Positions 1 to 64,000 of a stretch of 64,000 bases of DNA are shown piece after piece (positions within the stretch are counted from its first letter, which is position 1; every line of letters begins with the position of its first letter). The DNA lies in NCBI GenBank assembly GCA_029564025.1, contig JAKQQT010000075.1:13185-77184 (forward strand), read 5' to 3'. A program made the translations under genes and the position numbers. This DNA is from Armatimonadota bacterium (GTDB lineage: Bacteria > Armatimonadota > DTGP01 > JAKQQT01). The notes beneath the pieces are model-generated. The model did not search any database, had not been told where the DNA came from, and worked only from the letters and a program-made list of their open reading frames with translations.

Positions 1-70
1 CGCCCCGGACAACCGGAGCGTTCCTGATGAAACCCAATCTACCGACCGCGAGCGTGACGGGCGGACGTAA

Positions 71-1072
71 TCAGTCGACTTCACGTCTGGCAAACATGCG
101 CCGTGCGGCGTCGCAGTCCGGTTGCCAGCCGGAACCGTGGATACGACCCGGCAGAATCCCGGTTGTTACGTTTCCGTTGATTTCCCGTGCCAGGCGGCTC
201 AGGGCGATGATTTCGCCGGAGGTCAGATCCGTGTGCAGATGCTCGCGAACAGATCGGACCACCGACGGCAGTGCGCCGATCGATGTGGGGCGTGCGGCTT
301 TCACCGCGAACGCCCGAACGAATTCCTGTTGACGACGCGACCGGCCGATGTCAGCCGTCGCATCGTGCCGGAAGCGGACATACTGCATCGCATGCTCACC
401 ATCCAGAACCTGCTCTCCGGCGTCCAGATCGATGTGCAGATTCCCCCAGTTGTCATCGTAACGCATAGGCTTTTCGACGTTGACCTTGACTCCGCCGATG
501 GCGTCCACGGCTTCGCGAAAGCCGTCCAGATCAACCGCAACAACCCGGTCAACGGGAGCGCCGATCAGTTTCTGTACACTGGTTCGCGCCAGTTCCGGCC
601 CGCCGAGGGCATACGCCGCGTTGATCTTCCGGTGCCCGTATCCGGGGATGTAAGCCCGGGTATCTCGTGGAATCGAGCACATATGCACCTTGTGTTCCAC
701 CAGATTGATGTCGGCGATAATCATCGTGTCGGCACGCCCGGGGCGGTCCAACCTTCTGCCTTCGGGAGTGTAATCATGATCGGCGCCCAGCAACAGCACG
801 CGAACCGATCGGCAACCGAAGGTCTCTTCAGGAGATGCGCCGGGCAGAACCGCCGCGGCCGCGGAACGAATCCAGGGCGAGAAGGCGAAACCGAGCAACA
901 GGGCAAATATACCGGAGAAAAACAGGAACCGAAGAAACTTGCGCAGAGCAGAGGCGCGACGGCGGCGATGGTTCCGCCGGGGTTGCCGAAGGACAACGTC
1001 CGGGATGGGATACTCGCCCTTCAACCGGTGGCAGGCGACAGGCAAATTGAGGCCAGATGAAACGGTCGGCAT
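71..1072 (-). CDS. LytR-CpsA-Psr (LCP) family cell-envelope glycopolymer transferase
   Basis: ORF 71..1192(-). The extracellular part has an LCP-like run: RVLLLGADHD...GRADTMIIADI...SIPRDT...KINAAYALGGPEL...VAVDLDGF. It is preceded by a basic stretch and one TM helix (FLRFLFFSGIFALLLGFAF). I placed the start at the internal ATG 1072 (MPTVSS...); it could be as far upstream as 1192. Confidence 0.8.
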   Translation of the reverse strand: MPTVSSGLNLPVACHRLKGEYPIPDVVLRQPRRNHRRRRASALRKFLRFLFFSGIFALLLGFAFSPWIRSAAAAVLPGASPEETFGCRSVRVLLLGADHDYTPEGRRLDRPGRADTMIIADINLVEHKVHMCSIPRDTRAYIPGYGHRKINAAYALGGPELARTSVQKLIGAPVDRVVAVDLDGFREAVDAIGGVKVNVEKPMRYDDNWGNLHIDLDAGEQVLDGEHAMQYVRFRHDATADIGRSRRQQEFVRAFAVKAARPTSIGALPSVVRSVREHLHTDLTSGEIIALSRLAREINGNVTTGILPGRIHGSGWQPDCDAARRMFARREVD

Positions 1073-1369
1073 GTTCAGACAGGGTCTCCAGAGACAACAG
1101 GGGTACAATGTGTTATCTGGTGTAGTGTGAATCCTTTTTAGGGGACGAGTGAACAAGCACGGGGTGACTATCTGCGATACACATTGTAACACCCACGCCT
1201 GACGCTGTGTTCCGTGCGGAAAATTAACGGAACCTGTAACACGGGAAACGACGACTGAAGTTACGGAATCCGATGGTGTCGTAACCCGGTGCCAAACCGT
1301 TCCGTACTGCCTTTTGGTTGCTTAACCGGACCTTTGCTATTCTAGAACAGATTGTTACGGGAAGGATTT

Positions 1370-2566
1370 GTGGGCTTGAAACTCGGACTGGTTCGTTTTG
1401 CCGACAGGAGAATCGGAATTCCGCTGTGCTGGGCCGTATCGCACGGCCTCAGACCTCCTGTTCGTCCGCACCCGCCGGGAGATCCCCGCCGCATCCTTCT
1501 TATGAAATGGGTGGGGTTCGGCAACCTTGTGCTCGCATCGCCTGCCATCTCCGCCATCAGGCGCCGTTATCCGCTCGCCGACATCACGTTTGTCACGCTC
1601 TCCGCAAACCGGGGTCTTCTGGAACGCTTCCCCGATCTGGATCGTGTCTACTACTTCGATGTCTCGGGCCTGAAAAGCGTGGCCAGGGAGACCGCAAGGC
1701 TGATCGCTTTTCTGCACCGGGAACGATTCGACCTGGTCATCGACTTCGAGCAGTTCAGTCGTTACTCCGCCATTATGACGGGCCTGAGCGGCGCTCCCGT
1801 CCGCGTTGGTTTTGATACCCCGGAACAGAATCGCGCCGGTGTTTACACCCACCCGGTACGGTACCGGGATGGCGCGCACATGGCGGACGTTTTCGGCGAT
1901 CTGGCAAGAACGCTGGAAGGAGAGGTTGACGCCCGTCAGTTGATCGCTCCCGTTCTCGTCGAAGATGACATAACGCGCGCTGAAGTTTTCATCGCGGAGG
2001 AAGCGCTGAAAGCCGGGGAATTCGTGATCCTGCACCCCGGAACCGGCCTTAATGCTCCACAGCGCCGGTGGCCGCCGGAGCGTTACGCCGAACTCGCGGA
2101 CCGCATTGCCGCCGACACAGGATTATCCGTGGTGCTGAGCGGGTCGCCTTCCGAAAAGGCATTGCTGGAACGCATCAACGGCCTTGCCCGCACATACTGC
2201 TCGCTGACGGCCGGACGGCTGAACCTCGCCGGCTTCGCGGCATTGATGCAAAAATCGGCCGTTCTGGTGTGCAGTGACTCCGGTCCTGTCCATCTTGCCG
2301 CGGCGCTGAACGTTCCAACAGTGGCACTCTACGGACCGAATTCACCCGAATTGTACGGCCCGGTCGGTTCCTGTAACACAATCCTCTGGAAACGCCTGCC
2401 TTGCAGTCCCTGTATCACCAACCTGAACGACAAGTTGACCCACTGCCCGCACGGCGAATGCATACAGCAGATAACCGTTGAGGAGATCTACCTTGCCATC
2501 CGGCGACACCTCGCCCGGCGCCCCGAAACCAGGCCTGCCGGAGCAAGTACCCAGCGACTGGTATGA
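1370..2566 (+). CDS. Glycosyltransferase family 9 (ADP-heptose:LPS heptosyltransferase-like)
   Basis: GT9 hallmarks: RILLMKWVGFGNLVLASPAISAIRRRYP, ILHPGTG..RRWPPERYAELA, VVLSGSPSE, VLVCSDSGPVHLAAALNVPTVALYGP. The ORF opens at TTG 1352. GTG 1370 has a GGAAGGA Shine-Dalgarno 4 nt upstream, so I used it. Confidence 0.8.
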   Translation: MGLKLGLVRFADRRIGIPLCWAVSHGLRPPVRPHPPGDPRRILLMKWVGFGNLVLASPAISAIRRRYPLADITFVTLSANRGLLERFPDLDRVYYFDVSGLKSVARETARLIAFLHRERFDLVIDFEQFSRYSAIMTGLSGAPVRVGFDTPEQNRAGVYTHPVRYRDGAHMADVFGDLARTLEGEVDARQLIAPVLVEDDITRAEVFIAEEALKAGEFVILHPGTGLNAPQRRWPPERYAELADRIAADTGLSVVLSGSPSEKALLERINGLARTYCSLTAGRLNLAGFAALMQKSAVLVCSDSGPVHLAAALNVPTVALYGPNSPELYGPVGSCNTILWKRLPCSPCITNLNDKLTHCPHGECIQQITVEEIYLAIRRHLARRPETRPAGASTQRLV

Positions 2567-3371
2567 CCGCGAGTATTACCTCCGCAACATGGAGGGCGGC
2601 GAGATTTTTCGCTCAACGGCAGGCCGCAAGGTTACGCCGCGCCATGCGAAACTTCTCGAAATCGCGTCTGTCAGACCGGGTGAACGCGTCCTGGATATCG
2701 GTTGCGGGCGCGGAGAACTCGTCCTTCAAGCCGGCCTGAAGGGCGCCGTCGCCAAAGGTGTCGACTACTCCTCGGCCGCCATCGATCTCGCCAAAGAAGC
2801 GCTGGCCACCTATGACGAAGAGTATCGTTCGCGCGTCTCTTTCGCCGTCGGCGATGCGGTTCAATTGACAGGAGCCGACGAGAGGTTCGACAAGGTTTTC
2901 TTCGTCGATGTTGCCGAGCACCTGCATCCCCACGAACTCGAAAGCGCGTTACGCACCATCCGGGAACTCCTGAGTCCGGACGGACGCCTGATTCTTCACA
3001 CGGCTCCGAACCTGCTGTTCTACCGCTACGCGTATCCGGTGATTCGAGCGTTGTACCCGCTGATTCGCCGCATTTTCCCCGCCGCCGCGGCCCTTGCCCG
3101 CACCAAACCCAACTGGCAGGGAGACACCCTGCCGAAGAATCCGGAAGAAGGCCAGGGCTACAATGAACGTGTGCACGTGAACGAACAAACCCCATTTACG
3201 CTGAAAAACACACTGCGGAAGTGCGGGTTCGACTGCCGTCTGCACATGATTCCCTTCCTGCGCCAGGTGGACAGCGCTTCATTACGAGTGCTGTACTCCA
3301 CACTCGCAATGTGGCCGTGGTCGTACATCGGGTGCGCGGAAATCGTGGCCGTCTGCCGTCGAAGAAGATGA
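2478..3371 (+). CDS. Class I SAM-dependent methyltransferase
   Basis: SAM-binding motif I VLDIGCGRGELV, acidic loop GVDYS, post-I/II FDKVFFVDVAEHL and LLSPDGRLILHTAPN. The start is uncertain: TTG 2478 would overlap GT9 by 89 nt, and the next in-frame ATG is 2589. The stop overlaps the next gene in an ATGA. Confidence 0.8.
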   Translation: MRRSTLPSGDTSPGAPKPGLPEQVPSDWYDREYYLRNMEGGEIFRSTAGRKVTPRHAKLLEIASVRPGERVLDIGCGRGELVLQAGLKGAVAKGVDYSSAAIDLAKEALATYDEEYRSRVSFAVGDAVQLTGADERFDKVFFVDVAEHLHPHELESALRTIRELLSPDGRLILHTAPNLLFYRYAYPVIRALYPLIRRIFPAAAALARTKPNWQGDTLPKNPEEGQGYNERVHVNEQTPFTLKNTLRKCGFDCRLHMIPFLRQVDSASLRVLYSTLAMWPWSYIGCAEIVAVCRRRR

Positions 3372-5038
3372 CATCCGCCGGGAACACCATTTCCTCTCCA
3401 CCCGAACCCGGTGCCGCGAACCGGGAGTGGCGCGCTGTTCTGCTCCTTCTGTTGCTGACCATCGCGGTATGGATTCCCTATCGCCATACGATGCGGTACA
3501 TGGCGCTGAAAGACCCTGACGCGCAGGACTACGCCCAGATTGCCCGCAATGTCTATGAAGGACAGGGATTCAAGACCGACGTAATGCCGCTCTGCGGCCT
3601 GGTATGGCGTCAGGAAACCGGTCGGCAAGGTGCCCCCTGGTGGAACGTTCACCGTTTCCCGTTCCCATCGGCTGTCCAGGCGGCTCTGTTTCACATCATC
3701 GGGCCTACCGATCTGGCGGTCAGCCTTTCATCCGCCCTGTTCTTCTTCGCGACGATACCTCTATTGTTCGCGTTCGCGCGCAGGCTGTTCCCGTTCCGCG
3801 TCGCCTTTCTGGCAACCTTCCTGTTCGCCTTGTCCGGAGGCGAGTTCAAGACGTCCATCTCGGGATTGACCGAACCGGCGGCTATCTTCTTCTTTCTGGC
3901 AACTCTTTATCTGGTTGTGTGGCCGAGGGGTTCGTGGAGTTACGGTCTTGCCGGCGCGCTGACGGGAGTCGCTTTTCTGAACCGTTACAGCATTGTGCTG
4001 TACGCCCTCCCCCTTCTGTTCTGGATCTTCAAAACCTCCAAACGACCGTATTTGCATCTCGCAAGTTTCATACTTCCGGCGGCGATTGTGGTCGCACCGT
4101 GGCTTGTGCGAACGTACCTTATCGCCGGCGACCCGTTGTTCTCCCTGACATCGGCACTCATGGCGCGGTACCTCTCGCTGGCAAGTCCCCGAACCCATGA
4201 CTGGTACCAGTTCGTGTACGTAAAACCTTCGGAATTCTGGCTGGGGCATCCGGGCTGGACCTTGTTGAAATGGGTCAAGATGACCGCCGACCTGTGGTGG
4301 TTTAAAATCACCACCATCGGAACGATGGGTTGGCTATTCACCTTCTTCGTCGTCGACATCCTGAGGCCGTACAACGGACTCGCCGCCCGTTTGCGAAGGT
4401 TTCTGCTGGCCACGTTCTTCCTGCACTTTCTGACGTTCGGCCTGCTCTCGAACATCGCGCGGTATTATGCGGTCTTCACGCCGTTTCTGTATCTCTTCGC
4501 GGCGGACGCAATCGTCTGGATAATCGCGGCTCTCCACCCCACCTTAACGAAGGGTCAAAAGTGGATGGCGTTGTTTTTCCTCGTGCCGATGCTGTTCAAG
4601 TGGGCCACCATAGCCGGGCCTCCGGAACGGCCGAAAGAACACGACACCTGGGTGGAGTGGCAACCCGACAACCAGAAGTGGATCCGCGAGAATACACCGG
4701 CAGATGCTCTGATCGTCAGCGATGTCCCGTGGAGTGTCGCCTGGTTCGCGGACCGGCGATCCGTACCGATTCCGCCAACCCCGGACGACATGAACCGCTT
4801 CCGGGAATTCAACCTTCAACCGGACGGAATCTACCTGATGTCCCCGCACCTGCGCATGGGTGTTCCTGAAGGCTGGGATAAATGGCGCGAAGTCCGGTTC
4901 GGAGGGACAACCATCCCGGGCTACCGGGTCGCGGCCGTCCTCAAGGGCCAGGCCGTGTACTTGGAGCGCATCCCCGCCTCGCAACGGCTGGCCGGACAGG
5001 CGTTATCCCGCGCCCGTGAAAAATTACCCTTAAAATGA
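3368..5038 (+). CDS. ArnT/PMT-like GT-C membrane glycosyltransferase (GT39/GT83-like)
   Basis: About 12 predicted TM helices. The N-terminal loop motif DAQDYAQIARNVYEGQGF is typical of dolichyl/undecaprenyl-phosphate-sugar dependent GT-C enzymes, and there is a soluble C-terminal domain. The start ATG 3368 overlaps the methyltransferase stop (ATGA); the longer ORF from 3221 is rejected. Confidence 0.7.
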   Translation: MTSAGNTISSPPEPGAANREWRAVLLLLLLTIAVWIPYRHTMRYMALKDPDAQDYAQIARNVYEGQGFKTDVMPLCGLVWRQETGRQGAPWWNVHRFPFPSAVQAALFHIIGPTDLAVSLSSALFFFATIPLLFAFARRLFPFRVAFLATFLFALSGGEFKTSISGLTEPAAIFFFLATLYLVVWPRGSWSYGLAGALTGVAFLNRYSIVLYALPLLFWIFKTSKRPYLHLASFILPAAIVVAPWLVRTYLIAGDPLFSLTSALMARYLSLASPRTHDWYQFVYVKPSEFWLGHPGWTLLKWVKMTADLWWFKITTIGTMGWLFTFFVVDILRPYNGLAARLRRFLLATFFLHFLTFGLLSNIARYYAVFTPFLYLFAADAIVWIIAALHPTLTKGQKWMALFFLVPMLFKWATIAGPPERPKEHDTWVEWQPDNQKWIRENTPADALIVSDVPWSVAWFADRRSVPIPPTPDDMNRFREFNLQPDGIYLMSPHLRMGVPEGWDKWREVRFGGTTIPGYRVAAVLKGQAVYLERIPASQRLAGQALSRAREKLPLK

Positions 5039-5055
5039 AGGTAAACGTTTTCCTT

Positions 5056-5071
5056 TGGCCCGTTTCTTGCT
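5056..5071 (+). promoter_or_regulatory. Candidate sigma-54 (-24/-12) promoter for the PEP-CTERM gene
   Basis: TTGGCCCGTTTCTTGCT versus consensus YTGGCACG-N4-TTGCW. GG (5057-5058) and GC (5069-5070) have the canonical 12-nt register, with one mismatch (A->C in the -24 box). It lies 61 nt upstream of ATG 5131, which has a GAAGGAGG SD. rpoN and an NtrC-type activator are present in the window. Confidence 0.55.
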
Positions 5072-5130
5072 GTAGATTGAAGGTGAATCACCTGCCGGGC
5101 ACGGCAGGAAAGAAGGAGGCAAGTAAGCTT

Positions 5131-5883
5131 ATGTTACGTAAACTTCTGCCGATCGTCGCACTGCTGGGCATCGTTACAGCGGCGTATGCTCAGGATATCC
5201 GAGCGATTCCGCGCATGTGGAACGATGTACCGACCTCCGAACTGTCCTGGTACAAGGGTGGAGACACAATCGGTTTCTCCGACCAGAAGTTGAGCGCTCC
5301 CACAGGCTGGGCCAACCGCCACGATTGGCGGCTGACGAATCCGGACGGGTCGCCTCTTCTGATCGGACCCACTGATTACTTCATGCTGGAAATGGACATC
5401 ACCTCCTATGGTCCTGCCGCGCACGAAGCCGGCCTCATCACCATAGGCGGACCGCCGATGGACTGGGCGGACGGGCGCATCATGGTCCGGCCGTCTGACG
5501 GCGAAGTGTCCTGCTGGGGCGGGGTCTCGCCGTTCTATATGTTCGGCAAAAATATGTATTCGACCGGCGTAACCGCGCATGTCGGACTGTTGTACACCAA
5601 CGAGGGCGGCCTGAACGGCGTGCACTATATGTACAACGGAATTGACAGCGGCTTCCTGCCGTTCACCAACCTGGAGCAGGGGCTCTTCCCCAACACCCAG
5701 ATTGGCGGATACTTCCAGGCGCTCAACAATCCGAACAACCCGGATAACGGCGCCGCTATCGTATTCAGCAACATCCGGTTCAACGGCCAACCTATCAGCG
5801 CGGCCTCCATACCGGAGCCCGGCTCCCTGGCACTGCTCGGGACCGGACTGGCGGGCCTTTTAGGTCTCCGCCGTCGACGCTGA
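5131..5883 (+). CDS. PEP-CTERM sorting-domain protein (secreted, exosortase substrate candidate)
   Basis: The C-terminus IPEPGSLALLGTGLAGLLGLRRRR* has the PEP motif, a TM helix and an Arg cluster. N-terminal signal peptide MLRKLLPIVALLGIVTAAYAQ. The body is unrecognised and beta-rich-looking. The start ATG 5131 is preferred over ORF start 5035 on SD and signal-peptide grounds. Confidence 0.85.
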   Translation: MLRKLLPIVALLGIVTAAYAQDIRAIPRMWNDVPTSELSWYKGGDTIGFSDQKLSAPTGWANRHDWRLTNPDGSPLLIGPTDYFMLEMDITSYGPAAHEAGLITIGGPPMDWADGRIMVRPSDGEVSCWGGVSPFYMFGKNMYSTGVTAHVGLLYTNEGGLNGVHYMYNGIDSGFLPFTNLEQGLFPNTQIGGYFQALNNPNNPDNGAAIVFSNIRFNGQPISAASIPEPGSLALLGTGLAGLLGLRRRR

Positions 5884-5895
5884 GTACCGGCTGAG

Positions 5896-5927
5896 AGGAC
5901 TTGCCGGTGCCCCGGCAAGTCCTTTCA
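5896..5927 (+). terminator. Intrinsic terminator-like hairpin after the PEP-CTERM gene
   Basis: AGGACTTGCCGG (5896-5907) / CCGGCAAGTCCT (5912-5923) form a perfect 12-bp stem with a 4-nt loop, followed by TTCAC (short U tract). Confidence 0.55.
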
Positions 5928-5988
5928 CACCGGTTAGTTGCAGACGGAACTGACCAGATTTGTCAAGCGTGCCACCGGAGGCAATGTC

Positions 5989-6852
5989 ATGTCCGCCGGA
6001 AACGTGAGATCGCCCGCCGTCGCGGGCTTGTTCTATCCTTCTTCCGCCGACGAACTGAAGAAGGTTATATCTGCCTGTTTTGAAAGCCCTTACGGCCCAG
6101 GCGCCCTGCGTCCGAACGCCGCCCCTGCCGCCTGCGTAGCGGGGCTGATGTGTCCGCACGCAGGCTACGTTTATTCCGGACCAACCGCCGCTCACGCCTT
6201 CGCCGCGCTTTCAGCCTCTCCCACCCCCGAAGTGGTTGTCATCATCGGGCCGAACCACCGAGGGCTGGGTTCTCCACTGGCCGTACCGGAATGTTCCGCC
6301 TGGCAGACGCCGATCGGGACCATGCCAATCGACACCTCCTTGCGCTCAGCGCTGTTGCAGGCCGCGGCCGGGGTTTCGGAGGACGATGTGGCTTTCCAGA
6401 GCGAGCATTCGCACGAAGTGATGTTGCCTTTCCTGCAGGTGGTCTGCCACCCGGAAGTTCCCATCCTGCCCATCGCCTGGGGACGTCTCGACCTGACCGC
6501 CATTCCGTTCGGGCACTCGCTGGCATCGGTTCTGGCCGCCGATTCGCGCCGTATTCTTCTCCTTGCCAGCACAGACATGTCTCATTACGTCCCCGCCGAA
6601 ACGGCACGCCAACTGGATGGAAACGCTTTGAAACGCATCGCCGATATGGACGCGGAGGGACTTATCCGTGAAGTGCGCCAGCAACGCATCACGATGTGCG
6701 GCGTGGCGCCAACGGCCGTTGTGATGACGGCGCTGAGCACGAGCAACGCCTCAGCCGAAATCCTCGCCTACGGCACCTCCGGAGATGCAACCGGCGACCA
6801 GCGCAACGTGGTGGGTTACGCCGCCGCCGTGTTCCGCACCGCTCGCGCGTAG
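5989..6852 (+). CDS. MEMO1 family / AmmeMemoRadiSam system protein B
   Basis: Family motifs: AGLFYP, CPHAGYVYSG, VVIIGPNHRG, EHSHEVMLPFLQ, STDMSHY, CGVAPT, AYGTSGD. The start ATG 5989 has a GGAGG SD upstream; the ORF opens at 5938. Confidence 0.8.
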   Translation: MSAGNVRSPAVAGLFYPSSADELKKVISACFESPYGPGALRPNAAPAACVAGLMCPHAGYVYSGPTAAHAFAALSASPTPEVVVIIGPNHRGLGSPLAVPECSAWQTPIGTMPIDTSLRSALLQAAAGVSEDDVAFQSEHSHEVMLPFLQVVCHPEVPILPIAWGRLDLTAIPFGHSLASVLAADSRRILLLASTDMSHYVPAETARQLDGNALKRIADMDAEGLIREVRQQRITMCGVAPTAVVMTALSTSNASAEILAYGTSGDATGDQRNVVGYAAAVFRTARA

Positions 6853-6940
6853 TTCCAGTTCGCCGATTCCGCCGCTATCCCCCAACGCCGGGTTTCCGGG
6901 AACCCGAAACCGCTTGATCGCGACATCATTATATAGAAGA

Positions 6941-6962
6941 CCGCCCCAGGCGATCGGGGCGG
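6941..6962 (+). terminator. Weak terminator-like hairpin
   Basis: CCGCCCC (6941-6947) / GGGGCGG (6956-6962) form a 7-bp GC stem. The downstream U tract is poor (ACATATAACGCTTT). Confidence 0.35.
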
Positions 6963-6997
6963 ACATATAACGCTTTACTCAGGAGGAGTCAAGATAT

Positions 6998-8599
6998 ATG
7001 GACAGTAGAGAAGGCTTCTGGAGGAAACCTGCCAACACCGTTCTGTTTGTGATCAGCGTCCTGGCGCTGGGAATTTCACTGGCGGCCTTGTTCCGCTCCG
7101 ATCCGGTTTCCATGGTCTCCGCGCAGCAGTCGGCTCTGACGCCCAACCAGAAACAGGCGCTGATTTCCATGCAGGACGGTTTCGCGGCGATCGCGGAAGC
7201 GGTGGAGCCTTCCGTCGTTCGTATCGAAGCCATCACACGAGCGACCGAGTCGACCGCCAAAGCCGACAGAGGCGAATCCTCTCCTGAAGGCACACTGGTG
7301 ATTCCCAATCCGTTCGACCTGTTCCGCCAGAACCCGACCATCCCGCAGATTCCAACGCCGCAGGGTGCCAGCACCGGCAGTGGTCTGCTGGTCAAAGTTG
7401 ACGGCAAAACAACGTATATCCTGACCAACAACCACGTGGTCGACAATGCCAACGTAATTCGCGTTTACCTGGCCGGGCAGGACAGGAACAGCGTGGTCGG
7501 CAAACTGGTTGGCCGCGACGACAAGTCGGACCTTGCGGTCATCAGCATCCGGACTCCCGCCGGCGTAACGGCCTCCACCTTGCCGAAACTGGGTGATTCT
7601 TCCAAAATCCGCGTCGGGCAGTGGGCCATCGCCATCGGCAACCCGTTGGGTGTTGGTGAAACGCTGACCGTTGGAGTCATCAGCGCCACCCGCCGCGAGC
7701 TAAACCGAGTGGAAGGTATTCGCGACTACCGCGACATGATCCAAACGGACGCCTCCATCAATCCGGGCAACTCGGGCGGTCCGTTGGTGAATATCCACGG
7801 CGAGGTGATTGGTATCAACACGGCGATAGCCAGTTCCACGCGGGGAAGCATTGGACTCGGATTTGCTATTCCAATCAACGCCGCCCGGGCGATAATGAAC
7901 GAAATAATCGAGCACGGCGCCGTGGTGCGCGGATATCTCGGCGTTCAAACATCCAACCAGAACCGGGTGTTGGACGAGGATCTCAAGAAGTTCTACGGCG
8001 TTCAGCACGGCGCCCTTGTTGAGATGGTGAATCCGGATACACCCGCCGCGAAGGCAGGCATCAGGCCGGAAGACGTGATTATGTTCTGGAACAACCAGAA
8101 GATCGAGGATTTTGACGGACTCGAAGCGGCCGTAACCGGCACTCCGCCCGGACGCCAGATTCCGGTCAAGCTGATGCGCAATGGAAAACAGGTGACCGTA
8201 ACGGTTACAACAGCCAAGCGTCCCAGCGAAAGCGATCTGCTTGCTTCCGGCGGCTCGGGAGCTGTCGAACCCGAGGAAGACAATAAAGAGTCGGTTCTCG
8301 GCGGAATGGGCATGACCGTCTCGCCGTTGCGCCCGGCCGATGCCAAGGCGTTGAACATCGATGAGAATATTAAGGGTGTTCTGGTTACCAAGGTTGATTT
8401 TGGTGGTCCGGCGGATATGGCGGGTCTGACCCGGGGAACCCTGATCCTGCGCGTCGGCCGCACGGAAACGCCCACGGTGAAGGAGTTCCGCGAGGCGACC
8501 AAGGACCTGAAACCCGGCGATTCCGTAATCCTTCAGATCAACCGGCCGGTATCCGCCAATCAGCGGTCCAATGCCATCACCAAACTGACGCTGGAGTAA
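6998..8599 (+). CDS. HtrA/DegP-family periplasmic serine endoprotease with two PDZ domains
   Basis: N-terminal TM/signal. Trypsin-fold triad contexts LTNNHVV, SDLAVISI and TDASINPGNSGGPLVN, followed by two PDZ-like segments. Strong SD AGGAGGAG upstream. Confidence 0.9.
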   Translation: MDSREGFWRKPANTVLFVISVLALGISLAALFRSDPVSMVSAQQSALTPNQKQALISMQDGFAAIAEAVEPSVVRIEAITRATESTAKADRGESSPEGTLVIPNPFDLFRQNPTIPQIPTPQGASTGSGLLVKVDGKTTYILTNNHVVDNANVIRVYLAGQDRNSVVGKLVGRDDKSDLAVISIRTPAGVTASTLPKLGDSSKIRVGQWAIAIGNPLGVGETLTVGVISATRRELNRVEGIRDYRDMIQTDASINPGNSGGPLVNIHGEVIGINTAIASSTRGSIGLGFAIPINAARAIMNEIIEHGAVVRGYLGVQTSNQNRVLDEDLKKFYGVQHGALVEMVNPDTPAAKAGIRPEDVIMFWNNQKIEDFDGLEAAVTGTPPGRQIPVKLMRNGKQVTVTVTTAKRPSESDLLASGGSGAVEPEEDNKESVLGGMGMTVSPLRPADAKALNIDENIKGVLVTKVDFGGPADMAGLTRGTLILRVGRTETPTVKEFREATKDLKPGDSVILQINRPVSANQRSNAITKLTLE

Positions 8600-8619
8600 C
8601 CGTACTCCGGACGGCTACG

Positions 8620-8661
8620 GCCCGGCGGCGAACACAAGGCTTCTCCGCCGGGCTTCTTTTT
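8620..8661 (+). terminator. Rho-independent terminator after htrA
   Basis: GCCCGGCGG (8620-8628) / CCGCCGGGC (8645-8653) stem, followed by TTCTTTTT. Confidence 0.75.
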
Positions 8662-8700
8662 ACCCCGGAAAGTTTTCACGGCATACCGGTGAGTGCTAGC

Positions 8701-8781
8701 ATGTTGGTGATGTTACTCACTTGGAACACCTCTGTCCGTCGTCGTTCGCGTCGCGATATTCCGCGGATCTTTCCCGCGTAA
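8701..8781 (+). CDS. Putative Arg-rich leader peptide (26 aa) of the arg operon
   Basis: ATG TTG GTG ATG TTA CTC ACT TGG AAC ACC TCT GTC CGT CGT CGT TCG CGT CGC GAT ATT CCG CGG ATC TTT CCC GCG TAA translates to MLVMLLTWNTSVRRRSRRDIPRIFPA. A GGTGAG SD-like element lies 7 nt upstream. Five Arg codons fall within six codons, immediately upstream of argB and of a terminator hairpin. It is too short to appear in the ORF track. Confidence 0.5.
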   Translation: MLVMLLTWNTSVRRRSRRDIPRIFPA

Positions 8782-8826
8782 CAGCCGCGCGACCGGAACG
8801 GTCGTTCCAGCGCCCGAATGTTATGA

Positions 8827-8867
8827 GCCGCGGGGAGCCTTCAAAAGCCCCGCGGCCTTATTATTTC
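8827..8867 (+). terminator. Attenuator-type terminator hairpin immediately upstream of argB
   Basis: GCCGCGGGG (8827-8835) / CCCCGCGGC (8848-8856) form a 9-bp all-GC stem, followed by CTTATTATTTC. It ends 14 nt before the argB ATG. Upstream CCGCGG/CCCGCG segments can compete for the 5' arm. Confidence 0.55.
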
Positions 8868-8880
8868 ACACCGAACACGG

Positions 8881-9747
8881 ATGCCGTCAGCTGAAACCGA
8901 AAACCAGGATTTCCATCGCCGCGCGGAGCGGCGGCTCGCCGATCACCCCGACTGCACGATTGTCGTGAAGTACGGCGGAAACGCCATGATCGATACCGAT
9001 CTCAAGCGTGCGCTGATGGGCAACCTGGTACTGCTCAACCGCGCGGGATTCCGGATCGTTCTGGTCCACGGTGGCGGCCCGGACATCAGTTTGGCCTTGA
9101 AGCGAATGGGCAAGGAATCCGTGTTCGTTCACGGACTGCGCGTAACCGACGCGGAGACGATGGAGATCGTGGAGATGGTGCTTGCCGGCAAAACGAACAA
9201 GGGACTTGTCAGCGACCTCCACGTTGCCGGCGCCAAGGCTGTCGGGCTCAGCGGGAAGGACGGGCGCCTGCTGGAGGCCGAAAAACAGTTGTCGCGCGGC
9301 ATCGACGTCGGTTTCGTCGGCGCGGTAACGAAGGTGAATTGCGGCATACTCAACACACTGATAGGAGCCGGTTACATTCCTGTGATTTGCAGTGTGGCGG
9401 ATGACGGAGCGGGACAGACGCTGAACATCAACGCCGATCACGCGGCGGGCTACATTGCCGCCGCTTTGAAGGCTGACGAGTTGCTGTTGCTGACCGATGT
9501 GGCCGGTGTGATGGAAGATCCAGGCCAACCCGACAGCCTGCTTAACCGCATGAACGCGGCCAGTGCTCGTGATATGCTTGCGACCGGTAAGGCCGACAAG
9601 GGGATGATACCGAAACTGGAAGCCTGCCTTACCGCGCTGGAGGGTGGTTGCCGGGCTGTACAGATTCTGGACGGGCGCGTTCCGTCCGCCGTGCTGAACC
9701 ACTTGCTGGGTGATGAACCGACGGGAACATCCGTCACGCTGGAGTAA
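8881..9747 (+). CDS. argB: Acetylglutamate kinase
   Basis: VVKYGGNAM, VLVHGGGPDI, GLRVTD, LNINADHAAG and a C-terminal IPKLEA..GG..V.ILDG are typical ArgB motifs. Confidence 0.9.
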   Translation: MPSAETENQDFHRRAERRLADHPDCTIVVKYGGNAMIDTDLKRALMGNLVLLNRAGFRIVLVHGGGPDISLALKRMGKESVFVHGLRVTDAETMEIVEMVLAGKTNKGLVSDLHVAGAKAVGLSGKDGRLLEAEKQLSRGIDVGFVGAVTKVNCGILNTLIGAGYIPVICSVADDGAGQTLNINADHAAGYIAAALKADELLLLTDVAGVMEDPGQPDSLLNRMNAASARDMLATGKADKGMIPKLEACLTALEGGCRAVQILDGRVPSAVLNHLLGDEPTGTSVTLE

Positions 9748-9749
9748 AG

Positions 9750-10556
9750 ATGCCGGAACTGCCTGAAGTCGAAGGAATGAAACAGCGCCTGAACAAGATG
9801 GTTACCGGGCGCCTGATTAGCGATGTGCGCGACATTTCGGGTACAGCCACGCGTTCGACGGATGGAACACCGTTCCGCGATGCCGTCGTCGGCCTCGGTA
9901 TCACGGGATTCGACCGGCGGGCGAAGAATCTGCTCATATCCCTCTCGAACGGCGACGGTATCGTGATGCACTTTATGCGCGAGGGCATGCTGGAATACGC
10001 TCCCATCGGCGCCGAGTTGGGACCGCACACCCAGGCGGTTATGACGCTCGACAACGGACACGACCTTCGGTTGCGCGACACGATGCGGACCGCGCGCTGG
10101 ACGCTCTGCCCCGGAAACGACACGTCCAAAGTGTCGACTATGCAGAAACTGGGGCTTGAGTATACGGACGCGGCGTTCACACCTGATTATCTTAAGGTAA
10201 GGCTCGATAAAAAGTCGCCGCTCAAGGCCCTGCTGGTGGACCAGTCTGTGATTGCGGGAATCGGTAATGCTTACGCTCACGAGATCGCATTCGAAGCCGG
10301 CATCAGACCGGATCGCGCGGGCAACTCGTTATCAGGCGACGAAATTGTTCGGGTTCATCGGGCAATCGGTCTTGTTTTCGACCGCGCAATCGCCGCGCGG
10401 GTGGCCTCGACGTTGAGCATCATGGGCGATGAAGGCTGGGAAGTGGCCCGCATCCACCGCCGCAAGGGCCAACCCTGCCCCGTTTGCGGCACGGCGCTAC
10501 TCGGGGAAAAACTGGGCGGAAACCTGATGTACTACTGCCCGACCTGTCAGCACTGA
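9750..10556 (+). CDS. mutM: Formamidopyrimidine-DNA glycosylase (Fpg/Nei family)
   Basis: N-terminal MPELPEVE (catalytic Pro2/Glu3), H2TH region IAGIGNAYAHEI, C-terminal zinc finger CPVCG...YYCPTCQ. Confidence 0.8.
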   Translation: MPELPEVEGMKQRLNKMVTGRLISDVRDISGTATRSTDGTPFRDAVVGLGITGFDRRAKNLLISLSNGDGIVMHFMREGMLEYAPIGAELGPHTQAVMTLDNGHDLRLRDTMRTARWTLCPGNDTSKVSTMQKLGLEYTDAAFTPDYLKVRLDKKSPLKALLVDQSVIAGIGNAYAHEIAFEAGIRPDRAGNSLSGDEIVRVHRAIGLVFDRAIAARVASTLSIMGDEGWEVARIHRRKGQPCPVCGTALLGEKLGGNLMYYCPTCQH

Positions 10557-10587
10557 CGGGCGAAACTATACGGAGGACGGAAACGAT

Positions 10588-11814
10588 ATGCCGGAAAACG
10601 CGGCAAACGGATGGACATCGGAACAGATCATCGCGATGGACAAGGCCTATGTGATGGGCACTTACGGACGCGCGCCCGTTGCTTTCGTCCGCGGCGAGGG
10701 AATGTACCTGTGGACGGCGGAGGGTGAACGTTTCCTGGATATGGTCAGCGGCGGAAGAGCCGGTTGCGGCCTCGGCCACTGCCACCCGAAGGTCACCCGG
10801 GCTATCCAGGAACAGGCGGAAACCCTGGCCTTTGTCAGCAATGATTACTACTGCCCGACCCGCGCGGAACTGGCACGACGCCTGAGCGAGCGGACGCACG
10901 GCTACAAGGTGTTTTTTACGAACAGCGGCACGGAAGCCACCGAAGGCGCCCTGAAACTCGCGCGCAAGTGGTCGAAGAAGGCCAAGGGGCCTGAAGCCGT
11001 CGAGATTCTTACGGCCTACCAATCGTTCCACGGTCGCTCCTACGGCGCGATGAGCGCCACGGGACAGGCGAAGTTTCAGGAAGGTTTCGAGCCCATTTTG
11101 CCGGGCTTCCGGTATATGCGCTTCCTGGACCGACAGACCATCGTTCAGAAAATGCCGGACGAAACGTGCGCCGTGATGCTTGAGACGATTCAAGGCGAAA
11201 GCGGCGTCAATCCGGTGACTAAGGAATACATCCAGGACGTCCGTAAACTGACCGAAGAGAAGAACATCCTCCTGATTATGGACGAGGTTCAGTGCGGTTT
11301 CGGCCGGACGGGCCGGTTCTGGTGCTACGAGCACTTTGACATCCAGCCGGACATCGTGACTCTGGCAAAGTCGCTTGGCGGCGGCCTCAGCGTTGGTGTC
11401 GTGCTTGCCCGTCCCGACGTCGCGGAAGCGTTTGGTCCCGGCACGCACGGCAGTACCTTCGGCGGGAATCCACTGGGAACCGCCGCGGCACTGGCGGCCA
11501 TGAACACACTGGAAGAAGAAAATCTGATTCAAAACGCGGCGGATATGGGCGATTACTTCCGGCGCGGACTGGCAACCTTGAAGCGTAACGGAAGACCGAT
11601 CCAACTGACGCGCGGCCTCGGCCTGATGATTGGCGTTCAGTTGACAGCGCCGATTGCGGCCCAGGTTGCGATGCGCTGTCTTGAGATGGGACTGCTGATT
11701 CACAACGTGGGCGACAGCGTCCTGCGGATTCTGCCTGCAATGGTTGCGAAGGCCGAACACATCGATGAAGCGCTGGGCATTCTGGACAAGAGCCTGGCAA
11801 TATCAAACCCTTAA
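10588..11814 (+). CDS. argD: Acetylornithine aminotransferase (class III PLP aminotransferase)
   Basis: NSGTEA, DEVQCGFGRTG, LAKSLGGG (PLP Lys) and GSTFGGNPL, plus arg-operon context. Confidence 0.85.
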   Translation: MPENAANGWTSEQIIAMDKAYVMGTYGRAPVAFVRGEGMYLWTAEGERFLDMVSGGRAGCGLGHCHPKVTRAIQEQAETLAFVSNDYYCPTRAELARRLSERTHGYKVFFTNSGTEATEGALKLARKWSKKAKGPEAVEILTAYQSFHGRSYGAMSATGQAKFQEGFEPILPGFRYMRFLDRQTIVQKMPDETCAVMLETIQGESGVNPVTKEYIQDVRKLTEEKNILLIMDEVQCGFGRTGRFWCYEHFDIQPDIVTLAKSLGGGLSVGVVLARPDVAEAFGPGTHGSTFGGNPLGTAAALAAMNTLEEENLIQNAADMGDYFRRGLATLKRNGRPIQLTRGLGLMIGVQLTAPIAAQVAMRCLEMGLLIHNVGDSVLRILPAMVAKAEHIDEALGILDKSLAISNP

Positions 11815-11828
11815 GGATTTCAAATAAA

Positions 11829-13793
11829 ATGTGGGAAAAATTCACGGAAAGAACCAGACGAATTATATACCGGGCCCAGGAGGAGGCGCACCGGTACGGA
11901 CACCCCAATGTGGGGACCGAGCACCTGCTCCTGGGTATTCTGGACGAACCCGATTCCATGGCGGCACGGGTACTGGAGACGCTGGCCGGAAGCCTGGACA
12001 GCATCCGATTGAGTACCGTCAGCGGCCTGCCCGCCGGCTCCAAAAATCCGGCCACCAAGATCGGCCGAACCCGAAGCGCCCGCCGCGTGCTGGAACTGGC
12101 CGAGGACGAAGCAACACAGCAAGGTGCCGATCATATTGCCAGCGGGCACCTGCTGGTCGGCCTGGTGCGGTGCCGGGAAGGCGGAGCCGCTCATATCCTT
12201 GAGAACTGCTCGGTGGTTCTGCCGGCCGTGCGCGCCGAGATTACGGCGGAACTGACCGGCCAGAACGGCTCCAACCGCGGAGAAGACGCCCGCCTGGACG
12301 AACACTCCACGCTGAAGTCATTACCGCCTCTTGTTCGAAGCGCGCTGGGCCACACGTGGCGCCATATGTCGTACCGCTCCCGAAGGGCTATCGAAGCCGC
12401 CTTGAGCGAAGCCGCGCAACGAGGCGACACACTGGTCACCCCGGACTATCTGGTCCTGGGCGCTCTGAAGGATTCCGACAGCGCCGTTGCGCGCGTTTTC
12501 CGCCGAATGGAAGTCGATGTCAAAGCACTTGTCGATGACATCAAGGCTTCCCTGAAAAGTCACGGCGAACCGCGCAAGGTCGACCGGCATATGGAACTGC
12601 GCGCCACCACATGCGCCGCGATATCAGACGCCGAAATGGCCGCGCGCGTCGACGGCACCGGAGTGATCGGAACGGCGCATCTCGTGATGGGCGTGCTGAC
12701 ACTCAAGGACTCCAACGCCGCCGCCGTACTGAAAAAGCACCAGGTTAATCTCGCGACCCTGCGCTCTCTGTACATCGAATTGCACGAGAACGACAGCAAG
12801 GCATCGGCGGATCCCGACCAGTTGTCCAAACTCACGCTTTCGCAGATGATCTCGCGAAGCCGCCTGAAGGGCAAGCACCTTTTGCGCATCAGCGACCTGA
12901 CGCCGGCAGACGTCGCTCTCGTGTTCGCCGTAACCGACAAACTGAAAAGCCGCAAGGGACGCGGCGGAGCGGACGAAGCCTCTGCCCTGCACCGCGGCAA
13001 GACACTGGCGCTTGTTTTCCAGAAACCGTCGCTCAGAACGCGCGTGACATTCGAAATCGGTATGAACCAGTTGGGCGGCCATGCCCTTCACCTTGGCCCG
13101 GACGAAATCGGCGTCGGCGAGCGCGAATCCCCGGCGGATGTCGCCCGCAACCTGGAACGCTGGGTGCACGGCATCGTTGCGCGGACCTTCAAACATTCCT
13201 TGGTTGAGGAACTCGCCGCCAATTCCACCATACCGGTCATCAACGGCCTCAGCGACCTGGAGCATCCGTGCCAGGCTCTGGCGGACCTGTACACCCTGCG
13301 CGAACGCAAAGGCGCCGTCAAGGGACTGACGCTGATGTACATCGGAGACGGCAACAACGTGTGCCGCTCGCTCATGGAACTCTGCGCGCTCACCGGAACG
13401 AATCTTCGCATCGCCTCTCCGGAAGGCTACGAGCCCGACGCAACAGCCGTGGCGGCTTTGAAACCGGTGTTTGAGGCGGCAGGCGCCGAGCTATGGGTGG
13501 GCCGCGATCCCATCGAGGCCGCCAAGGGCTCCGATGCGGTTTACACCGATGTCTGGACCAGCATGGGCCAGGAAGAGGAAGCCGCAATTCGCCATGCGGC
13601 CTTCCAGCCGTACCAGTTGAACATGAAGGTCGTCAACGCGGCGAATCCGGAAGCCATTGTCCTTCACTGCCAGCCGGCGCACCGTGAAGAGGAGATTACC
13701 TCCGAGGCGATGGACTGCCCGACCAGCGCGATCTTCGACCAGGCCGAGAACCGCATGCACGTTCAAAAAGCGCTGATGGCGCTTATGCTGTAA
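11829..13793 (+). CDS. argF: Fusion protein: two tandem Clp N-terminal (Clp_N) modules + ornithine carbamoyltransferase
   Basis: aa 1-145 form a Clp_N double repeat: MWEKFTERTRRIIYRAQEEAHRYGHPNVGTEHLLLGIL closely mirrors the clpC N-terminus in this window. aa ~182-320 form a second, more diverged double repeat (VTPDYLVLGAL, IGTAHLVMGVL). aa ~346-654 are an OTCase with SLRTR, HPCQALADL, DVWTSMG and HCQP motifs. Confidence 0.85.
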   Translation: MWEKFTERTRRIIYRAQEEAHRYGHPNVGTEHLLLGILDEPDSMAARVLETLAGSLDSIRLSTVSGLPAGSKNPATKIGRTRSARRVLELAEDEATQQGADHIASGHLLVGLVRCREGGAAHILENCSVVLPAVRAEITAELTGQNGSNRGEDARLDEHSTLKSLPPLVRSALGHTWRHMSYRSRRAIEAALSEAAQRGDTLVTPDYLVLGALKDSDSAVARVFRRMEVDVKALVDDIKASLKSHGEPRKVDRHMELRATTCAAISDAEMAARVDGTGVIGTAHLVMGVLTLKDSNAAAVLKKHQVNLATLRSLYIELHENDSKASADPDQLSKLTLSQMISRSRLKGKHLLRISDLTPADVALVFAVTDKLKSRKGRGGADEASALHRGKTLALVFQKPSLRTRVTFEIGMNQLGGHALHLGPDEIGVGERESPADVARNLERWVHGIVARTFKHSLVEELAANSTIPVINGLSDLEHPCQALADLYTLRERKGAVKGLTLMYIGDGNNVCRSLMELCALTGTNLRIASPEGYEPDATAVAALKPVFEAAGAELWVGRDPIEAAKGSDAVYTDVWTSMGQEEEAAIRHAAFQPYQLNMKVVNAANPEAIVLHCQPAHREEEITSEAMDCPTSAIFDQAENRMHVQKALMALML

Positions 13794-13805
13794 TCTATCC
13801 AGCCG

Positions 13806-14312
13806 ATGACGGGTCGAGACGATACGTCGGAAATCATCCTGCGGCGGGCGACGTGGGCCGATGCCTACGCCATGATCGCCGTCACGCGCGCCGCGTTCAG
13901 CGTGTATGAAGGTTTCGATCCGCCGTTCGTCGCGCTTACGGAGACCGAGCAGGATGTCCGGTTGCAGATGTACCTCGGCGGCGCCGTGGTCGCCGTCAAG
14001 GGTTCAACCGTGGTCGGAGCGGCCCGGTACAAAGCCCTGGGAGACGGGCGTCTGCTGTTTTACCGGCTCGCCGTGCACCCGGACTGGCAGAGGCGCGGAC
14101 TGGCGGCCCGGTTGCTGAACTGGACCGACAGCGCCGCCATCCGGCTTCATTGCGACGAGGTGATTTTGTACGTGCGGAAGCAGTTTGACCGTCATATTGC
14201 CCTTTACGAACGGTGCGGATTCCGTATCATCACGGACGATACACCAACCATAAACTACAACGTTTACGTCGCGATGGCGCGACCCGTAATCAAAGAGAGG
14301 AACCACCATTGA
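13806..14312 (+). CDS. GNAT family N-acetyltransferase (single domain)
   Basis: Acetyl-CoA motif A context RLAVHPDWQRRGLAARLL. 168 aa. The stop overlaps the argG TTG start (TTGA). Confidence 0.75.
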   Translation: MTGRDDTSEIILRRATWADAYAMIAVTRAAFSVYEGFDPPFVALTETEQDVRLQMYLGGAVVAVKGSTVVGAARYKALGDGRLLFYRLAVHPDWQRRGLAARLLNWTDSAAIRLHCDEVILYVRKQFDRHIALYERCGFRIITDDTPTINYNVYVAMARPVIKERNHH

Positions 14313-15499
14313 ACCAGGTTGTACTGATTTACTCCGGCGGACTGGACACATCCGTCTGTATCCCGATGATGACCGAGGACTACGGTTTTGATCACATCGT
14401 CACCGTGACTGTCGATGTCGGCCAGCCGGAAGAAGACATCACGATGGCCGCCGAGAAGGCCGCCAGATTTGGAACCGAGCACTACACAGTGGACGCCAAG
14501 GACGAGTTCGCGCGCGACTACTGCTTCCCCGCCGTTCGCGCCAACGCAATGTACCAGGGAGGCTATCCGGTTTCCACCAGTATCGCCCGCCCCCTGATCG
14601 CCCTAAAGGCGGTTGAGGTCGCGCAGAAGGTGGGCGCCAAGGCGTTCGCCCACGGTTGCACCGGCAAGGGGAACGACCAGTTGCGCATCGAGTTCATCGT
14701 CCGCACCCTCCTGCCCGATGCCCGGATCGTCGCCCCCATGCGCGAGAAGAACATGACGCGCACCGAGGAAATCGAATACGCCCGCGTCAAGAACGTCCCG
14801 ATCGGACAGAGCGCCGAGAAGATCTGGTCGATCGACGAGAACCTGTGGGGCCGCTCCATCGAGGGCGGACGCCTGGAGGAACCGGACTTCGCGCCGCCGG
14901 AGGAGATTTTCCGCTGGACTGCGGGCCCGCAGGAAGCCCCGAACACACCGGAGACCGTGGTGGTCCGCTTCGAAAACGGCAACCCCGTGGCCATCAACGG
15001 CAAGTCGATGGATCCGCTGACCCTGATTCGCGAGGCGCACAACCTGGCCGGCAAGAACGGCGTGGGACGCATCGACGTGATGGAAGACCGGATGCTGGGT
15101 CTGAAGGTCCGCGAGAACTACGAATGCCCTGCCGCAATCCTGCTTTATACGGCTCACGCGGCTCTGGAAGCCCTTGTGTTCACCAAGGACGAGCGCGACT
15201 TCAAGCGCGTGGTGGACGCCAAGTGGGCGGACCTCGCCTACGCCGGACTGTGGATTGACCCGCTGAAACACGACTTGGACGCTTTCATCGACAAGACACA
15301 GGAACGTGTAACCGGCGAGGTGATCCTGCGCCTGTTCAAAGGCGGTATCTCCGTGATCGGGCGAAGAAGCCCGTTCGCGCTTTACAATGAGGACCTGGCT
15401 TCGTTCGACAGTAAGACCTGGGACCAGCGCGATGGAGAAGCCCTGTGCAAAGCCTACGGAATGCAGGCGCGGATGGCCGCGCAGTTGAACATCGGCTGA
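14309..15499 (+). CDS. argG: Argininosuccinate synthase
   Basis: VVLIYSGGLDTS (N-type ATP pyrophosphatase P-loop), AHGCTGKGNDQ, ENLWGRS. The start is set at in-frame TTG 14309 (AGAGAGGA SD); the longer ORF from 14213 overlaps the GNAT gene. Confidence 0.9.
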   Translation: MNQVVLIYSGGLDTSVCIPMMTEDYGFDHIVTVTVDVGQPEEDITMAAEKAARFGTEHYTVDAKDEFARDYCFPAVRANAMYQGGYPVSTSIARPLIALKAVEVAQKVGAKAFAHGCTGKGNDQLRIEFIVRTLLPDARIVAPMREKNMTRTEEIEYARVKNVPIGQSAEKIWSIDENLWGRSIEGGRLEEPDFAPPEEIFRWTAGPQEAPNTPETVVVRFENGNPVAINGKSMDPLTLIREAHNLAGKNGVGRIDVMEDRMLGLKVRENYECPAAILLYTAHAALEALVFTKDERDFKRVVDAKWADLAYAGLWIDPLKHDLDAFIDKTQERVTGEVILRLFKGGISVIGRRSPFALYNEDLASFDSKTWDQRDGEALCKAYGMQARMAAQLNIG

Positions 15500-15516
15500 C
15501 CGGATTGCGAAAACGC

Positions 15517-17376
15517 ATGCTGATGACCGCGGCCGCACTGGCCGCGGCCGTCTGCGTGTCCACGCCGGCGCCGGCAGTTTCGCCGGATCCGGCCCTCCCA
15601 ATCCTCAAGCGTGTTGTTACCGCGGCCAACGAAAGCCGGCGGTCCGACGCCGCGTCTGCCGCGATTACGAAGGACGCAAGGGTCTTCGGATGGATTCCGG
15701 AAGAGCCCAGCATGTTCGGCGCCGTGATGCGCCCCACTCCCTGGGCAGTCGCCACGCTCAAGCCGCCCTTCACCAACACCCGCACGCGCCTCGCCGTGTT
15801 CCACACCTACCACGGACCCGAATCCGACGGCGATCACATCCACCCACTGGTGGAAACCGCGTCCGGGTGGCGGTTGATGCGCGAGATTCCCGAAACCGAC
15901 ACGCAAGGCTACCGGATCACCGCGCACAATCTGCGAATCCGCATTCTGCCGAAATCCAACAGCCTGCGAGCGGTTGATACTCTGGCTATCCGAAGAACCG
16001 GCGCTTCCCAACAGTGCGCCTTTGTGCGGATATCAAACGATTTCACGGTCCGCTCAATCAGAACCGCAACCGGAAAGCAGGTTCCGTTCCTTCAGGCGGG
16101 AGGCATCGTTTCGGTGCGCGTGCCGGCCGGCGATTCCGTAACCCTGACGTTCACTTACGACGGCAAGGTGTCGCACTCGATGATGAGCGACATCTCTCCC
16201 GAAGTAGCGGCGCTGAACGCATACCACTGGCCGCACCTGGGGCGCCTGCCCGCCACGACGAACACCACCGTCATTGTTCCGGCAAACTGGACCGCGATTA
16301 CTCAAGGCGAACTGGTTTCGAAGACCACGCAAGGCGCGGACAGCGCCTTCGTGTACGACAACAGGATTCCGGTGAACTACCAGTCGATCTGCGCCGGACC
16401 CTACGTCGAACGTTCGATGAAGCACGGGCGGCTGACCCTGTATACATATCTTCTGAACGATCAACCGGAGTTCTCCCAGTCCCTGCTGGAAGTCCTTGCC
16501 AAGGCAATGGACTACTATGAGCAACGCTTTGGACCGTATCCCTATACCCGGTACTCCCTCGTGGACGGAGGGAAACCGCTGGGTTTCGTCGCGCTTGAGG
16601 GATACAGCATGGCCTCGTACGGTTCGGTTCTGCTGACCCCGGCGATCATCGCGCACGAGTTGTCGCACACATGGTGGGGCGGCGTCGCCCCGAACACCTA
16701 TCTACGCTCGTGGTGGAATGAAGCCTTCGCCAGCTACTCGGACGATTCATTCTCCCGCTTCCGCAACGGAATCACAACGCCGCATCCGTCCGACCGGCGC
16801 TGGTGGCCGTTAACCAGTTCCGTGTCGGATTACCCGCTGTCGGAGGCGAGGCACTACGCAACGGACATCAACGGTCTTGCCTACCAGAAGGGTATGGTGG
16901 TTCTTCGTCTGCTCGAACTTCGCCTTGGGGCGGACAAGTTTGATGAGAGCGCCCGCGAGTTCCTGCAAACAGCCCGCAACCAGCCAGATCCCGGCTGGAA
17001 GGAATTCCAGAAGGCTGTTGAGAAGATAACAGGCGAGAACTGGGACTGGTTCTTCCGCCAGTGGGTGGAACGCGCAGGCTGGCCCGAACTGCGCTTGAGG
17101 CAGGCTCGCGTGACGGGCGACGCGGCGAACGGCTTCACGGTTACGGCACGCCTCGGACAAACGGCGCCGTATTACAGGCTGGAGGTTCCGGTCCGTCTCG
17201 TCACGGACGGACCGCCGGTTGATGTGATCATACCATTGACCGGCGGAACCGCGCCGGTTTCGTTCGAAACCAGGGACAAACCCCTCCGCATCGTTGTGGA
17301 TCCCGAGTTCACCATTCCGCGCGACCTGGGTCAAAACGACACCGATCGGGGCGACGCCGTTCTCATAAAACAGTAA
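15517..17376 (+). CDS. M1-family-like zinc metallopeptidase (aminopeptidase N-like), secreted
   Basis: HELSHTWWG...WWNEAFASY gives HEXXH plus a downstream Glu, with 17 rather than the canonical 18 residues between. No canonical GAMEN motif (GYSMA at that position). Signal-like N-terminus MLMTAAALAAAVCVSTPAPA. Start ATG 15517 or 15523. Confidence 0.7.
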   Translation: MLMTAAALAAAVCVSTPAPAVSPDPALPILKRVVTAANESRRSDAASAAITKDARVFGWIPEEPSMFGAVMRPTPWAVATLKPPFTNTRTRLAVFHTYHGPESDGDHIHPLVETASGWRLMREIPETDTQGYRITAHNLRIRILPKSNSLRAVDTLAIRRTGASQQCAFVRISNDFTVRSIRTATGKQVPFLQAGGIVSVRVPAGDSVTLTFTYDGKVSHSMMSDISPEVAALNAYHWPHLGRLPATTNTTVIVPANWTAITQGELVSKTTQGADSAFVYDNRIPVNYQSICAGPYVERSMKHGRLTLYTYLLNDQPEFSQSLLEVLAKAMDYYEQRFGPYPYTRYSLVDGGKPLGFVALEGYSMASYGSVLLTPAIIAHELSHTWWGGVAPNTYLRSWWNEAFASYSDDSFSRFRNGITTPHPSDRRWWPLTSSVSDYPLSEARHYATDINGLAYQKGMVVLRLLELRLGADKFDESAREFLQTARNQPDPGWKEFQKAVEKITGENWDWFFRQWVERAGWPELRLRQARVTGDAANGFTVTARLGQTAPYYRLEVPVRLVTDGPPVDVIIPLTGGTAPVSFETRDKPLRIVVDPEFTIPRDLGQNDTDRGDAVLIKQ

Positions 17377-17391
17377 TCCAAGGAGACAACT

Positions 17392-18798
17392 ATGGCATCG
17401 AAGATGTGGGGTGGGCGCTTCCAGGGAGGCGCGGATACACTTGCCCTTCAGTACGGCGCAAGCCTGCCGTTTGACCGCCGTCTGACGATATACGAACTTA
17501 CCGCCAGCACAGCGCACGTTCAGATGCTCGGCGAGCAGGGCATACTGGAAGAGCGCGAGGTGGCCGAAATTGTGGACGCGCTCGGGCGCCTGGGCGTGGA
17601 GTATGCCGACGGACGATTCCCGAAGGAGCCGGCAGAGGATATCCATACAGCCGTCGAGAACTACCTGACGAAACTAATTGGCCCTGTCGCCGGCAAGTTG
17701 CACACAGCCCGAAGCCGGAACGACCAGGCGGCAACGGATCTGCACCTCTATGTCCTGGATTACGGCACCCGAATCGGACACACGATTCGCGACTTGCAGG
17801 GTGCGCTGGTCGAACTTGCGGAACAACACGTCGATACCATCATGCCCGGCTTCACGCACCTGCAACCCGCCCAGCCCGTCAGCCTCGCGCACCATCTGCT
17901 GGCCTACTTCTGGATGATGGAACGCGACGCGGGACGCCTGCATGACTGCCTGAACCGGTCTGCCCAATGCCCGCTGGGCGCCGCCGCGCTGGCCGGCACT
18001 TCGTTCCCGATCGACCGCCAGGCCGTGTCCGACGAGCTCGGATTCGATGCTCCCTACCCTAACAGCCTCGATGCCGTCAGCGACCGCGATTTTGCCGTGG
18101 AACTCGTTTCCTTCGCTTCGATCTGCATGGCCCACCTGTCGCGCCTGTGCGAAGAGATGATCATCTGGTCCTCGCCGCAGTTCGGTTTCATGGAAATCGC
18201 CGACGCCTACGCGACCGGTAGCAGTATCATGCCGCAGAAGAAGAATCCCGACCTTTGCGAATTGATTCGCGGCAAGACGGGACGCGTGTACGGCGACCTT
18301 CAGGGCCTGTTGACGATGTTGAAGGGCACGCCGCTGGCCTACAACAAGGACTTCCAGGAGGACAAGGAAGCCGTTTTCGATGCCGTGGACACGCTTCTCC
18401 CGGCGCTGACCCTGATGGAATCCATGCTCCGCACCGCTACATGGAAGCCGGAACGGATGCGCGAGGCCGCGGAACTTGGCTTTCCCACGGCCACGGACGT
18501 CGCCGATCACCTCGCGTCGCGCGGCCTGCCGTTCCGCGAGGCGCATGAAATCGTAGGCAAGCTTGTGCGTCTGTGCATCGAGCGAAACTGCGCTCTATCC
18601 GAGATCAGCGCAACGGAACTGAGGGGCTTCTCCGGCTACTTTGACGCGGATTACACGGCGCCTTCGGTTGATGAAAGCCTGGCCGCGCGGACCAGTTACG
18701 GAGGAGCCGCGCCCAGCGCCGTCCAAGCGCAGTTGGAGGAGGCAAAAGCAATCGTTAAGGCGGCTGAAGAAGCGGCGACCGAACCGGACGAATCCTGA
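17392..18798 (+). CDS. argH: Argininosuccinate lyase
   Basis: MWGGRF N-terminus, TARSRNDQ, GFTHLQPAQP and the fumarate-lyase signature GSSIMPQKKNPD. Confidence 0.9.
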   Translation: MASKMWGGRFQGGADTLALQYGASLPFDRRLTIYELTASTAHVQMLGEQGILEEREVAEIVDALGRLGVEYADGRFPKEPAEDIHTAVENYLTKLIGPVAGKLHTARSRNDQAATDLHLYVLDYGTRIGHTIRDLQGALVELAEQHVDTIMPGFTHLQPAQPVSLAHHLLAYFWMMERDAGRLHDCLNRSAQCPLGAAALAGTSFPIDRQAVSDELGFDAPYPNSLDAVSDRDFAVELVSFASICMAHLSRLCEEMIIWSSPQFGFMEIADAYATGSSIMPQKKNPDLCELIRGKTGRVYGDLQGLLTMLKGTPLAYNKDFQEDKEAVFDAVDTLLPALTLMESMLRTATWKPERMREAAELGFPTATDVADHLASRGLPFREAHEIVGKLVRLCIERNCALSEISATELRGFSGYFDADYTAPSVDESLAARTSYGGAAPSAVQAQLEEAKAIVKAAEEAATEPDES

Positions 18799-18835
18799 TG
18801 CTCCGCTGACTCTGTCCCGAACGGGAAAAGTCACC

Positions 18836-20320
18836 GTGAATCCACTTCTGGAACTGACAGGCATCACGAAGCGGTTCGGCGAGGTCGTCGCTCTTGAGGG
18901 CGTATCTCTCCGCATCTCACCCGGGCGAATCATCGCGCTACTCGGCGAGAACGGGGCCGGCAAATCCACGCTGATGCGCATTTGCGACGGTCTTCTGCGC
19001 CCGGACGCAGGAGAGATTGCCTGGGACGGTCAGCCCGTGCATCTGACCGGTCCCGCCGTCGCGCGAAGCCTCGGCATCGGCATGGTTCACCAGCACTTCA
19101 CGCTTGTTCCGGCGATGACCGTCGCCGAGAACCTGGCGCTGGCCGCTCCTCCGAGAGGCGTCCAATCGCCGTCAGCGCTCGTACGATCCGCCAATGCATT
19201 GATGGAACGCACCGGTCTCAAGGTGGATCCTTGTGCCCTGGCTGGCGATCTACCGGTCGGTCTTCAACAGCGTGTCGAGATTCTGAAAGCTCTCAGCGCT
19301 CCGGTGCGTCTGCTGATACTGGACGAACCGACAGCCGTCCTCACTCCCCGGGAGACGACCGAACTGTTCAACATTCTTCGTCAACTGAGAGACGACGGCG
19401 CTTCCATCGTCCTCATCACACACAAACTTCCGGAAGCGCTGGCAATTGCGCAGGAAGTGGTGGTACTGCGGCACGGGCGCGTCGTGCTCGATGCCAACCG
19501 AGAGGAGGTCAACGCGGAGGCCTTGTCAACCGCGATGGTCGGACGTACGCTGGAACAACCGGAAGCTTTGATTCCACTGGAGACGGGCGAGATCATCGTA
19601 TCCAGCCCTCTGCTGGCTTGTCCGGGCCAGGAGACGGGTGTCATCCGAGCCGGTGAAGTCCTCGGTGTCGCGGGCGTGGACGGAAACGGGCAGTCGGAGC
19701 TTGCCGAATCGATGATTGGATTGCGCAACGCGCCGGTGACCGTGTACACGGGAGCATCATTGAGCCCGGCGGACGAATGGCCCATCGCCGAACGGATCGC
19801 CTGGGGAATGGCTCACATCCCGGACGACCGCCACACAACGGGACTGGCGCTTCAGGCGTCGGTTCGCGACAACCTGTTTCTGGCCGGAGATACATTGCCG
19901 CGCTTCGGCGTGTTCATCGACCGCAAACGTGCCGAATCAACGGCTCGCGACCTTGTTGACCGGTACGACGTGAGGACATCGGGAATGAGCGCTCCGGTGT
20001 CGGAACTGTCGGGTGGAAATCAGCAGAAACTCATTGTCGCGCGCGAGATGAACCGCGAACCGAAACTCCTCGTTGCCGTCAATCCGACACGCGGCCTCGA
20101 TATCGGCGCCACCGGGTATGTTCATCAGACCATAAAGGCGCACCGGGAACGCGGCGGCGCCACTCTGCTCATCTCCAACGAACTAGAGGAATTGCTGGGT
20201 TTGAGCGACCGGATCGCCGTTCTGTACGCCGGACGTTTCATCGGCGAGGTCCTTCCCGGCGCTCCTGAAGCTCGCGAGAGAATCGGGCGAATGATGACCG
20301 GCACGGAGTCGGAAGCGTGA
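18836..20320 (+). CDS. ABC importer ATPase, duplicated cassette (CUT2 / BMP-nucleoside/sugar type)
   Basis: Walker A GENGAGKST, Walker B LLILDEPT, second-half signature LSGGNQQK. The start is set at GTG 18836 (VNPLLELTGITKRFG) because the 5' part of ORF 18641 overlaps argH. Confidence 0.85.
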   Translation: MNPLLELTGITKRFGEVVALEGVSLRISPGRIIALLGENGAGKSTLMRICDGLLRPDAGEIAWDGQPVHLTGPAVARSLGIGMVHQHFTLVPAMTVAENLALAAPPRGVQSPSALVRSANALMERTGLKVDPCALAGDLPVGLQQRVEILKALSAPVRLLILDEPTAVLTPRETTELFNILRQLRDDGASIVLITHKLPEALAIAQEVVVLRHGRVVLDANREEVNAEALSTAMVGRTLEQPEALIPLETGEIIVSSPLLACPGQETGVIRAGEVLGVAGVDGNGQSELAESMIGLRNAPVTVYTGASLSPADEWPIAERIAWGMAHIPDDRHTTGLALQASVRDNLFLAGDTLPRFGVFIDRKRAESTARDLVDRYDVRTSGMSAPVSELSGGNQQKLIVAREMNREPKLLVAVNPTRGLDIGATGYVHQTIKAHRERGGATLLISNELEELLGLSDRIAVLYAGRFIGEVLPGAPEARERIGRMMTGTESEA

Positions 20321-21345
20321 AACAACGGCTGACGCCATTGGCTATCGGCGTTCTCGCCCCTGTTGCGCTGGCTCTGCTGATCGGGGCTGTGGTCATTGCG
20401 CTGACGGGAGGTAACGTTTCCACGGCATACTCAGCCTTATGGACAGGCGCGTTCGGGGAAGCCTACCAGCGGTCCGAGACGATCGTGCGGGCCGTGCCGC
20501 TCCTGTTCACCGGCCTGGCCGTGGCGGTGGCTTTCCGCGCCGGTATCTGGAACATCGGCGCCGAGGGCCAGTTGCTGGTCGGCGCGCTTGCGGTTGCGGC
20601 GGTGGCGAGGGTTGGAGAGACGTGGCCGGCTTGGGCATTGATTCCTCTGTGTCTGACCGCCGCCGTGGTTTCAGGTTCGCTGTGGTCGGCAATCGCCGCT
20701 TTCTTAAAAATTCGGCGCCAGGTTCCGGAGGTGATATCAACAATCATGCTCAATTTCCTGGCTATCAACCTCGTCGGAGCGTTGATCCACGGGCCGATGA
20801 TGAAGAAGTCCGGATATTATCCCGAAACGGAACCGCTTCCCCTGGCCGCCGTATTGCCGAGGCTCTTTCCGCCCAACCGGATCCACGCCGGTGTGCTCAT
20901 TGCGGTACTCGCGGCTGTTCTGGCGGGCGTATGGCTGTTCCGCACGGTTCACGGGTATCGGGTCCGAATGGTCGGCATCAACGCGCAGGCGGCGCGTTCG
21001 GCCGGCTTCCCGACAACGCGCATCGTGTGGCAGGTGTTTCTACTCAGTGGAGCGCTTGCCGGTTTGTGCGGTGGCGTGGAACTGATGAGCGTTACCAACA
21101 CCCTGTCCCCAAGTTTTTCGCCCGGTTGGGGATACACCGCCATCGCCGTGGCACTGCTCGGCGGCCTTCAGCCGGCAGGCGTGGCGCTGGCGGCACTGCT
21201 TTTCGGCGCCTTGGACGCCGGCGCGGCGGCCATGGAAAGCCAGGCAGGCGTGTCACACGTGGTGGTGGAAGTGATTCAGGGCGTTATCATATTGGCAGTG
21301 GCAATCCGCGCCGCCCTCGCCTGGCGCGCCGCACCGGAGACATAG
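20317..21345 (+). CDS. ABC transporter permease (BPD_transp_2 type)
   Basis: Polytopic hydrophobic protein with a GTGA overlap to the ATPase gene. Its composition is typical of ribose/BMP-type permeases. Confidence 0.8.
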   Translation: MKQRLTPLAIGVLAPVALALLIGAVVIALTGGNVSTAYSALWTGAFGEAYQRSETIVRAVPLLFTGLAVAVAFRAGIWNIGAEGQLLVGALAVAAVARVGETWPAWALIPLCLTAAVVSGSLWSAIAAFLKIRRQVPEVISTIMLNFLAINLVGALIHGPMMKKSGYYPETEPLPLAAVLPRLFPPNRIHAGVLIAVLAAVLAGVWLFRTVHGYRVRMVGINAQAARSAGFPTTRIVWQVFLLSGALAGLCGGVELMSVTNTLSPSFSPGWGYTAIAVALLGGLQPAGVALAALLFGALDAGAAAMESQAGVSHVVVEVIQGVIILAVAIRAALAWRAAPET

Positions 21346-21346
21346 C

Positions 21347-22252
21347 GTGGACTTTCTGCACGGCGCCGTGGCTTTGGCTGTTCCCTTGATTCTTGCCGCC
21401 CTGGGCGAGTTGATTTCCGAACGCGCCGGCGTCCTGAACATCGGCCTGGAGGGACTGATGCTGGTCGGCGCCTTCGCCGCCTTCGCGGTGACACACGCCA
21501 CGGGCTCGCCCGGTATCGGACTGACCGCCGCCGCTCTTTGCGGAATGGCCCTCGCCGCCTTGTTTGCCCTGTTGACCGTTTTTGTGAAGGCCGACCAGGT
21601 GATTGTCGGAACCGGATTGAATTTGATTGGCCTGGGTCTGACGGGCACGATCTACCGCGGATTGTTCGGCATTTCGTCCGCGGCCCTCACCGTCACACCG
21701 CTGGCTTCCGTACAATGGCCTCTGCTGGGATCCATTCCGGTGCTGGGTCCGCTGGTCTTCCAACAGAATCTGCTGGTCCCGTTGTCGGTTGTGGCGGCGG
21801 CCGCCGTCTGGTGGTACCTGTATCGAACGCGCCCGGGACTGGCACTCCGCGCTTGCGGCGAGAAACCGGAATCGGCGGACACGGCCGGGTACAGCGTTTC
21901 GCGTATCCGTTTCCTGGCCGTGGTTGCCGGAGGAGCGCTGACCGGGGTCGGCGGCGGATACCTTTCGGTGGCGCAGGGCAACACGTTTGTGGAAGGAATG
22001 ACGAACGGCCGCGGCTTCATCGCCCTGGCACTTGTTATCTTCGGGCGCTGGAATCCGTGGGGTGTACTGGGCGCCGCCCTGTTCTTCGGAATGGCGGAAC
22101 AGGCACGTTACACACTGCCGGGTCTTGGCTACGACCTGTCGCCGCAGGTTATTGCCATGGCGCCTTACCTGGCCACGCTCTTGGCGCTGGGCCTGTTCCG
22201 GCGGCGAACCGGCGGCCCCGCGGCGCTGGCAGTACCCTATCGCAGACACTAA
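21347..22252 (+). CDS. ABC transporter permease (BPD_transp_2 type), second subunit
   Basis: Polytopic hydrophobic protein. Its GTG start lies 1 nt after the preceding stop. Confidence 0.8.
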   Translation: MDFLHGAVALAVPLILAALGELISERAGVLNIGLEGLMLVGAFAAFAVTHATGSPGIGLTAAALCGMALAALFALLTVFVKADQVIVGTGLNLIGLGLTGTIYRGLFGISSAALTVTPLASVQWPLLGSIPVLGPLVFQQNLLVPLSVVAAAAVWWYLYRTRPGLALRACGEKPESADTAGYSVSRIRFLAVVAGGALTGVGGGYLSVAQGNTFVEGMTNGRGFIALALVIFGRWNPWGVLGAALFFGMAEQARYTLPGLGYDLSPQVIAMAPYLATLLALGLFRRRTGGPAALAVPYRRH

Positions 22253-22267
22253 GGAGAGTTCTAGCAG

Positions 22268-24772
22268 ATGAGCATATCAATATCCGTAGCGTGGGATTCC
22301 GCCGCCAAACGGTACCGGGGCCTATTGGGCCACAATCCGGGCGACCGGCTGACAAGGTCCGAAGACGTGGCCCGAGCCGTCGAGGAACTGGCCAAAGCCC
22401 ACTCCGGTGCTTGCCGGTTGACCGAATACGGGAAAACATATGAGGGTCGTCCTCTCCAGTTGCTCACGTTCGCCTCCCCTGCCAACTTGAAACGTCTGGA
22501 CGATATCAAGGCCCGCACCCGCGCCCTGGCTGAGGATCCCGAAAACGCGGAGATCGGCGATCTGCCCGCCACGGTATGGATCATCGCCAATGTTCACGGC
22601 GATGAACACTCCACCGCCGATGCCGCGCTTATGCTTGCGTGTCACCTTGCCGGGGGCGATTCCTGCCTGGAGAACGCAGTGGTCTGCATTGATCCCTTGC
22701 AGAATCCCGACGGCCGCGCCCGTTCCGTGAACGCCTATTACTCCCTGTTTGGCCTCTCCGCACGCCGCGATCCGCAGGCCGCCGAACACAGCGACCCGTG
22801 GCCCGGCGGTCGCGGAAACCACTACCTGTTTGATCTCAACCGCGACTGGTTTCCGATGACACAGCCCGAATCCCAGGCGCGGGTCCGTGCCTTCCTGGAA
22901 TGGCGTCCCCAGTTGCTCGCGGACCTGCACGAAATGTGGTCGGATTCGCATTTCTTCTTCCCACCGCCCGCGCAACCGCTGAATCCGAATTACGGCGCAC
23001 ACATCACGAAATGGTGGTCCGTGCTCGGGCGCGAACTGGCACGCACATTCGACGAACAGGGTTGGATGTATTGGACCGGTGAAGTGTTCGACGCCTTCTA
23101 CCCCGGCTACGGAGAAGCGTTTCCCTGCATCCACGGGTGCGCCGGCATGACGTTCGAACAAGCCGGCGTTGCGGGCATCGAGGTCGAACGGCGCGACGGG
23201 TCTCTGCTGACCTTCGAGGACGCCGTGCGCCATCACTTCGGCGCGGCGCTGACCGTTTGTCGGACCGCCGCCGAACGCCGCGAGGAACTGCTGACCGAAT
23301 TCCGAAACCAGTTCAGCGAAGCTTCACCCGACGACGAGACGGCGTTCATCTTCGAGCACAGAAGCGCGCTGACCGAACGCATCGCGATGATGCTGGAGCG
23401 GGCCGGAATTCCCGTCCGGCATTTGATTAGGCAGACTGCGATGGAAGTTACACCCTACGCGGGCGGGGACAAGAGTACCGTGCGCCTGCCTGCCGGAACG
23501 ATGGTCGTTCCCGCAACCGGGCCGACCGCGAAAACCGTGCGCGCCCTGCTGGAACGTGAAACGCACATTGATCAGGACTTCCTCAACGAGCAGATCCGAC
23601 GCCGGGAGGAAAATGCGAGTTCCAGATTCTACGATCATACCGTGTGGAGCATTCCCGTGGCGCTCGGACTGAGCCCCTGGACAACCTCGGCAAAAGGCTT
23701 GCCGCTGTCACCCCGTACGGCGCCCAAACACGTCCCCGTAGAAGAACCGGAATACGGATTCCTCATTCCAGCTGAAGGCCTCGACACCCACGCTTCGCTA
23801 TGCCGCATGCTGAACGCGGGACTTCGTCCGCGCGTATCCTTGGACTACTTCGGGATTGGAGGGGCGGATTATGGCAGAGGCACAATCGTCGTCCGGAAGG
23901 CCGACCACGCGGGCGACTGGAAATCCGTCTGCAAGGCTGTTCATTCATCTTGCGCGGAAACCTTTGTCCGGCCTGCCCCGCTGGCGAACGGGTGGACCGA
24001 CGCCGGCCTTTCCCTCGGCAGTGACGAAATTGCCCATATCCCGGAGCCGAAAGTGGCCGTGCTTTACGACAGGCCCGCGTCCGGGCTCAGTTACGGCTGG
24101 ATCGCCTGGTTGTTCGAGCAGAGACTGAAACTTCCCTTCACACCGCTCCGCTCCCGCGCCGTCGAACGCGGAGATCTCAGAATGTATGAAACCATCGTCC
24201 TTCCCAACGGTTCCGCCGAGGACTACTCGGCGCTCAGCGAGAATTTCTGGAAGCGACTGGATGCCTGGCTCCGCACGGGCGGCACGCTTATCACCATCGG
24301 CGGCGCATCGGCGCACATCGCATCCAAGGGCAAGGAGTGGACCACGTGCCAGATTGTGAAGGACCTGGGCGCTGAATCCCAGACTGCCGCCGATGAGCCC
24401 GTCCCGCTCGAACGGAGGCCGGAACGCGTGAACGGCGCCGCTCTGCGCATCCTGCTGGACCGGCACCATTGTTCCTCGATGGGATTCAACCTTGAAAGCA
24501 TCACCGTCTTCAATACCGATCTTCTTCTGACCCCCTCCATCGAAGGCCGCAACGGCGCGGTTTTCGCACCGGAGGACCGCCTCGTGGCCGCCGGCTTTGT
24601 GTGGGAGCGTATGAAAAAAGCGCTACCGGGCAAGGCTTATCTCGTGGAGGAATCCCACGGAGAAGGCCGTATCATTCTCTTTGCCGACGATCCCAACCAG
24701 CGCGGTTACTGGGAGGTGTCGGCCCGCTTGTTCGCGAACTCCGTGTTGTTCTCGCGTGTTGAATCGCGGTAA
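22268..24772 (+). CDS. M14-family zinc carboxypeptidase-like protein, large (834 aa)
   Basis: HxxE zinc site ANVHGDEHST, second His LLADLHEM, catalytic-Glu context GMTFEQAG. A long C-terminal extension ends in GRIILFADDPN, a class-I amidotransferase-like pattern. Confidence 0.7.
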   Translation: MSISISVAWDSAAKRYRGLLGHNPGDRLTRSEDVARAVEELAKAHSGACRLTEYGKTYEGRPLQLLTFASPANLKRLDDIKARTRALAEDPENAEIGDLPATVWIIANVHGDEHSTADAALMLACHLAGGDSCLENAVVCIDPLQNPDGRARSVNAYYSLFGLSARRDPQAAEHSDPWPGGRGNHYLFDLNRDWFPMTQPESQARVRAFLEWRPQLLADLHEMWSDSHFFFPPPAQPLNPNYGAHITKWWSVLGRELARTFDEQGWMYWTGEVFDAFYPGYGEAFPCIHGCAGMTFEQAGVAGIEVERRDGSLLTFEDAVRHHFGAALTVCRTAAERREELLTEFRNQFSEASPDDETAFIFEHRSALTERIAMMLERAGIPVRHLIRQTAMEVTPYAGGDKSTVRLPAGTMVVPATGPTAKTVRALLERETHIDQDFLNEQIRRREENASSRFYDHTVWSIPVALGLSPWTTSAKGLPLSPRTAPKHVPVEEPEYGFLIPAEGLDTHASLCRMLNAGLRPRVSLDYFGIGGADYGRGTIVVRKADHAGDWKSVCKAVHSSCAETFVRPAPLANGWTDAGLSLGSDEIAHIPEPKVAVLYDRPASGLSYGWIAWLFEQRLKLPFTPLRSRAVERGDLRMYETIVLPNGSAEDYSALSENFWKRLDAWLRTGGTLITIGGASAHIASKGKEWTTCQIVKDLGAESQTAADEPVPLERRPERVNGAALRILLDRHHCSSMGFNLESITVFNTDLLLTPSIEGRNGAVFAPEDRLVAAGFVWERMKKALPGKAYLVEESHGEGRIILFADDPNQRGYWEVSARLFANSVLFSRVESR

Positions 24773-24798
24773 CAACCATACCGCAAAGGAGAACTGAC

Positions 24799-25839
24799 TT
24801 GCGTAACTTCCACATTCTGGCGGGAACGTTGACCGCCATTTTGCTGACCGGGTGTCTGCCTCTCGGAGCGGCGCCCGTCACACCCGCGAAGAAGGTCGCG
24901 CCAAAGCCGGCCATCGTCGTCAAGGTTCTGGCGCTCAGTTTCGATCCGGTTATCCCGGAGGAGGGCGGCAAACGTCTGACCGAGGTCTGCGGATGGAACA
25001 ATCCGCGCAAACTGGCCGATGGTTACATCAACGACCTCAAGAAGGCCACCAACGGTTTGATCCAGTACAAAATCGTGCAGTGGAAGGACATCAAGGACTT
25101 CCACACCAAAATCGACGGTTTTAAGTATACGCCCGAGCAGTACATGAAGTGCCGGCGCGAGGGCAAGGGCTGGCACAATCCGGACACGGCTGACTACGTG
25201 AAAACCTTCAAGGACCACGACGTGATCCGGCGCATCGACAAGGGCGAGATCGACGAGGTGTGGTTCCTGGGCGGCCCGTACTTCGGGTACAACGAATCCG
25301 CCATGGCCGGCCCTGGTGCCTTCTATATCAACGGCGAGGTGTACGACAAGGTCAAGAGCAAGCGCGCCTTCGCCATCATGGGCTTCAATTACGAGCGCGG
25401 CGTAGCCGAGATGTTGCACGACCTGTGCCACCGCACCGAAAGCACGATGTCCCGCGTCTACGGGGGATGGCGTGTGGAGGAACTGACCACCAACTGGGCC
25501 AGGTTCGCCGCCAATGACATCCAGTCGAACGGCGTAGCGGCCGTCGGCACGTGCCATTACCCGCCGAACGCAGAGGACGGATACGACTACTCCAATCCCC
25601 GCACGGTCCAGAGCACGGCGGACGACTGGCTGAAGTACCCGAAACTCACCGGCGAGAAGAAGCCCGTCAACCGCGAGTCCTGGGGCGGCCCAGACTACCA
25701 CCGTAACTACATGAAGTGGTGGTTTGCCCGCATCCCGAACGCGCCGGGTGTGAACGCGGACGGGCGCCTCAACAACTGGTGGGAGTACATCTTCCACTTC
25801 AACAACTACGACGCGACGGGTAAACCTAAGAAGCGCTGA
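24799..25839 (+). CDS. Conserved-looking hypothetical lipoprotein
   Basis: TTG start with AAGGAGA SD and lipobox LLTGC. Trp/Tyr/Asn-rich soluble domain with no family recognised. Contains HDLCH (HxxxH spacing). Confidence 0.6.
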   Translation: MRNFHILAGTLTAILLTGCLPLGAAPVTPAKKVAPKPAIVVKVLALSFDPVIPEEGGKRLTEVCGWNNPRKLADGYINDLKKATNGLIQYKIVQWKDIKDFHTKIDGFKYTPEQYMKCRREGKGWHNPDTADYVKTFKDHDVIRRIDKGEIDEVWFLGGPYFGYNESAMAGPGAFYINGEVYDKVKSKRAFAIMGFNYERGVAEMLHDLCHRTESTMSRVYGGWRVEELTTNWARFAANDIQSNGVAAVGTCHYPPNAEDGYDYSNPRTVQSTADDWLKYPKLTGEKKPVNRESWGGPDYHRNYMKWWFARIPNAPGVNADGRLNNWWEYIFHFNNYDATGKPKKR

Positions 25840-25867
25840 ACTTCGGACTGCAACGGAATCCGAAAAC

Positions 25868-25900
25868 GGGCGGCTTCCGCGTTGAAGCCGCCCATTTTCC
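25868..25900 (+). terminator. Rho-independent terminator closing the long + strand unit
   Basis: GGGCGGCTTC (25868-25877) / GAAGCCGCCC (25884-25893) form a perfect 10-bp stem, followed by ATTTTCC. Confidence 0.65.
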
Positions 25901-26013
25901 TGATGCGACGGGACATTTGGCCGATTATGTGATAACATAGATTTCATAATCGACCGAATGCTTCTCGCGCGCAACACAGCGCGATGGTCATGTCTGTCCG
26001 ACAGGAGGATCGC

Positions 26014-27288
26014 ATGAAAGGCAGTCTTCTTCTAAGGTTCAGCCTGATAGCCGCTATTCTGTTTCTCTTCTCCCCTCCGCCTGCCCGATCGCAGGATCCG
26101 GGTATCGCGCCCGTCGAATCCGCGGGAATCGTCTACATGATCTACGCCAGCGATCCCACGCTGATTGACGGCACCTTTGACTTTCACATCCTTCCGTTTC
26201 CGTTCATGCCCGATATGATTGGATTCCTGAACGTGGTGGCAGATTTGAACGGCGATGGAATGATCATGCCGCATGAGTGGATCGTCAACAACGTGCCGTT
26301 GCGCCTCGATCAGGGAATACTGGAACAACCCATGCTGAGCGCCTGGTTCGAGATGTTGGAACCGCCTATTATGGAGAGACCTGTCACGGTCTGGTCTCGC
26401 CTCTCCGTCGACCAGGTTCACGACTTCATGCTATACCCGACCTGGACCATCTCCACGGTCATACCGACCATCGGAGTCTGGGGAGCTAACGACTTGGACG
26501 GCCAGGCCGAAAATGTCGTTCCAATCAGCGTTTCGAACACCCCGCCCAACATCACGGCGGATTCCAAGCGTACAGGGGTACCGGATATCGCTCAAAAAAC
26601 AAACGAATGCGGCCCCACGTCCGCGGCCAACTCACTCCGGTGGCTCGCCAAGGAAGGCGGCTTCTCCGACAAACTCCCGGCGAATGACGACGACCTCATC
26701 AAGGAACTGATGAAGGCCATGAAGGGCTCCGACGCAAGACCATTCCCGGGTCTCTCCGGAGACCAGATGAAGGAAGGCAAGGCCAAGTACGCGAAGGAGA
26801 AAGGGCTTCCCATCACCGTCAAGGGCGGCATGAACGACCCGGCGGCCTCGGGAGGCAAGGCTTTCGACTTCATCAAGAGCGAACTGGCCGACAAGGAAGA
26901 CGTTGAATTCCTGATTGGCTGGCCCGGCAAGGGCAGTCACTGGGTAACCGCACTTGGTACCGGCCAGAACGGCGACAGGCTGTTCATCGAGGTCAACGAT
27001 CCGGACGACGGAAAAACCGGGGCCGTGGAATGGGAACTCAAGAAGGACGGCACGTTTGTCAAACCCAAGGGAAAAATGCTGTGGGCTGTATCAGAATCGG
27101 TAAAGAAGCCGTACACCAAACCGGACGTCGCCAAGGCCATCCGCGCTGGTGCCGGATTGGAAACCCTCAGCCCGTCGGAGAGGGACTACCTGGATCTCGA
27201 GAGCGATGGTGAATCGGCCGGTCGGGTCGATGCCGCGGATGCCGTGCGCATCGCCCGCAAGGTAGCCGGCCTGGAACCAAATCCGTAG
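26014..27288 (+). CDS. Secreted papain-fold (C39-like) cysteine-peptidase-like protein with a dockerin-like C-terminal repeat
   Basis: Signal peptide MKGSLLLRFSLIAAILFLF, ATG 26014 with AGGAGGA SD. Candidate nucleophile context QKTNECGPTSAANSLRWL and His context GKGSHWVTALG..EVNDPDD. The C-terminus DLESDGESAGRVDAADAVRIARKVAGL resembles one dockerin/EF-hand repeat. Confidence 0.5.
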   Translation: MKGSLLLRFSLIAAILFLFSPPPARSQDPGIAPVESAGIVYMIYASDPTLIDGTFDFHILPFPFMPDMIGFLNVVADLNGDGMIMPHEWIVNNVPLRLDQGILEQPMLSAWFEMLEPPIMERPVTVWSRLSVDQVHDFMLYPTWTISTVIPTIGVWGANDLDGQAENVVPISVSNTPPNITADSKRTGVPDIAQKTNECGPTSAANSLRWLAKEGGFSDKLPANDDDLIKELMKAMKGSDARPFPGLSGDQMKEGKAKYAKEKGLPITVKGGMNDPAASGGKAFDFIKSELADKEDVEFLIGWPGKGSHWVTALGTGQNGDRLFIEVNDPDDGKTGAVEWELKKDGTFVKPKGKMLWAVSESVKKPYTKPDVAKAIRAGAGLETLSPSERDYLDLESDGESAGRVDAADAVRIARKVAGLEPNP

Positions 27289-27310
27289 CACCAAACTGAT
27301 GCGCAAGAAC

Positions 27311-27336
27311 AAGGGGCGGCCGTACGGCCGCCCCTT
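27311..27336. terminator. Hairpin between convergent genes (bidirectional terminator candidate)
   Basis: AAGGGGCGGC (27311-27320) / GCCGCCCCTT (27327-27336) form a 10-bp stem. It sits between the stop at 27288 (+) and the clpC stop at 27361 (-). U tracts are weak on both sides. Confidence 0.55.
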
Positions 27337-27360
27337 GCGTGTATCTCAACGGTTGCTTTT

Positions 27361-29844
<2,484 letters not shown>

Positions 29845-29971
29845 ACCTCGTTATATCCTTTCGGGCTATAAAGCCCGTATCACTATTTCCTGTCGTCGTT
29901 TGTCCGCAGTCACTCACACTCTTATTATATGGGACATCGGTAGCCGGCGGAGCGGTTCCCGTTTTCAACGC

Positions 29972-31039
29972 TCACCTGCCGCCGGCCGTTTGCAGGCACT
30001 CGCGTATCCAGGTGGCGCGAACACGCTCCCTTTCAGGGACGTCCAGTGTCTGGCCTGCTCCCGAGTCCAGTGCCGCGGGCCTCACTGATAAAAACAACTG
30101 AAGTGGCACACGGGATTCCACAAAGTCGTTCAATCCAGCGTCGATTCCGAGCTTAAGGTACGACAAAAGGTCCAGCGCTTCCCGGGTGCTCATCCTCAGG
30201 GCGTGGCGCAGAATTCCGTACGATCGGGCCGCCTTGTCCGCCACACCGTCGCGATCGGTGCTCAGCAGTTCGCCGCGGGCCTCACGCTCCGCCTTGACCA
30301 GAAACCGCACCGTTGAGTCAACGCGTGTCAGGATATCGTCCTCGGAGGGACCGAGCGCAAACCGGTTGGACACCTGGTAAATGTGGCCGGCGCTGTCCGA
30401 CCCTTCCCCGTAAAGCCCGCGCACGGCTACGCCGAGGTTGGTTGCCGCTCGCAGGATGTCGTTGCACCTTCCAATCCACGTAAGCGCCGGCAGATGCACC
30501 ATCGCCGAGGCCCGCAGTCCGGTGCCCAAGTTGGCCAAGTGCGTGGTCAGATAACCGAATCTCGGCGAAAATGACCAACGAAGCGAGCGGGACAGCCAGT
30601 CGTCCAGCCCGTCCACTATCTCCCACGCTTCGCGAAGGTTGCGCCCCGGCAGGAAGCACTGCAAGCGGACATGGTCTTCCTCATTTATCATCACGGCTAT
30701 GGTACCCGTTGGGCTGAGAACGGCGTACCGCGCGGCCGGTTCCAGGATCAGGCTCGCGCTGACCAGATGCCGTTCCACGAGCACCGCGCGGGCGACCTCA
30801 TCGAGGGCGTTGATGTCGAAAAGGACGAAGTCCCTGAAATCGTCCGACTCCCGAAACGGTTGAAGGCACATCACCGCCACGCGTTCCAAATCCCCGGTGT
30901 CGGCGTGGTACGGAAATGGCGCGACATCGAGGTTCCTGGCCAGGCGTATGCGCGTGCTGAGGACCACGTCACCGTCCTCACCGCGCCGCCCCGACCACAA
31001 CGGAATCAGGTTCAACGAATTCTGATCGGCTGTTTTCAT
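29972..31039 (-). CDS. mcsB: Protein-arginine kinase McsB
   Basis: Phosphagen-kinase catalytic domain (VLSTRIRLARNL, MINEEDHVRLQ, TNLGTGLRAS). 355 aa. ATGA overlap with the upstream mcsA-like gene. Confidence 0.88.
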   Translation of the reverse strand: MKTADQNSLNLIPLWSGRRGEDGDVVLSTRIRLARNLDVAPFPYHADTGDLERVAVMCLQPFRESDDFRDFVLFDINALDEVARAVLVERHLVSASLILEPAARYAVLSPTGTIAVMINEEDHVRLQCFLPGRNLREAWEIVDGLDDWLSRSLRWSFSPRFGYLTTHLANLGTGLRASAMVHLPALTWIGRCNDILRAATNLGVAVRGLYGEGSDSAGHIYQVSNRFALGPSEDDILTRVDSTVRFLVKAEREARGELLSTDRDGVADKAARSYGILRHALRMSTREALDLLSYLKLGIDAGLNDFVESRVPLQLFLSVRPAALDSGAGQTLDVPERERVRATWIRECLQTAGGR

Positions 31040-31440
31040 CGGGTGGGTGAAGGCGTGTCCGGCGTACCCCGACCGTTTCGCCAGTTACCGGGTTGTTTTC
31101 CCGTATGCCGCGGCCTGGGTATGGTCTGCTGTAATAGATCGCCAATCAATGCCTCGAACTCGCCGTAACAGATGGGGCACCCGACACGCCCAAGTCGAAC
31201 GACCTGTTCCATGTCGAAGCCGCACCGCGAACACAGCAGTTTCTCCTTCTTGTCCCGATTCAACATGGCCGCGGCGAGGTTGCCGGCGCCTGACGCCCAG
31301 TTCGCGCGCTCCGCTTCCCACTCCGCGGCGCAATCCGCGCACAAGCGAACCTTCTGCTCCTGGGCGCTCAAAGAGATATCGGCCACCGCCGGGCGGTGGC
31401 CGCATCTTTCACACCACGTTACCGAGTACGTTGATTCCAT
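31036..31440 (-). CDS. mcsA: McsA-like activator of protein-arginine kinase (zinc-finger + UVR-like)
   Basis: CxxC pairs CERCGHRPA...CADCAAEWE and CSRCG...GCPICYGEF. Small (134 aa) and positioned directly upstream of mcsB. Confidence 0.7.
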   Translation of the reverse strand: MESTYSVTWCERCGHRPAVADISLSAQEQKVRLCADCAAEWEAERANWASGAGNLAAAMLNRDKKEKLLCSRCGFDMEQVVRLGRVGCPICYGEFEALIGDLLQQTIPRPRHTGKQPGNWRNGRGTPDTPSPTR

Positions 31441-31461
31441 CCGGTGAACGCTGATACCCTG

Positions 31462-32388
31462 TCAGTCCTCGATCGAAACGCCGTCGCTGGCGGTTCGTGC
31501 GCGGAACATCCTGATCAGTTTGTTGGTAATCGGGCCGGGCTTGCCGTTGCCGATCTTGCGGTCGTCCAGGCGCACCATCGGGATCATTTCTGCGGCGGTA
31601 CCGGTCAGGAACGCTTCATCCGCTGTATAGAGGTCGAACAGGGTCAGGTTGCGTTCCTCCACACCGTACCCGGCGGCCGTGGCGATCTCCATCACGGCGG
31701 CTCTTGTGATGCCTTCCAGGATACCCGCACTGCCCGGAGGCGTCAGCAGTTTGCCGCCGACCACAATAAACACGTTGTCGCCGGTCGCTTCGGCCACACA
31801 CCCGGCGCTGTTCAACATCAGGCCCTCGCCGGCGCCCATCCGGTTCGCCTCGAACTTCGCCATGATGTTGTTCAGGTACTTGCCGGTGGACTTCACGCGC
31901 ACTTCCCAGGCATCCGCCGTCGGAATTCGCGTCGAAACCGTCACCACGTTCAATCCCTTCTCGTACATCTCCTCGGGATACAACGAAAGTTTGCTGGGCA
32001 TGATTGCCACGGTGGGATTTGAGACTCCGCGCGGATCCAAACCAAGGCCCAGGCCGCGAGACACCGTGACCCGGATATAGGCGTCGGTCAGGTGGTTCCG
32101 GCGAAGGATCATTCGAATCGTGTCGCGCATCTCCTGCGGTGTCATCGGAAGGTCCACCAGGATGACCTTCAGCGACTTGTAGAGGCGCGCAACGTGCTCG
32201 TCCAGTTTCCACACACGTCCGCCGTATGCCCGGATCCCCTCGAAAACGCCGTCTCCGTAAAGAAAACCGTGGTCTATGACACTCAGTTTGGCTTCATGCG
32301 CGTGAACGACCTCGCCGTTCAGATACATCAAAGGAGCAGGTGGTACCTGCGGTTCATCGATGTCGATCAGTTTCTTTGTTCTTGCCAT
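31462..32388 (-). CDS. ilvE: Branched-chain amino acid aminotransferase (fold-type IV PLP enzyme)
   Basis: YGDGVFEGIRAY, ...TGKYLNNI... and EATGDNVFIV are class IV aminotransferase patterns. 308 aa. Confidence 0.8.
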   Translation of the reverse strand: MARTKKLIDIDEPQVPPAPLMYLNGEVVHAHEAKLSVIDHGFLYGDGVFEGIRAYGGRVWKLDEHVARLYKSLKVILVDLPMTPQEMRDTIRMILRRNHLTDAYIRVTVSRGLGLGLDPRGVSNPTVAIMPSKLSLYPEEMYEKGLNVVTVSTRIPTADAWEVRVKSTGKYLNNIMAKFEANRMGAGEGLMLNSAGCVAEATGDNVFIVVGGKLLTPPGSAGILEGITRAAVMEIATAAGYGVEERNLTLFDLYTADEAFLTGTAAEMIPMVRLDDRKIGNGKPGPITNKLIRMFRARTASDGVSIED

Positions 32389-32427
32389 TCCCTGTTTTTC
32401 TCTTTCCTTTCACCCGGAAGGGCAGGC

Positions 32428-33390
32428 TCAGGCCCACCACATCTCGCCCGGCGTTTCCTGAAACACGATGCTCTTCAGGAACTCAACCGCGCGCTCAAAA
32501 CCTTCGTTGACCGACATCAGGCTGTCTTCATGTTCAATGCTGATCACCCAGTCATAACCCACCATCCGCAGGTTGCTGATGAGATCGCGCCAGGCGGACG
32601 CATCGTGCCCGTAGCCAACAGTGCGGAATATCCACGAACGATGAAGCTCGTCGCTGTAAGGCTTCGTGTCCAGCACACCGTTCACAGCGGTGTTCGCGGA
32701 ATCAATCCTGCAGTCCTTGGCGTGGAAGTGATACAGACACGGAGCAAGAGCCCGAATGGCCGCTACCGGATCGATGCCCTGCCACCAGAAATGGCTGGGG
32801 TCGAAGTTGGCTCCCACGTTTGAACCGGCCGCCTTGTGCAACCTCAGCATCGTCTCGGGATTGTAAACCACAAATCCCGGATGCATCTCCAGACAGGCTT
32901 TCACATTGTGCTCTGTCAGGAACGCGTTGGCGCTTTTCCAGTACGGTATCACCTTCTCGTTCCACTGCCAGTCCAGAATCTCGGTGAAGTCCGGAGGCCA
33001 GGGACACGTCACCCAGTTCGGACGCGCAGAGGCATCCGAATCGCCGGGACAGCCGCTGAAGCAATTAACCCGTTCAACACCGACCAGGGAGGCCAGTCGA
33101 ACCGTGTCCTCGAAGACCTTTCTGTCGCGCGCGGCAAAGTCCGTGTCGGGATGAAGGGGATTTCCGTGGCACGAGAAAGAATCGAGTATCAAACCCCGGC
33201 TCTCGATGGCGTTGCAGAAGGCTTCCCTCGCGGAGGAATCGGCAAGCAGTTCCGCAACGTTGCAGTGGGCGTCGCCCGGATAGTTGCCAGTGCCAATTTC
33301 AACCGCCTGGACACCCTTGGAGGCAATGTAGTCCAGCGCTTCTTCAAAAGACTGCTGACCGAACAGAACGGTGAACACACCGATTTTCAT
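32428..33390 (-). CDS. Sugar phosphate isomerase/epimerase (xylose isomerase-like TIM barrel)
   Basis: MKIGVFTVLF...ALDYIASKGVQAVEIG..., ...CLEMHPG... and ISIEHED are typical AP_endonuc_2/TIM-barrel patterns. Start ATG 33390 with GGAGGA SD; the ORF opens at 33522. Confidence 0.75.
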   Translation of the reverse strand: MKIGVFTVLFGQQSFEEALDYIASKGVQAVEIGTGNYPGDAHCNVAELLADSSAREAFCNAIESRGLILDSFSCHGNPLHPDTDFAARDRKVFEDTVRLASLVGVERVNCFSGCPGDSDASARPNWVTCPWPPDFTEILDWQWNEKVIPYWKSANAFLTEHNVKACLEMHPGFVVYNPETMLRLHKAAGSNVGANFDPSHFWWQGIDPVAAIRALAPCLYHFHAKDCRIDSANTAVNGVLDTKPYSDELHRSWIFRTVGYGHDASAWRDLISNLRMVGYDWVISIEHEDSLMSVNEGFERAVEFLKSIVFQETPGEMWWA

Positions 33391-33479
33391 ATACGAATCC
33401 TCCGGATGATATCGCCGCGAACGCGGCTTGCTACCGTCATGATAGACGTCTCCGCCGTTCCTGGTCGCCGCCGCATGCG

Positions 33480-33511
33480 AAGAAGCCCCGCGCAATCGCG
33501 CGAGGCTTCTT
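33480..33511 (-). terminator. Strong hairpin after the last polysaccharide-locus gene
   Basis: AAGAAGCCCCGCGC / GCGCGAGGCTTCTT form a 14-bp stem with one mismatch and a 4-nt loop, 26 nt downstream of the stop at 33538. There is no clear U tract on the - strand. Confidence 0.45.
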
Positions 33512-33537
33512 GTTAACGACACTTCGGCGTTACGCGA

Positions 33538-35235
33538 CTAACGCTTCACGGCATCCGGACGCATCAGCAGAACGGCGTAACTGCGAAGGAAGGCGATTTT
33601 CTGCTCCATCGGCATGTCACGGTACAACTGGAAGCCTTCCAGCGAACCCGCTTCAATCGCTTCAAACCGGGCCCGGCTTCCGCGTGTGTAGAAAGTCCAG
33701 TACACATTCGACCAGGTGCTGTAATCGTGCTCGGATCGAACGCCGGGAGCCACCTGACGCGTCAAGTAGATTGCCTGAACGGGACGGATTTCGTCCAGCG
33801 CAATGAAATCCTTCTCCGTCAGCGGCAACCAGATTGCTCGCTTGCCGCCGTACCACGCCATCTCGAGAGCCGCATCCGTAACGATGATGGCGTTGTTGCC
33901 TACCACCTGCGCGACCTCCGCCTCAAGGCCGACGCGCGGCGGAATGGAACGCGCCGTACCGGCGAAGATGATGAACGGGAGTATGATGATACCCACCGCC
34001 AGGGCGCTGACAGCGTTGGTAACCACGCGGTTGGCGTTGGCGTCGGTCAGCATCCGCACGAAGTAAGCCGCCGCAAAGGCTATCAGTACGGGGGCGAACA
34101 CGGCCAGCGATCCAATCTGCACCGTGAACACCCCGGATAGAATGGTCACCAACAGGAGGGATGCGAAGGTCATACCCCGGATAGCGTTGGCTCCGGGACG
34201 CTTGAAGGAGTAGAAAAGACCAACTACGAAGAAGGCCGCCAGCCACTGCTGTCCCCAGACGGGCACAACCTGATAAGCGACGTCAAGCGCTACCACGAGT
34301 TTCTTCAAGATGCCCGACTTGTCGTCCTGGATGTAGCCCAGCATGCTGGAACCGTTCGTGTCGCGATAAAGCGACAAACCCGGATGCTTGGTGGTACCCA
34401 TGGCGATTTCCGAAGCCTTGAGTCCGAAGAACGGATTGCCGGTTACCCTCAGATTGCGGAACCACCAAGGCCCGGCCACAACAACCAGGGCAATCAGGAA
34501 CCAGGTCATTGCGAGTTTCCTGACGCGACCGGCGACGTACCATATGAACAGCAGGACCGGCAACAGCGCGAGCAGAAGATTGTAATCGGTGAGATAGCAC
34601 AGAGCGTACAGAGCGCCCGAGAAAGCCGAGAAACGGGCCACCTTGGAGGTGCTGATCGGCGTGTCTTCGTCGACAGCGGTTTCCTGGGCGAGGTGATACA
34701 TTGCGAGGCACATCGTGGTGAACAGGAACGCCGCCATCGTGACCGGCAGACCGGTAACGGCCATTCGTATCATCATCACGCTGAACACATACGCGAGGAT
34801 CGTCAATTGCGCCACGCGCACGTTGAAGAGACGCCTTGTCAGGGCAAACAACGGCAGAATCGTCAGCCAGAAGAAAAACATCGAAGCGGCCGCCACTTTT
34901 TTGTCCGAGGGGCTCTTCGCCATCACGACGGCAAGGAAACTCGGGTACAAAGGCGGATTCACCATGTCCGGCATACGGGCGATGTCCTTGCTCTTGGTTA
35001 TCTGCAGAGGACGTATGAAATACGTGGTAAAGCCCTTGCCGCCCCCCAGATTCCTCGCCAGTTGAGCCATATCCATGGCTGTCGGATCGGTGATCCGCTG
35101 GAATTGCTTCTTGTAGACGACACCCAACACCAGGGCCGGCAGAACGAACGCCAGGATGATGGTAATGGCGATGCGTTTTGCTCGCACATTGAAATTGTCG
35201 TCGCTGTGTACATCAATACCTGTGTCAATATCCAA
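33538..35235 (-). CDS. ArnT/PMT-like GT-C membrane glycosyltransferase (second copy)
   Basis: Polytopic, with loop motif DMAQLARNLGGGKGFTTYF analogous to the 3368..5038 protein. TTG start with GGGAGG SD. Confidence 0.65.
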   Translation of the reverse strand: MDIDTGIDVHSDDNFNVRAKRIAITIILAFVLPALVLGVVYKKQFQRITDPTAMDMAQLARNLGGGKGFTTYFIRPLQITKSKDIARMPDMVNPPLYPSFLAVVMAKSPSDKKVAAASMFFFWLTILPLFALTRRLFNVRVAQLTILAYVFSVMMIRMAVTGLPVTMAAFLFTTMCLAMYHLAQETAVDEDTPISTSKVARFSAFSGALYALCYLTDYNLLLALLPVLLFIWYVAGRVRKLAMTWFLIALVVVAGPWWFRNLRVTGNPFFGLKASEIAMGTTKHPGLSLYRDTNGSSMLGYIQDDKSGILKKLVVALDVAYQVVPVWGQQWLAAFFVVGLFYSFKRPGANAIRGMTFASLLLVTILSGVFTVQIGSLAVFAPVLIAFAAAYFVRMLTDANANRVVTNAVSALAVGIIILPFIIFAGTARSIPPRVGLEAEVAQVVGNNAIIVTDAALEMAWYGGKRAIWLPLTEKDFIALDEIRPVQAIYLTRQVAPGVRSEHDYSTWSNVYWTFYTRGSRARFEAIEAGSLEGFQLYRDMPMEQKIAFLRSYAVLLMRPDAVKR

Positions 35236-35306
35236 GACAAACCTCCCTGAGTTTCAGTGTCATACCAGTATAGGCCAATCGACGCGTATGTGCATACCGA
35301 TCGCTC

Positions 35307-36110
35307 CTATCCAGCGTCGGAATCGCCCCGGAGTCCTCGCTGAACCTTCGCGTATCGGCCGCGCCCCAGCAGGCTCTTCACGGTCGATTTTGCCCGATAT
35401 CTTGCCGTGATTGTCATACGATTGAGGAGAGAAGACGATACAAGGGCCGCAACGGAATCCGCTGTGTGCCACGATCGGATAGGCAGTCGCGGCAAGGAAA
35501 ACGGTGCCTCCCCATCTCTCGCCAGCGCTTCCCTCGATGTCGCCGCCCATTGATATCCGGACGTCTGCAACATCGCTATTCCATCCGGGGGAATGTCGCC
35601 GTGCGGCCACGACCAGCCGACGACCGGTATTCCGACGGCGGTCTCCAAGACGTTCCGCGAGTGCATTAGTTCGCCTAGTGCCGATTCCGAATCCAGTGCG
35701 CCGAGAGGCGTATGCGTCACCCCGTGAGAAGCGATGTCCATCCCCTTGTCGGAAGCATCGCGCCATTCGTCCGGCGCGCCATATCCTTCGTTGCCGATCA
35801 TTGCCGTCGTGATGAAAAACGTTGCCGTCCAACCCATCTCCAGCAATACCGGCAATGCGTGATCGATGTTTCCGCGCAGTCCGTCATCGAACGTCAAGAC
35901 AACCGGTCGACAACGCTGAATCGGGCGCTCCGCCAGCCACCGCGAAACCGACATTCCGGTGTAGCCGGCCGAACGAAGCCGTTCCATCTGTTGGCGGAAT
36001 GAATCGATGTCGACCGTCCACGACGGAGGCGCTGAGGGATTCGGGCGTGCCGGATCCTGTACCTCGTGGTACATCAAAATGGGAACTAACGCCAATGCGA
36101 ACCTCGTCAC
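35307..36110 (-). CDS. Polysaccharide deacetylase (CE4 / NodB-homology)
   Basis: ILMYHEV, LTFDDGLRGN and SHGVTHTPL are NodB motifs. GTGA overlap with the upstream GT4 gene. Confidence 0.8.
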   Translation of the reverse strand: MTRFALALVPILMYHEVQDPARPNPSAPPSWTVDIDSFRQQMERLRSAGYTGMSVSRWLAERPIQRCRPVVLTFDDGLRGNIDHALPVLLEMGWTATFFITTAMIGNEGYGAPDEWRDASDKGMDIASHGVTHTPLGALDSESALGELMHSRNVLETAVGIPVVGWSWPHGDIPPDGIAMLQTSGYQWAATSREALARDGEAPFSLPRLPIRSWHTADSVAALVSSSLLNRMTITARYRAKSTVKSLLGRGRYAKVQRGLRGDSDAG

Positions 36111-37318
36111 TCCACGTGTTGGACCGCCGCCCGTGCCGATTGATAGACCGCTTCCTGCAACTCGCCGATACGGTCCCAGGTATACCGCGCTTCCACGGTG
36201 CCGCGCGCCGCAACACCGAGCGACTCCCGCCTTTCCGGATCCCTGAGCAATTCCAGGATTCGCCTGGCGAATTCCTCAGGAGTGTCGGCAATCACAATGT
36301 CAAGTCCGTTGGCCACCTCAAGCCCTTCACAGCCGATGGAAGTCGACACGATAGCCTTGCTCATCGCCATGGCGTCCAGAATCTTCAGGCGCGTGCCGCC
36401 CCCGATGCGCAACGGTACCACGTACACTGCCGCGGAGTGTACATAGGGCCGGATGTCCGGTACCTGCCCGATAATCGACACACCGTCGATGGACCCCAGC
36501 GCTTTGACGCTGTCCGGCGGATAGGCGCCGACAACAGAGAATCGGGCATTCGGATTGCCCTGTCGCACCAGCGGCCAGATATCAGAACAGAAATATTGCA
36601 CGGAATCCACGTTCGGTTGATGAGTCATGCTTCCAACAAATACGACCTCGTGCGGATCGGGATCGCCTATACCCGGCTGGAAATACTTCGTATCGACGCC
36701 GTTGGGAACAGTGTGAACGTGCGCCAGAGGGCTGAGGTCCTGTAGCAAGGCGGCGTCAATATCCGAAACGGCGATCGACCTTGTCACGCGCTCCAGCGAC
36801 TCTGCCTCGAACTTCTTCAAACGTCGGGCTTGTTGAGTCCAGAACGTCCTGGCGAATCCCGTCTCAACAGCCGACCTTCGCTCCAGTAACTTGTACTCAA
36901 CATTGTGGTGCACCAGAACGGTCGGTTTGCCGACTGCTTCACTGGCGTACACGGAAAGCGGAAGCATGTCGAAATGGTAGAGATCGACGATCTCCTGGTT
37001 CTTGATGTGCCGTATTGCGGACCGGACTTTCTGCACGTCGTATTTGCGTGCAACGAACGGTTTGTTGGAGGCAATGTTCCTCAAGAGACCGGTACCAAGC
37101 GCGAATCTGCTGGCGTCAGCCGGCGCTTCGAAAGCCAGAACGTTATCGCACATCTCGCGAATGTGGTCCAGTCCGTCCCATTCTTCCGGGTGCTGAATGA
37201 ACGTGACAAAAGTCACATAATGCCGTTTCGCCGCTTCCTGTAGCGTATGAAACGTACGGAGGGGATGACCGCCGTTCATCGGCAAGGGACTACGTGTGGA
37301 TAAAAAAAGAACGTGCAT
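36107..37318 (-). CDS. Glycosyltransferase family 4 (GT-B)
   Basis: The C-terminal EX7E-type region (VVPLRIGGGTRLKILDAMAMSKAIVST..G.EG) is typical of GT4/RfaB-like enzymes. Confidence 0.8.
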   Translation of the reverse strand: MHVLFLSTRSPLPMNGGHPLRTFHTLQEAAKRHYVTFVTFIQHPEEWDGLDHIREMCDNVLAFEAPADASRFALGTGLLRNIASNKPFVARKYDVQKVRSAIRHIKNQEIVDLYHFDMLPLSVYASEAVGKPTVLVHHNVEYKLLERRSAVETGFARTFWTQQARRLKKFEAESLERVTRSIAVSDIDAALLQDLSPLAHVHTVPNGVDTKYFQPGIGDPDPHEVVFVGSMTHQPNVDSVQYFCSDIWPLVRQGNPNARFSVVGAYPPDSVKALGSIDGVSIIGQVPDIRPYVHSAAVYVVPLRIGGGTRLKILDAMAMSKAIVSTSIGCEGLEVANGLDIVIADTPEEFARRILELLRDPERRESLGVAARGTVEARYTWDRIGELQEAVYQSARAAVQHVE

Positions 37319-37339
37319 AGAATTCCAGTCAGTCCGGCT

Positions 37340-38455
37340 TCATTTCCAGCCGATGCGATACCGCCCCGTGGCGTATTGAAACGCTGACACCGCGGCGGCC
37401 GCGTTGAGCACACAAAAGGTTGAACAAACCGACAACAAGGGATTGCGCAGACGTCCGCGCGCCGCCAGGCCCAGCAAACCCAATCCGTATACCAGCAGTT
37501 GACCCGTCAGCATCGAATAGCGCTGAGGCCCTGATGGCATTCCCAGAGAGCCGACCAGCAAACCGACCAGCGCGAACGGAACTACCAGGCGGCAAACTTT
37601 GTGCGACACCAGGCTGAACACCAACCGGGCCGGAAACGGTCTCGGGCGGCGGGCGATCCAGCCGAGCATCTGCCAGTTGCCAACCAGCGTGCGGACCTTG
37701 CGCCGGAACTCACGCTCTTCGTCCGCCACGAGGTCGAAGACTTTCAAGTCCTCGTCCATCACCAGGCGGGCGCCGGACCGGGCCGCGATGAGCGGTATCC
37801 AGACATCATCCAGAATAGCGTCATCGGGCGGAAACCCGTATAAAGACCGCCGAAGGGCATACAAGGCCCCGGAGAGACCCGTCAGCAATCCCAACCGGCT
37901 TTCCCGGCGCCTCAGCCACTTTTCGAAACGCCAGTAGACCCCTACTCCGGCGCTTGTCTCGCAACCCGATTCGTCGGTGATTACCAACTCGCCGCCGACT
38001 CCTCCAACATCCGGATCGCTCATCACCAGACTGATCCGGTCCAGCACGTCCGAATTCACGCTTTGCCGGGCATCCATAAACACAAGAATCTCGCCGGTGG
38101 CCTCGCGAGCGAGGCTGTTCAGTACAGCCGTCTTACCAATTTGCTTGTAACGAAATAGACGCACCCGCGGGTCATTGAAAGCACAAACGGCGGAATCTGT
38201 CCCGTCCGCGGAACCGTCCGATCCGACCAGTATCTCATAAAGGTTATTCGGGTAATCCATACGCAACAACAGGTCGAGTTTGCGTGTGATATTCACTTCC
38301 TCGTTACGCGCGGCGATGAGTATTGACATCCTCTGCCGCCCACGATTGTTGTGAACCCGCGTCCGACGCCGACCCGGCAGAAGGGCCAGGATCAACGCAT
38401 ACCCGAAGTACGTGTACGCAATGAACAGCAGACAGATCCAGGCAAGCGTCGTCAT
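37340..38455 (-). CDS. Glycosyltransferase family 2 (membrane-associated)
   Basis: SILIAARNEE, GSDGSADGT and FMDARQ (DxD-like), plus C-terminal TM helices. Confidence 0.8.
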   Translation of the reverse strand: MTTLAWICLLFIAYTYFGYALILALLPGRRRTRVHNNRGRQRMSILIAARNEEVNITRKLDLLLRMDYPNNLYEILVGSDGSADGTDSAVCAFNDPRVRLFRYKQIGKTAVLNSLAREATGEILVFMDARQSVNSDVLDRISLVMSDPDVGGVGGELVITDESGCETSAGVGVYWRFEKWLRRRESRLGLLTGLSGALYALRRSLYGFPPDDAILDDVWIPLIAARSGARLVMDEDLKVFDLVADEEREFRRKVRTLVGNWQMLGWIARRPRPFPARLVFSLVSHKVCRLVVPFALVGLLVGSLGMPSGPQRYSMLTGQLLVYGLGLLGLAARGRLRNPLLSVCSTFCVLNAAAAVSAFQYATGRYRIGWK

Positions 38456-39597
38456 GAGACCGGATTCCGGCGTTTTGAGAGTCGGCAGTACAGATCCGTA
38501 TACGCCGAAGCCATCGCGTGTGCGCTGTAATGTTTTTCGATGCGCTTGCGCGCGGCGCGACCCATACTCTCGCGTTCCTCGGGCTTTGCCGCGAGATATG
38601 CCAGCGCGTCAGCCAGAGCCTTCGCGTCGCCTGCCGGTATGATGATTCCCGTTTTTTTGTCCACGATGATACGGCTGATCTCGCCGACGTCGGTGGCAAT
38701 CACCGGACGGGCGCAGGCTCCTGCCTCGAGGACCGTCAGCGGCAGTCCCTCCTTGAATGAAGGAAGTACCACTACATCAGACGCGTGGTACACCACGGCC
38801 GCATCGGCAATGTTGCCCGGCATATGAACCCGACCGGCAACTCCCGCCGTCAATGCCTTCTCGACCAGTGTTTCCCTCAGATGCCCGTCGCCGGCAAAAA
38901 CCGCCTGTGCGTCGATTCCTGCGTCAGCGAGGCCGGCAACGGCCGATATCACGTATTCGTGGCCCTTTTCCTCGCTGAGGCGACCAACCAGAGCGACCAG
39001 AAAGCCGGATTCGGCCAATCCGAGGCTCCTGCGCGCTGGCGCATGCCTGTCGGCGGGTTGAAATCGTTGGAGATCAATACCGTTGGGGATTATGGTCAGC
39101 CTGTCCCCGGGCACCCCCATCTCGCGGGCGCGTTCCGCCGTGTTCCGGCTGACGGCCGCAATCCCGGCCAGGCGCGGCAGAATCCTCGCCTCCAGGGCTT
39201 CATAGCGGCGTACAGATGCTGTTCCGCCCACAAATCCGTGCAGTGTTGAAACCACCGGCACACGCAACCACCGGGCCGCGAGCCAGCCGATGATTGTCGT
39301 CTTGTATTCGTGGACGTGCAGGATGTCTGGACGAAAGGCTCTGCCAATGCGTATCAACCGGCGAATCGTTCCGGGATCAAACGCCCCGCTCGATGCGATG
39401 GTGGCGGCGTTGTACCCTTCCGCTTTCAACCGGTCGCATAATTCCGTGTGCGGCTCCCGGGCGTCCGAAAGGCACACGGTCATCATGGGTCCCCGGTAGG
39501 TTCGGGCCAGATTGTAGATGACGTTCTCCGCGCCGTAGAATCCGATGCTACTGCGGAAGTGCAGAACGCGCGGCAGGCTGTCATCAGGCGACTGCAC
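38452..39597 (-). CDS. Glycosyltransferase family 4
   Basis: GT-B fold pattern, VLPSFKEGLPLTVLEAGACARPVIATDVGE. GTG start. Confidence 0.8.
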   Translation of the reverse strand: MQSPDDSLPRVLHFRSSIGFYGAENVIYNLARTYRGPMMTVCLSDAREPHTELCDRLKAEGYNAATIASSGAFDPGTIRRLIRIGRAFRPDILHVHEYKTTIIGWLAARWLRVPVVSTLHGFVGGTASVRRYEALEARILPRLAGIAAVSRNTAERAREMGVPGDRLTIIPNGIDLQRFQPADRHAPARRSLGLAESGFLVALVGRLSEEKGHEYVISAVAGLADAGIDAQAVFAGDGHLRETLVEKALTAGVAGRVHMPGNIADAAVVYHASDVVVLPSFKEGLPLTVLEAGACARPVIATDVGEISRIIVDKKTGIIIPAGDAKALADALAYLAAKPEERESMGRAARKRIEKHYSAHAMASAYTDLYCRLSKRRNPVS

Positions 39598-40732
39598 GGA
39601 TATGGTCCTTCAGCAAGCGGCGGTACAGCCCGGCTGTTCGACTCACCATGATGTTGACGTCGAATTCGGCAACGGCTCTTCTCCTGCCCCTTTCACCCAT
39701 CTCCCGCGCCATTTCAGGTTCGTTGATCAGGTTCAGCAACCTGTCCGCAAGCGCCGCGGCGTCCCGGTGCGGTGTCAGGTAACCTGTCTGGCCGTCGACA
39801 ACACACTCGCCATTCCCGCCCACATCGGTTGCCACCACGGGCAAACCCGATGCCATCGCCTCAATGATCGCGTTGGACATTCCTTCACTGTGTGTCGACA
39901 GAACGAACACATCCAGCGCGGCCAGTACCCTCCGAACGTCTTCTCGAGCGCCTGTAAAGAAGACCGAAGGTTCGATGCCGAGGTTTCGCGCCAGTTCTCT
40001 TAGTGGTTCCATTTCGCTTCCGGCGCCGACCAGTACCAGTTTCGCGTCGGGACGCTGATATAGAACCGCTCTCATGGCGTTAAGCAAGGTGCGGTGATCT
40101 TTGATCGGCCGCAGGCTGGATATCATCCCTATGACGGGTCCGTCGCCGTAACAACCCAACCATCTCCGGGCTTCGTAGATGTCACAACCTTCTGTGAATG
40201 CGCCTAGATCAATGCCGTTGAGAATCACGTGAACGCGTTCGGGATCGACGCCCGGTTGGCGGCACACGGCTTCCCCGACGGCCCGCGAAGGCGCGATGAA
40301 GGCATCCGCATGGCGGTTGATATACCAGAGGATGAGCCTTCTCAAGCCCGTGACGTTGAAACCGAGATCCCTGCGGCTCGACACCAGGGGGCATTGCAGG
40401 ACTCGAGCCACCTGAACACCCAGCCAGTCCGACTTGAAGTGAAACGTCTGCACCATGCTGACACCGTCGGCGAGCGCCTGTCTGGCAATCTGCCGGGCCA
40501 GACGCTGGCCGGCGGGTGTATACAGGCGCTTCATATCGACGTAACGCACATCGACGCCAGGAATATCCACGCCGACGCCGTCGCGGTTACTGCTGTCGAG
40601 ACAGCACACGATCGGGAGATATCCGTGTGCCTGGATTCTCGGCGCGAGTTCGGCCAGATGCCGTTCCGTGCCCCCTCGCATATGCAATGCGTCGATCAGG
40701 TACAGAACCACGGTTTCCCTGTCTGAAGTCAT
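39584..40732 (-). CDS. Glycosyltransferase family 4
   Basis: VLSTHSEGMSNAIIEAMASGLPVVATDVGGN is an E-X7-E type motif. Confidence 0.8.
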   Translation of the reverse strand: MTSDRETVVLYLIDALHMRGGTERHLAELAPRIQAHGYLPIVCCLDSSNRDGVGVDIPGVDVRYVDMKRLYTPAGQRLARQIARQALADGVSMVQTFHFKSDWLGVQVARVLQCPLVSSRRDLGFNVTGLRRLILWYINRHADAFIAPSRAVGEAVCRQPGVDPERVHVILNGIDLGAFTEGCDIYEARRWLGCYGDGPVIGMISSLRPIKDHRTLLNAMRAVLYQRPDAKLVLVGAGSEMEPLRELARNLGIEPSVFFTGAREDVRRVLAALDVFVLSTHSEGMSNAIIEAMASGLPVVATDVGGNGECVVDGQTGYLTPHRDAAALADRLLNLINEPEMAREMGERGRRRAVAEFDVNIMVSRTAGLYRRLLKDHIRAVA

Positions 40733-40754
40733 GGCATCGCGCGGAAAGTAAGCC

Positions 40755-42287
40755 TCACACGTATGACCGGTACCGCCACGGTGAAGGTTCTTTTACCGGC
40801 TTGGCCTTGGGTACGGGTTCCAGCACCTCCACGACCGGTTCCGTACTGTCCGGTTTCAGAAGAACCAGCAACCCGGCAACCAGCATCCAGAAGTGCGCCG
40901 TGGAGAAGAAGAAAACCATGCGCGATCCGAACACATTGTTCACCAGCAAAGCCACGTAACATCCGAACAAACCGAGGGCCAGTCCCTGCGTAAACGGGGT
41001 TTTCGCCGCCTTCTGGGCTTTCATGATTTCGGTACCGGTTACCATCAGGAGATAAAGGAATGCAACAAGCCCGACGAGCCCCTGTTCCGAGGCGACCAGC
41101 ACGTACATGCTGTGCGGGTCCCGAATCTTGGCGCTGGCCATCTCCTTTTTCTTGGAATATCCACGCCAGCCCACGCCCCATACCGGCGACTTGAGCGACA
41201 TGATCATGCCTTCTTTCCAGTATTCCTTCCGTTCCTCGGCGCTTGTGTCGCCGCGGGTGCTCAACCGCTCGGCGATACTGCTTGGAAGAATACCGGGTAA
41301 CAGAAGGCCCACCCCAATGACCGGTAACAGGTACCTCCGGTGCTTGTACAGAACCATGCAGATAATGGCGGCGGCTAACGCCCAGTAGGCGGCGCGCGAA
41401 TACGTGAAGAACGTAGCCGCGCCCGCCGCCACCGTAATCGCCAGGGCCGGGATGCGCCAGAAACTGCGCCGCATCGCCAGGAAGAGGCCAAACGCAATCA
41501 TTCCGTACTGCGAAATGTACGCGCCGGTGTCGTTCGAATTGCCCGTCACCATCGTTCCCTTGATGATGTCCTTCAGCTTCCATTCGAACGAGGTGGCCGT
41601 CTGCGCCCTGTACTGCCGGGTAACCTGAACGGCCTCCAGCGTTGTCATCATGCAAACGAAAACCACCAGCCACACCAGCAGTTTCTTGACTCGCCACCGA
41701 CGCCGCACCACCAGGTACAGCGAGAAGGCGCAGAACATCTGCATGTATTCACCAATCGCTTCGCCGTCCAGTCCGTACAACAAAGCGCCGGTGACCACGG
41801 ACATAGCCGATATGCCAAGGAACCAGGCCATCGCCTTGTCGATTGGAGTCGCTTCCACCGATGGATCGAACCGCGAATACCGCTGAATCCATGCGCCGAC
41901 AATCAACACAAGGCAGATGAAGTTCATCGGTGTCAGGCCCGTACCGGGAATCATCGACCCGAGTTTGTACAACCAGATTTCCATCGGGGCCAGCAGGGTG
42001 ATGACCAGCATCGGAATCTCGGGACGAACAAACGTGAAGAGAAGCAGTACCGCCCCGATGAAAACGCCCCAGGTAATAAGTTCGCCGAAGGCGAGGATTC
42101 CCGTGGCGACCATCAATCCCAGCGCGCCAGCGAAGAGAATGGGCAGTAATCCGCGCCATTTCTCCTGAAATTCGCGCTCCTCCTCCGATGCGGCAACCGA
42201 TACCTCGCGCGATTGTACATTGATATAATCGTTCATCCGATGACCTGCCTTCGTATCGACGTCTTGTGCCGTAAAACCGTTATCCAA
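40755..42287 (-). CDS. O-antigen ligase/polymerase family membrane protein (Wzy-like)
   Basis: About 10-12 TM helices and a Wzy_C-like segment FFTYSRAAYWALAAAIICMVL. The start is ambiguous (TTG 42287 or ATG 42236). Confidence 0.7.
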   Translation of the reverse strand: MDNGFTAQDVDTKAGHRMNDYINVQSREVSVAASEEEREFQEKWRGLLPILFAGALGLMVATGILAFGELITWGVFIGAVLLLFTFVRPEIPMLVITLLAPMEIWLYKLGSMIPGTGLTPMNFICLVLIVGAWIQRYSRFDPSVEATPIDKAMAWFLGISAMSVVTGALLYGLDGEAIGEYMQMFCAFSLYLVVRRRWRVKKLLVWLVVFVCMMTTLEAVQVTRQYRAQTATSFEWKLKDIIKGTMVTGNSNDTGAYISQYGMIAFGLFLAMRRSFWRIPALAITVAAGAATFFTYSRAAYWALAAAIICMVLYKHRRYLLPVIGVGLLLPGILPSSIAERLSTRGDTSAEERKEYWKEGMIMSLKSPVWGVGWRGYSKKKEMASAKIRDPHSMYVLVASEQGLVGLVAFLYLLMVTGTEIMKAQKAAKTPFTQGLALGLFGCYVALLVNNVFGSRMVFFFSTAHFWMLVAGLLVLLKPDSTEPVVEVLEPVPKAKPVKEPSPWRYRSYV

Positions 42288-43908
42288 CCGCCTCGGATTC
42301 CGCCGGGCGGCAACCCGTTAGCAGAACAAACCAGCGCGTATCGAGGTTGTGCTTGCGCAACCAACGCGCCGCCACCCCAAGCCCCCACTGGGCACTGTCG
42401 TCTATACGCGCCATGATGCGCGTGTATAGGAACGCACCGATCAGAATCTTGACCGCCGCAGGCAACAGACCGTTACCAATAGGCAACAGCCAAACCGCGG
42501 CCGAGACTCCGATCGACATCAGCGTGGCGCGCAACATCGCTCCATACCGCCATGGTACCCTGAGATATCTTGAGGAACCCAGTCCCGCCAGGAGTAGAAC
42601 CGAGGCGTAAGTCACGAGCGTCGTTACGGCCGCGCCAAGATAACCATACATCCGAACCATCACTATGTTCAGCGCCACGTTGAACACAACCGCAAGGCAC
42701 AGAATGGCTGTCAATGCCCTCGTGCGTTTTCGGACCATGAACCCCATGGAAACAATGGGGCAGAAACCCTGCCACAATGCGAGCCCGGCGATTACCCACG
42801 GAACCACCATCGCCGAATCGGCGTATTTTTCCGATGCGATGAACGTTACTATCGGCCGTGCTCCCACACAGAACAGAGCGAGAACCGGAAACACCGCCAC
42901 CACGTACCGGGCGGCGGCAGATGACAGGAATTCGCCCGTTTCGCTTGCACCGGATTCTTCCCAAAGGCGCACCGCTTGGGGTACAATCGCCAGTTCCACC
43001 GGGAAGGTGAACAAAACGGGAAGCATCTCGGCGACGCCGTATCCGGCGGAATAACGCGCCACGTCCTCCAGGCCGCGATAGAACTGGATGATGTATTTAT
43101 CGCAATATCCGACCAGAATGCTGGAAATCTCGTAGATGACAAGCGGCAGGCCGTAAGCCAGGGACATCCTCAGCACAGCCGACCGGGTCAATGAGAGACC
43201 AAGGCCGTGTTCGCGCCACCACGCCCATAGAAACGCCAGCGTCAGTCCGCCCTCGACCAGCAAAACCCCGCCAAAATATCCTATCAGGCCCATCTCGGGC
43301 ATCATGCTTTTAGCGATGAAGAACCCGCCGATGCCGAACATCAGCGAACCGTAACGCATCAGCACCGAGAACACCGTGTAAAGCTTGCTCCGGCGTTCAC
43401 TGCGCATCAGGGACAGCATGATGCTGGTCAGCGTCCTCGGTATTATCAGGACGCCGGCTAGGACCATCAGATAGGCGGTGCTTCTGTTTCCGAACAGGAA
43501 ACGCTGAATGCCCTCGGAGGCCAGCAAACCGTGACCCTCGCGCGGATGAGAACCGAGCCATAGAAGCACGCAAGCGCCCGCAACCACCGCTAAAGCGAAG
43601 AACGTTGCCGATACCAACGACGCCATCAGGATTGTGGATTGCAGTTCCCGCTCGTTCTGTTCCTCTCCCTCTCGCGGCCGGCCGGCGAATCGCACCGAAG
43701 CCTGCGACAGCCCGATCTTGCTGGCGGCCACCACCAGCAGAACGGTCGCGCCGAGAAGGTTGACAATGCCGTATTCCTCCTCGGTAAAAGCGCGAGTGAG
43801 GATGGGCATCGAGATGAGGCCCGCCGCCATGACGGCTATCTGTCCGCCGAAATAGTGTCCCACCTGGCGAAGCAGTCCCGGGCTTTTATGGTTCAGGCCG
43901 TTTTGCAC
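42280..43908 (-). CDS. Polysaccharide flippase (Wzx, MOP superfamily)
   Basis: About 14 TM helices, with an N-terminal pattern typical of polysacc_synt proteins and locus context. GTG start. Confidence 0.75.
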   Translation of the reverse strand: MQNGLNHKSPGLLRQVGHYFGGQIAVMAAGLISMPILTRAFTEEEYGIVNLLGATVLLVVAASKIGLSQASVRFAGRPREGEEQNERELQSTILMASLVSATFFALAVVAGACVLLWLGSHPREGHGLLASEGIQRFLFGNRSTAYLMVLAGVLIIPRTLTSIMLSLMRSERRSKLYTVFSVLMRYGSLMFGIGGFFIAKSMMPEMGLIGYFGGVLLVEGGLTLAFLWAWWREHGLGLSLTRSAVLRMSLAYGLPLVIYEISSILVGYCDKYIIQFYRGLEDVARYSAGYGVAEMLPVLFTFPVELAIVPQAVRLWEESGASETGEFLSSAAARYVVAVFPVLALFCVGARPIVTFIASEKYADSAMVVPWVIAGLALWQGFCPIVSMGFMVRKRTRALTAILCLAVVFNVALNIVMVRMYGYLGAAVTTLVTYASVLLLAGLGSSRYLRVPWRYGAMLRATLMSIGVSAAVWLLPIGNGLLPAAVKILIGAFLYTRIMARIDDSAQWGLGVAARWLRKHNLDTRWFVLLTGCRPAESEAVG

Positions 43909-43931
43909 GTTACCGTAGGTCTTGTGTCAAC

Positions 43932-43965
43932 AAAAAAGGCGTGGGTCTTTGCGGCGACCCGCGCC
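43932..43965 (-). terminator. Rho-independent terminator inside the polysaccharide locus
   Basis: The - strand reads GGCGCGGGTC-GCCGCAAA-GACCCACGCC followed by TTTTTT. It lies between the priming transferase stop (44022) and the wzx start (43908). Confidence 0.65.
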
Positions 43966-44021
43966 CGGAAAAAACAGGAATTGTTTTCCTCGGTTCCCGC
44001 GAATGGCGCTAAACGCCAACA

Positions 44022-45089
44022 TCAGCTCCCCGCGCCGGTCATCATTTCGATCATGGTCTGGAACAGAATCCGCATGTCCATCCACAGCGATTGATTGTAC
44101 ACGTACATCAGGTCGTATCGGAGCTTGATGTGCGGGTCCGTAAGATAAGTTCCGTAAACCTGGGCCAAGCCGGTGATACCCGGACGGACTTTGTGCCGGT
44201 CGTTGTAACCGATGATTCTTTCGGAGAACTTCTCAACAAAGACGGGCCGTTCCGGACGAGGACCCACCATACTCATATGCCCCAACAGAACATTGATGAA
44301 CTGCGGCAGTTCGTCCATGCGTACCCGTCGAAGGAAACGGCCGACACGTGTGACGCGGGGGTCATCCGCGCCGGTGGAAAGCACCGGCCCCGTTCTGGCC
44401 TCGGCATCGCAATACATTGTCCGGAACTTGATAACCTTGAAGATGCGTCCGTTGCGCCCAACCCTGTCCTGCCGGAAAAGGATCGGACCCGGAGTTGATG
44501 CCTTGATTGCCACCGCCGCAACCAGCATCACCGGAGACGAAACCGTCAACAAAACGGTTGAAACCACGATATCCATCGCCCGCTTCACGGCACGAGCCGG
44601 ATAGGAAAGCCCCGTCGGCGCGGTCAGGTCCAGCAACGGCACATCATCAACAGTGCGCAGATTGGGCTTGGCAATCATCGTTTCGTACAGCGATGGAACA
44701 ACCTTCACCTTCAACCGGGGGTGCGTTTGAACCAGATCCTCCGCGATTTTCTGGTGCCACGATGGAGATTGCGCCACCATGACCTCGTCGATACCAAACT
44801 CGTCCACCACCCTCAGCACATCGGCCCGGGTTCCCAGAATGCGTTCGGACTCCGGGTGATTCGATCCGGCCTCGTCGTCCAGAAAACCGACCAGTGTATA
44901 CTGCGGACGTGATTCCAGTCTTCTCGCTAGTTCGAGCCCTTCCTCCCCCGCTCCCACAACCAGCACGCGAATGTTGACGCACCGGCCGTTACTGCGGTCC
45001 GAGTTGGGATTCGCGTTCCAGTTTTCGGCGGAACCGGGCTTCATAGAGCCAACCGCCTCGGAAGGAACTCTGGTGCCGTCTTTACGCAT
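44022..45089 (-). CDS. Polyprenyl-phosphate sugar-1-phosphate transferase (bacterial sugar transferase, EpsB/WbaP C-terminal type)
   Basis: Rossmann-like N-terminal part (RVLVVGAGEEG), one TM helix, and a catalytic domain with KFRTM, DELPQ and RPGITGLAQV. Confidence 0.85.
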   Translation of the reverse strand: MRKDGTRVPSEAVGSMKPGSAENWNANPNSDRSNGRCVNIRVLVVGAGEEGLELARRLESRPQYTLVGFLDDEAGSNHPESERILGTRADVLRVVDEFGIDEVMVAQSPSWHQKIAEDLVQTHPRLKVKVVPSLYETMIAKPNLRTVDDVPLLDLTAPTGLSYPARAVKRAMDIVVSTVLLTVSSPVMLVAAVAIKASTPGPILFRQDRVGRNGRIFKVIKFRTMYCDAEARTGPVLSTGADDPRVTRVGRFLRRVRMDELPQFINVLLGHMSMVGPRPERPVFVEKFSERIIGYNDRHKVRPGITGLAQVYGTYLTDPHIKLRYDLMYVYNQSLWMDMRILFQTMIEMMTGAGS

Positions 45090-45180
45090 TAACCTGTTTC
45101 AGGCCGTGATACATCCGGACAAGTGATGCCCGGTTACGTTCGGAGTGAAGAATAGCGTTCATGCCAGAACAAGCATCTGT

Positions 45181-45219
45181 TTCGGGGAGGGAGGCAACCA
45201 GCGCGCCTTCCTCCCCGAA
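45181..45219 (-). terminator. Terminator-like hairpin after the Wzc-like gene
   Basis: TTCGGGGAGGGAGGC / GCCTTCCTCCCCGAA form a 15-bp stem with one mismatch, 8 nt after the stop at 45228. No clean U tract. Confidence 0.45.
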
Positions 45220-45227
45220 ATAGAATA

Positions 45228-47660
45228 CTAGATTTCGTCGTCCCCGGTCTTCTCCGGAAGAGCCGGGCGGGACGAGGAGGCGGCCTCCGCGATCTCCGTC
45301 TTGGTACCCGGAGCATAGTACGAGGAGTAGTAACGCGCGGATTCGACCTGTTGCACGGGCATGTCGTTCAACACAACACCGACGATGCGGGCTTGTGTCT
45401 TGTTGAGCAGTTTCTTGACCTGCATCTCACCGCCGGAAGGCGCTTCGTTGGCGCGAACAACGAGAAGGACACCGTCCAGCATCGTGGCCAGTGTCGCGGC
45501 GTCGGCAAAGACAACGGCACTGGGCGTGTCGAACAGGACGAAGTCGAAGTCCCTGGCCAGGTCCTCAATCGTCTCCCTCATTTTCGGAGAACGCAGAAGC
45601 TTCCATGCGTTGGCCGGAGCGGGTCCACCCGGCATCACCATCAGGTTTTCGATGTCCGTGCGGAAGATAGCATCCGCCGAAAGACGTCCGTTTTCCAGAA
45701 CCGTTGAAAGGCCGACTTCATTCGGCAGGTTGAAGATCTCGTGCAAGGACGGGCGCCGCATGTCGGCATCGACCAAGGCCACCCGTTGGCCGGCCTGGGC
45801 GAGCGTAATCGCCAGGTTGCAGATGGTAGCCGTACCACCCTGGTTTGGTTTCGCCGTGGCGACCATGATCGTCTTGAACGGATTGTCGGTTGCGGACAGC
45901 AGAAGGTCCGTTCCGAGGAACCGGTAGGATTCCGCGTGAACCGAACTCGGCAGACGGTGTGTTATCTGCGGCATCAACAGCGGGTTTGCGCCGGGCAGTC
46001 TCGGCACGATTCCGCTGACGGGCGCCTCCAGCAGTCGCTCCACGTCCAGTGGCGTGCGCACCGTGGTGTCCAGAAGGTCCATGCCAACAATCAGGCCGAT
46101 CGAACCGAGAAGACTGATCAGGAACGCGGCAACAATCATCGCGATGGTTCGCTTGGTAGCGCCCGGCCGCGCCGGAATCTCCGGATGGCTGGCCGAGAAG
46201 TTGGAGGTTCCCGCCCAGTAGTTGATAATCATCGAGCCCTTGGCAACGGTCTGCTGGAGTTCCTCCTTGGCTTCGTTCATCCGCTTCGACAGATTGTTGT
46301 AACGCTCGGAGGCTCCCGCGTACTGGCGGGTCAGTTTGTCCAACTCCGTCTGTACCTCGGGCAACTGGTTGATCAGTGTTGCCTGCTTTGCCATCGAGGC
46401 CTGCAATACGCCCTGGCGGGCGGCAATACCGCGCCGCCGTTGAACCAGATTGGCCAGTTCCTTTTCCTTGGCCAGCCAGTCGTCGTTCTCCGTCACCGTC
46501 TTTGTGGTAATGGTGGAGTTCTGCACGCGGGCAAGTTGGCTCTTAAGCGTCGCAATCTGCTGTTCTATGCGCTGGACTTCCGGATTCTTGTCCGTATACA
46601 GACCCTGCTTGGCCGCCAGGTCCGCGCTCAGGCTGTTGATTTTGTCGCGCAGGGTCTGGATCATCGGATCGTCCGTTGTCTGCGTGCGAGTGAGCATCCT
46701 CGGAATAGCGGCCAACCGAGCGCGCGAAGCGGCGATCTGGGCGTCAAGATCCTGCAGGTTTTCCTGAAGGTCGTCCAACTGCGTTTTGGCCGCATCACTC
46801 GTCCGGATAGCGTGGGCAATCTGGTCCGGCAGGAAAACGTCTTTATGCCGGATTCGGAACTCCCGAAGCGCATTCTGCGAACGGGTGAATGCCTGACTGG
46901 CGCTGACAAGTTGCGTAACGTAGAACTTCATGTTCGACTTGGCGGCACTCTGAGACTGATCGTCGTATTTCTGCCGGTAGGCCGCTGTCAGCGCGTTGGC
47001 GAGTATCTCCGCCTTGCGCGGGTCGCGGTCGCGCACCGAAGCAATCATGTTCCGGGAGTTGAGGATAGAGATTTCGATGTTCTGGGAGAGGTTTCGGACA
47101 CTGGTCGCGGCGTTGTCGGCGCGCAGGAAATCGCGCGGCACATTGAACGCGGAGAGTTTGTTGTCCAGATAGATGAATTCGCCCCACAAACTGGCGGGAA
47201 CGCCAATCTCCTTCACCAGCCGGTCCAACTGCTCGTACGGCGTCTTTTCGATGACACCGCCCACAATCTCGACCACCTTGTCATGGTCGTTGGGGCTGTT
47301 CAGGCTTTCGATATCACGGGTGTTTGCCAACGCCTTGCTTACGACGGCGCGAATCGGACCAGCCGCGGCGAGATAGTATATCGCGCGCGAGCAGTTGTCC
47401 GAGGCCGTCACTTCACTGGCCATCCGGCGAACTTCCTCCATACGGGCATCCTCGGTAATGAGGATGTTCTTGGCATCGGCAACGCCGGAGGACACCACGT
47501 TTCGAACCGCCTGGTCGGTAGGACCGAAACCAGTTGAGGCATCGTACCTCATGCCGATCGTCAATGCTCCCAGGCTGACGATACCCGTGGTCAGCAGTAC
47601 GGCCGCCAGGATGATCCATTTTCGGCGTTGTACAACCCGGTAGGCTCTCCAGAAATCCAT
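45228..47660 (-). CDS. Wzz/GumC chain-length domain fused to a BY-kinase-like ATPase domain (Wzc-like), P-loop Lys missing
   Basis: Two TM helices flank a long coiled-coil periplasmic region. The C-terminal domain has Walker A' LVDADMRRP, Walker B FDFVLFDTPS and a Tyr cluster RYYSSYY. The Walker A position reads KPNQGGTAT, with G where GK[ST] has K. Confidence 0.8.
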   Translation of the reverse strand: MDFWRAYRVVQRRKWIILAAVLLTTGIVSLGALTIGMRYDASTGFGPTDQAVRNVVSSGVADAKNILITEDARMEEVRRMASEVTASDNCSRAIYYLAAAGPIRAVVSKALANTRDIESLNSPNDHDKVVEIVGGVIEKTPYEQLDRLVKEIGVPASLWGEFIYLDNKLSAFNVPRDFLRADNAATSVRNLSQNIEISILNSRNMIASVRDRDPRKAEILANALTAAYRQKYDDQSQSAAKSNMKFYVTQLVSASQAFTRSQNALREFRIRHKDVFLPDQIAHAIRTSDAAKTQLDDLQENLQDLDAQIAASRARLAAIPRMLTRTQTTDDPMIQTLRDKINSLSADLAAKQGLYTDKNPEVQRIEQQIATLKSQLARVQNSTITTKTVTENDDWLAKEKELANLVQRRRGIAARQGVLQASMAKQATLINQLPEVQTELDKLTRQYAGASERYNNLSKRMNEAKEELQQTVAKGSMIINYWAGTSNFSASHPEIPARPGATKRTIAMIVAAFLISLLGSIGLIVGMDLLDTTVRTPLDVERLLEAPVSGIVPRLPGANPLLMPQITHRLPSSVHAESYRFLGTDLLLSATDNPFKTIMVATAKPNQGGTATICNLAITLAQAGQRVALVDADMRRPSLHEIFNLPNEVGLSTVLENGRLSADAIFRTDIENLMVMPGGPAPANAWKLLRSPKMRETIEDLARDFDFVLFDTPSAVVFADAATLATMLDGVLLVVRANEAPSGGEMQVKKLLNKTQARIVGVVLNDMPVQQVESARYYSSYYAPGTKTEIAEAASSSRPALPEKTGDDEI

Positions 47661-47729
47661 CGCGCACTATCTCCTTATGATTCCAAGCGTCGCACGCTTT
47701 GCCACGCCGTTGCGTGACCACTCTACAAA

Positions 47730-48401
47730 CTATTCGGAAGGGCTGATTCGCTTCTGCAATTCCGGATACACGGAACGCACAAAGGACTTGCCGCGCGCAA
47801 CGGCCACTTGTTCGGTCGATGCGATCGGCACCACGATACGGACAAACGCACCTGTCGGCTTGCGACGCGAGAAGTGGGCCGCCAGCAGATTGATGTTATG
47901 TTGAATGAGATTGGGAGTTGCCTTCTCTCCCTGCACAAAGCAGTATAGGACAACGGCGCGGGCTACGCGACCTGTTTCCCGGTCCTTGCGCTCGATACGA
48001 AACAGATTCATGTCCCAAGGCAGGCCGTCTTGCGTGCCAACCTTCGCCTTGGCCGCGATCTGGAAGCCGCCCCCCGGAAGGCATTGCTCCGGCGAATGGA
48101 ACGTCATCTTGAGATGCCCGTACACTACGAGAAGTTCAATCGGGAATCCGGACGGATCCTCGTAGACACGTGAGAGGTAGTCGTCCGGTTGCAGTTCCTT
48201 CTGCGATATCTCGTCAATCGGATGATCACCTGCCTTCGTCCATTCGTCTACCTTTAGCGGGAGGCCGACCAGGTCGACAGGGCCGAATTCGTGGGACGAA
48301 CCGATTCCGTTCTCTGCCATGCGAGCGGCCGGTACAGCCGCCACCAGCACAATCAGCAGGGCGATGATGCGAGCCAGAGGTATGTGCGAACTAAAAGACA
48401 T
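47730..48401 (-). CDS. EpsI family exosortase-associated protein
   Basis: N-terminal TM helix, the conserved FHSPEQCLPGGGF motif, about 220 aa, and an 11-nt overlap with the exosortase gene. Confidence 0.8.
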   Translation of the reverse strand: MSFSSHIPLARIIALLIVLVAAVPAARMAENGIGSSHEFGPVDLVGLPLKVDEWTKAGDHPIDEISQKELQPDDYLSRVYEDPSGFPIELLVVYGHLKMTFHSPEQCLPGGGFQIAAKAKVGTQDGLPWDMNLFRIERKDRETGRVARAVVLYCFVQGEKATPNLIQHNINLLAAHFSRRKPTGAFVRIVVPIASTEQVAVARGKSFVRSVYPELQKRISPSE

Positions 48402-49320
48402 CGTCCTCTACCTCTCTGGACCGATGTGCTTCCGTCTGGGTGCCATGCTGTTTTGGCTTTCGCATTAAAAAGTCCCGAATGGCCATCAGGCCAAGCGTGC
48501 AGAACAGGAACAGAACCGGGCTCGACCAGTCGTGAAACGCTTTGCTGGCCAGTTCCACGCTGATCCAGTTCCCGATGCAAAGTATACCAAACACGCGCAA
48601 TATGTTGGCGATGACGGCCAGAGGCGCCCCGAGCAGGAACAACAGCCAGCGCTTCCAGAGCGCCGCCTCGGTGAAGTAGGCAAATCCGGCCGCAAGGCAC
48701 ATCAGGGCAACCATGGATCGCATGCCACTGCACGCGACGGCTACTTCAAAGGAGTGCCAGATGGTGCCGTCCGGCTTCGTCATATGCAGGTTCACGCCTT
48801 CGCTGAACACCCCTACACCGATCAGTGAGGCCAGAAACGCGGAATACGTGGCCGTCAGTATCTGCATCGGCCCGGTGACCATGACCAGCAGGAAGTCCGG
48901 CCACGGTACCATGAAAAACAGGAAGGAGTACGGGAAAATCAGCTTGATGAACCACTGCCACCCAAGCAGATGGACAATGATGCCAGCCACAACGACGAGA
49001 ACCGACAAAAACGGAAGGAACTTCACATCCGCCCACAACGCCATCAACATCGACAGAACGCCCAGAAGGACGATGACCAGGCCCCACCACGAGGGCTTGA
49101 CCGGAAGTCCCTCGAAGGTTTTCCGTTTAACCCAGATGAATACCAGCGCCGCGGGCACCACCACCCACCCGTGGGAGAATGTTGGGTCCTCCCAGCGCTG
49201 GGCCATGTTGACAAACGTGCTCCAGAACAGAACCACGAAGGCGACAAGCACCAGCCCAAGGGCAATCAGGTTCGCTGTGGCGTTTCCGGGTCGCTTTTCG
49301 TATGCGGCATTGGATGTCAC
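48391..49320 (-). CDS. Exosortase (PEP-CTERM protein-sorting transpeptidase)
   Basis: Eight-TM-type protein with catalytic Cys motif VACSGMRSM, ANILRV (Arg) and FHDWSSP (His). GTGA overlap with the upstream gene. Confidence 0.8.
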   Translation of the reverse strand: MTSNAAYEKRPGNATANLIALGLVLVAFVVLFWSTFVNMAQRWEDPTFSHGWVVVPAALVFIWVKRKTFEGLPVKPSWWGLVIVLLGVLSMLMALWADVKFLPFLSVLVVVAGIIVHLLGWQWFIKLIFPYSFLFFMVPWPDFLLVMVTGPMQILTATYSAFLASLIGVGVFSEGVNLHMTKPDGTIWHSFEVAVACSGMRSMVALMCLAAGFAYFTEAALWKRWLLFLLGAPLAVIANILRVFGILCIGNWISVELASKAFHDWSSPVLFLFCTLGLMAIRDFLMRKPKQHGTQTEAHRSREVEDDVF

Positions 49321-50687
49321 AGTTTCACGAGCCTTCCGGGAAGATTCTCACGACCTCTGGCGACGTTGCGCGTGTCAATGAAGAGACGGCAGTGCGGCAG
49401 GATGCTCTCCCAGTCGTAAGCAGAGTGGTCGGTTACAACAATCACGGCATCCTGATCCCGAAGCAGATCGGGGGTCAGATGCGCGCTTTCCGATGTCCAA
49501 CCCTCGTGCGATGTCCCGGGCACGAACGGATCGTTGTACCGCACCACGGCGCCTTTCGCCCTGAGCAACTGGATAATCTCAAAGGCCGGACTCTCGCGAA
49601 CGTCGTCCACGTCCTTCTTGTAGGCCAGGCCGAGGACCAGCACGCGACTGCCGCGCAAGGCCTTGCCGTCTTCATTCAGACCGTCGCCCACCAGATGCAC
49701 CACGTGCTCTGGCATGTGTCCGTTCACCTCGCCGGCCAGGCCGATGAACTTGGCTTCAAAGCCTGAGAGACGCGCTTTCCACGCCAGGTAATAGGGATCA
49801 AGCGGAATGCAGTGGCCGCCGATTCCGGGACCGGGAAGGTGCTTCATGAAACCGAACGGTTTTGTAGCGGCCGCGTCGATAACCTCCCAAACATCAACGC
49901 CCAGATGGTGGCACATCAAAGCCAGTTCGTTCACCAGTCCGATGTTGACGGCGCGGAAGGTGTTCTCCAGCAACTTCGCCGTTTCGGCGACCTTCGCCGA
50001 TGAAACCGGAAGCACCACGTCCACAGCTCCACGATAGAGGGCCAACGCCTTCTCGGTGCAGACCGGGGTAACCCCGCCAACAATCTTGGTGATCGACCGT
50101 GTCTGATGTGTGGGGCTTCCGGGATCGACCCGTTCCGGCGAGAATGCAAGGAAGAAGTCGGTACCCACCTTGAGACCCGAAGCCTCGAACTTGGGCAGTA
50201 GAATCTCCTCGGTGGTACCCGGATATGTTGTGCTTTCCAGCACGACGAGGTGTCCCGGCTTCAGCCTTCTGGCGATTTCCTCGGCCGCGGCCACGATGTA
50301 GGTCACATCGGGATCTTTCGTCTTGCGCAACGGCGTCGGCACGGCGATGACAATCGCGTCCACCTCGCGCAATACGTCAAAGTCCGTCGTTGCCGACAAG
50401 GTTCCGTTCGCAATCAGAGCTTTCAGATCGTCCGAGGGAACATCCGGGATGTACGATTCTCCCTTGTTGATGCTGTCCACTTTTCGCGCGTCTACTTCCA
50501 GGCCGATGACGCGTCGGGATGCGCGGGCAAACTCTACCGCAAGCGGGAGTCCCACATAGCCAAGGCCGATGACGGCGACGGAGGCGGGACCGGAATCGAG
50601 CGACAAGCCGGTTTCAGGGTTGGTTTGGGGTGTGTTGGCAGGCAATATTTCGTCCGTATGGCTACCGGGCCCGTGTGGTGTTAACAA
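49317..50687 (-). CDS. Nucleotide-sugar dehydrogenase (UDP-N-acetyl-hexosamine/UDP-glucose 6-dehydrogenase family)
   Basis: NAD-binding VAVIGLGYVGLPLA, catalytic GGHCIPLDP, and a C-terminal UDPG_MGDP_dh domain. About 30 aa of N-terminal extension means the start (TTG 50687) is uncertain. Confidence 0.85.
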   Translation of the reverse strand: MLTPHGPGSHTDEILPANTPQTNPETGLSLDSGPASVAVIGLGYVGLPLAVEFARASRRVIGLEVDARKVDSINKGESYIPDVPSDDLKALIANGTLSATTDFDVLREVDAIVIAVPTPLRKTKDPDVTYIVAAAEEIARRLKPGHLVVLESTTYPGTTEEILLPKFEASGLKVGTDFFLAFSPERVDPGSPTHQTRSITKIVGGVTPVCTEKALALYRGAVDVVLPVSSAKVAETAKLLENTFRAVNIGLVNELALMCHHLGVDVWEVIDAAATKPFGFMKHLPGPGIGGHCIPLDPYYLAWKARLSGFEAKFIGLAGEVNGHMPEHVVHLVGDGLNEDGKALRGSRVLVLGLAYKKDVDDVRESPAFEIIQLLRAKGAVVRYNDPFVPGTSHEGWTSESAHLTPDLLRDQDAVIVVTDHSAYDWESILPHCRLFIDTRNVARGRENLPGRLVKL

Positions 50688-50719
50688 TCACGCCGCGGGG
50701 CCCGGTTATGATCACGCGT

Positions 50720-51877
50720 CTACCGGTAGTACCGGAACATGTAGATAAGGGGGGTGACTTCCAGTAAGGACTGAAGCAGGTTCTTCTTGGGTCCCTTGTC
50801 TTCCTTGGGCGGCAGTTGCTCCACCACGACCGTCGAACCGCGGTCCAGCGCGAAGTTCTGCGAGGAATCGCCCAGGTCAAGATACTTTTTGAAGTCCGCC
50901 GGCTTCGGTGTTCCGCCGCCCTTCGGCACAACGCGAATCTTCTCGGTAACCGCTCGCTCGGCGAATCCGCCCGCTTTGGTTACGGCGTCCATCACGGTCA
51001 TGCCCTCTTCCCACGGGAACGAACCGGGCGTTTTCACACCGGCTCCGGTGACGATGACCTGCGAGTTGCGGTTGTTGGTGACGTGGATCACATCGTCCGC
51101 CTGCAGGTAAAGATTCGTTGTCTCGGGACTCTCGTCGCCGCGGGCTTCCGCCTCAAGATTCAGAGTTACGGTATTGCCGTCCTTATGAATCAGTTTGACA
51201 ACGGACTTGTCCGCGGTATCTTTGAAGCCTCCAGCCGCCTGAATCGCTTCCATCGGGGTCATGTTGCGCTTCAGGTCCTTCTCGCCGGGAGTCACAACTT
51301 CGCCAAGCACCTTCACTTTGCCGTCGATCTCTTTCGGAACATGCAGGCGGTCCCCCTGTTCGATTCGGAGGTTGAGGTTCATGTCCCCCTTCATCAACTT
51401 GTCGAGGTCGATGGTATTGGACTCACTGCCTCGGAACAGAATGGCGCCGGACTTGTTAGCCGTTTCCTTGAGGCCGCCGGCTTTCTGAATCAGGTCCAGA
51501 AGGCGGGCATCCGGCTTGACCTTGATTTCGCCGGGGGTCATCACTTCGCCCGTCACCCACACGCCGGTATTGGTGGGATTGGTGACCTCAACCGTAACGG
51601 CAGGATTCTTGATGTACTCGGAAAGCTTCTTTGTGATTTCCGCCTGCAGTTCCAGCGCGGTCTTGCCGGACGCGACCACCTCGCGGATCATCGGCATGAA
51701 AATCTTGCCTTCATCGTTGACGATGTACGATTTTGTGAGTTCGTTCTCGCCGACGACCTTGATGCTGACGGAATCGCCGGACGTAATCGTGTACTCTTTG
51801 GCGTAAGCGGACTGGGTGACAACAACCATCGCCGCCATCGCCAAGACGGCCAGCCAGGCCCGTCTAATTGACTTCAT
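50720..51877 (-). CDS. Polysaccharide export protein (Wza-like, Poly_export + multiple SLBB repeats)
   Basis: Signal peptide, YTITSGDSVSIKV (Poly_export motif), and repeated V.V.G.V..PG SLBB-like units. GGAGGA SD. Confidence 0.8.
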   Translation of the reverse strand: MKSIRRAWLAVLAMAAMVVVTQSAYAKEYTITSGDSVSIKVVGENELTKSYIVNDEGKIFMPMIREVVASGKTALELQAEITKKLSEYIKNPAVTVEVTNPTNTGVWVTGEVMTPGEIKVKPDARLLDLIQKAGGLKETANKSGAILFRGSESNTIDLDKLMKGDMNLNLRIEQGDRLHVPKEIDGKVKVLGEVVTPGEKDLKRNMTPMEAIQAAGGFKDTADKSVVKLIHKDGNTVTLNLEAEARGDESPETTNLYLQADDVIHVTNNRNSQVIVTGAGVKTPGSFPWEEGMTVMDAVTKAGGFAERAVTEKIRVVPKGGGTPKPADFKKYLDLGDSSQNFALDRGSTVVVEQLPPKEDKGPKKNLLQSLLEVTPLIYMFRYYR

Positions 51878-52060
51878 AAACTATCCTCCACAATTCCCGG
51901 GAGTCGCCCGGACGTGTTTCCATCAGGTTCCCAAAACTGCAGTGCCCGCAAGAAGCACAGGAAAGCGGACCCACGAAGGTCCCTGCTTTCATCCTCGCGG
52001 TTCCGATGTCGCGGCGCCTCAAACCGGCGCCTGAATCAAGATTGCCGTCATAAACATACT

Positions 52061-52080
52061 ATCGCAAGATATCGTGCGAT
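52061..52080. promoter_or_regulatory. 20-bp near-perfect palindrome (candidate operator) upstream of the polysaccharide operon
   Basis: ATCGCAAGATATCGTGCGAT has 18/20 positions symmetric around a GATATC core. It lies 184 nt upstream of the Wza-like start in a 269-nt non-coding gap. Confidence 0.35.
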
Positions 52081-52146
52081 GACGAGAGAGAAACGCCCGC
52101 GCTTGCCGCTTTTCGCGAATCCCGGCCTTCCAAGCGCGTCACATGG

Positions 52147-53151
52147 TCAAGACGACGTTGAATCCGTGAGGTTTCGCCAATAATCACTCAACCATCGCCG
52201 GGCCCCGAAAGGCAGTGTCACAAAGCGCAGGCCTGCACACGACAAACCCGAATCCCCGCGCTTCCGTGTCCACACTACCTCGGATTCCCACTGGATTCCG
52301 GCTTCGGAGCCTTCCAACGGTTGCAGAACCAACCTCTCGCCCGCGGCGAAGGCGCCCTTCCCTTCCATCATCAGGCCGTTTTCACTGATGTTGCGAACCG
52401 TCCACGCAACTGGCAGGTCTTCCGGTTGGCTCGCTGAACGAACCATCACCATAAAGCGGACCGGCTTCCTGACTTCAACTCGACGCTGAACCCGTTGAAT
52501 AAGGTCCGGTTTGCGAAGCGTCAAATGGTTGTCGCGCCGCCAGGCCAGAACGGTCGAACGAAACTCATACAGGGCATCCGTGCCCGGCGATGAAATCAAC
52601 AACTCCTCGCCAACGCCGGGGCGCTCGGGCCAATAGTCTCTCGGATTGAACGATACTTCCAGCGTGTCCAGGTTCTGCCACTCAACAACCCCGCGATGGC
52701 TGGATTCCACGGGATCCGAGGGAGCCCGAACCAGCAACAGCCTTCCCGCGATAAACGGTGAGTATCCGGCGTGATCCCTGCCGGATGCACCTCCTGCCAG
52801 CACCTGGTCAACCGATCGGACAAGTTCCTCAATGTCAAACGGTTTCTGGAGGAACACGATTTCCGGGTCCAATTCGTCCGGCCGGGCGTACGGGCTGATC
52901 AGCACGACTGGAAGTTCCGGCTGAATGGCGCGCATCGCTCTCAACGCGTCCAGTCCGTCCAGGTCCGGCAACGACAGGTCCAGCACAACCGCCCCGATCG
53001 GATACCGCCGCATCGCCATCAGCGCTGAGGCGGCATTGAACGCCGACAGCGTAACGTAGCCGGACTGGCGAAGACGCGCTTCAAGGACGCGAACGAGATT
53101 CTGTTCGTCGTCCACCACCAGCACGACCTGCCTCTGAAAGCCCGGTTCCAC
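52147..53151 (-). CDS. Response regulator receiver + YcgR-like PilZN + PilZ (c-di-GMP receptor) protein
   Basis: REC: VVDDEQ, VVLDLSLPDLDG, VVLIS, QKPF. PilZ motifs: RRVEVR (RxxxR) and NISENG (N/DxSxxG). GTG start. Confidence 0.75.
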   Translation of the reverse strand: MEPGFQRQVVLVVDDEQNLVRVLEARLRQSGYVTLSAFNAASALMAMRRYPIGAVVLDLSLPDLDGLDALRAMRAIQPELPVVLISPYARPDELDPEIVFLQKPFDIEELVRSVDQVLAGGASGRDHAGYSPFIAGRLLLVRAPSDPVESSHRGVVEWQNLDTLEVSFNPRDYWPERPGVGEELLISSPGTDALYEFRSTVLAWRRDNHLTLRKPDLIQRVQRRVEVRKPVRFMVMVRSASQPEDLPVAWTVRNISENGLMMEGKGAFAAGERLVLQPLEGSEAGIQWESEVVWTRKRGDSGLSCAGLRFVTLPFGARRWLSDYWRNLTDSTSS

Positions 53152-53223
53152 GTGCGGCGATACCCCTTTATGCTCCGGTTATAGACACCGGATTCGCTCT
53201 CCTCAGGGGTATCTCAGCAAGAA

Positions 53224-54768
53224 TCAAGCCAAGGCGTCCGACGCTTCCCCGGCGGCATTCGCCTTCGAGATGCCGTTTTCTTCGCGGCTCAAACCGTGCT
53301 TCTTAACGTTGTAGCGCATGCTGCGGAATGAAATGCCGAGCAGTTCCGCCGCGCGCGTCAGATTCCAGTCCGTGCTCTCGAGCGCTTCTATAAGCATCCG
53401 GCGTTCCGTTTCGGCTACCACGCCATTGAAATCGGTCGGTTTCGGCGCCTCCGTTCCGTTGCCTGGCGACGGCGGCGGCACAACCGGTGTCGGCGCCGGC
53501 GCATTTCCGTTGACAGGCGGTGCCTGCGTTACGGTTGGAGGGGCTTCTGTTATCGGCGCCAAACGTTTCACTCCCTGCCCCAGTTGCACATGCAACGGAA
53601 GAAGATCGGGGGTGATGGTGGAAGCGCCCTCGTCCGCCATGACAACGGCATGTTCAACGGCATTTTCCAGTTCACGGATATTGCCGGGCCAGTCATAACG
53701 TTGAAGCAACTCCATGGACGCCTCGTCCACGGTCCGGACACGCCGGTCGTCCTGTTCGCCGTACTTTTTCAGGAAATACTCCACGAGGAACGGGATATCT
53801 TCCTTCCGTTCGCGCAGAGGCGGCAACTTGATCTGAATGACGCTGACGCGGTAATAAAGGTCTTCGCGGAAATCGCCGCGGGTGACGGCCGCCTCCAGGT
53901 CGCGGTTGCTGGCGGCGATCAGGCGAACATCCATCCGAATGGGCTTAATGCCGCCGACCCGGTCGAATTCCCGTTCCTGCAGAACACGCAACAACTTGAT
54001 CTGAACATGCGGGGCAATGTCACCAATCTCGTCGAGGAACAGCGTGCCTCCCTCCGCCAACTCGAACCTTCCGGCCTTTTGCCACAGGGCTCCGGTGAAG
54101 GCCCCCTTCTCGTGGCCGAACAACTCGCTTTCGAGAAGTTCAGACGGAAGTGCCGCGCATGAGACCGCCACGAAGCGCTTAGCCGCTCGGACGCTGTTGT
54201 AGTGCAGGGCGCGCGCCACAAGTTCCTTGCCGGTTCCCGACTCTCCCCGTATCAGTACATTGGTGCGCGACTTGGATGCCTTGGCGATCAGGGAGTAAAC
54301 TTCCTGCATCGGTTCGCTGTAACCGATGATGTTGTCGAACTTGTACCGTGTGTGGAGTTCGCGACGGAGGTAATCGTTCTCGCGCTGAAGGCTTCGCTGG
54401 CGAATGGCGCGTTCGATCTTAAGCCGCATCTCCTCCGCGTCAAACGGTTTGCACACGTAGTCAAAAGCCCCGGCTTTCATCGCGGCGACGGCCGTTTCCA
54501 CGTCGCTGTGAGCCGTCATGATCAACAGGGGCACTTCGGAACCGCGTTCGCGAAGGTTCCGAAGAAGGTCGATACCGTTCAGATCAGGCATCATCAAATC
54601 GGTGATGACGGCGTCGATCTCGGTATCTGCGGCAATCGCCTCCAGAGCCGCGTTGCCTTGATTGAAGGTTGTTACTTTATAGCCGGCGCACTCGAAGATT
54701 CCAGATAGTGCGCGGCAGATGCTCGGTTCGTCGTCAACGACGACCAGGCGTCCCAAAGGTTGTTCCAT
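53224..54768 (-). CDS. Sigma-54-dependent response regulator (NtrC/AtoC type; PrsR-like context)
   Basis: REC (VVVDDEPS, ITDLMMPDLNG), AAA+ with GESGTGKE and the GAFTGA loop (EKGAFTGAL), a Pro-rich linker, and a Fis-type HTH (NLTRAAELLGISFRSMRYNVKK). Confidence 0.88.
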   Translation of the reverse strand: MEQPLGRLVVVDDEPSICRALSGIFECAGYKVTTFNQGNAALEAIAADTEIDAVITDLMMPDLNGIDLLRNLRERGSEVPLLIMTAHSDVETAVAAMKAGAFDYVCKPFDAEEMRLKIERAIRQRSLQRENDYLRRELHTRYKFDNIIGYSEPMQEVYSLIAKASKSRTNVLIRGESGTGKELVARALHYNSVRAAKRFVAVSCAALPSELLESELFGHEKGAFTGALWQKAGRFELAEGGTLFLDEIGDIAPHVQIKLLRVLQEREFDRVGGIKPIRMDVRLIAASNRDLEAAVTRGDFREDLYYRVSVIQIKLPPLRERKEDIPFLVEYFLKKYGEQDDRRVRTVDEASMELLQRYDWPGNIRELENAVEHAVVMADEGASTITPDLLPLHVQLGQGVKRLAPITEAPPTVTQAPPVNGNAPAPTPVVPPPSPGNGTEAPKPTDFNGVVAETERRMLIEALESTDWNLTRAAELLGISFRSMRYNVKKHGLSREENGISKANAAGEASDALA

Positions 54769-54988
54769 CGTGGTCTCTCCACAACCTGCCCAGTGGCGGG
54801 AGGGAACACTGCGCGGCGAATCAGAAGAACCTTCCGCGGTTCACGGATTCGCTCAGATATTATTGGAGGTTGCCTTGCACCGGTCCTGCACCCCAACGCT
54901 TTCCATCACGCGTCGGGCGGCATTGCAACACTTCCGCCGTGATTGTGCTTCATTTCACGCGTTGTTGGCAACTTCCGACGTAAAAAAA

Positions 54989-56395
54989 CTATCGGAGCGC
55001 CCGTTGCCTTGTCGAGAGGATGTTCAGTTCCTCCCGGTATTTCATCACCGTGCGCCTTGCCACCTGGTATCCGCGCTCCTTGAGGATGTCGGATATACGC
55101 TGGTCGCTCAGCGGGCGGCGGCGGTCTTCCGCCTCGATCAACTCCGCCACCATCTGCTTCAGATTAGTCGCCCGGCCGAAGAAGAATGAGAACGGCACAA
55201 CGTCACCATCCGGCATCTGCAGATACTTTTCGGCGACCGTGCGGCTGACGGTAGACTCGTGTACGTGCAACATGGCCGCAATGTTCGTCTGTGTCAGCGG
55301 CACCAGATCGTGAGGATTCAAGGACCGGAAGAAGGCCTCCTGGTGCTCCAGTATGCACTCCGTAACGCGCAGTAGAAGCTCCTTCCGCTGACCCAGACTG
55401 CGCATGAACATATGCGCGCGCATCCAGTATTCGTTCAGCGCCTTCCGTTCGGCTTCGGGAAAACTCCCCGGATCAGCCTGCATTTGCCGAAGAAGCCGAG
55501 TGTATTCGGCGTCCAGTCGCAGTTGCGTCCGCTCGTGGTCCAGCACCGTCACAATCAACGAACCGTCGTCGCCGTATGAAACCAACACATCGGGTCGAAT
55601 CGAAGGTTCCGAGCGGTGCCTGTCTGTTTCCCACGGTTCGCGGAAGTTCTCACCCGGGTGCGGGCACAGAGTCTTCCGAATCCAGGCAACCCCCTCTTCG
55701 GCCTCTTCCTGGCTCACCTGCAGGATCTTGGCAAGAGCGCCGATCTTGTTTGACGAGAGGGGTTTCCAACAATCCTCAATCATCGCACGAGCCAGCGGAT
55801 GCGGCTGTTGTTCTTCATCACGCTCCAGCGCCCTGATCTGAATAAGCAGGCACTCGCGCAGATCGCGAGCACCCACACCGATCGGGTCCAGGGATTGGAC
55901 CACAGCCAACGCCGCTTCCACGTCCTCAGCCGGCACCCCCAGGATACGAACCACATCCTCGACGGAAACCGTGAGATAACCGGAGTGGTTGAGACAGGAT
56001 ACCAGAAACTCGATAATCTTGTGCAGTCTTGTTTCCGCAACGGCACGAGCCTGCCACATAAGATGCTCGCCAAGCGTGGGTCTCTGCTCAATCTGACCCA
56101 GCGGATCGCTGTAATCCGATGCGGCAACCGATGTTCCGCTTTCGTATCTGTCCGGAACTCCGTCCTCCATGACACGGCGCTCCGGGAGCGGCAGATGGCA
56201 CTTGCAACGGGCAGGGGGTTCTCCGCACTTTTCGCAGAATTCGTCCTCGGACCTCTCGAGTAGCGGATTCTCCAGAAGCTCCAGATCGATAGCTTCCTGT
56301 AACTCGGTACAGGACATGTGCAGGATAGTGTTGGCAAGGATCAGGCGGGGGTCCGCCTTTACCTGTGTTCGCAGGACTTGTGATTGTGTCTGCAT
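54989..56395 (-). CDS. rpoN: RNA polymerase sigma-54 factor
   Basis: N-terminal Gln/Leu-rich region I, core-binding domain, and a C-terminal HTH plus RpoN box (ARRTVMKYRE). Confidence 0.9.
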   Translation of the reverse strand: MQTQSQVLRTQVKADPRLILANTILHMSCTELQEAIDLELLENPLLERSEDEFCEKCGEPPARCKCHLPLPERRVMEDGVPDRYESGTSVAASDYSDPLGQIEQRPTLGEHLMWQARAVAETRLHKIIEFLVSCLNHSGYLTVSVEDVVRILGVPAEDVEAALAVVQSLDPIGVGARDLRECLLIQIRALERDEEQQPHPLARAMIEDCWKPLSSNKIGALAKILQVSQEEAEEGVAWIRKTLCPHPGENFREPWETDRHRSEPSIRPDVLVSYGDDGSLIVTVLDHERTQLRLDAEYTRLLRQMQADPGSFPEAERKALNEYWMRAHMFMRSLGQRKELLLRVTECILEHQEAFFRSLNPHDLVPLTQTNIAAMLHVHESTVSRTVAEKYLQMPDGDVVPFSFFFGRATNLKQMVAELIEAEDRRRPLSDQRISDILKERGYQVARRTVMKYREELNILSTRQRALR

Positions 56396-56486
56396 ACAAA
56401 CGGCTCCACGTCGGAACGTGGCACAGCGTGAAGGATGGCCGGATTGGCAACTTATATGCCAATGATACCGGATTTGGGAGTCATGT

Positions 56487-57530
56487 TCAACCGCTTTGTG
56501 CTGAAATCGGTAGAATCACGGTCATAATCGTGCCGCGGCCAACCTGACTTTGGAGCGTGATATCGCCTCCCATGCCGCGCAAGGTTGCCCGACTGATACT
56601 CAACCCGAGGCCAGCGCCCTGCGTTCCATCCGCACGCCTTGAGAAGAACGGCTCGAATATCCGCTCCGTGTTTTCCGGGTGAATTCCTACACCCGAATCC
56701 TCAAAGGCAATCTCGACGTGCGATGGTTTTCCATTATCGTACCTCAAGCGTCCTCGCACTTCGAGGTATCCTCCATTCGGCATAGCGTGGACGGCGTTGA
56801 GAAGGATGTTCAATGCCACCTGATGCAAAAGACCGGCATCGCTGAGCACGAACGGCAGATCATCGGGGAAATCCTGACGGAACTCCACTTTTACAGCACC
56901 GGGTGCCACCCTGGCCAGGCGAATGGCCTCGCCGACAACGCGAACCGCGTCGACTTCCGTAATCCGGGTGTCCTGACCCTTGGCAAATTGCAGAAGATCC
57001 CGGGCCACCTGCCCGCCCCGCATGGACTCGCGGTAGATGGTCTCGGCGGCTTCCGCAGTCTGGCTGTCGAGTTGCTCCTGCTGGGCGCGCAGTCTCAGCA
57101 ATTGCGCTTCGGCGGAGATGCCGGCCAGGATGTTGTTGAAGTTGTGGGCCACCCCCGCGGCCAGTTCGCCCGCCGCGGCAAGACGTTCTGATCGAGCAAG
57201 GCGCGCTTGGAGTCGATGTTCGTCCGTCACCTCGCGGACACACAGACAGCGGCAACCGGTTTGCGTGGCGGAACCCAGGCTGAACGCAAGATACCGGGAT
57301 TCCGTCTCTCCGTGAACCTCCACCGTGAAGTGTGCGACCTCTTCGTGTTCCAACGACTCGATCGCCGGCGCCGTGTCGTAGACAAAGGGATTGCTGACTC
57401 CCGCTGAGCGCAAAAGGCGGTCGCAGGCCCTGTTTTCCGTGATGATTTTGCCCGTGGAATCGATCAGCGCGACGGGTTCCGGCAAGGCATTCAGGAGACT
57501 TTCGAACCCGGGCGGAACCTCCCGCTTCAC
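56487..57530 (-). CDS. Soluble PAS-like sensor histidine kinase
   Basis: No TM segment. N-terminal PAS-like LLNALPEPVALIDSTGKIITEN, H-box GVAHNFNNIL, N box LLNAVHAM, G1 EDSGVGI, G2 GAGLGLSI. GTGA overlap with the upstream membrane-protein gene. Confidence 0.8.
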   Translation of the reverse strand: MKREVPPGFESLLNALPEPVALIDSTGKIITENRACDRLLRSAGVSNPFVYDTAPAIESLEHEEVAHFTVEVHGETESRYLAFSLGSATQTGCRCLCVREVTDEHRLQARLARSERLAAAGELAAGVAHNFNNILAGISAEAQLLRLRAQQEQLDSQTAEAAETIYRESMRGGQVARDLLQFAKGQDTRITEVDAVRVVGEAIRLARVAPGAVKVEFRQDFPDDLPFVLSDAGLLHQVALNILLNAVHAMPNGGYLEVRGRLRYDNGKPSHVEIAFEDSGVGIHPENTERIFEPFFSRRADGTQGAGLGLSISRATLRGMGGDITLQSQVGRGTIMTVILPISAQSG

Positions 57531-58345
57531 GCCTGCTCTCCTTCAGCGGGAGAGTCGTACTTCCGAAGAATCTCAAGCGTCGCCGACGTTTGAAGGCACG
57601 TGAGAAGAGCGCCCCAGGCCAGCGACACGGGAACGAGCACCGCGGGGCCGTACTGCCACGTAAGAACCAGCAGAATCGGTCCAATCAACAACACGTTGAA
57701 CAAGAAGGTTGTGATGAGGGTATACCAGGGATTCGCCATCGCGAGCAGAAACGCGCGGTACAAGGTCGTTCTCAGCGGCTTTTCCTGCTCAATCAGCAAG
57801 GGCCAATGGTACGTTGCCATCATCGCCCAGAGCAACAGAATGTAGCCGGTCAGAATGCCGATAACCTTGAACGGCGTCTGCGGTCGTGTCAGCAGGAAAA
57901 CAGTATCCGCGGACAGCACAACCGTTACCAGCAATTGTGTGAAACCGAGCGCCCACGCGCCCAAAGCCAACCTTTTGCCCTGGCGGAAGACAGTGAGGAA
58001 ATGCGGATCATCGCGGCGAAACATGGTGGCCGCCAGAGCGTAAAGACCGGCTATGAACGGCGACAGGATCAACACAGCCAACGGCAACAGAACAATCAAA
58101 CCGCGCACGCTGGCCGCGCGTTGTTCGGGATCGATCAGCCGAACCAGCCACGACGCCCCGTAAGCCGCCGGCAGGAACATCAGCGCAAACGACACGGCGG
58201 ATGCCAGAATAGTCGTTCCCATGTAGTCGTACGCGGCGGACACCCCGAGACGGAACGAACGCCCCGCCGATGGCGGCGGCGGCGGTTCGACCGGGTCATC
58301 GCCCCAGTCAGTCTTCTCCGGGGACAGCGAAGGGTGACGAATCAT
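57527..58345 (-). CDS. Hypothetical polytopic membrane protein
   Basis: About 6 TM helices and a Pro-rich N-terminus. No family recognised. Coding-like codon bias, and translationally coupled to the kinase gene. Confidence 0.55.
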   Translation of the reverse strand: MIRHPSLSPEKTDWGDDPVEPPPPPSAGRSFRLGVSAAYDYMGTTILASAVSFALMFLPAAYGASWLVRLIDPEQRAASVRGLIVLLPLAVLILSPFIAGLYALAATMFRRDDPHFLTVFRQGKRLALGAWALGFTQLLVTVVLSADTVFLLTRPQTPFKVIGILTGYILLLWAMMATYHWPLLIEQEKPLRTTLYRAFLLAMANPWYTLITTFLFNVLLIGPILLVLTWQYGPAVLVPVSLAWGALLTCLQTSATLEILRKYDSPAEGEQA

Positions 58346-58379
58346 AAGGTTTCGACGCTATTGAACTCCGTTGTAAGCG

Positions 58380-60053
58380 TTACTGGCGGCTCATGCTTTC
58401 CGGCGCCGACACGCCCAGAATTCCCAGCATGTTCCTCAGCACGATTCGCGCCGCGGAACACAGGGCGAGGCGCGCCGCGCTGAGGTCGGCGTCGTCTCCC
58501 AGCACCAGGCACTGGGTGTAGAACTGGTGGAATGTTTGCGCCGTTTCCATCGAGGCCCGTGTCAGGCCGTGCGGTCCAAAATCATTGGCAAACCGGGTCA
58601 GGTCCTCCGGATAATCAGCCAGCCGGCGCATCAGGGCCAGTTCCGTTTCGTGCGTCAACAGGGACAGGTCCACCTTTTCCGGATCCACCGGCGCGAAGCC
58701 CTGGTCAGCGGCGCGCTTCAGGATACTGCAGATGCGCGCATGGGCGTACTGCACGTAGTATACCGGATTCTCGTTGGATTCCTTTTTGGCGAGGTCCAGG
58801 TCGAAGTCCAGCGGGCTTTGGCTGTCGCGCAGAAGGAAGAAGAACCGCGCGGCGTCAGCGCCGACTTCTTCGATCAGTTCGTCCAGCGCCAGCACATTGC
58901 CGGCGCGCTTACTGCTGACGACTATCTCGCCGTTGGAGTACAGCCGCACTATCTGGTGGATGATAACCTTCAAGCGCTCCGGGTCGTATCCCTGCGCGGC
59001 AATAGCGGCCTTGGTGCGCTGGATGTATCCGTGGTGATCGGGTCCCCAGATGTCGATGAGCAGATTGTAGCCGCGGTCGAATTTGTTGCGGTGGTAAGCG
59101 GCATCGGCGGCGATGTACGTTGTCGCGCCGTTCGAGCGCCGCAATGGACGGTCCTTGTCGTCAGCAAAATCCGTCGACTTGAGCCACAGGGCGCCGTCCT
59201 TTACGTACGTGTGTCCTTCACGTTCCAGATGGGCCAGCGTATCGGCCACGGCGTCCGGGTGCAGGGTGCTCTCATGGAACCACTGGTCGAAGGACACGCC
59301 GAAATCGGACATCGCCTTCTTCTGCAACGCCACCATCTTCTCGACGCCCAGCCGTCCCAGCCGTTCGGCGCGTTCCTCTTCCGGCATATCCCGCAGGCTC
59401 GCGCCTTGCTCCCTGATGATTTCGATCGCCAGGTCTCTTACGTATTCCCCGTGGTAGCCGTCTTCAGGAAGAGGGACATCCTCGCCCAGTTCCTGGCGGT
59501 AGCGCGCGTCCAGGCTCCGTCCGAAATTGCCGACCTGATTTCCGTAGTCGTTGATGTAATACTCGCGGGCAACTTCGTAGCCCTGTGTCTCCAACAGCGC
59601 GGCTAGAGCGTCGCCCAGCGCGGCCGCGCGACCCTGCACGACGAGGATGGGACCAGTGGGATTGGCGCTCACGAACTCCAGCAGGACGCGTTCGCCCGCG
59701 TGGTCTGTGGAGTGACCGTATTTCACGTCCTCGACGAGAACCCGGCGGATGACGGAGTAAAGCCAGTCCGGCTTGAGGTAGAGGTTCAGGAAACCGGGAC
59801 CGGCGATTTCAACTCTGTCCAAAAGCGTGTTATCCGGAATGTGCGTCTGTATGATCCGGGCCACCTCGCGGGGTGATTTACCGACCGTGCGCGCCAGCGA
59901 CAAAGCGGCGTTGCAGGCAAAATCCCCGAGTTCCTTGTTCGGCGGTTCCTTCATGTCGTCCAGCGTGATCTCGCCGGACAACACAAGGGAGCCGTCCTCC
60001 ACGGCGCTTTCAACGGCCTTGTGTATCAGTCTCGCCAGTTGATCCTTGATCAT
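58380..60053 (-). CDS. argS: Arginine--tRNA ligase
   Basis: Class I HIGH-type region (SANPTGPI...), Arg_tRNA_synt_N, and a DALR anticodon-binding C-terminus. 557 aa. Confidence 0.92.
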   Translation of the reverse strand: MIKDQLARLIHKAVESAVEDGSLVLSGEITLDDMKEPPNKELGDFACNAALSLARTVGKSPREVARIIQTHIPDNTLLDRVEIAGPGFLNLYLKPDWLYSVIRRVLVEDVKYGHSTDHAGERVLLEFVSANPTGPILVVQGRAAALGDALAALLETQGYEVAREYYINDYGNQVGNFGRSLDARYRQELGEDVPLPEDGYHGEYVRDLAIEIIREQGASLRDMPEEERAERLGRLGVEKMVALQKKAMSDFGVSFDQWFHESTLHPDAVADTLAHLEREGHTYVKDGALWLKSTDFADDKDRPLRRSNGATTYIAADAAYHRNKFDRGYNLLIDIWGPDHHGYIQRTKAAIAAQGYDPERLKVIIHQIVRLYSNGEIVVSSKRAGNVLALDELIEEVGADAARFFFLLRDSQSPLDFDLDLAKKESNENPVYYVQYAHARICSILKRAADQGFAPVDPEKVDLSLLTHETELALMRRLADYPEDLTRFANDFGPHGLTRASMETAQTFHQFYTQCLVLGDDADLSAARLALCSAARIVLRNMLGILGVSAPESMSRQ

Positions 60054-60078
60054 ATTCCCTCTGAGTTCCTCACGCTAA

Positions 60079-60315
60079 TCACTTATCGCTTTCCTTCTCG
60101 CTGTCGCCTTCGGCCGCGGCGGAGGGTTTCGCAGGTTCCTCTTCATCAGGACCTACGGCCTTCTTGAACTCCTTGATGCCCTGTCCCATACCCTTCGCGA
60201 GTTCCGGCAATTTCTTGGCGCCAAACAGCACAACAAGCGCAACAAGCAGAATCGACAGTTCCGTGGGACCCAGCCCGATTGCGATCTGCCGCGACCATAA
60301 CTCCAAGCCGATCAT
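60079..60315 (-). CDS. tatA: Twin-arginine translocase TatA/E family protein
   Basis: [41 protein letters not shown] is the canonical TatA TM helix plus amphipathic helix. The ATG overlaps the preceding tatA stop (ATGA). Confidence 0.8.
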
Positions 60316-60536
60316 TTGGTTTCCTCCGATTTTCGACGGGATGTATCCACGTTCGACAGCGCCATGTCCCTGGCTTCCTGGATGTCCGAGGTCAGGTCAC
60401 CCAGAAGATCAGCCTTGGCTTTACGGAATTCACGCATGGCTTTGCCGACGCTCCTGCCTATCTCCGGCATCCGCTTGGGGCCGAAGATGATGAGCGCCAC
60501 GGCGAATATGACGACCAGTTCCATTGTACCCGGCAT
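60312..60536 (-). CDS. tatA: Twin-arginine translocase TatA/E family protein (second paralog)
   Basis: [36 protein letters not shown]. Confidence 0.8.
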
Positions 60537-60600
60537 TTGACACCACCAGTCGCAGTGACGCGCCCGGCCGATCGGTGATCGGCCGTTTCCATAATTCTGA

Positions 60601-61530
60601 CTACAGTCTTGTGACGCTGATACGCGATGTCAGGTTCTGGACGGTGTGCGTTTCAAAAACACCGGCGCCGTAAACCATCGCGTTGGCCGCTCCGGCCGCC
60701 GACGCAAACTGCAGGCGCTCCGAAAGGTCCGCGCCCTGCAACCATTTCACCAGGAAGGCGGCCAGAAACACGTCACCGCTTCCGACCGCGCTTGCGAACT
60801 GAATCTCGGGCGCTTCGGCGTACCATGCGCCCGTTTCGTCCGCGCCCACGGCTCCGCACCGGCCAAGTGTAATGGCAACCGTCTTGACGCCGCGCTCCAG
60901 AAAAATCCGGCACGCCTCCGCCGCGTCACCGACCGTCTCGATCTCCCGGCCGAGCAAATCCGACGCTTCCGTCGCGTTGGGCTTGACAAAATCGGGAACG
61001 GCATCCAATCCGTGCCGCAATGGCTCTCCACTCGTGTCCAGCACGGTGCGGATGCCGCGGGACTTGGCTTGCCCGATCAATCCCGCGTAGAAGCCGTCCG
61101 GCACCCCCGGCGGGAGGCTTCCGCAAAGCGCCACCGTATGCGAACGCTCCAACAGGGCCGAAAACCGTTCCTGGAACAAGTCCAGTGCGGCCTGGTCAAT
61201 CGTCGGTCCGGGTTCGTTGATCTCCGTCTGCGTGCCTGTATCACGGTCCACGATGGCGATACAAAGGCGGGTTTGACCCGGAACTGTAACAAAGCCGTCT
61301 TCTATGCGCGCCGGTTCCAGCCGATTGCGCACGAGATCACCGTTGTGTCCCGCCAGAAAACCCGTAGCCGAGGACTGGAGGCCGAGCGACACAGCCGCCC
61401 TTGCTACGTTGATCCCCTTGCCACCGGCGTGTTCGCCGATTTCAAGCGGACGGTGAACACGCCCGATGATGAGCCGATCGACAAGATAGGTCTTGTCCAG
61501 CGCAGGATTGGGCGTAACGGTCAGTAACAA
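60601..61530 (-). CDS. PfkB-family hexose-phosphate kinase (1-phosphofructokinase/tagatose-6-P kinase type)
   Basis: MLLTVTPNPALDKTY, GGKGINVA, and C-terminal GSGDVFLAAF..GAANA. TTG start with GGAGG SD. Confidence 0.8.
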   Translation of the reverse strand: MLLTVTPNPALDKTYLVDRLIIGRVHRPLEIGEHAGGKGINVARAAVSLGLQSSATGFLAGHNGDLVRNRLEPARIEDGFVTVPGQTRLCIAIVDRDTGTQTEINEPGPTIDQAALDLFQERFSALLERSHTVALCGSLPPGVPDGFYAGLIGQAKSRGIRTVLDTSGEPLRHGLDAVPDFVKPNATEASDLLGREIETVGDAAEACRIFLERGVKTVAITLGRCGAVGADETGAWYAEAPEIQFASAVGSGDVFLAAFLVKWLQGADLSERLQFASAAGAANAMVYGAGVFETHTVQNLTSRISVTRL

Positions 61531-61700
61531 AAAGAGCCTCCTTCGGCATTCCTGTCCGCCGAAGCCCGACAGGGCGGAGGCGGAACAGCCTTCCTAACGC
61601 GCATGAGTCAGTGTAGGGAGGCTGTCGGATGGCGGTCAAACGGACGAAGTGTACCGGCTCCGGTGTCGCGTAACGACGATTGTCACGCTAGAATGAATCC

Positions 61701-63428
61701 GTGCAGTCCACAACACCCCAAAGCGTGTTTCCGCCTTCCACGGCAAGCCATCAGATATCGGCCTTGTTGTGGTTGAAGGTGCGCCTCTCGCTGGGTGCGT
61801 ACAAGAAAACGAAAGCTCTGCTTGTTGGCCTTGCCATCGGCGCTCCGTTTGTTGTCGCATTCAGCCTTGCTTTGTACTTCGCGGCGCTTGTGGTGCTTTG
61901 GGCATTTCCCGCCGAGATGTCCCGCCCGATGTTTCACGGAGCGCTGGCGACGCTTTACATCATGTGGCTGGCCGCCCCTTTGCTGGCGGCATCGGTCAAC
62001 GAGAGTCTGGACCTTTCAAAGATACTGCAATACCCCATCCCGCCGGGCCGGCTTTACTTTGCGAACATCCTCGGCGGATTCCTCGATATGCCCGTGCTGA
62101 CGGCGCTGATCCCGCTGTTGGCGATTCCGATTGGGCTCGCGACCAATCCCCTTACCGCGATTCTCCTGCTGTTCGTTCTCGTCGTTTTCGTATTTCACAC
62201 CATCTCGCTATCGCAAGCGGTTACGACGCTGTTGTGGGGATTGCTGAGGTCTCGTCGTATCAAGGATGTCTGGTTCGTCCTGGTATCGGTCGGGGGAATC
62301 GTTTTTTTCAGCGGTTACCAGGTTATGATCCGGCGGTTCGACGAAACCGCCATGGGTTACCTGATGTTTGCCAGGCCGGACCGGGTGGTGAAGTTCAGTC
62401 CGCCGGGCTGGGCTGTCGACGCCGCCTTTGCCCTGAACCGGGGCGACTGGCTGTCATTCGCGTGGAGAATATCGCTTCTCCTTATCGTTTGCTACGCCAC
62501 GGTTCGCATCGCCGGTGTCCTCGTCCACCGTATTGTAACCGGCGACCTGGCGCTGGAGAAGTACGGAAACGCGAAAGCCAGCGGGGAAGCCGTCTCCCGT
62601 TCGAACGGCTCGGTACGCCGGCGAAACCAATCACGATTGGCGCGCTTTCTGCCTCCAGCCGTAGCCGCGATGTACGAGTTGGAATGGCGCACTATGATGC
62701 GCGATCCCGCCGTCAAGGTCGATCTTGTGCGCAATATCGGCTGGATGGTGGCGTGGCCGATCATTCTAATATTCTCGTCTTCGGATAACGGCCAGTCCGG
62801 CCTTGCCTACATTCTGCGGTCGGGAGCCTGGGTTTTTGTTGGCGTGATGGCCGCTCTCGGAATGGCAACCTACGTAATCAGCCACAACATTTTCGCACGG
62901 GACCGGAGCGGAATCGGCTTGTTGTTTACACTGCCTACCCGGCGAATGGATATCATAGTTGGCAAGAACCTGGCGAACATGGTTTTCGCCACCGCCGGGA
63001 ACCTGATCCTGTGCGCCGTCGCGGCGTGGCTGGTACACCGTCCGGCTCTTTTCCCCGCGGCTGTCATCGCGGGTCAGTCACTGGCGCTTGTTTGCGTGGC
63101 CGCCGGCAACATTCTGTCGGTTTACCACCCCTACCCGCTTCCGGAACGGGGACAGAATCCGTATGGAACCCGCTCATCGGGGTTCACTTTCTTCGGTTGT
63201 TTCGGCTTCATCCTGATGATTGCGGCGGCCGTGTGTTTGTCTCTGCCCGTGGCCGGGGCGTTCGTTGTACCATTGCTGTTGCGGGAGTCGGCGTGGCTAT
63301 GGCTCAGTATTCCCGCCGCGGTCGTTTACGCCGTCTTCGTGTGGTGGTTGATGACGAGAGCCGCCGCGAACGGATTGTCGAATCGGGAACCGGAGGTTCT
63401 CGCCGCACTGTTGAAATCGGCTGTATGA
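61701..63428 (+). CDS. Hypothetical polytopic membrane protein (putative ABC-2/exporter-like permease)
   Basis: About 12 TM helices, GTG start. No ATPase partner is seen in the window. The family assignment is tentative. Confidence 0.55.
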   Translation: MQSTTPQSVFPPSTASHQISALLWLKVRLSLGAYKKTKALLVGLAIGAPFVVAFSLALYFAALVVLWAFPAEMSRPMFHGALATLYIMWLAAPLLAASVNESLDLSKILQYPIPPGRLYFANILGGFLDMPVLTALIPLLAIPIGLATNPLTAILLLFVLVVFVFHTISLSQAVTTLLWGLLRSRRIKDVWFVLVSVGGIVFFSGYQVMIRRFDETAMGYLMFARPDRVVKFSPPGWAVDAAFALNRGDWLSFAWRISLLLIVCYATVRIAGVLVHRIVTGDLALEKYGNAKASGEAVSRSNGSVRRRNQSRLARFLPPAVAAMYELEWRTMMRDPAVKVDLVRNIGWMVAWPIILIFSSSDNGQSGLAYILRSGAWVFVGVMAALGMATYVISHNIFARDRSGIGLLFTLPTRRMDIIVGKNLANMVFATAGNLILCAVAAWLVHRPALFPAAVIAGQSLALVCVAAGNILSVYHPYPLPERGQNPYGTRSSGFTFFGCFGFILMIAAAVCLSLPVAGAFVVPLLLRESAWLWLSIPAAVVYAVFVWWLMTRAAANGLSNREPEVLAALLKSAV

Positions 63429-63449
63429 TTTGCCGCGCCATTACATAGA

Positions 63450-64000
63450 ATGACCGAATCCGCCCGGAAGATACTGGAAGACCTGACACAGCGGTTTCGC
63501 GGTGTTCCCATCCTGACGCTTGCCCAGACAGCGCTTTGGGATGATCCCGTTAAGGCGACTTTCAAGGCGCTGTTGGACAAGCAGATGCCCGGCGCGCGCC
63601 TGATTCTGGCGGTGATGGACACCGACTACTTCTCGCGCCTCCCGCGCCCGCCCGCCGGCACGAAACCGTTTGATGTTGTTCCCCACAACGACGGCACCAC
63701 ACAGGGACTATGGGCCGCCGTCGGCGAGATGTCCTGCCTGTTCGGGGCCGAGACGGTTCCGGACTGCCACACCATGGCATCGCACGGGGTACAGGTTCAC
63801 CGGGCACTGTCCGCAACAGAGGATTCGGAGGCGCTGGACCGGTTGACGATGGCGTGGGGATGGCGGGGACTGGCTCAAACGAGAGGCCGCCGCAGACTGG
63901 CCGGCGATGTGAAATTGATGGAATGCGGGCAAGCGCTTCGTAAGCAGGTGGAATGGGCCCTTGCCGAAACGGAATCGATCGCGAACCGGGCACTTGGTTC
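63450..64000 (+). CDS. Hypothetical protein, 3'-truncated by the window end
   Basis: ATG 63450 opens a frame that stays open to 64000 (MTESARKILEDLTQRFRGVPILTLAQTALWDDPVKA...). It has GC3-rich codon usage like its neighbours. It is absent from the track because no stop lies in the window. No family recognised. Confidence 0.45.
   Translation, partial: MTESARKILEDLTQRFRGVPILTLAQTALWDDPVKATFKALLDKQMPGARLILAVMDTDYFSRLPRPPAGTKPFDVVPHNDGTTQGLWAAVGEMSCLFGAETVPDCHTMASHGVQVHRALSATEDSEALDRLTMAWGWRGLAQTRGRRRLAGDVKLMECGQALRKQVEWALAETESIANRALG

Follow-up and report, generated by a model that had tools for sequence, protein, structure and literature searches.

A candidate arginine-codon leader-peptide attenuator upstream of argB in an Armatimonadota lineage

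The 219-nt intergenic gap located 3' of the htrA terminator and upstream of argB in the window (the whole 64-kb stretch of DNA analysed here) probably harbors a ribosome-mediated, that is, leader-peptide, transcription attenuator that senses charged tRNA-Arg and heads an arginine-biosynthesis cluster. A sequence-only reading had proposed that the attenuation logic of the trp, his and leu leaders is applied here to arginine, and sequence comparison lends support to this proposal: the small ORF, its Arg run and the alternative stems are all conserved across 12 distinct sequences. The whole architecture is found upstream of argB in the window and in 18 related loci (19 loci altogether, yielding the 12 distinct sequences), with the conserved layout of a -35 element, an extended -10 element, an ATG, an Arg-rich ORF, a stop codon whose position is fixed, a spacer with secondary structure, a GC-rich hairpin, a U-rich tail and argB. 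In the related loci, ArgB is 63-93% identical to that of the window, the top match that carries a name being from Armatimonadota, and the gene order argB-fpg-argD is conserved. These closer relatives come from a protein search followed by contig look-ups only; the scans of genome and metagenome contigs for related loci yielded no ArgB above 63% identity among the matches listed. The 12 distinct sequences represent one clade and thus are not independent. The elements of the locus are as follows.

8675-8680, + strand: -35-like hexamer TTCACG, the best-scoring -35, 16 nt upstream of the -10 (consensus match only)
8694-8702, + strand: extended -10, TGc-TAGCAT (TGC-TAnnnT in 10 of the 12 distinct sequences)
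8710-8781, + strand: leader ORF, 23 codons and TAA, MLLTWNTSVRRRSRRDIPRIFPA (invariant ATG, stop column and synonymous changes in relatives)
8737-8754, + strand: control codons CGT CGT CGT TCG CGT CGC, five Arg in six codons (from the sequence)
8762-8766, + strand: region 1, CGCGG, 5' strand of the 1:2 hairpin, pairing with 8774-8778 (CCGCG); alternative CGCG at 8752-8755
8770-8783, + strand: region 2, UUUCCCGCG (8770-8778) with the stop UAA and CA, pairing with region 1 or region 3
8786-8816, + strand: spacer stem-loop within the antiterminator domain, with the core GGAAC (8795-8799) : GUUCC (8804-8808)
8819-8837, + strand: region 3, UGUUA (8819-8823) and CGCGGGGAG (8829-8837), antiterminator partner of region 2, overlapping the terminator 5' arm
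8827-8856, + strand: terminator hairpin (regions 3:4), nine G-C pairs, 12-nt loop, -19.4 kcal/mol (predicted fold)
8857-8867, + strand: U-rich tail, CUUAUUAUUUC (from the sequence)
8881-18798, + strand: presumed regulated cluster (NCBIfam matches; co-transcription presumed)

Gene context, promoter and leader ORF

The cluster consists of eight closely spaced genes on a single (+) strand, in the order argB, mutM/fpg, argD, a fusion of two Clp_N domains with argF, a GNAT gene, argG, an M1-peptidase-like gene and argH. The argB ATG is at 8881, and the leader ORF stops 99 nt upstream of it. Neither an argJ homolog nor tRNA genes were found in the window. Repression by ArgR/AhrC at ARG boxes is the textbook control of bacterial arg genes; it has the same target pathway and the same expected logic (off with plentiful arginine) but is exerted by a DNA-binding repressor, not an RNA switch. 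The E. coli-type ARG box TNTGAATWWWWATTCANW, with up to three mismatches, has no matches in the window, a count to be read with the E. coli-type consensus in mind, as a divergent operator is possible. A scan of the six-frame translation of the window for an ArgR-like signature motif, a weak test, was negative; the sequence-only reading had noted no visible argR. At gathering thresholds, Rfam gives no match in the whole window, the leader families (His_leader, Leu_leader, Thr_leader, Trp_leader and others) and the T-box included; at permissive E-values, the region 8560-8960 yields chance-level matches only, on the opposite strand (best E = 0.066).

A predicted -35, a spacer of 16-19 nt and a -10 are present in all 12 sequences. 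In the relatives, the -35 is TTGACT, TTGACA or TTGCCT, 16-19 nt from the -10, and the distance from the -10 to the invariant ATG is 7-10 nt in each of the 12 sequences (7 nt to the ATG at 8710 in the window). The motif GTGCTAGCAT is common to the window and L060. A strict consensus scan of the window leader called no promoter and no terminator; the hairpin loop is 12 nt long compared with the limit of 8 nt in the tool used. Between the -10 and the leader ATG, no Shine-Dalgarno-like purine tract is found in any of the 12 sequences. The GGTGAG previously taken for a Shine-Dalgarno sequence sits in the promoter spacer, between the conserved -35 and the extended -10, and the latter ends 7 nt before the ATG at 8710, which suggests that the leader ORF is most likely leaderless, without a Shine-Dalgarno sequence. 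The ORF originally described, from the ATG at 8701 to the TAA at 8779-8781 (MLVMLLTWNTSVRRRSRRDIPRIFPA), agrees with the sequence in its coordinates, but its start does not hold: this ATG is replaced by ATA in the 93%-identical relative L161, whereas the ATG at 8710, in frame downstream, is the conserved start.

The leader ORF appears to bear signs of translation or selection as an ORF, in its start, frame, length and stop, given that the start ATG is invariant across the 12 distinct sequences, that the length is 20-23 codons overall and exactly 22 codons in nine relatives, that the stop codon, be it TAA, TAG or TGA, always falls in a single shared column, and that synonymous variation is seen at conserved codons (CGC/CGT/CGA for Arg and CCC/CCG/CCT for Pro). 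Codons 2-9 vary at all three codon positions, yet the nine relatives keep the 22-codon length. All 12 leader peptides end with Pro-Ala-stop; apart from Arg content, this is the only feature common to all of them. The relatives have RRPRRRSR..RPA in common, and the window peptide resembles them little beyond the Arg content and the PA end.

The Arg run CGT CGT CGT TCG CGT CGC is confirmed at 8737-8754, and the sixth Arg codon of the leader is CGG at 8764-8766. Arg thus accounts for six of the 23 leader codons, compared with 6.5% of the codons in the genes of the window; the leader ORFs of the relatives contain 4-8 Arg codons per 20-22. CGT, which supplies four of the six leader Arg codons, is indeed the minority codon it had been thought to be: in nine window genes it makes up 10.7% of the Arg codons, and CGC 50%. 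The run alone is not rare, as the off-frames of the GC-rich window DNA contain many Arg-rich stretches: there are 46 runs of at least five Arg in six codons in the six frames of the 64 kb, and the chance expectation on the + strand of the 219-nt gap is about 0.05.

Competing RNA pairings and the proposed mechanism

The all-GC 9-bp hairpin followed by a U-rich tail upstream of argB was correctly placed by the sequence-only reading and is conserved in all 12 sequences. In the window, the terminator arm GCCGCGGGG (8827-8835) pairs with CCCCGCGGC (8848-8856), and the predicted energies across the 12 sequences are -16 to -19 kcal/mol. The relatives have U-rich tails such as UUUUUGCAUUU and UUUUCGCGUUUG; the U-tract of the window is interrupted.

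Two pairing partners are available to the last 7 nt before the leader stop: the Arg-codon region, which gives 1:2, and the 5' arm of the terminator, which gives 2:3. The two mutually exclusive pairings reported previously for the window, 8762-8766 with 8774-8778 and 8770-8778 (UUUCCCGCG) with 8829-8837 (CGCGGGGAG; 9 bp, of which two are G-U), agree with the sequence in their coordinates, and the capacity to form them is conserved in the relatives. In its full extent, the window antiterminator pairs 8770-8783 with 8819-8837 and is predicted to exclude the terminator. In the relatives, region 1 consists of the Arg codons CGC AGG themselves, which pair with CCU GCG according to RNAalifold; the RNAalifold consensus of the 12 sequences contains the 1:2 hairpin and the terminator. 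When the domain spanning regions 2 and 3 is folded in isolation, the 2:3 helix closes in all 12 sequences. A spacer hairpin is present in every relative, with divergent sequence.

A ribosome footprint was placed at three Arg positions in each sequence, and in every sequence the minimum free energy (MFE) structure contains 2:3 for at least one of them; over all tests, about three quarters of the structures do. Without the ribosome, 1:2 forms in the MFE fold of the relatives, whereas the truncated RNA of the window forms 2:3 even then. Because of this, and because 1:2 is only 5 bp long in the window, the predicted default-off state is less clear there than in the relatives. A ribosome stalled at 8752-8754 would cover region 1 of the window (8762-8766).

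In the alignment, 97.6% of the cells of the 2:3 helix pair, compared with 33-48% when the partners are slid by 1-3 columns, and 97% of the cells of the 1:2 and terminator helices pair. In nine of the 10 sequences tested, a 7-mer fully complementary to the region 3 core is found directly before the stop codon (L162 has none). This 7-mer is the sole upstream match in the eight relatives; the window has a second one, at 8759-8765. Shuffled sequences place a site complementary to region 3 before the stop in 0.35-1.3% of cases for seven of the eight relatives and in 3-6% for L171 and the window. Furthermore, at one position in each of regions 1, 2, 3 and 4, the relatives have A, U, A and U or a bulge, respectively, whereas the window and L161 have G, C, G and C, and L171 and L177 carry G-U intermediates of this four-segment change. 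By comparison of these sequences, all four segments appear to have changed together in the window lineage.

Under the proposed mechanism, transcription would start at the A of the ATG at 8710 or right beside it, some 7 nt past the extended -10, and the leader would be translated from a leaderless transcript. With Arg-tRNA in good supply, the ribosome would pass the Arg codons and reach the stop, so that region 2 (8770-8783) would be covered or re-paired with region 1; region 3 would then be free, the 8827-8856 hairpin would form and transcription would terminate near 8860-8868. When Arg-tRNA is scarce, the ribosome would stall when one of the Arg codons in 8737-8754 occupies its A site, covering region 1 but not region 2. 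The latter could pair with the emerging region 3, closing a domain of about 60 nt and blocking the terminator, and RNA polymerase would read into argB and probably on to argH.

Tests against chance and rival explanations

The fold of 8690-8880 has z = -1.67, with 12 of 200 shuffled sequences folding as well. Dinucleotide shuffles sequester the terminator 5' arm in 37-71% of cases, and in the real sequences this arm is often partly paired even without a ribosome. The energy of the hairpin, expected to stand apart from shuffled controls, does not differ significantly from them; such energy tests have little power because the sequence is GC-rich. The stems anticipated in relatives are conserved, with about 97% of the cells pairing, but their covariation is not significant against shuffle controls: there is one covarying pair per helix, from a single lineage event, and the near-invariant helices leave little room for such a signal. 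In GC-rich RNA, the "logic" of MFE folds is by itself no proof of a switch. Within the window sequence alone, the element stands weakly above chance; it is conservation, the presence of the architecture before argB in 18 related loci, that raises it above chance. A covariance model (R1) applied to 160 more distant argB loci gave no convincing match (E = 0.0016 for L116 and E = 0.07 for L105), and the loci with ArgB about 60% identical have the operon argC-argJ-argB, with no leader before argB. A hairpin of the form GCCGCGG..CCGCGGC, accompanied by a T-run, is found at more distant argB loci of Armatimonadota, and in L094 it has no ORF upstream.

Among the alternatives, the least likely, with a very small probability indeed, is that GC-rich, CG-dinucleotide-rich intergenic DNA beside an ordinary terminator has produced the ORF and the pairings by chance. 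The 46 Arg runs in six frames, the modest fold z-score of -1.67 and the frequent sequestering of the terminator arm in shuffles are compatible with this explanation, which is at odds with the conservation of the architecture at ArgB identities down to 63% while codons 2-9 and the spacer vary. It is only slightly less improbable that a constitutive promoter, an Arg-rich peptide with a function of its own (small basic peptides do exist) and a leaky terminator simply set the level of argB, with no arginine sensing. Such an arrangement would leave unexplained the sustained complementarity of the pre-stop segment to two partners (the terminator 5' arm and the Arg-codon region), the joint change of four segments in the window lineage and the presence of the element before the arginine cluster in every locus. 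Much the same low probability applies to a trans-acting factor, such as an RNA-binding protein of the TRAP/PyrR type, or a small ligand that would bind the GCCGCGG hairpin or the spacer domain, the ORF being incidental. The structured spacer domain in all sequences and the distant Armatimonadota loci with the hairpin and T-run, including L094 with no preceding ORF, are in line with such a factor, but the ORF appears to be selected (fixed length, ATG just past the -10, three stop codons in one column and synonymous variation), the sequence of the spacer hairpin is not conserved, unlike a ligand pocket, and there is no Rfam match.

The strongest of the rivals, itself quite unlikely, retains the same RNA switch and replaces the sensor: the Arg-rich nascent peptide would bring the ribosome to a halt at the stop codon or close to it with free arginine or a related metabolite bound, as in TnaC, SpeFL or the fungal arginine attenuator peptide, and the arrested ribosome would cover region 2 and favor termination. 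The shared Pro-Ala-stop end of all 12 peptides, the RRPRRRSR..RPA pattern of the relatives and the location of the leader stop codon inside the antiterminator would all fit a peptide sensor. However, the conserved codons coincide with paired RNA (CGC AGG : CCU GCG), the change of AGG (Arg) to GGG (Gly) in L177 keeps the pairing and loses the residue, and the window peptide is little like those of the relatives beyond its Arg content and PA end.

Relationship to known systems and significance

Known leader-peptide attenuation covers Trp, His, Leu, Ile/Val, Thr, Phe and a few other amino acids. Outside Proteobacteria and Actinobacteria, there is the leader-peptide attenuator of the lysine (aminoadipate) pathway in Thermus thermophilus, whose pathway enzymes are homologous to ArgB, ArgC and ArgD; this attenuator employs lysine codons and belongs to a different phylum. 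In fungi, the arginine attenuator peptide (the arg-2/CPA1 uORF) is an arginine-pathway uORF but belongs to eukaryotes, acts at the level of translation and responds to free arginine in a way that requires its peptide sequence; it has no resemblance to the argB element in sequence or RNA structure.

The closest counterparts of the argB element are the classical attenuators (trpL, hisL, leuL, thrL, ilvL/ivbL and pheL of enterobacteria and the actinobacterial trp and leu leaders), which share with it the type of ORF, with codons for the cognate amino acid, a leader that can fold into 1:2, 2:3 or 3:4 hairpins, a stop codon adjoining region 2 and an intrinsic terminator ahead of the first structural gene (PMC1262725, PMC3082878). 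The differences are the amino acid, the Armatimonadota-like host, the apparently leaderless ORF without a Shine-Dalgarno sequence, the lack of an Rfam leader match and, in the relatives, the control codons that themselves form region 1. The mycobacterial polycysteine leaderless short ORFs (the "Cys ribulon") similarly combine a run of cognate codons with a downstream biosynthetic operon, and there too a stalled ribosome remodels the mRNA (bioRxiv 10.1101/834739). Their output is translational, through the opening of a duplex that sequesters the downstream ribosome-binding site (bioRxiv 10.1101/834739), whereas that of the argB element is expected to be transcriptional because what competes here is a terminator hairpin and its U-rich tail. 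Pausing at Arg codons in a short upstream ORF likewise reports arginine supply in orf34 of Salmonella speF (PMC6386406) and in Staphylococcus aureus rbfL (PMC13009471). These ORFs control polyamine synthesis or a biofilm regulator, contain only two Arg codons and act via Rho, RNase G or occlusion of the ribosome-binding site (PMC6386406, PMC13009471); the argB element, by contrast, precedes arginine biosynthesis genes and has 4-8 Arg codons and an intrinsic terminator.

In a comparative review, T-boxes are the only RNA-level control of arginine genes given (PMC1262725). No natural Arg leader attenuator was found in the literature searched, although a prior prediction in a broad attenuator survey is possible; the sequence-only reading likewise knew of no established family of Arg leaders. 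A bolder version of the preferred reading is that this is the first natural Arg-specific leader-peptide transcription attenuator, that it is leaderless and is the main, ArgR-independent control of the eight-gene cluster in this Armatimonadota lineage, and that looser relatives (L105, L019 and L116) occur more widely in the phylum; taken as a whole, this version is tentative, with a probability slightly short of one half.

As the element is compact (about 160 nt), with clear assignments for the start codon, the Arg codons and regions 1-4, it is directly testable, and it could serve as an arginine-responsive genetic part. If it is a conserved Arg-codon attenuator, it would add a new amino-acid specificity to this class of regulators. 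It would also represent the second leaderless sensory ORF, after the mycobacterial Cys ORFs, in this case coupled to an intrinsic terminator, and would show how a core pathway is regulated in an almost unstudied phylum.

The argB leader and the arginine cluster

Downstream of htrA, which ends at 8599, lies the terminator of that gene (GCCCGGCGG...CCGCCGGGC TTCTTTTT). A long arginine cluster, identified in the window by NCBIfam matches, is encoded on the same strand as the leader:

8881-9747, +, argB
9750-10556, +, mutM/fpg
10588-11814, +, argD
11829-13793, +, 654-aa ORF with two Clp_N repeats and an ornithine carbamoyltransferase in one product
13806-14312, +, GNAT acetyltransferase, between argF and argG
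14213-15499, +, argG
15445-17376, +, M1-peptidase-like (M1-aminopeptidase-like) ORF, between argG and argH
17392-18798, +, argH

The Clp_N-argF fusion consists of Clp_N-type repeats (aa 5-145 and 183-327) and a complete ornithine carbamoyltransferase (aa 346-654); a 654-aa fusion is also called in the related argB locus L161 (5449 onward; Pfam Clp_N, OTCace_N and OTCace). Both the window and every relative (L161-L177) have a DNA repair gene, mutM/fpg, separating argB from argD; the relatives except L161 contain an extra ORF between fpg and argD, of 128-145 aa (92 aa in L166) and without a Pfam match, that is missing from the window and L161. An ORF at 5035-5883 (+) carries a C-terminal PEP-CTERM sorting signal, which implies an exosortase system in this organism.

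The sequence of 8400-9100 contains the elements described in the sequence-only reading, namely an ORF from ATG 8701 to TAA 8779-8781 (product MLVMLLTWNTSVRRRSRRDIPRIFPA), the Arg run CGT CGT CGT TCG CGT CGC at 8737-8754, and a 9-bp all-GC hairpin (8827-8835/8848-8856) followed by CUUAUUAUUUC, with the argB ATG at 8881. The alternative pairings 8762-8766/8774-8778 and 8770-8778/8829-8837 are present as well, and CGT, judged by eye to be a minor Arg codon, accounts for 10.7% of Arg codons vs 50% for CGC in nine genes of the window. On its own, this leader sequence does not stand out statistically: the six frames of the window contain 46 runs with 5 or more Arg codons in 6, the folding energy of 8690-8880 is not significantly different from that of shuffles (z = -1.67), and a simple scan called no promoter or terminator in the leader region.

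Conservation of the leader in related loci

Among the matches listed, genome and metagenome contig scans yielded a closest ArgB of 63% identity, and the best named ArgB relatives are Armatimonadota metagenome-assembled genomes. A protein search identified ArgB relatives at 93%, 71%, 68% and 63-65% identity, and the flanks of these matches were taken from ten contigs. Together with the window, the related loci L060 and L161-L177 comprise 19 loci with 12 distinct sequences, all sharing one leader architecture in front of argB and the gene order argB-fpg-argD.

Leader peptides encoded upstream of argB

Window and L161: MLLTWNTSVRRRSRRDIPRIFPA
L060: MNASRNSQPRRPRRRSRHTRPA
L162: MPVSALNPGRRPRSRSHTPCPA
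L167: MPVSALNPGRRPRRRSHTPCPA
L164: MKMLLPVSRPRRRNPRLCPA
L170: MEMKTASPSRRPRRRSRTIRPA
L171: MVFSITSLSRRPRRRSRTIRPA
L173: MAYVRASLVRRPRRRSRQARPA
L174: MAYVHSSWARRPRRRSRPERPA
L176: MQTYQANPVSRPRRRSRSKRPA
L177: MQTLEAYSIRRPRRGSHRQRPA

In sequence comparison, the leader ORF behaves as an ORF. The ATG is invariant in the 12 distinct sequences; the ORF has exactly 22 codons in nine relatives, with no indels in codons 2-9 despite variation at all three codon positions, and in nine relatives the stop occupies one column (TAG in five, TAA in two, TGA in two). Each peptide contains 4-8 Arg codons, and the conserved Arg (CGC/CGT/CGA) and Pro (CCC/CCG/CCT) codons vary synonymously. The start proposed initially, ATG 8701, has to be rejected: its equivalent is ATA in L161 (ArgB 93% identical), where ATG 8710, the conserved start, is kept. 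Similarly, GGTGAG (8689-8694), taken for a Shine-Dalgarno site, falls within the predicted promoter spacer. Each of the 12 sequences contains a -35-like hexamer (TTGACT, TTGACA or TTGCCT; TTCACG in the window) and, after a spacer of 16-19 nt, a -10 element TAnnnT that ends 7-10 nt before the ATG; TGC precedes this element in 10 of them, making it an extended -10. This conserved layout of consensus matches leads us to infer a transcription start at the ATG or no more than a few nucleotides away, so that the leader ORF would be leaderless.

Beyond these relatives, neither a strict motif nor R1, a covariance model of the leader, produced a convincing match in 160 other argB loci (ArgB at most 58% identical); at ~60% ArgB identity, argB is placed after argJ and no leader precedes it. 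Candidate look-alikes are present in three distant argB loci, with GCCGCGG..CCGCGGC hairpins and T-runs after Arg-containing short ORFs. In L105 (2282-2486), an apparently leaderless 44-codon ORF with ERRFGRRVR, its ATG 5 nt beyond the end of an extended -10 (TGgTAAAAT), is followed by AAGCCGCGG..CCGCGGCUUUUU 18 nt before argB; L019 (595-790) has an ORF with several Arg codons and then a GCCGCGG-type hairpin, and L116 (1-150) a truncated Arg-containing ORF and a similar hairpin. These three may belong to another family that follows this design more loosely. A GCCGCGG-type hairpin with a T-run within 400 nt upstream of argB occurs in 4 of 152 non-core loci vs ~1.2-1.5 expected. In one of these four, L094 (581-655), and in L178 (179-250), a promoter-like sequence leads directly into a GC-rich hairpin and T-run with no ORF between: TTGACA-17-TATACT in L094, upstream of argB, and TTGACC-17-TATAAT in L178, upstream of argJ-argB.

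Predicted competing RNA structures

For the 12 sequences, RNAalifold predicts a hairpin of the Arg codons CGC AGG (region 1) with the Pro-Ala codons CCU GCG before the stop (region 2), along with the terminator formed by its 5' arm (region 3) and 3' arm (region 4).

Predicted energies

1:2 hairpin: -10 to -16 kcal/mol
Terminator (3:4): -16 to -19 kcal/mol
Region 2 to region 3 domain: -19 to -33 kcal/mol

When folded in isolation, the last domain is closed by the 2:3 helix in all 12 sequences, enclosing a spacer hairpin whose sequence differs among lineages. In the window, the antiterminator pairs CCCGCG-UAACA (8773-8783) with UGUUA (8819-8823) and CGCGGG (8829-8834), so that the leader stop codon itself is paired. 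Ribosome occupancy was modeled by MFE folding of RNA cut before the terminator 3' arm, with the footprint forced unpaired. The relatives fold into 1:2 without a footprint; with a footprint over the Arg codons, each sequence formed 2:3 for one or more of the three positions tried (about three quarters of the tests overall), and with one over the stop codon 2:3 was unable to form. In the window, 1:2 is weak and 2:3 is already present in the ribosome-free fold, making the default state less clear than in the relatives. Because CCGCGG is a palindrome, the terminator 5' arm is complementary to UUCCGCG of region 1 (8759-8765, +) as well, and one constrained window fold, with the ribosome at Arg codon 12, contains this helix; in the window, the terminator may thus be blocked in either of two ways.

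The capacity to pair is very well conserved: 97.6% of cells pair in the 2:3 helix vs 33-48% with the partners slid by 1-3 columns, and 97% pair in 1:2 plus the terminator. Covariation is limited to one pair per helix, because most helix columns are invariant, and shuffle controls gave it no significance. Columns 66-145 of 2:3 are U-A in nine sequences, C-G in two and U-G in one; columns 46-66 of 1:2 are A-U in nine, G-C in two and G-U in one. An informative coordinated change marks the window/L161 lineage: A became G in regions 1 and 3, U became C in region 2, and a bulge or U became C in region 4. Wobble intermediates are found in L171, with G in region 3 facing U in region 2, and in L177, with G in region 1 facing U (Arg AGG becoming Gly GGG). 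The region 3 A of five relatives is bulged in the terminator and paired in the antiterminator, a pattern difficult to account for if 2:3 does not form. Of the nine relatives tested, all but L162, which has no such 7-mer, carry a single upstream 7-mer with full complementarity to the terminator 5' arm, ending right before the stop codon; the frequency with which shuffles put one at this place is 0.35-1.3% for seven of these eight relatives and 3-6% for L171 and the window. Dinucleotide shuffles sequester the terminator arm by some partner in 37-71% of cases, so that MFE logic alone proves little.

Proposed mechanism and known regulation

Classical ribosome-mediated attenuation sensing charged tRNA-Arg is the best explanation of these comparisons, and a likely one. 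Under this scheme, with ample Arg-tRNA, the ribosome at the stop codon would mask region 2, or 1:2 would re-form, and the terminator would stop transcription near 8860-8868. With scarce Arg-tRNA, a ribosome stalled at 8737-8754 would cover region 1 and leave region 2 free, so that 2:3 could form and RNA polymerase would proceed into argB and probably to argH. The leader elements and their conservation are directly observed; a transcription start at the ATG, a translated ORF, transcript termination and a response to arginine are putative steps.

Chance origin of the ORF and pairings is unlikely, given that the whole architecture is kept upstream of argB in all 19 loci. The conserved Pro-Ala-stop could allow the nascent peptide to sense arginine, and the conserved hairpin could be bound by a trans-acting factor, although we regard both as improbable; nor is constitutive expression of a small peptide combined with a leaky terminator a likely account. 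Attenuation is favored by the Arg-rich ORF, terminator and alternative stems kept in the 12 distinct sequences. The observation made in the sequence-only reading is confirmed and its interpretation supported, with the start codon and Shine-Dalgarno site corrected.

No Rfam family, including leader families and T-box, matches the region; a Ruegeria cis2 sRNA hit at 8691-8788 (-) (19.7 bits vs a gathering score of 50, E = 0.066) was treated as chance. The window contains no ARG box of the E. coli type, the only consensus searched. RNA-level control of arginine has been attributed to T-boxes only (PMC1262725). The literature searched contained no natural Arg leader attenuator of arginine biosynthesis; an earlier prediction in a broad attenuator survey is possible. 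Salmonella speF orf34 (PMC6386406) and S. aureus rbfL (PMC13009471) are known Arg-codon sensors but have other targets and other outputs. Mycobacterial cysteine sensory ORFs are leaderless and have a translational output (10.1101/834739). The comparisons support a known mechanism, leader-peptide attenuation, whose novelty would lie in its Arg specificity, its apparently leaderless ORF and its occurrence in a little-studied phylum.
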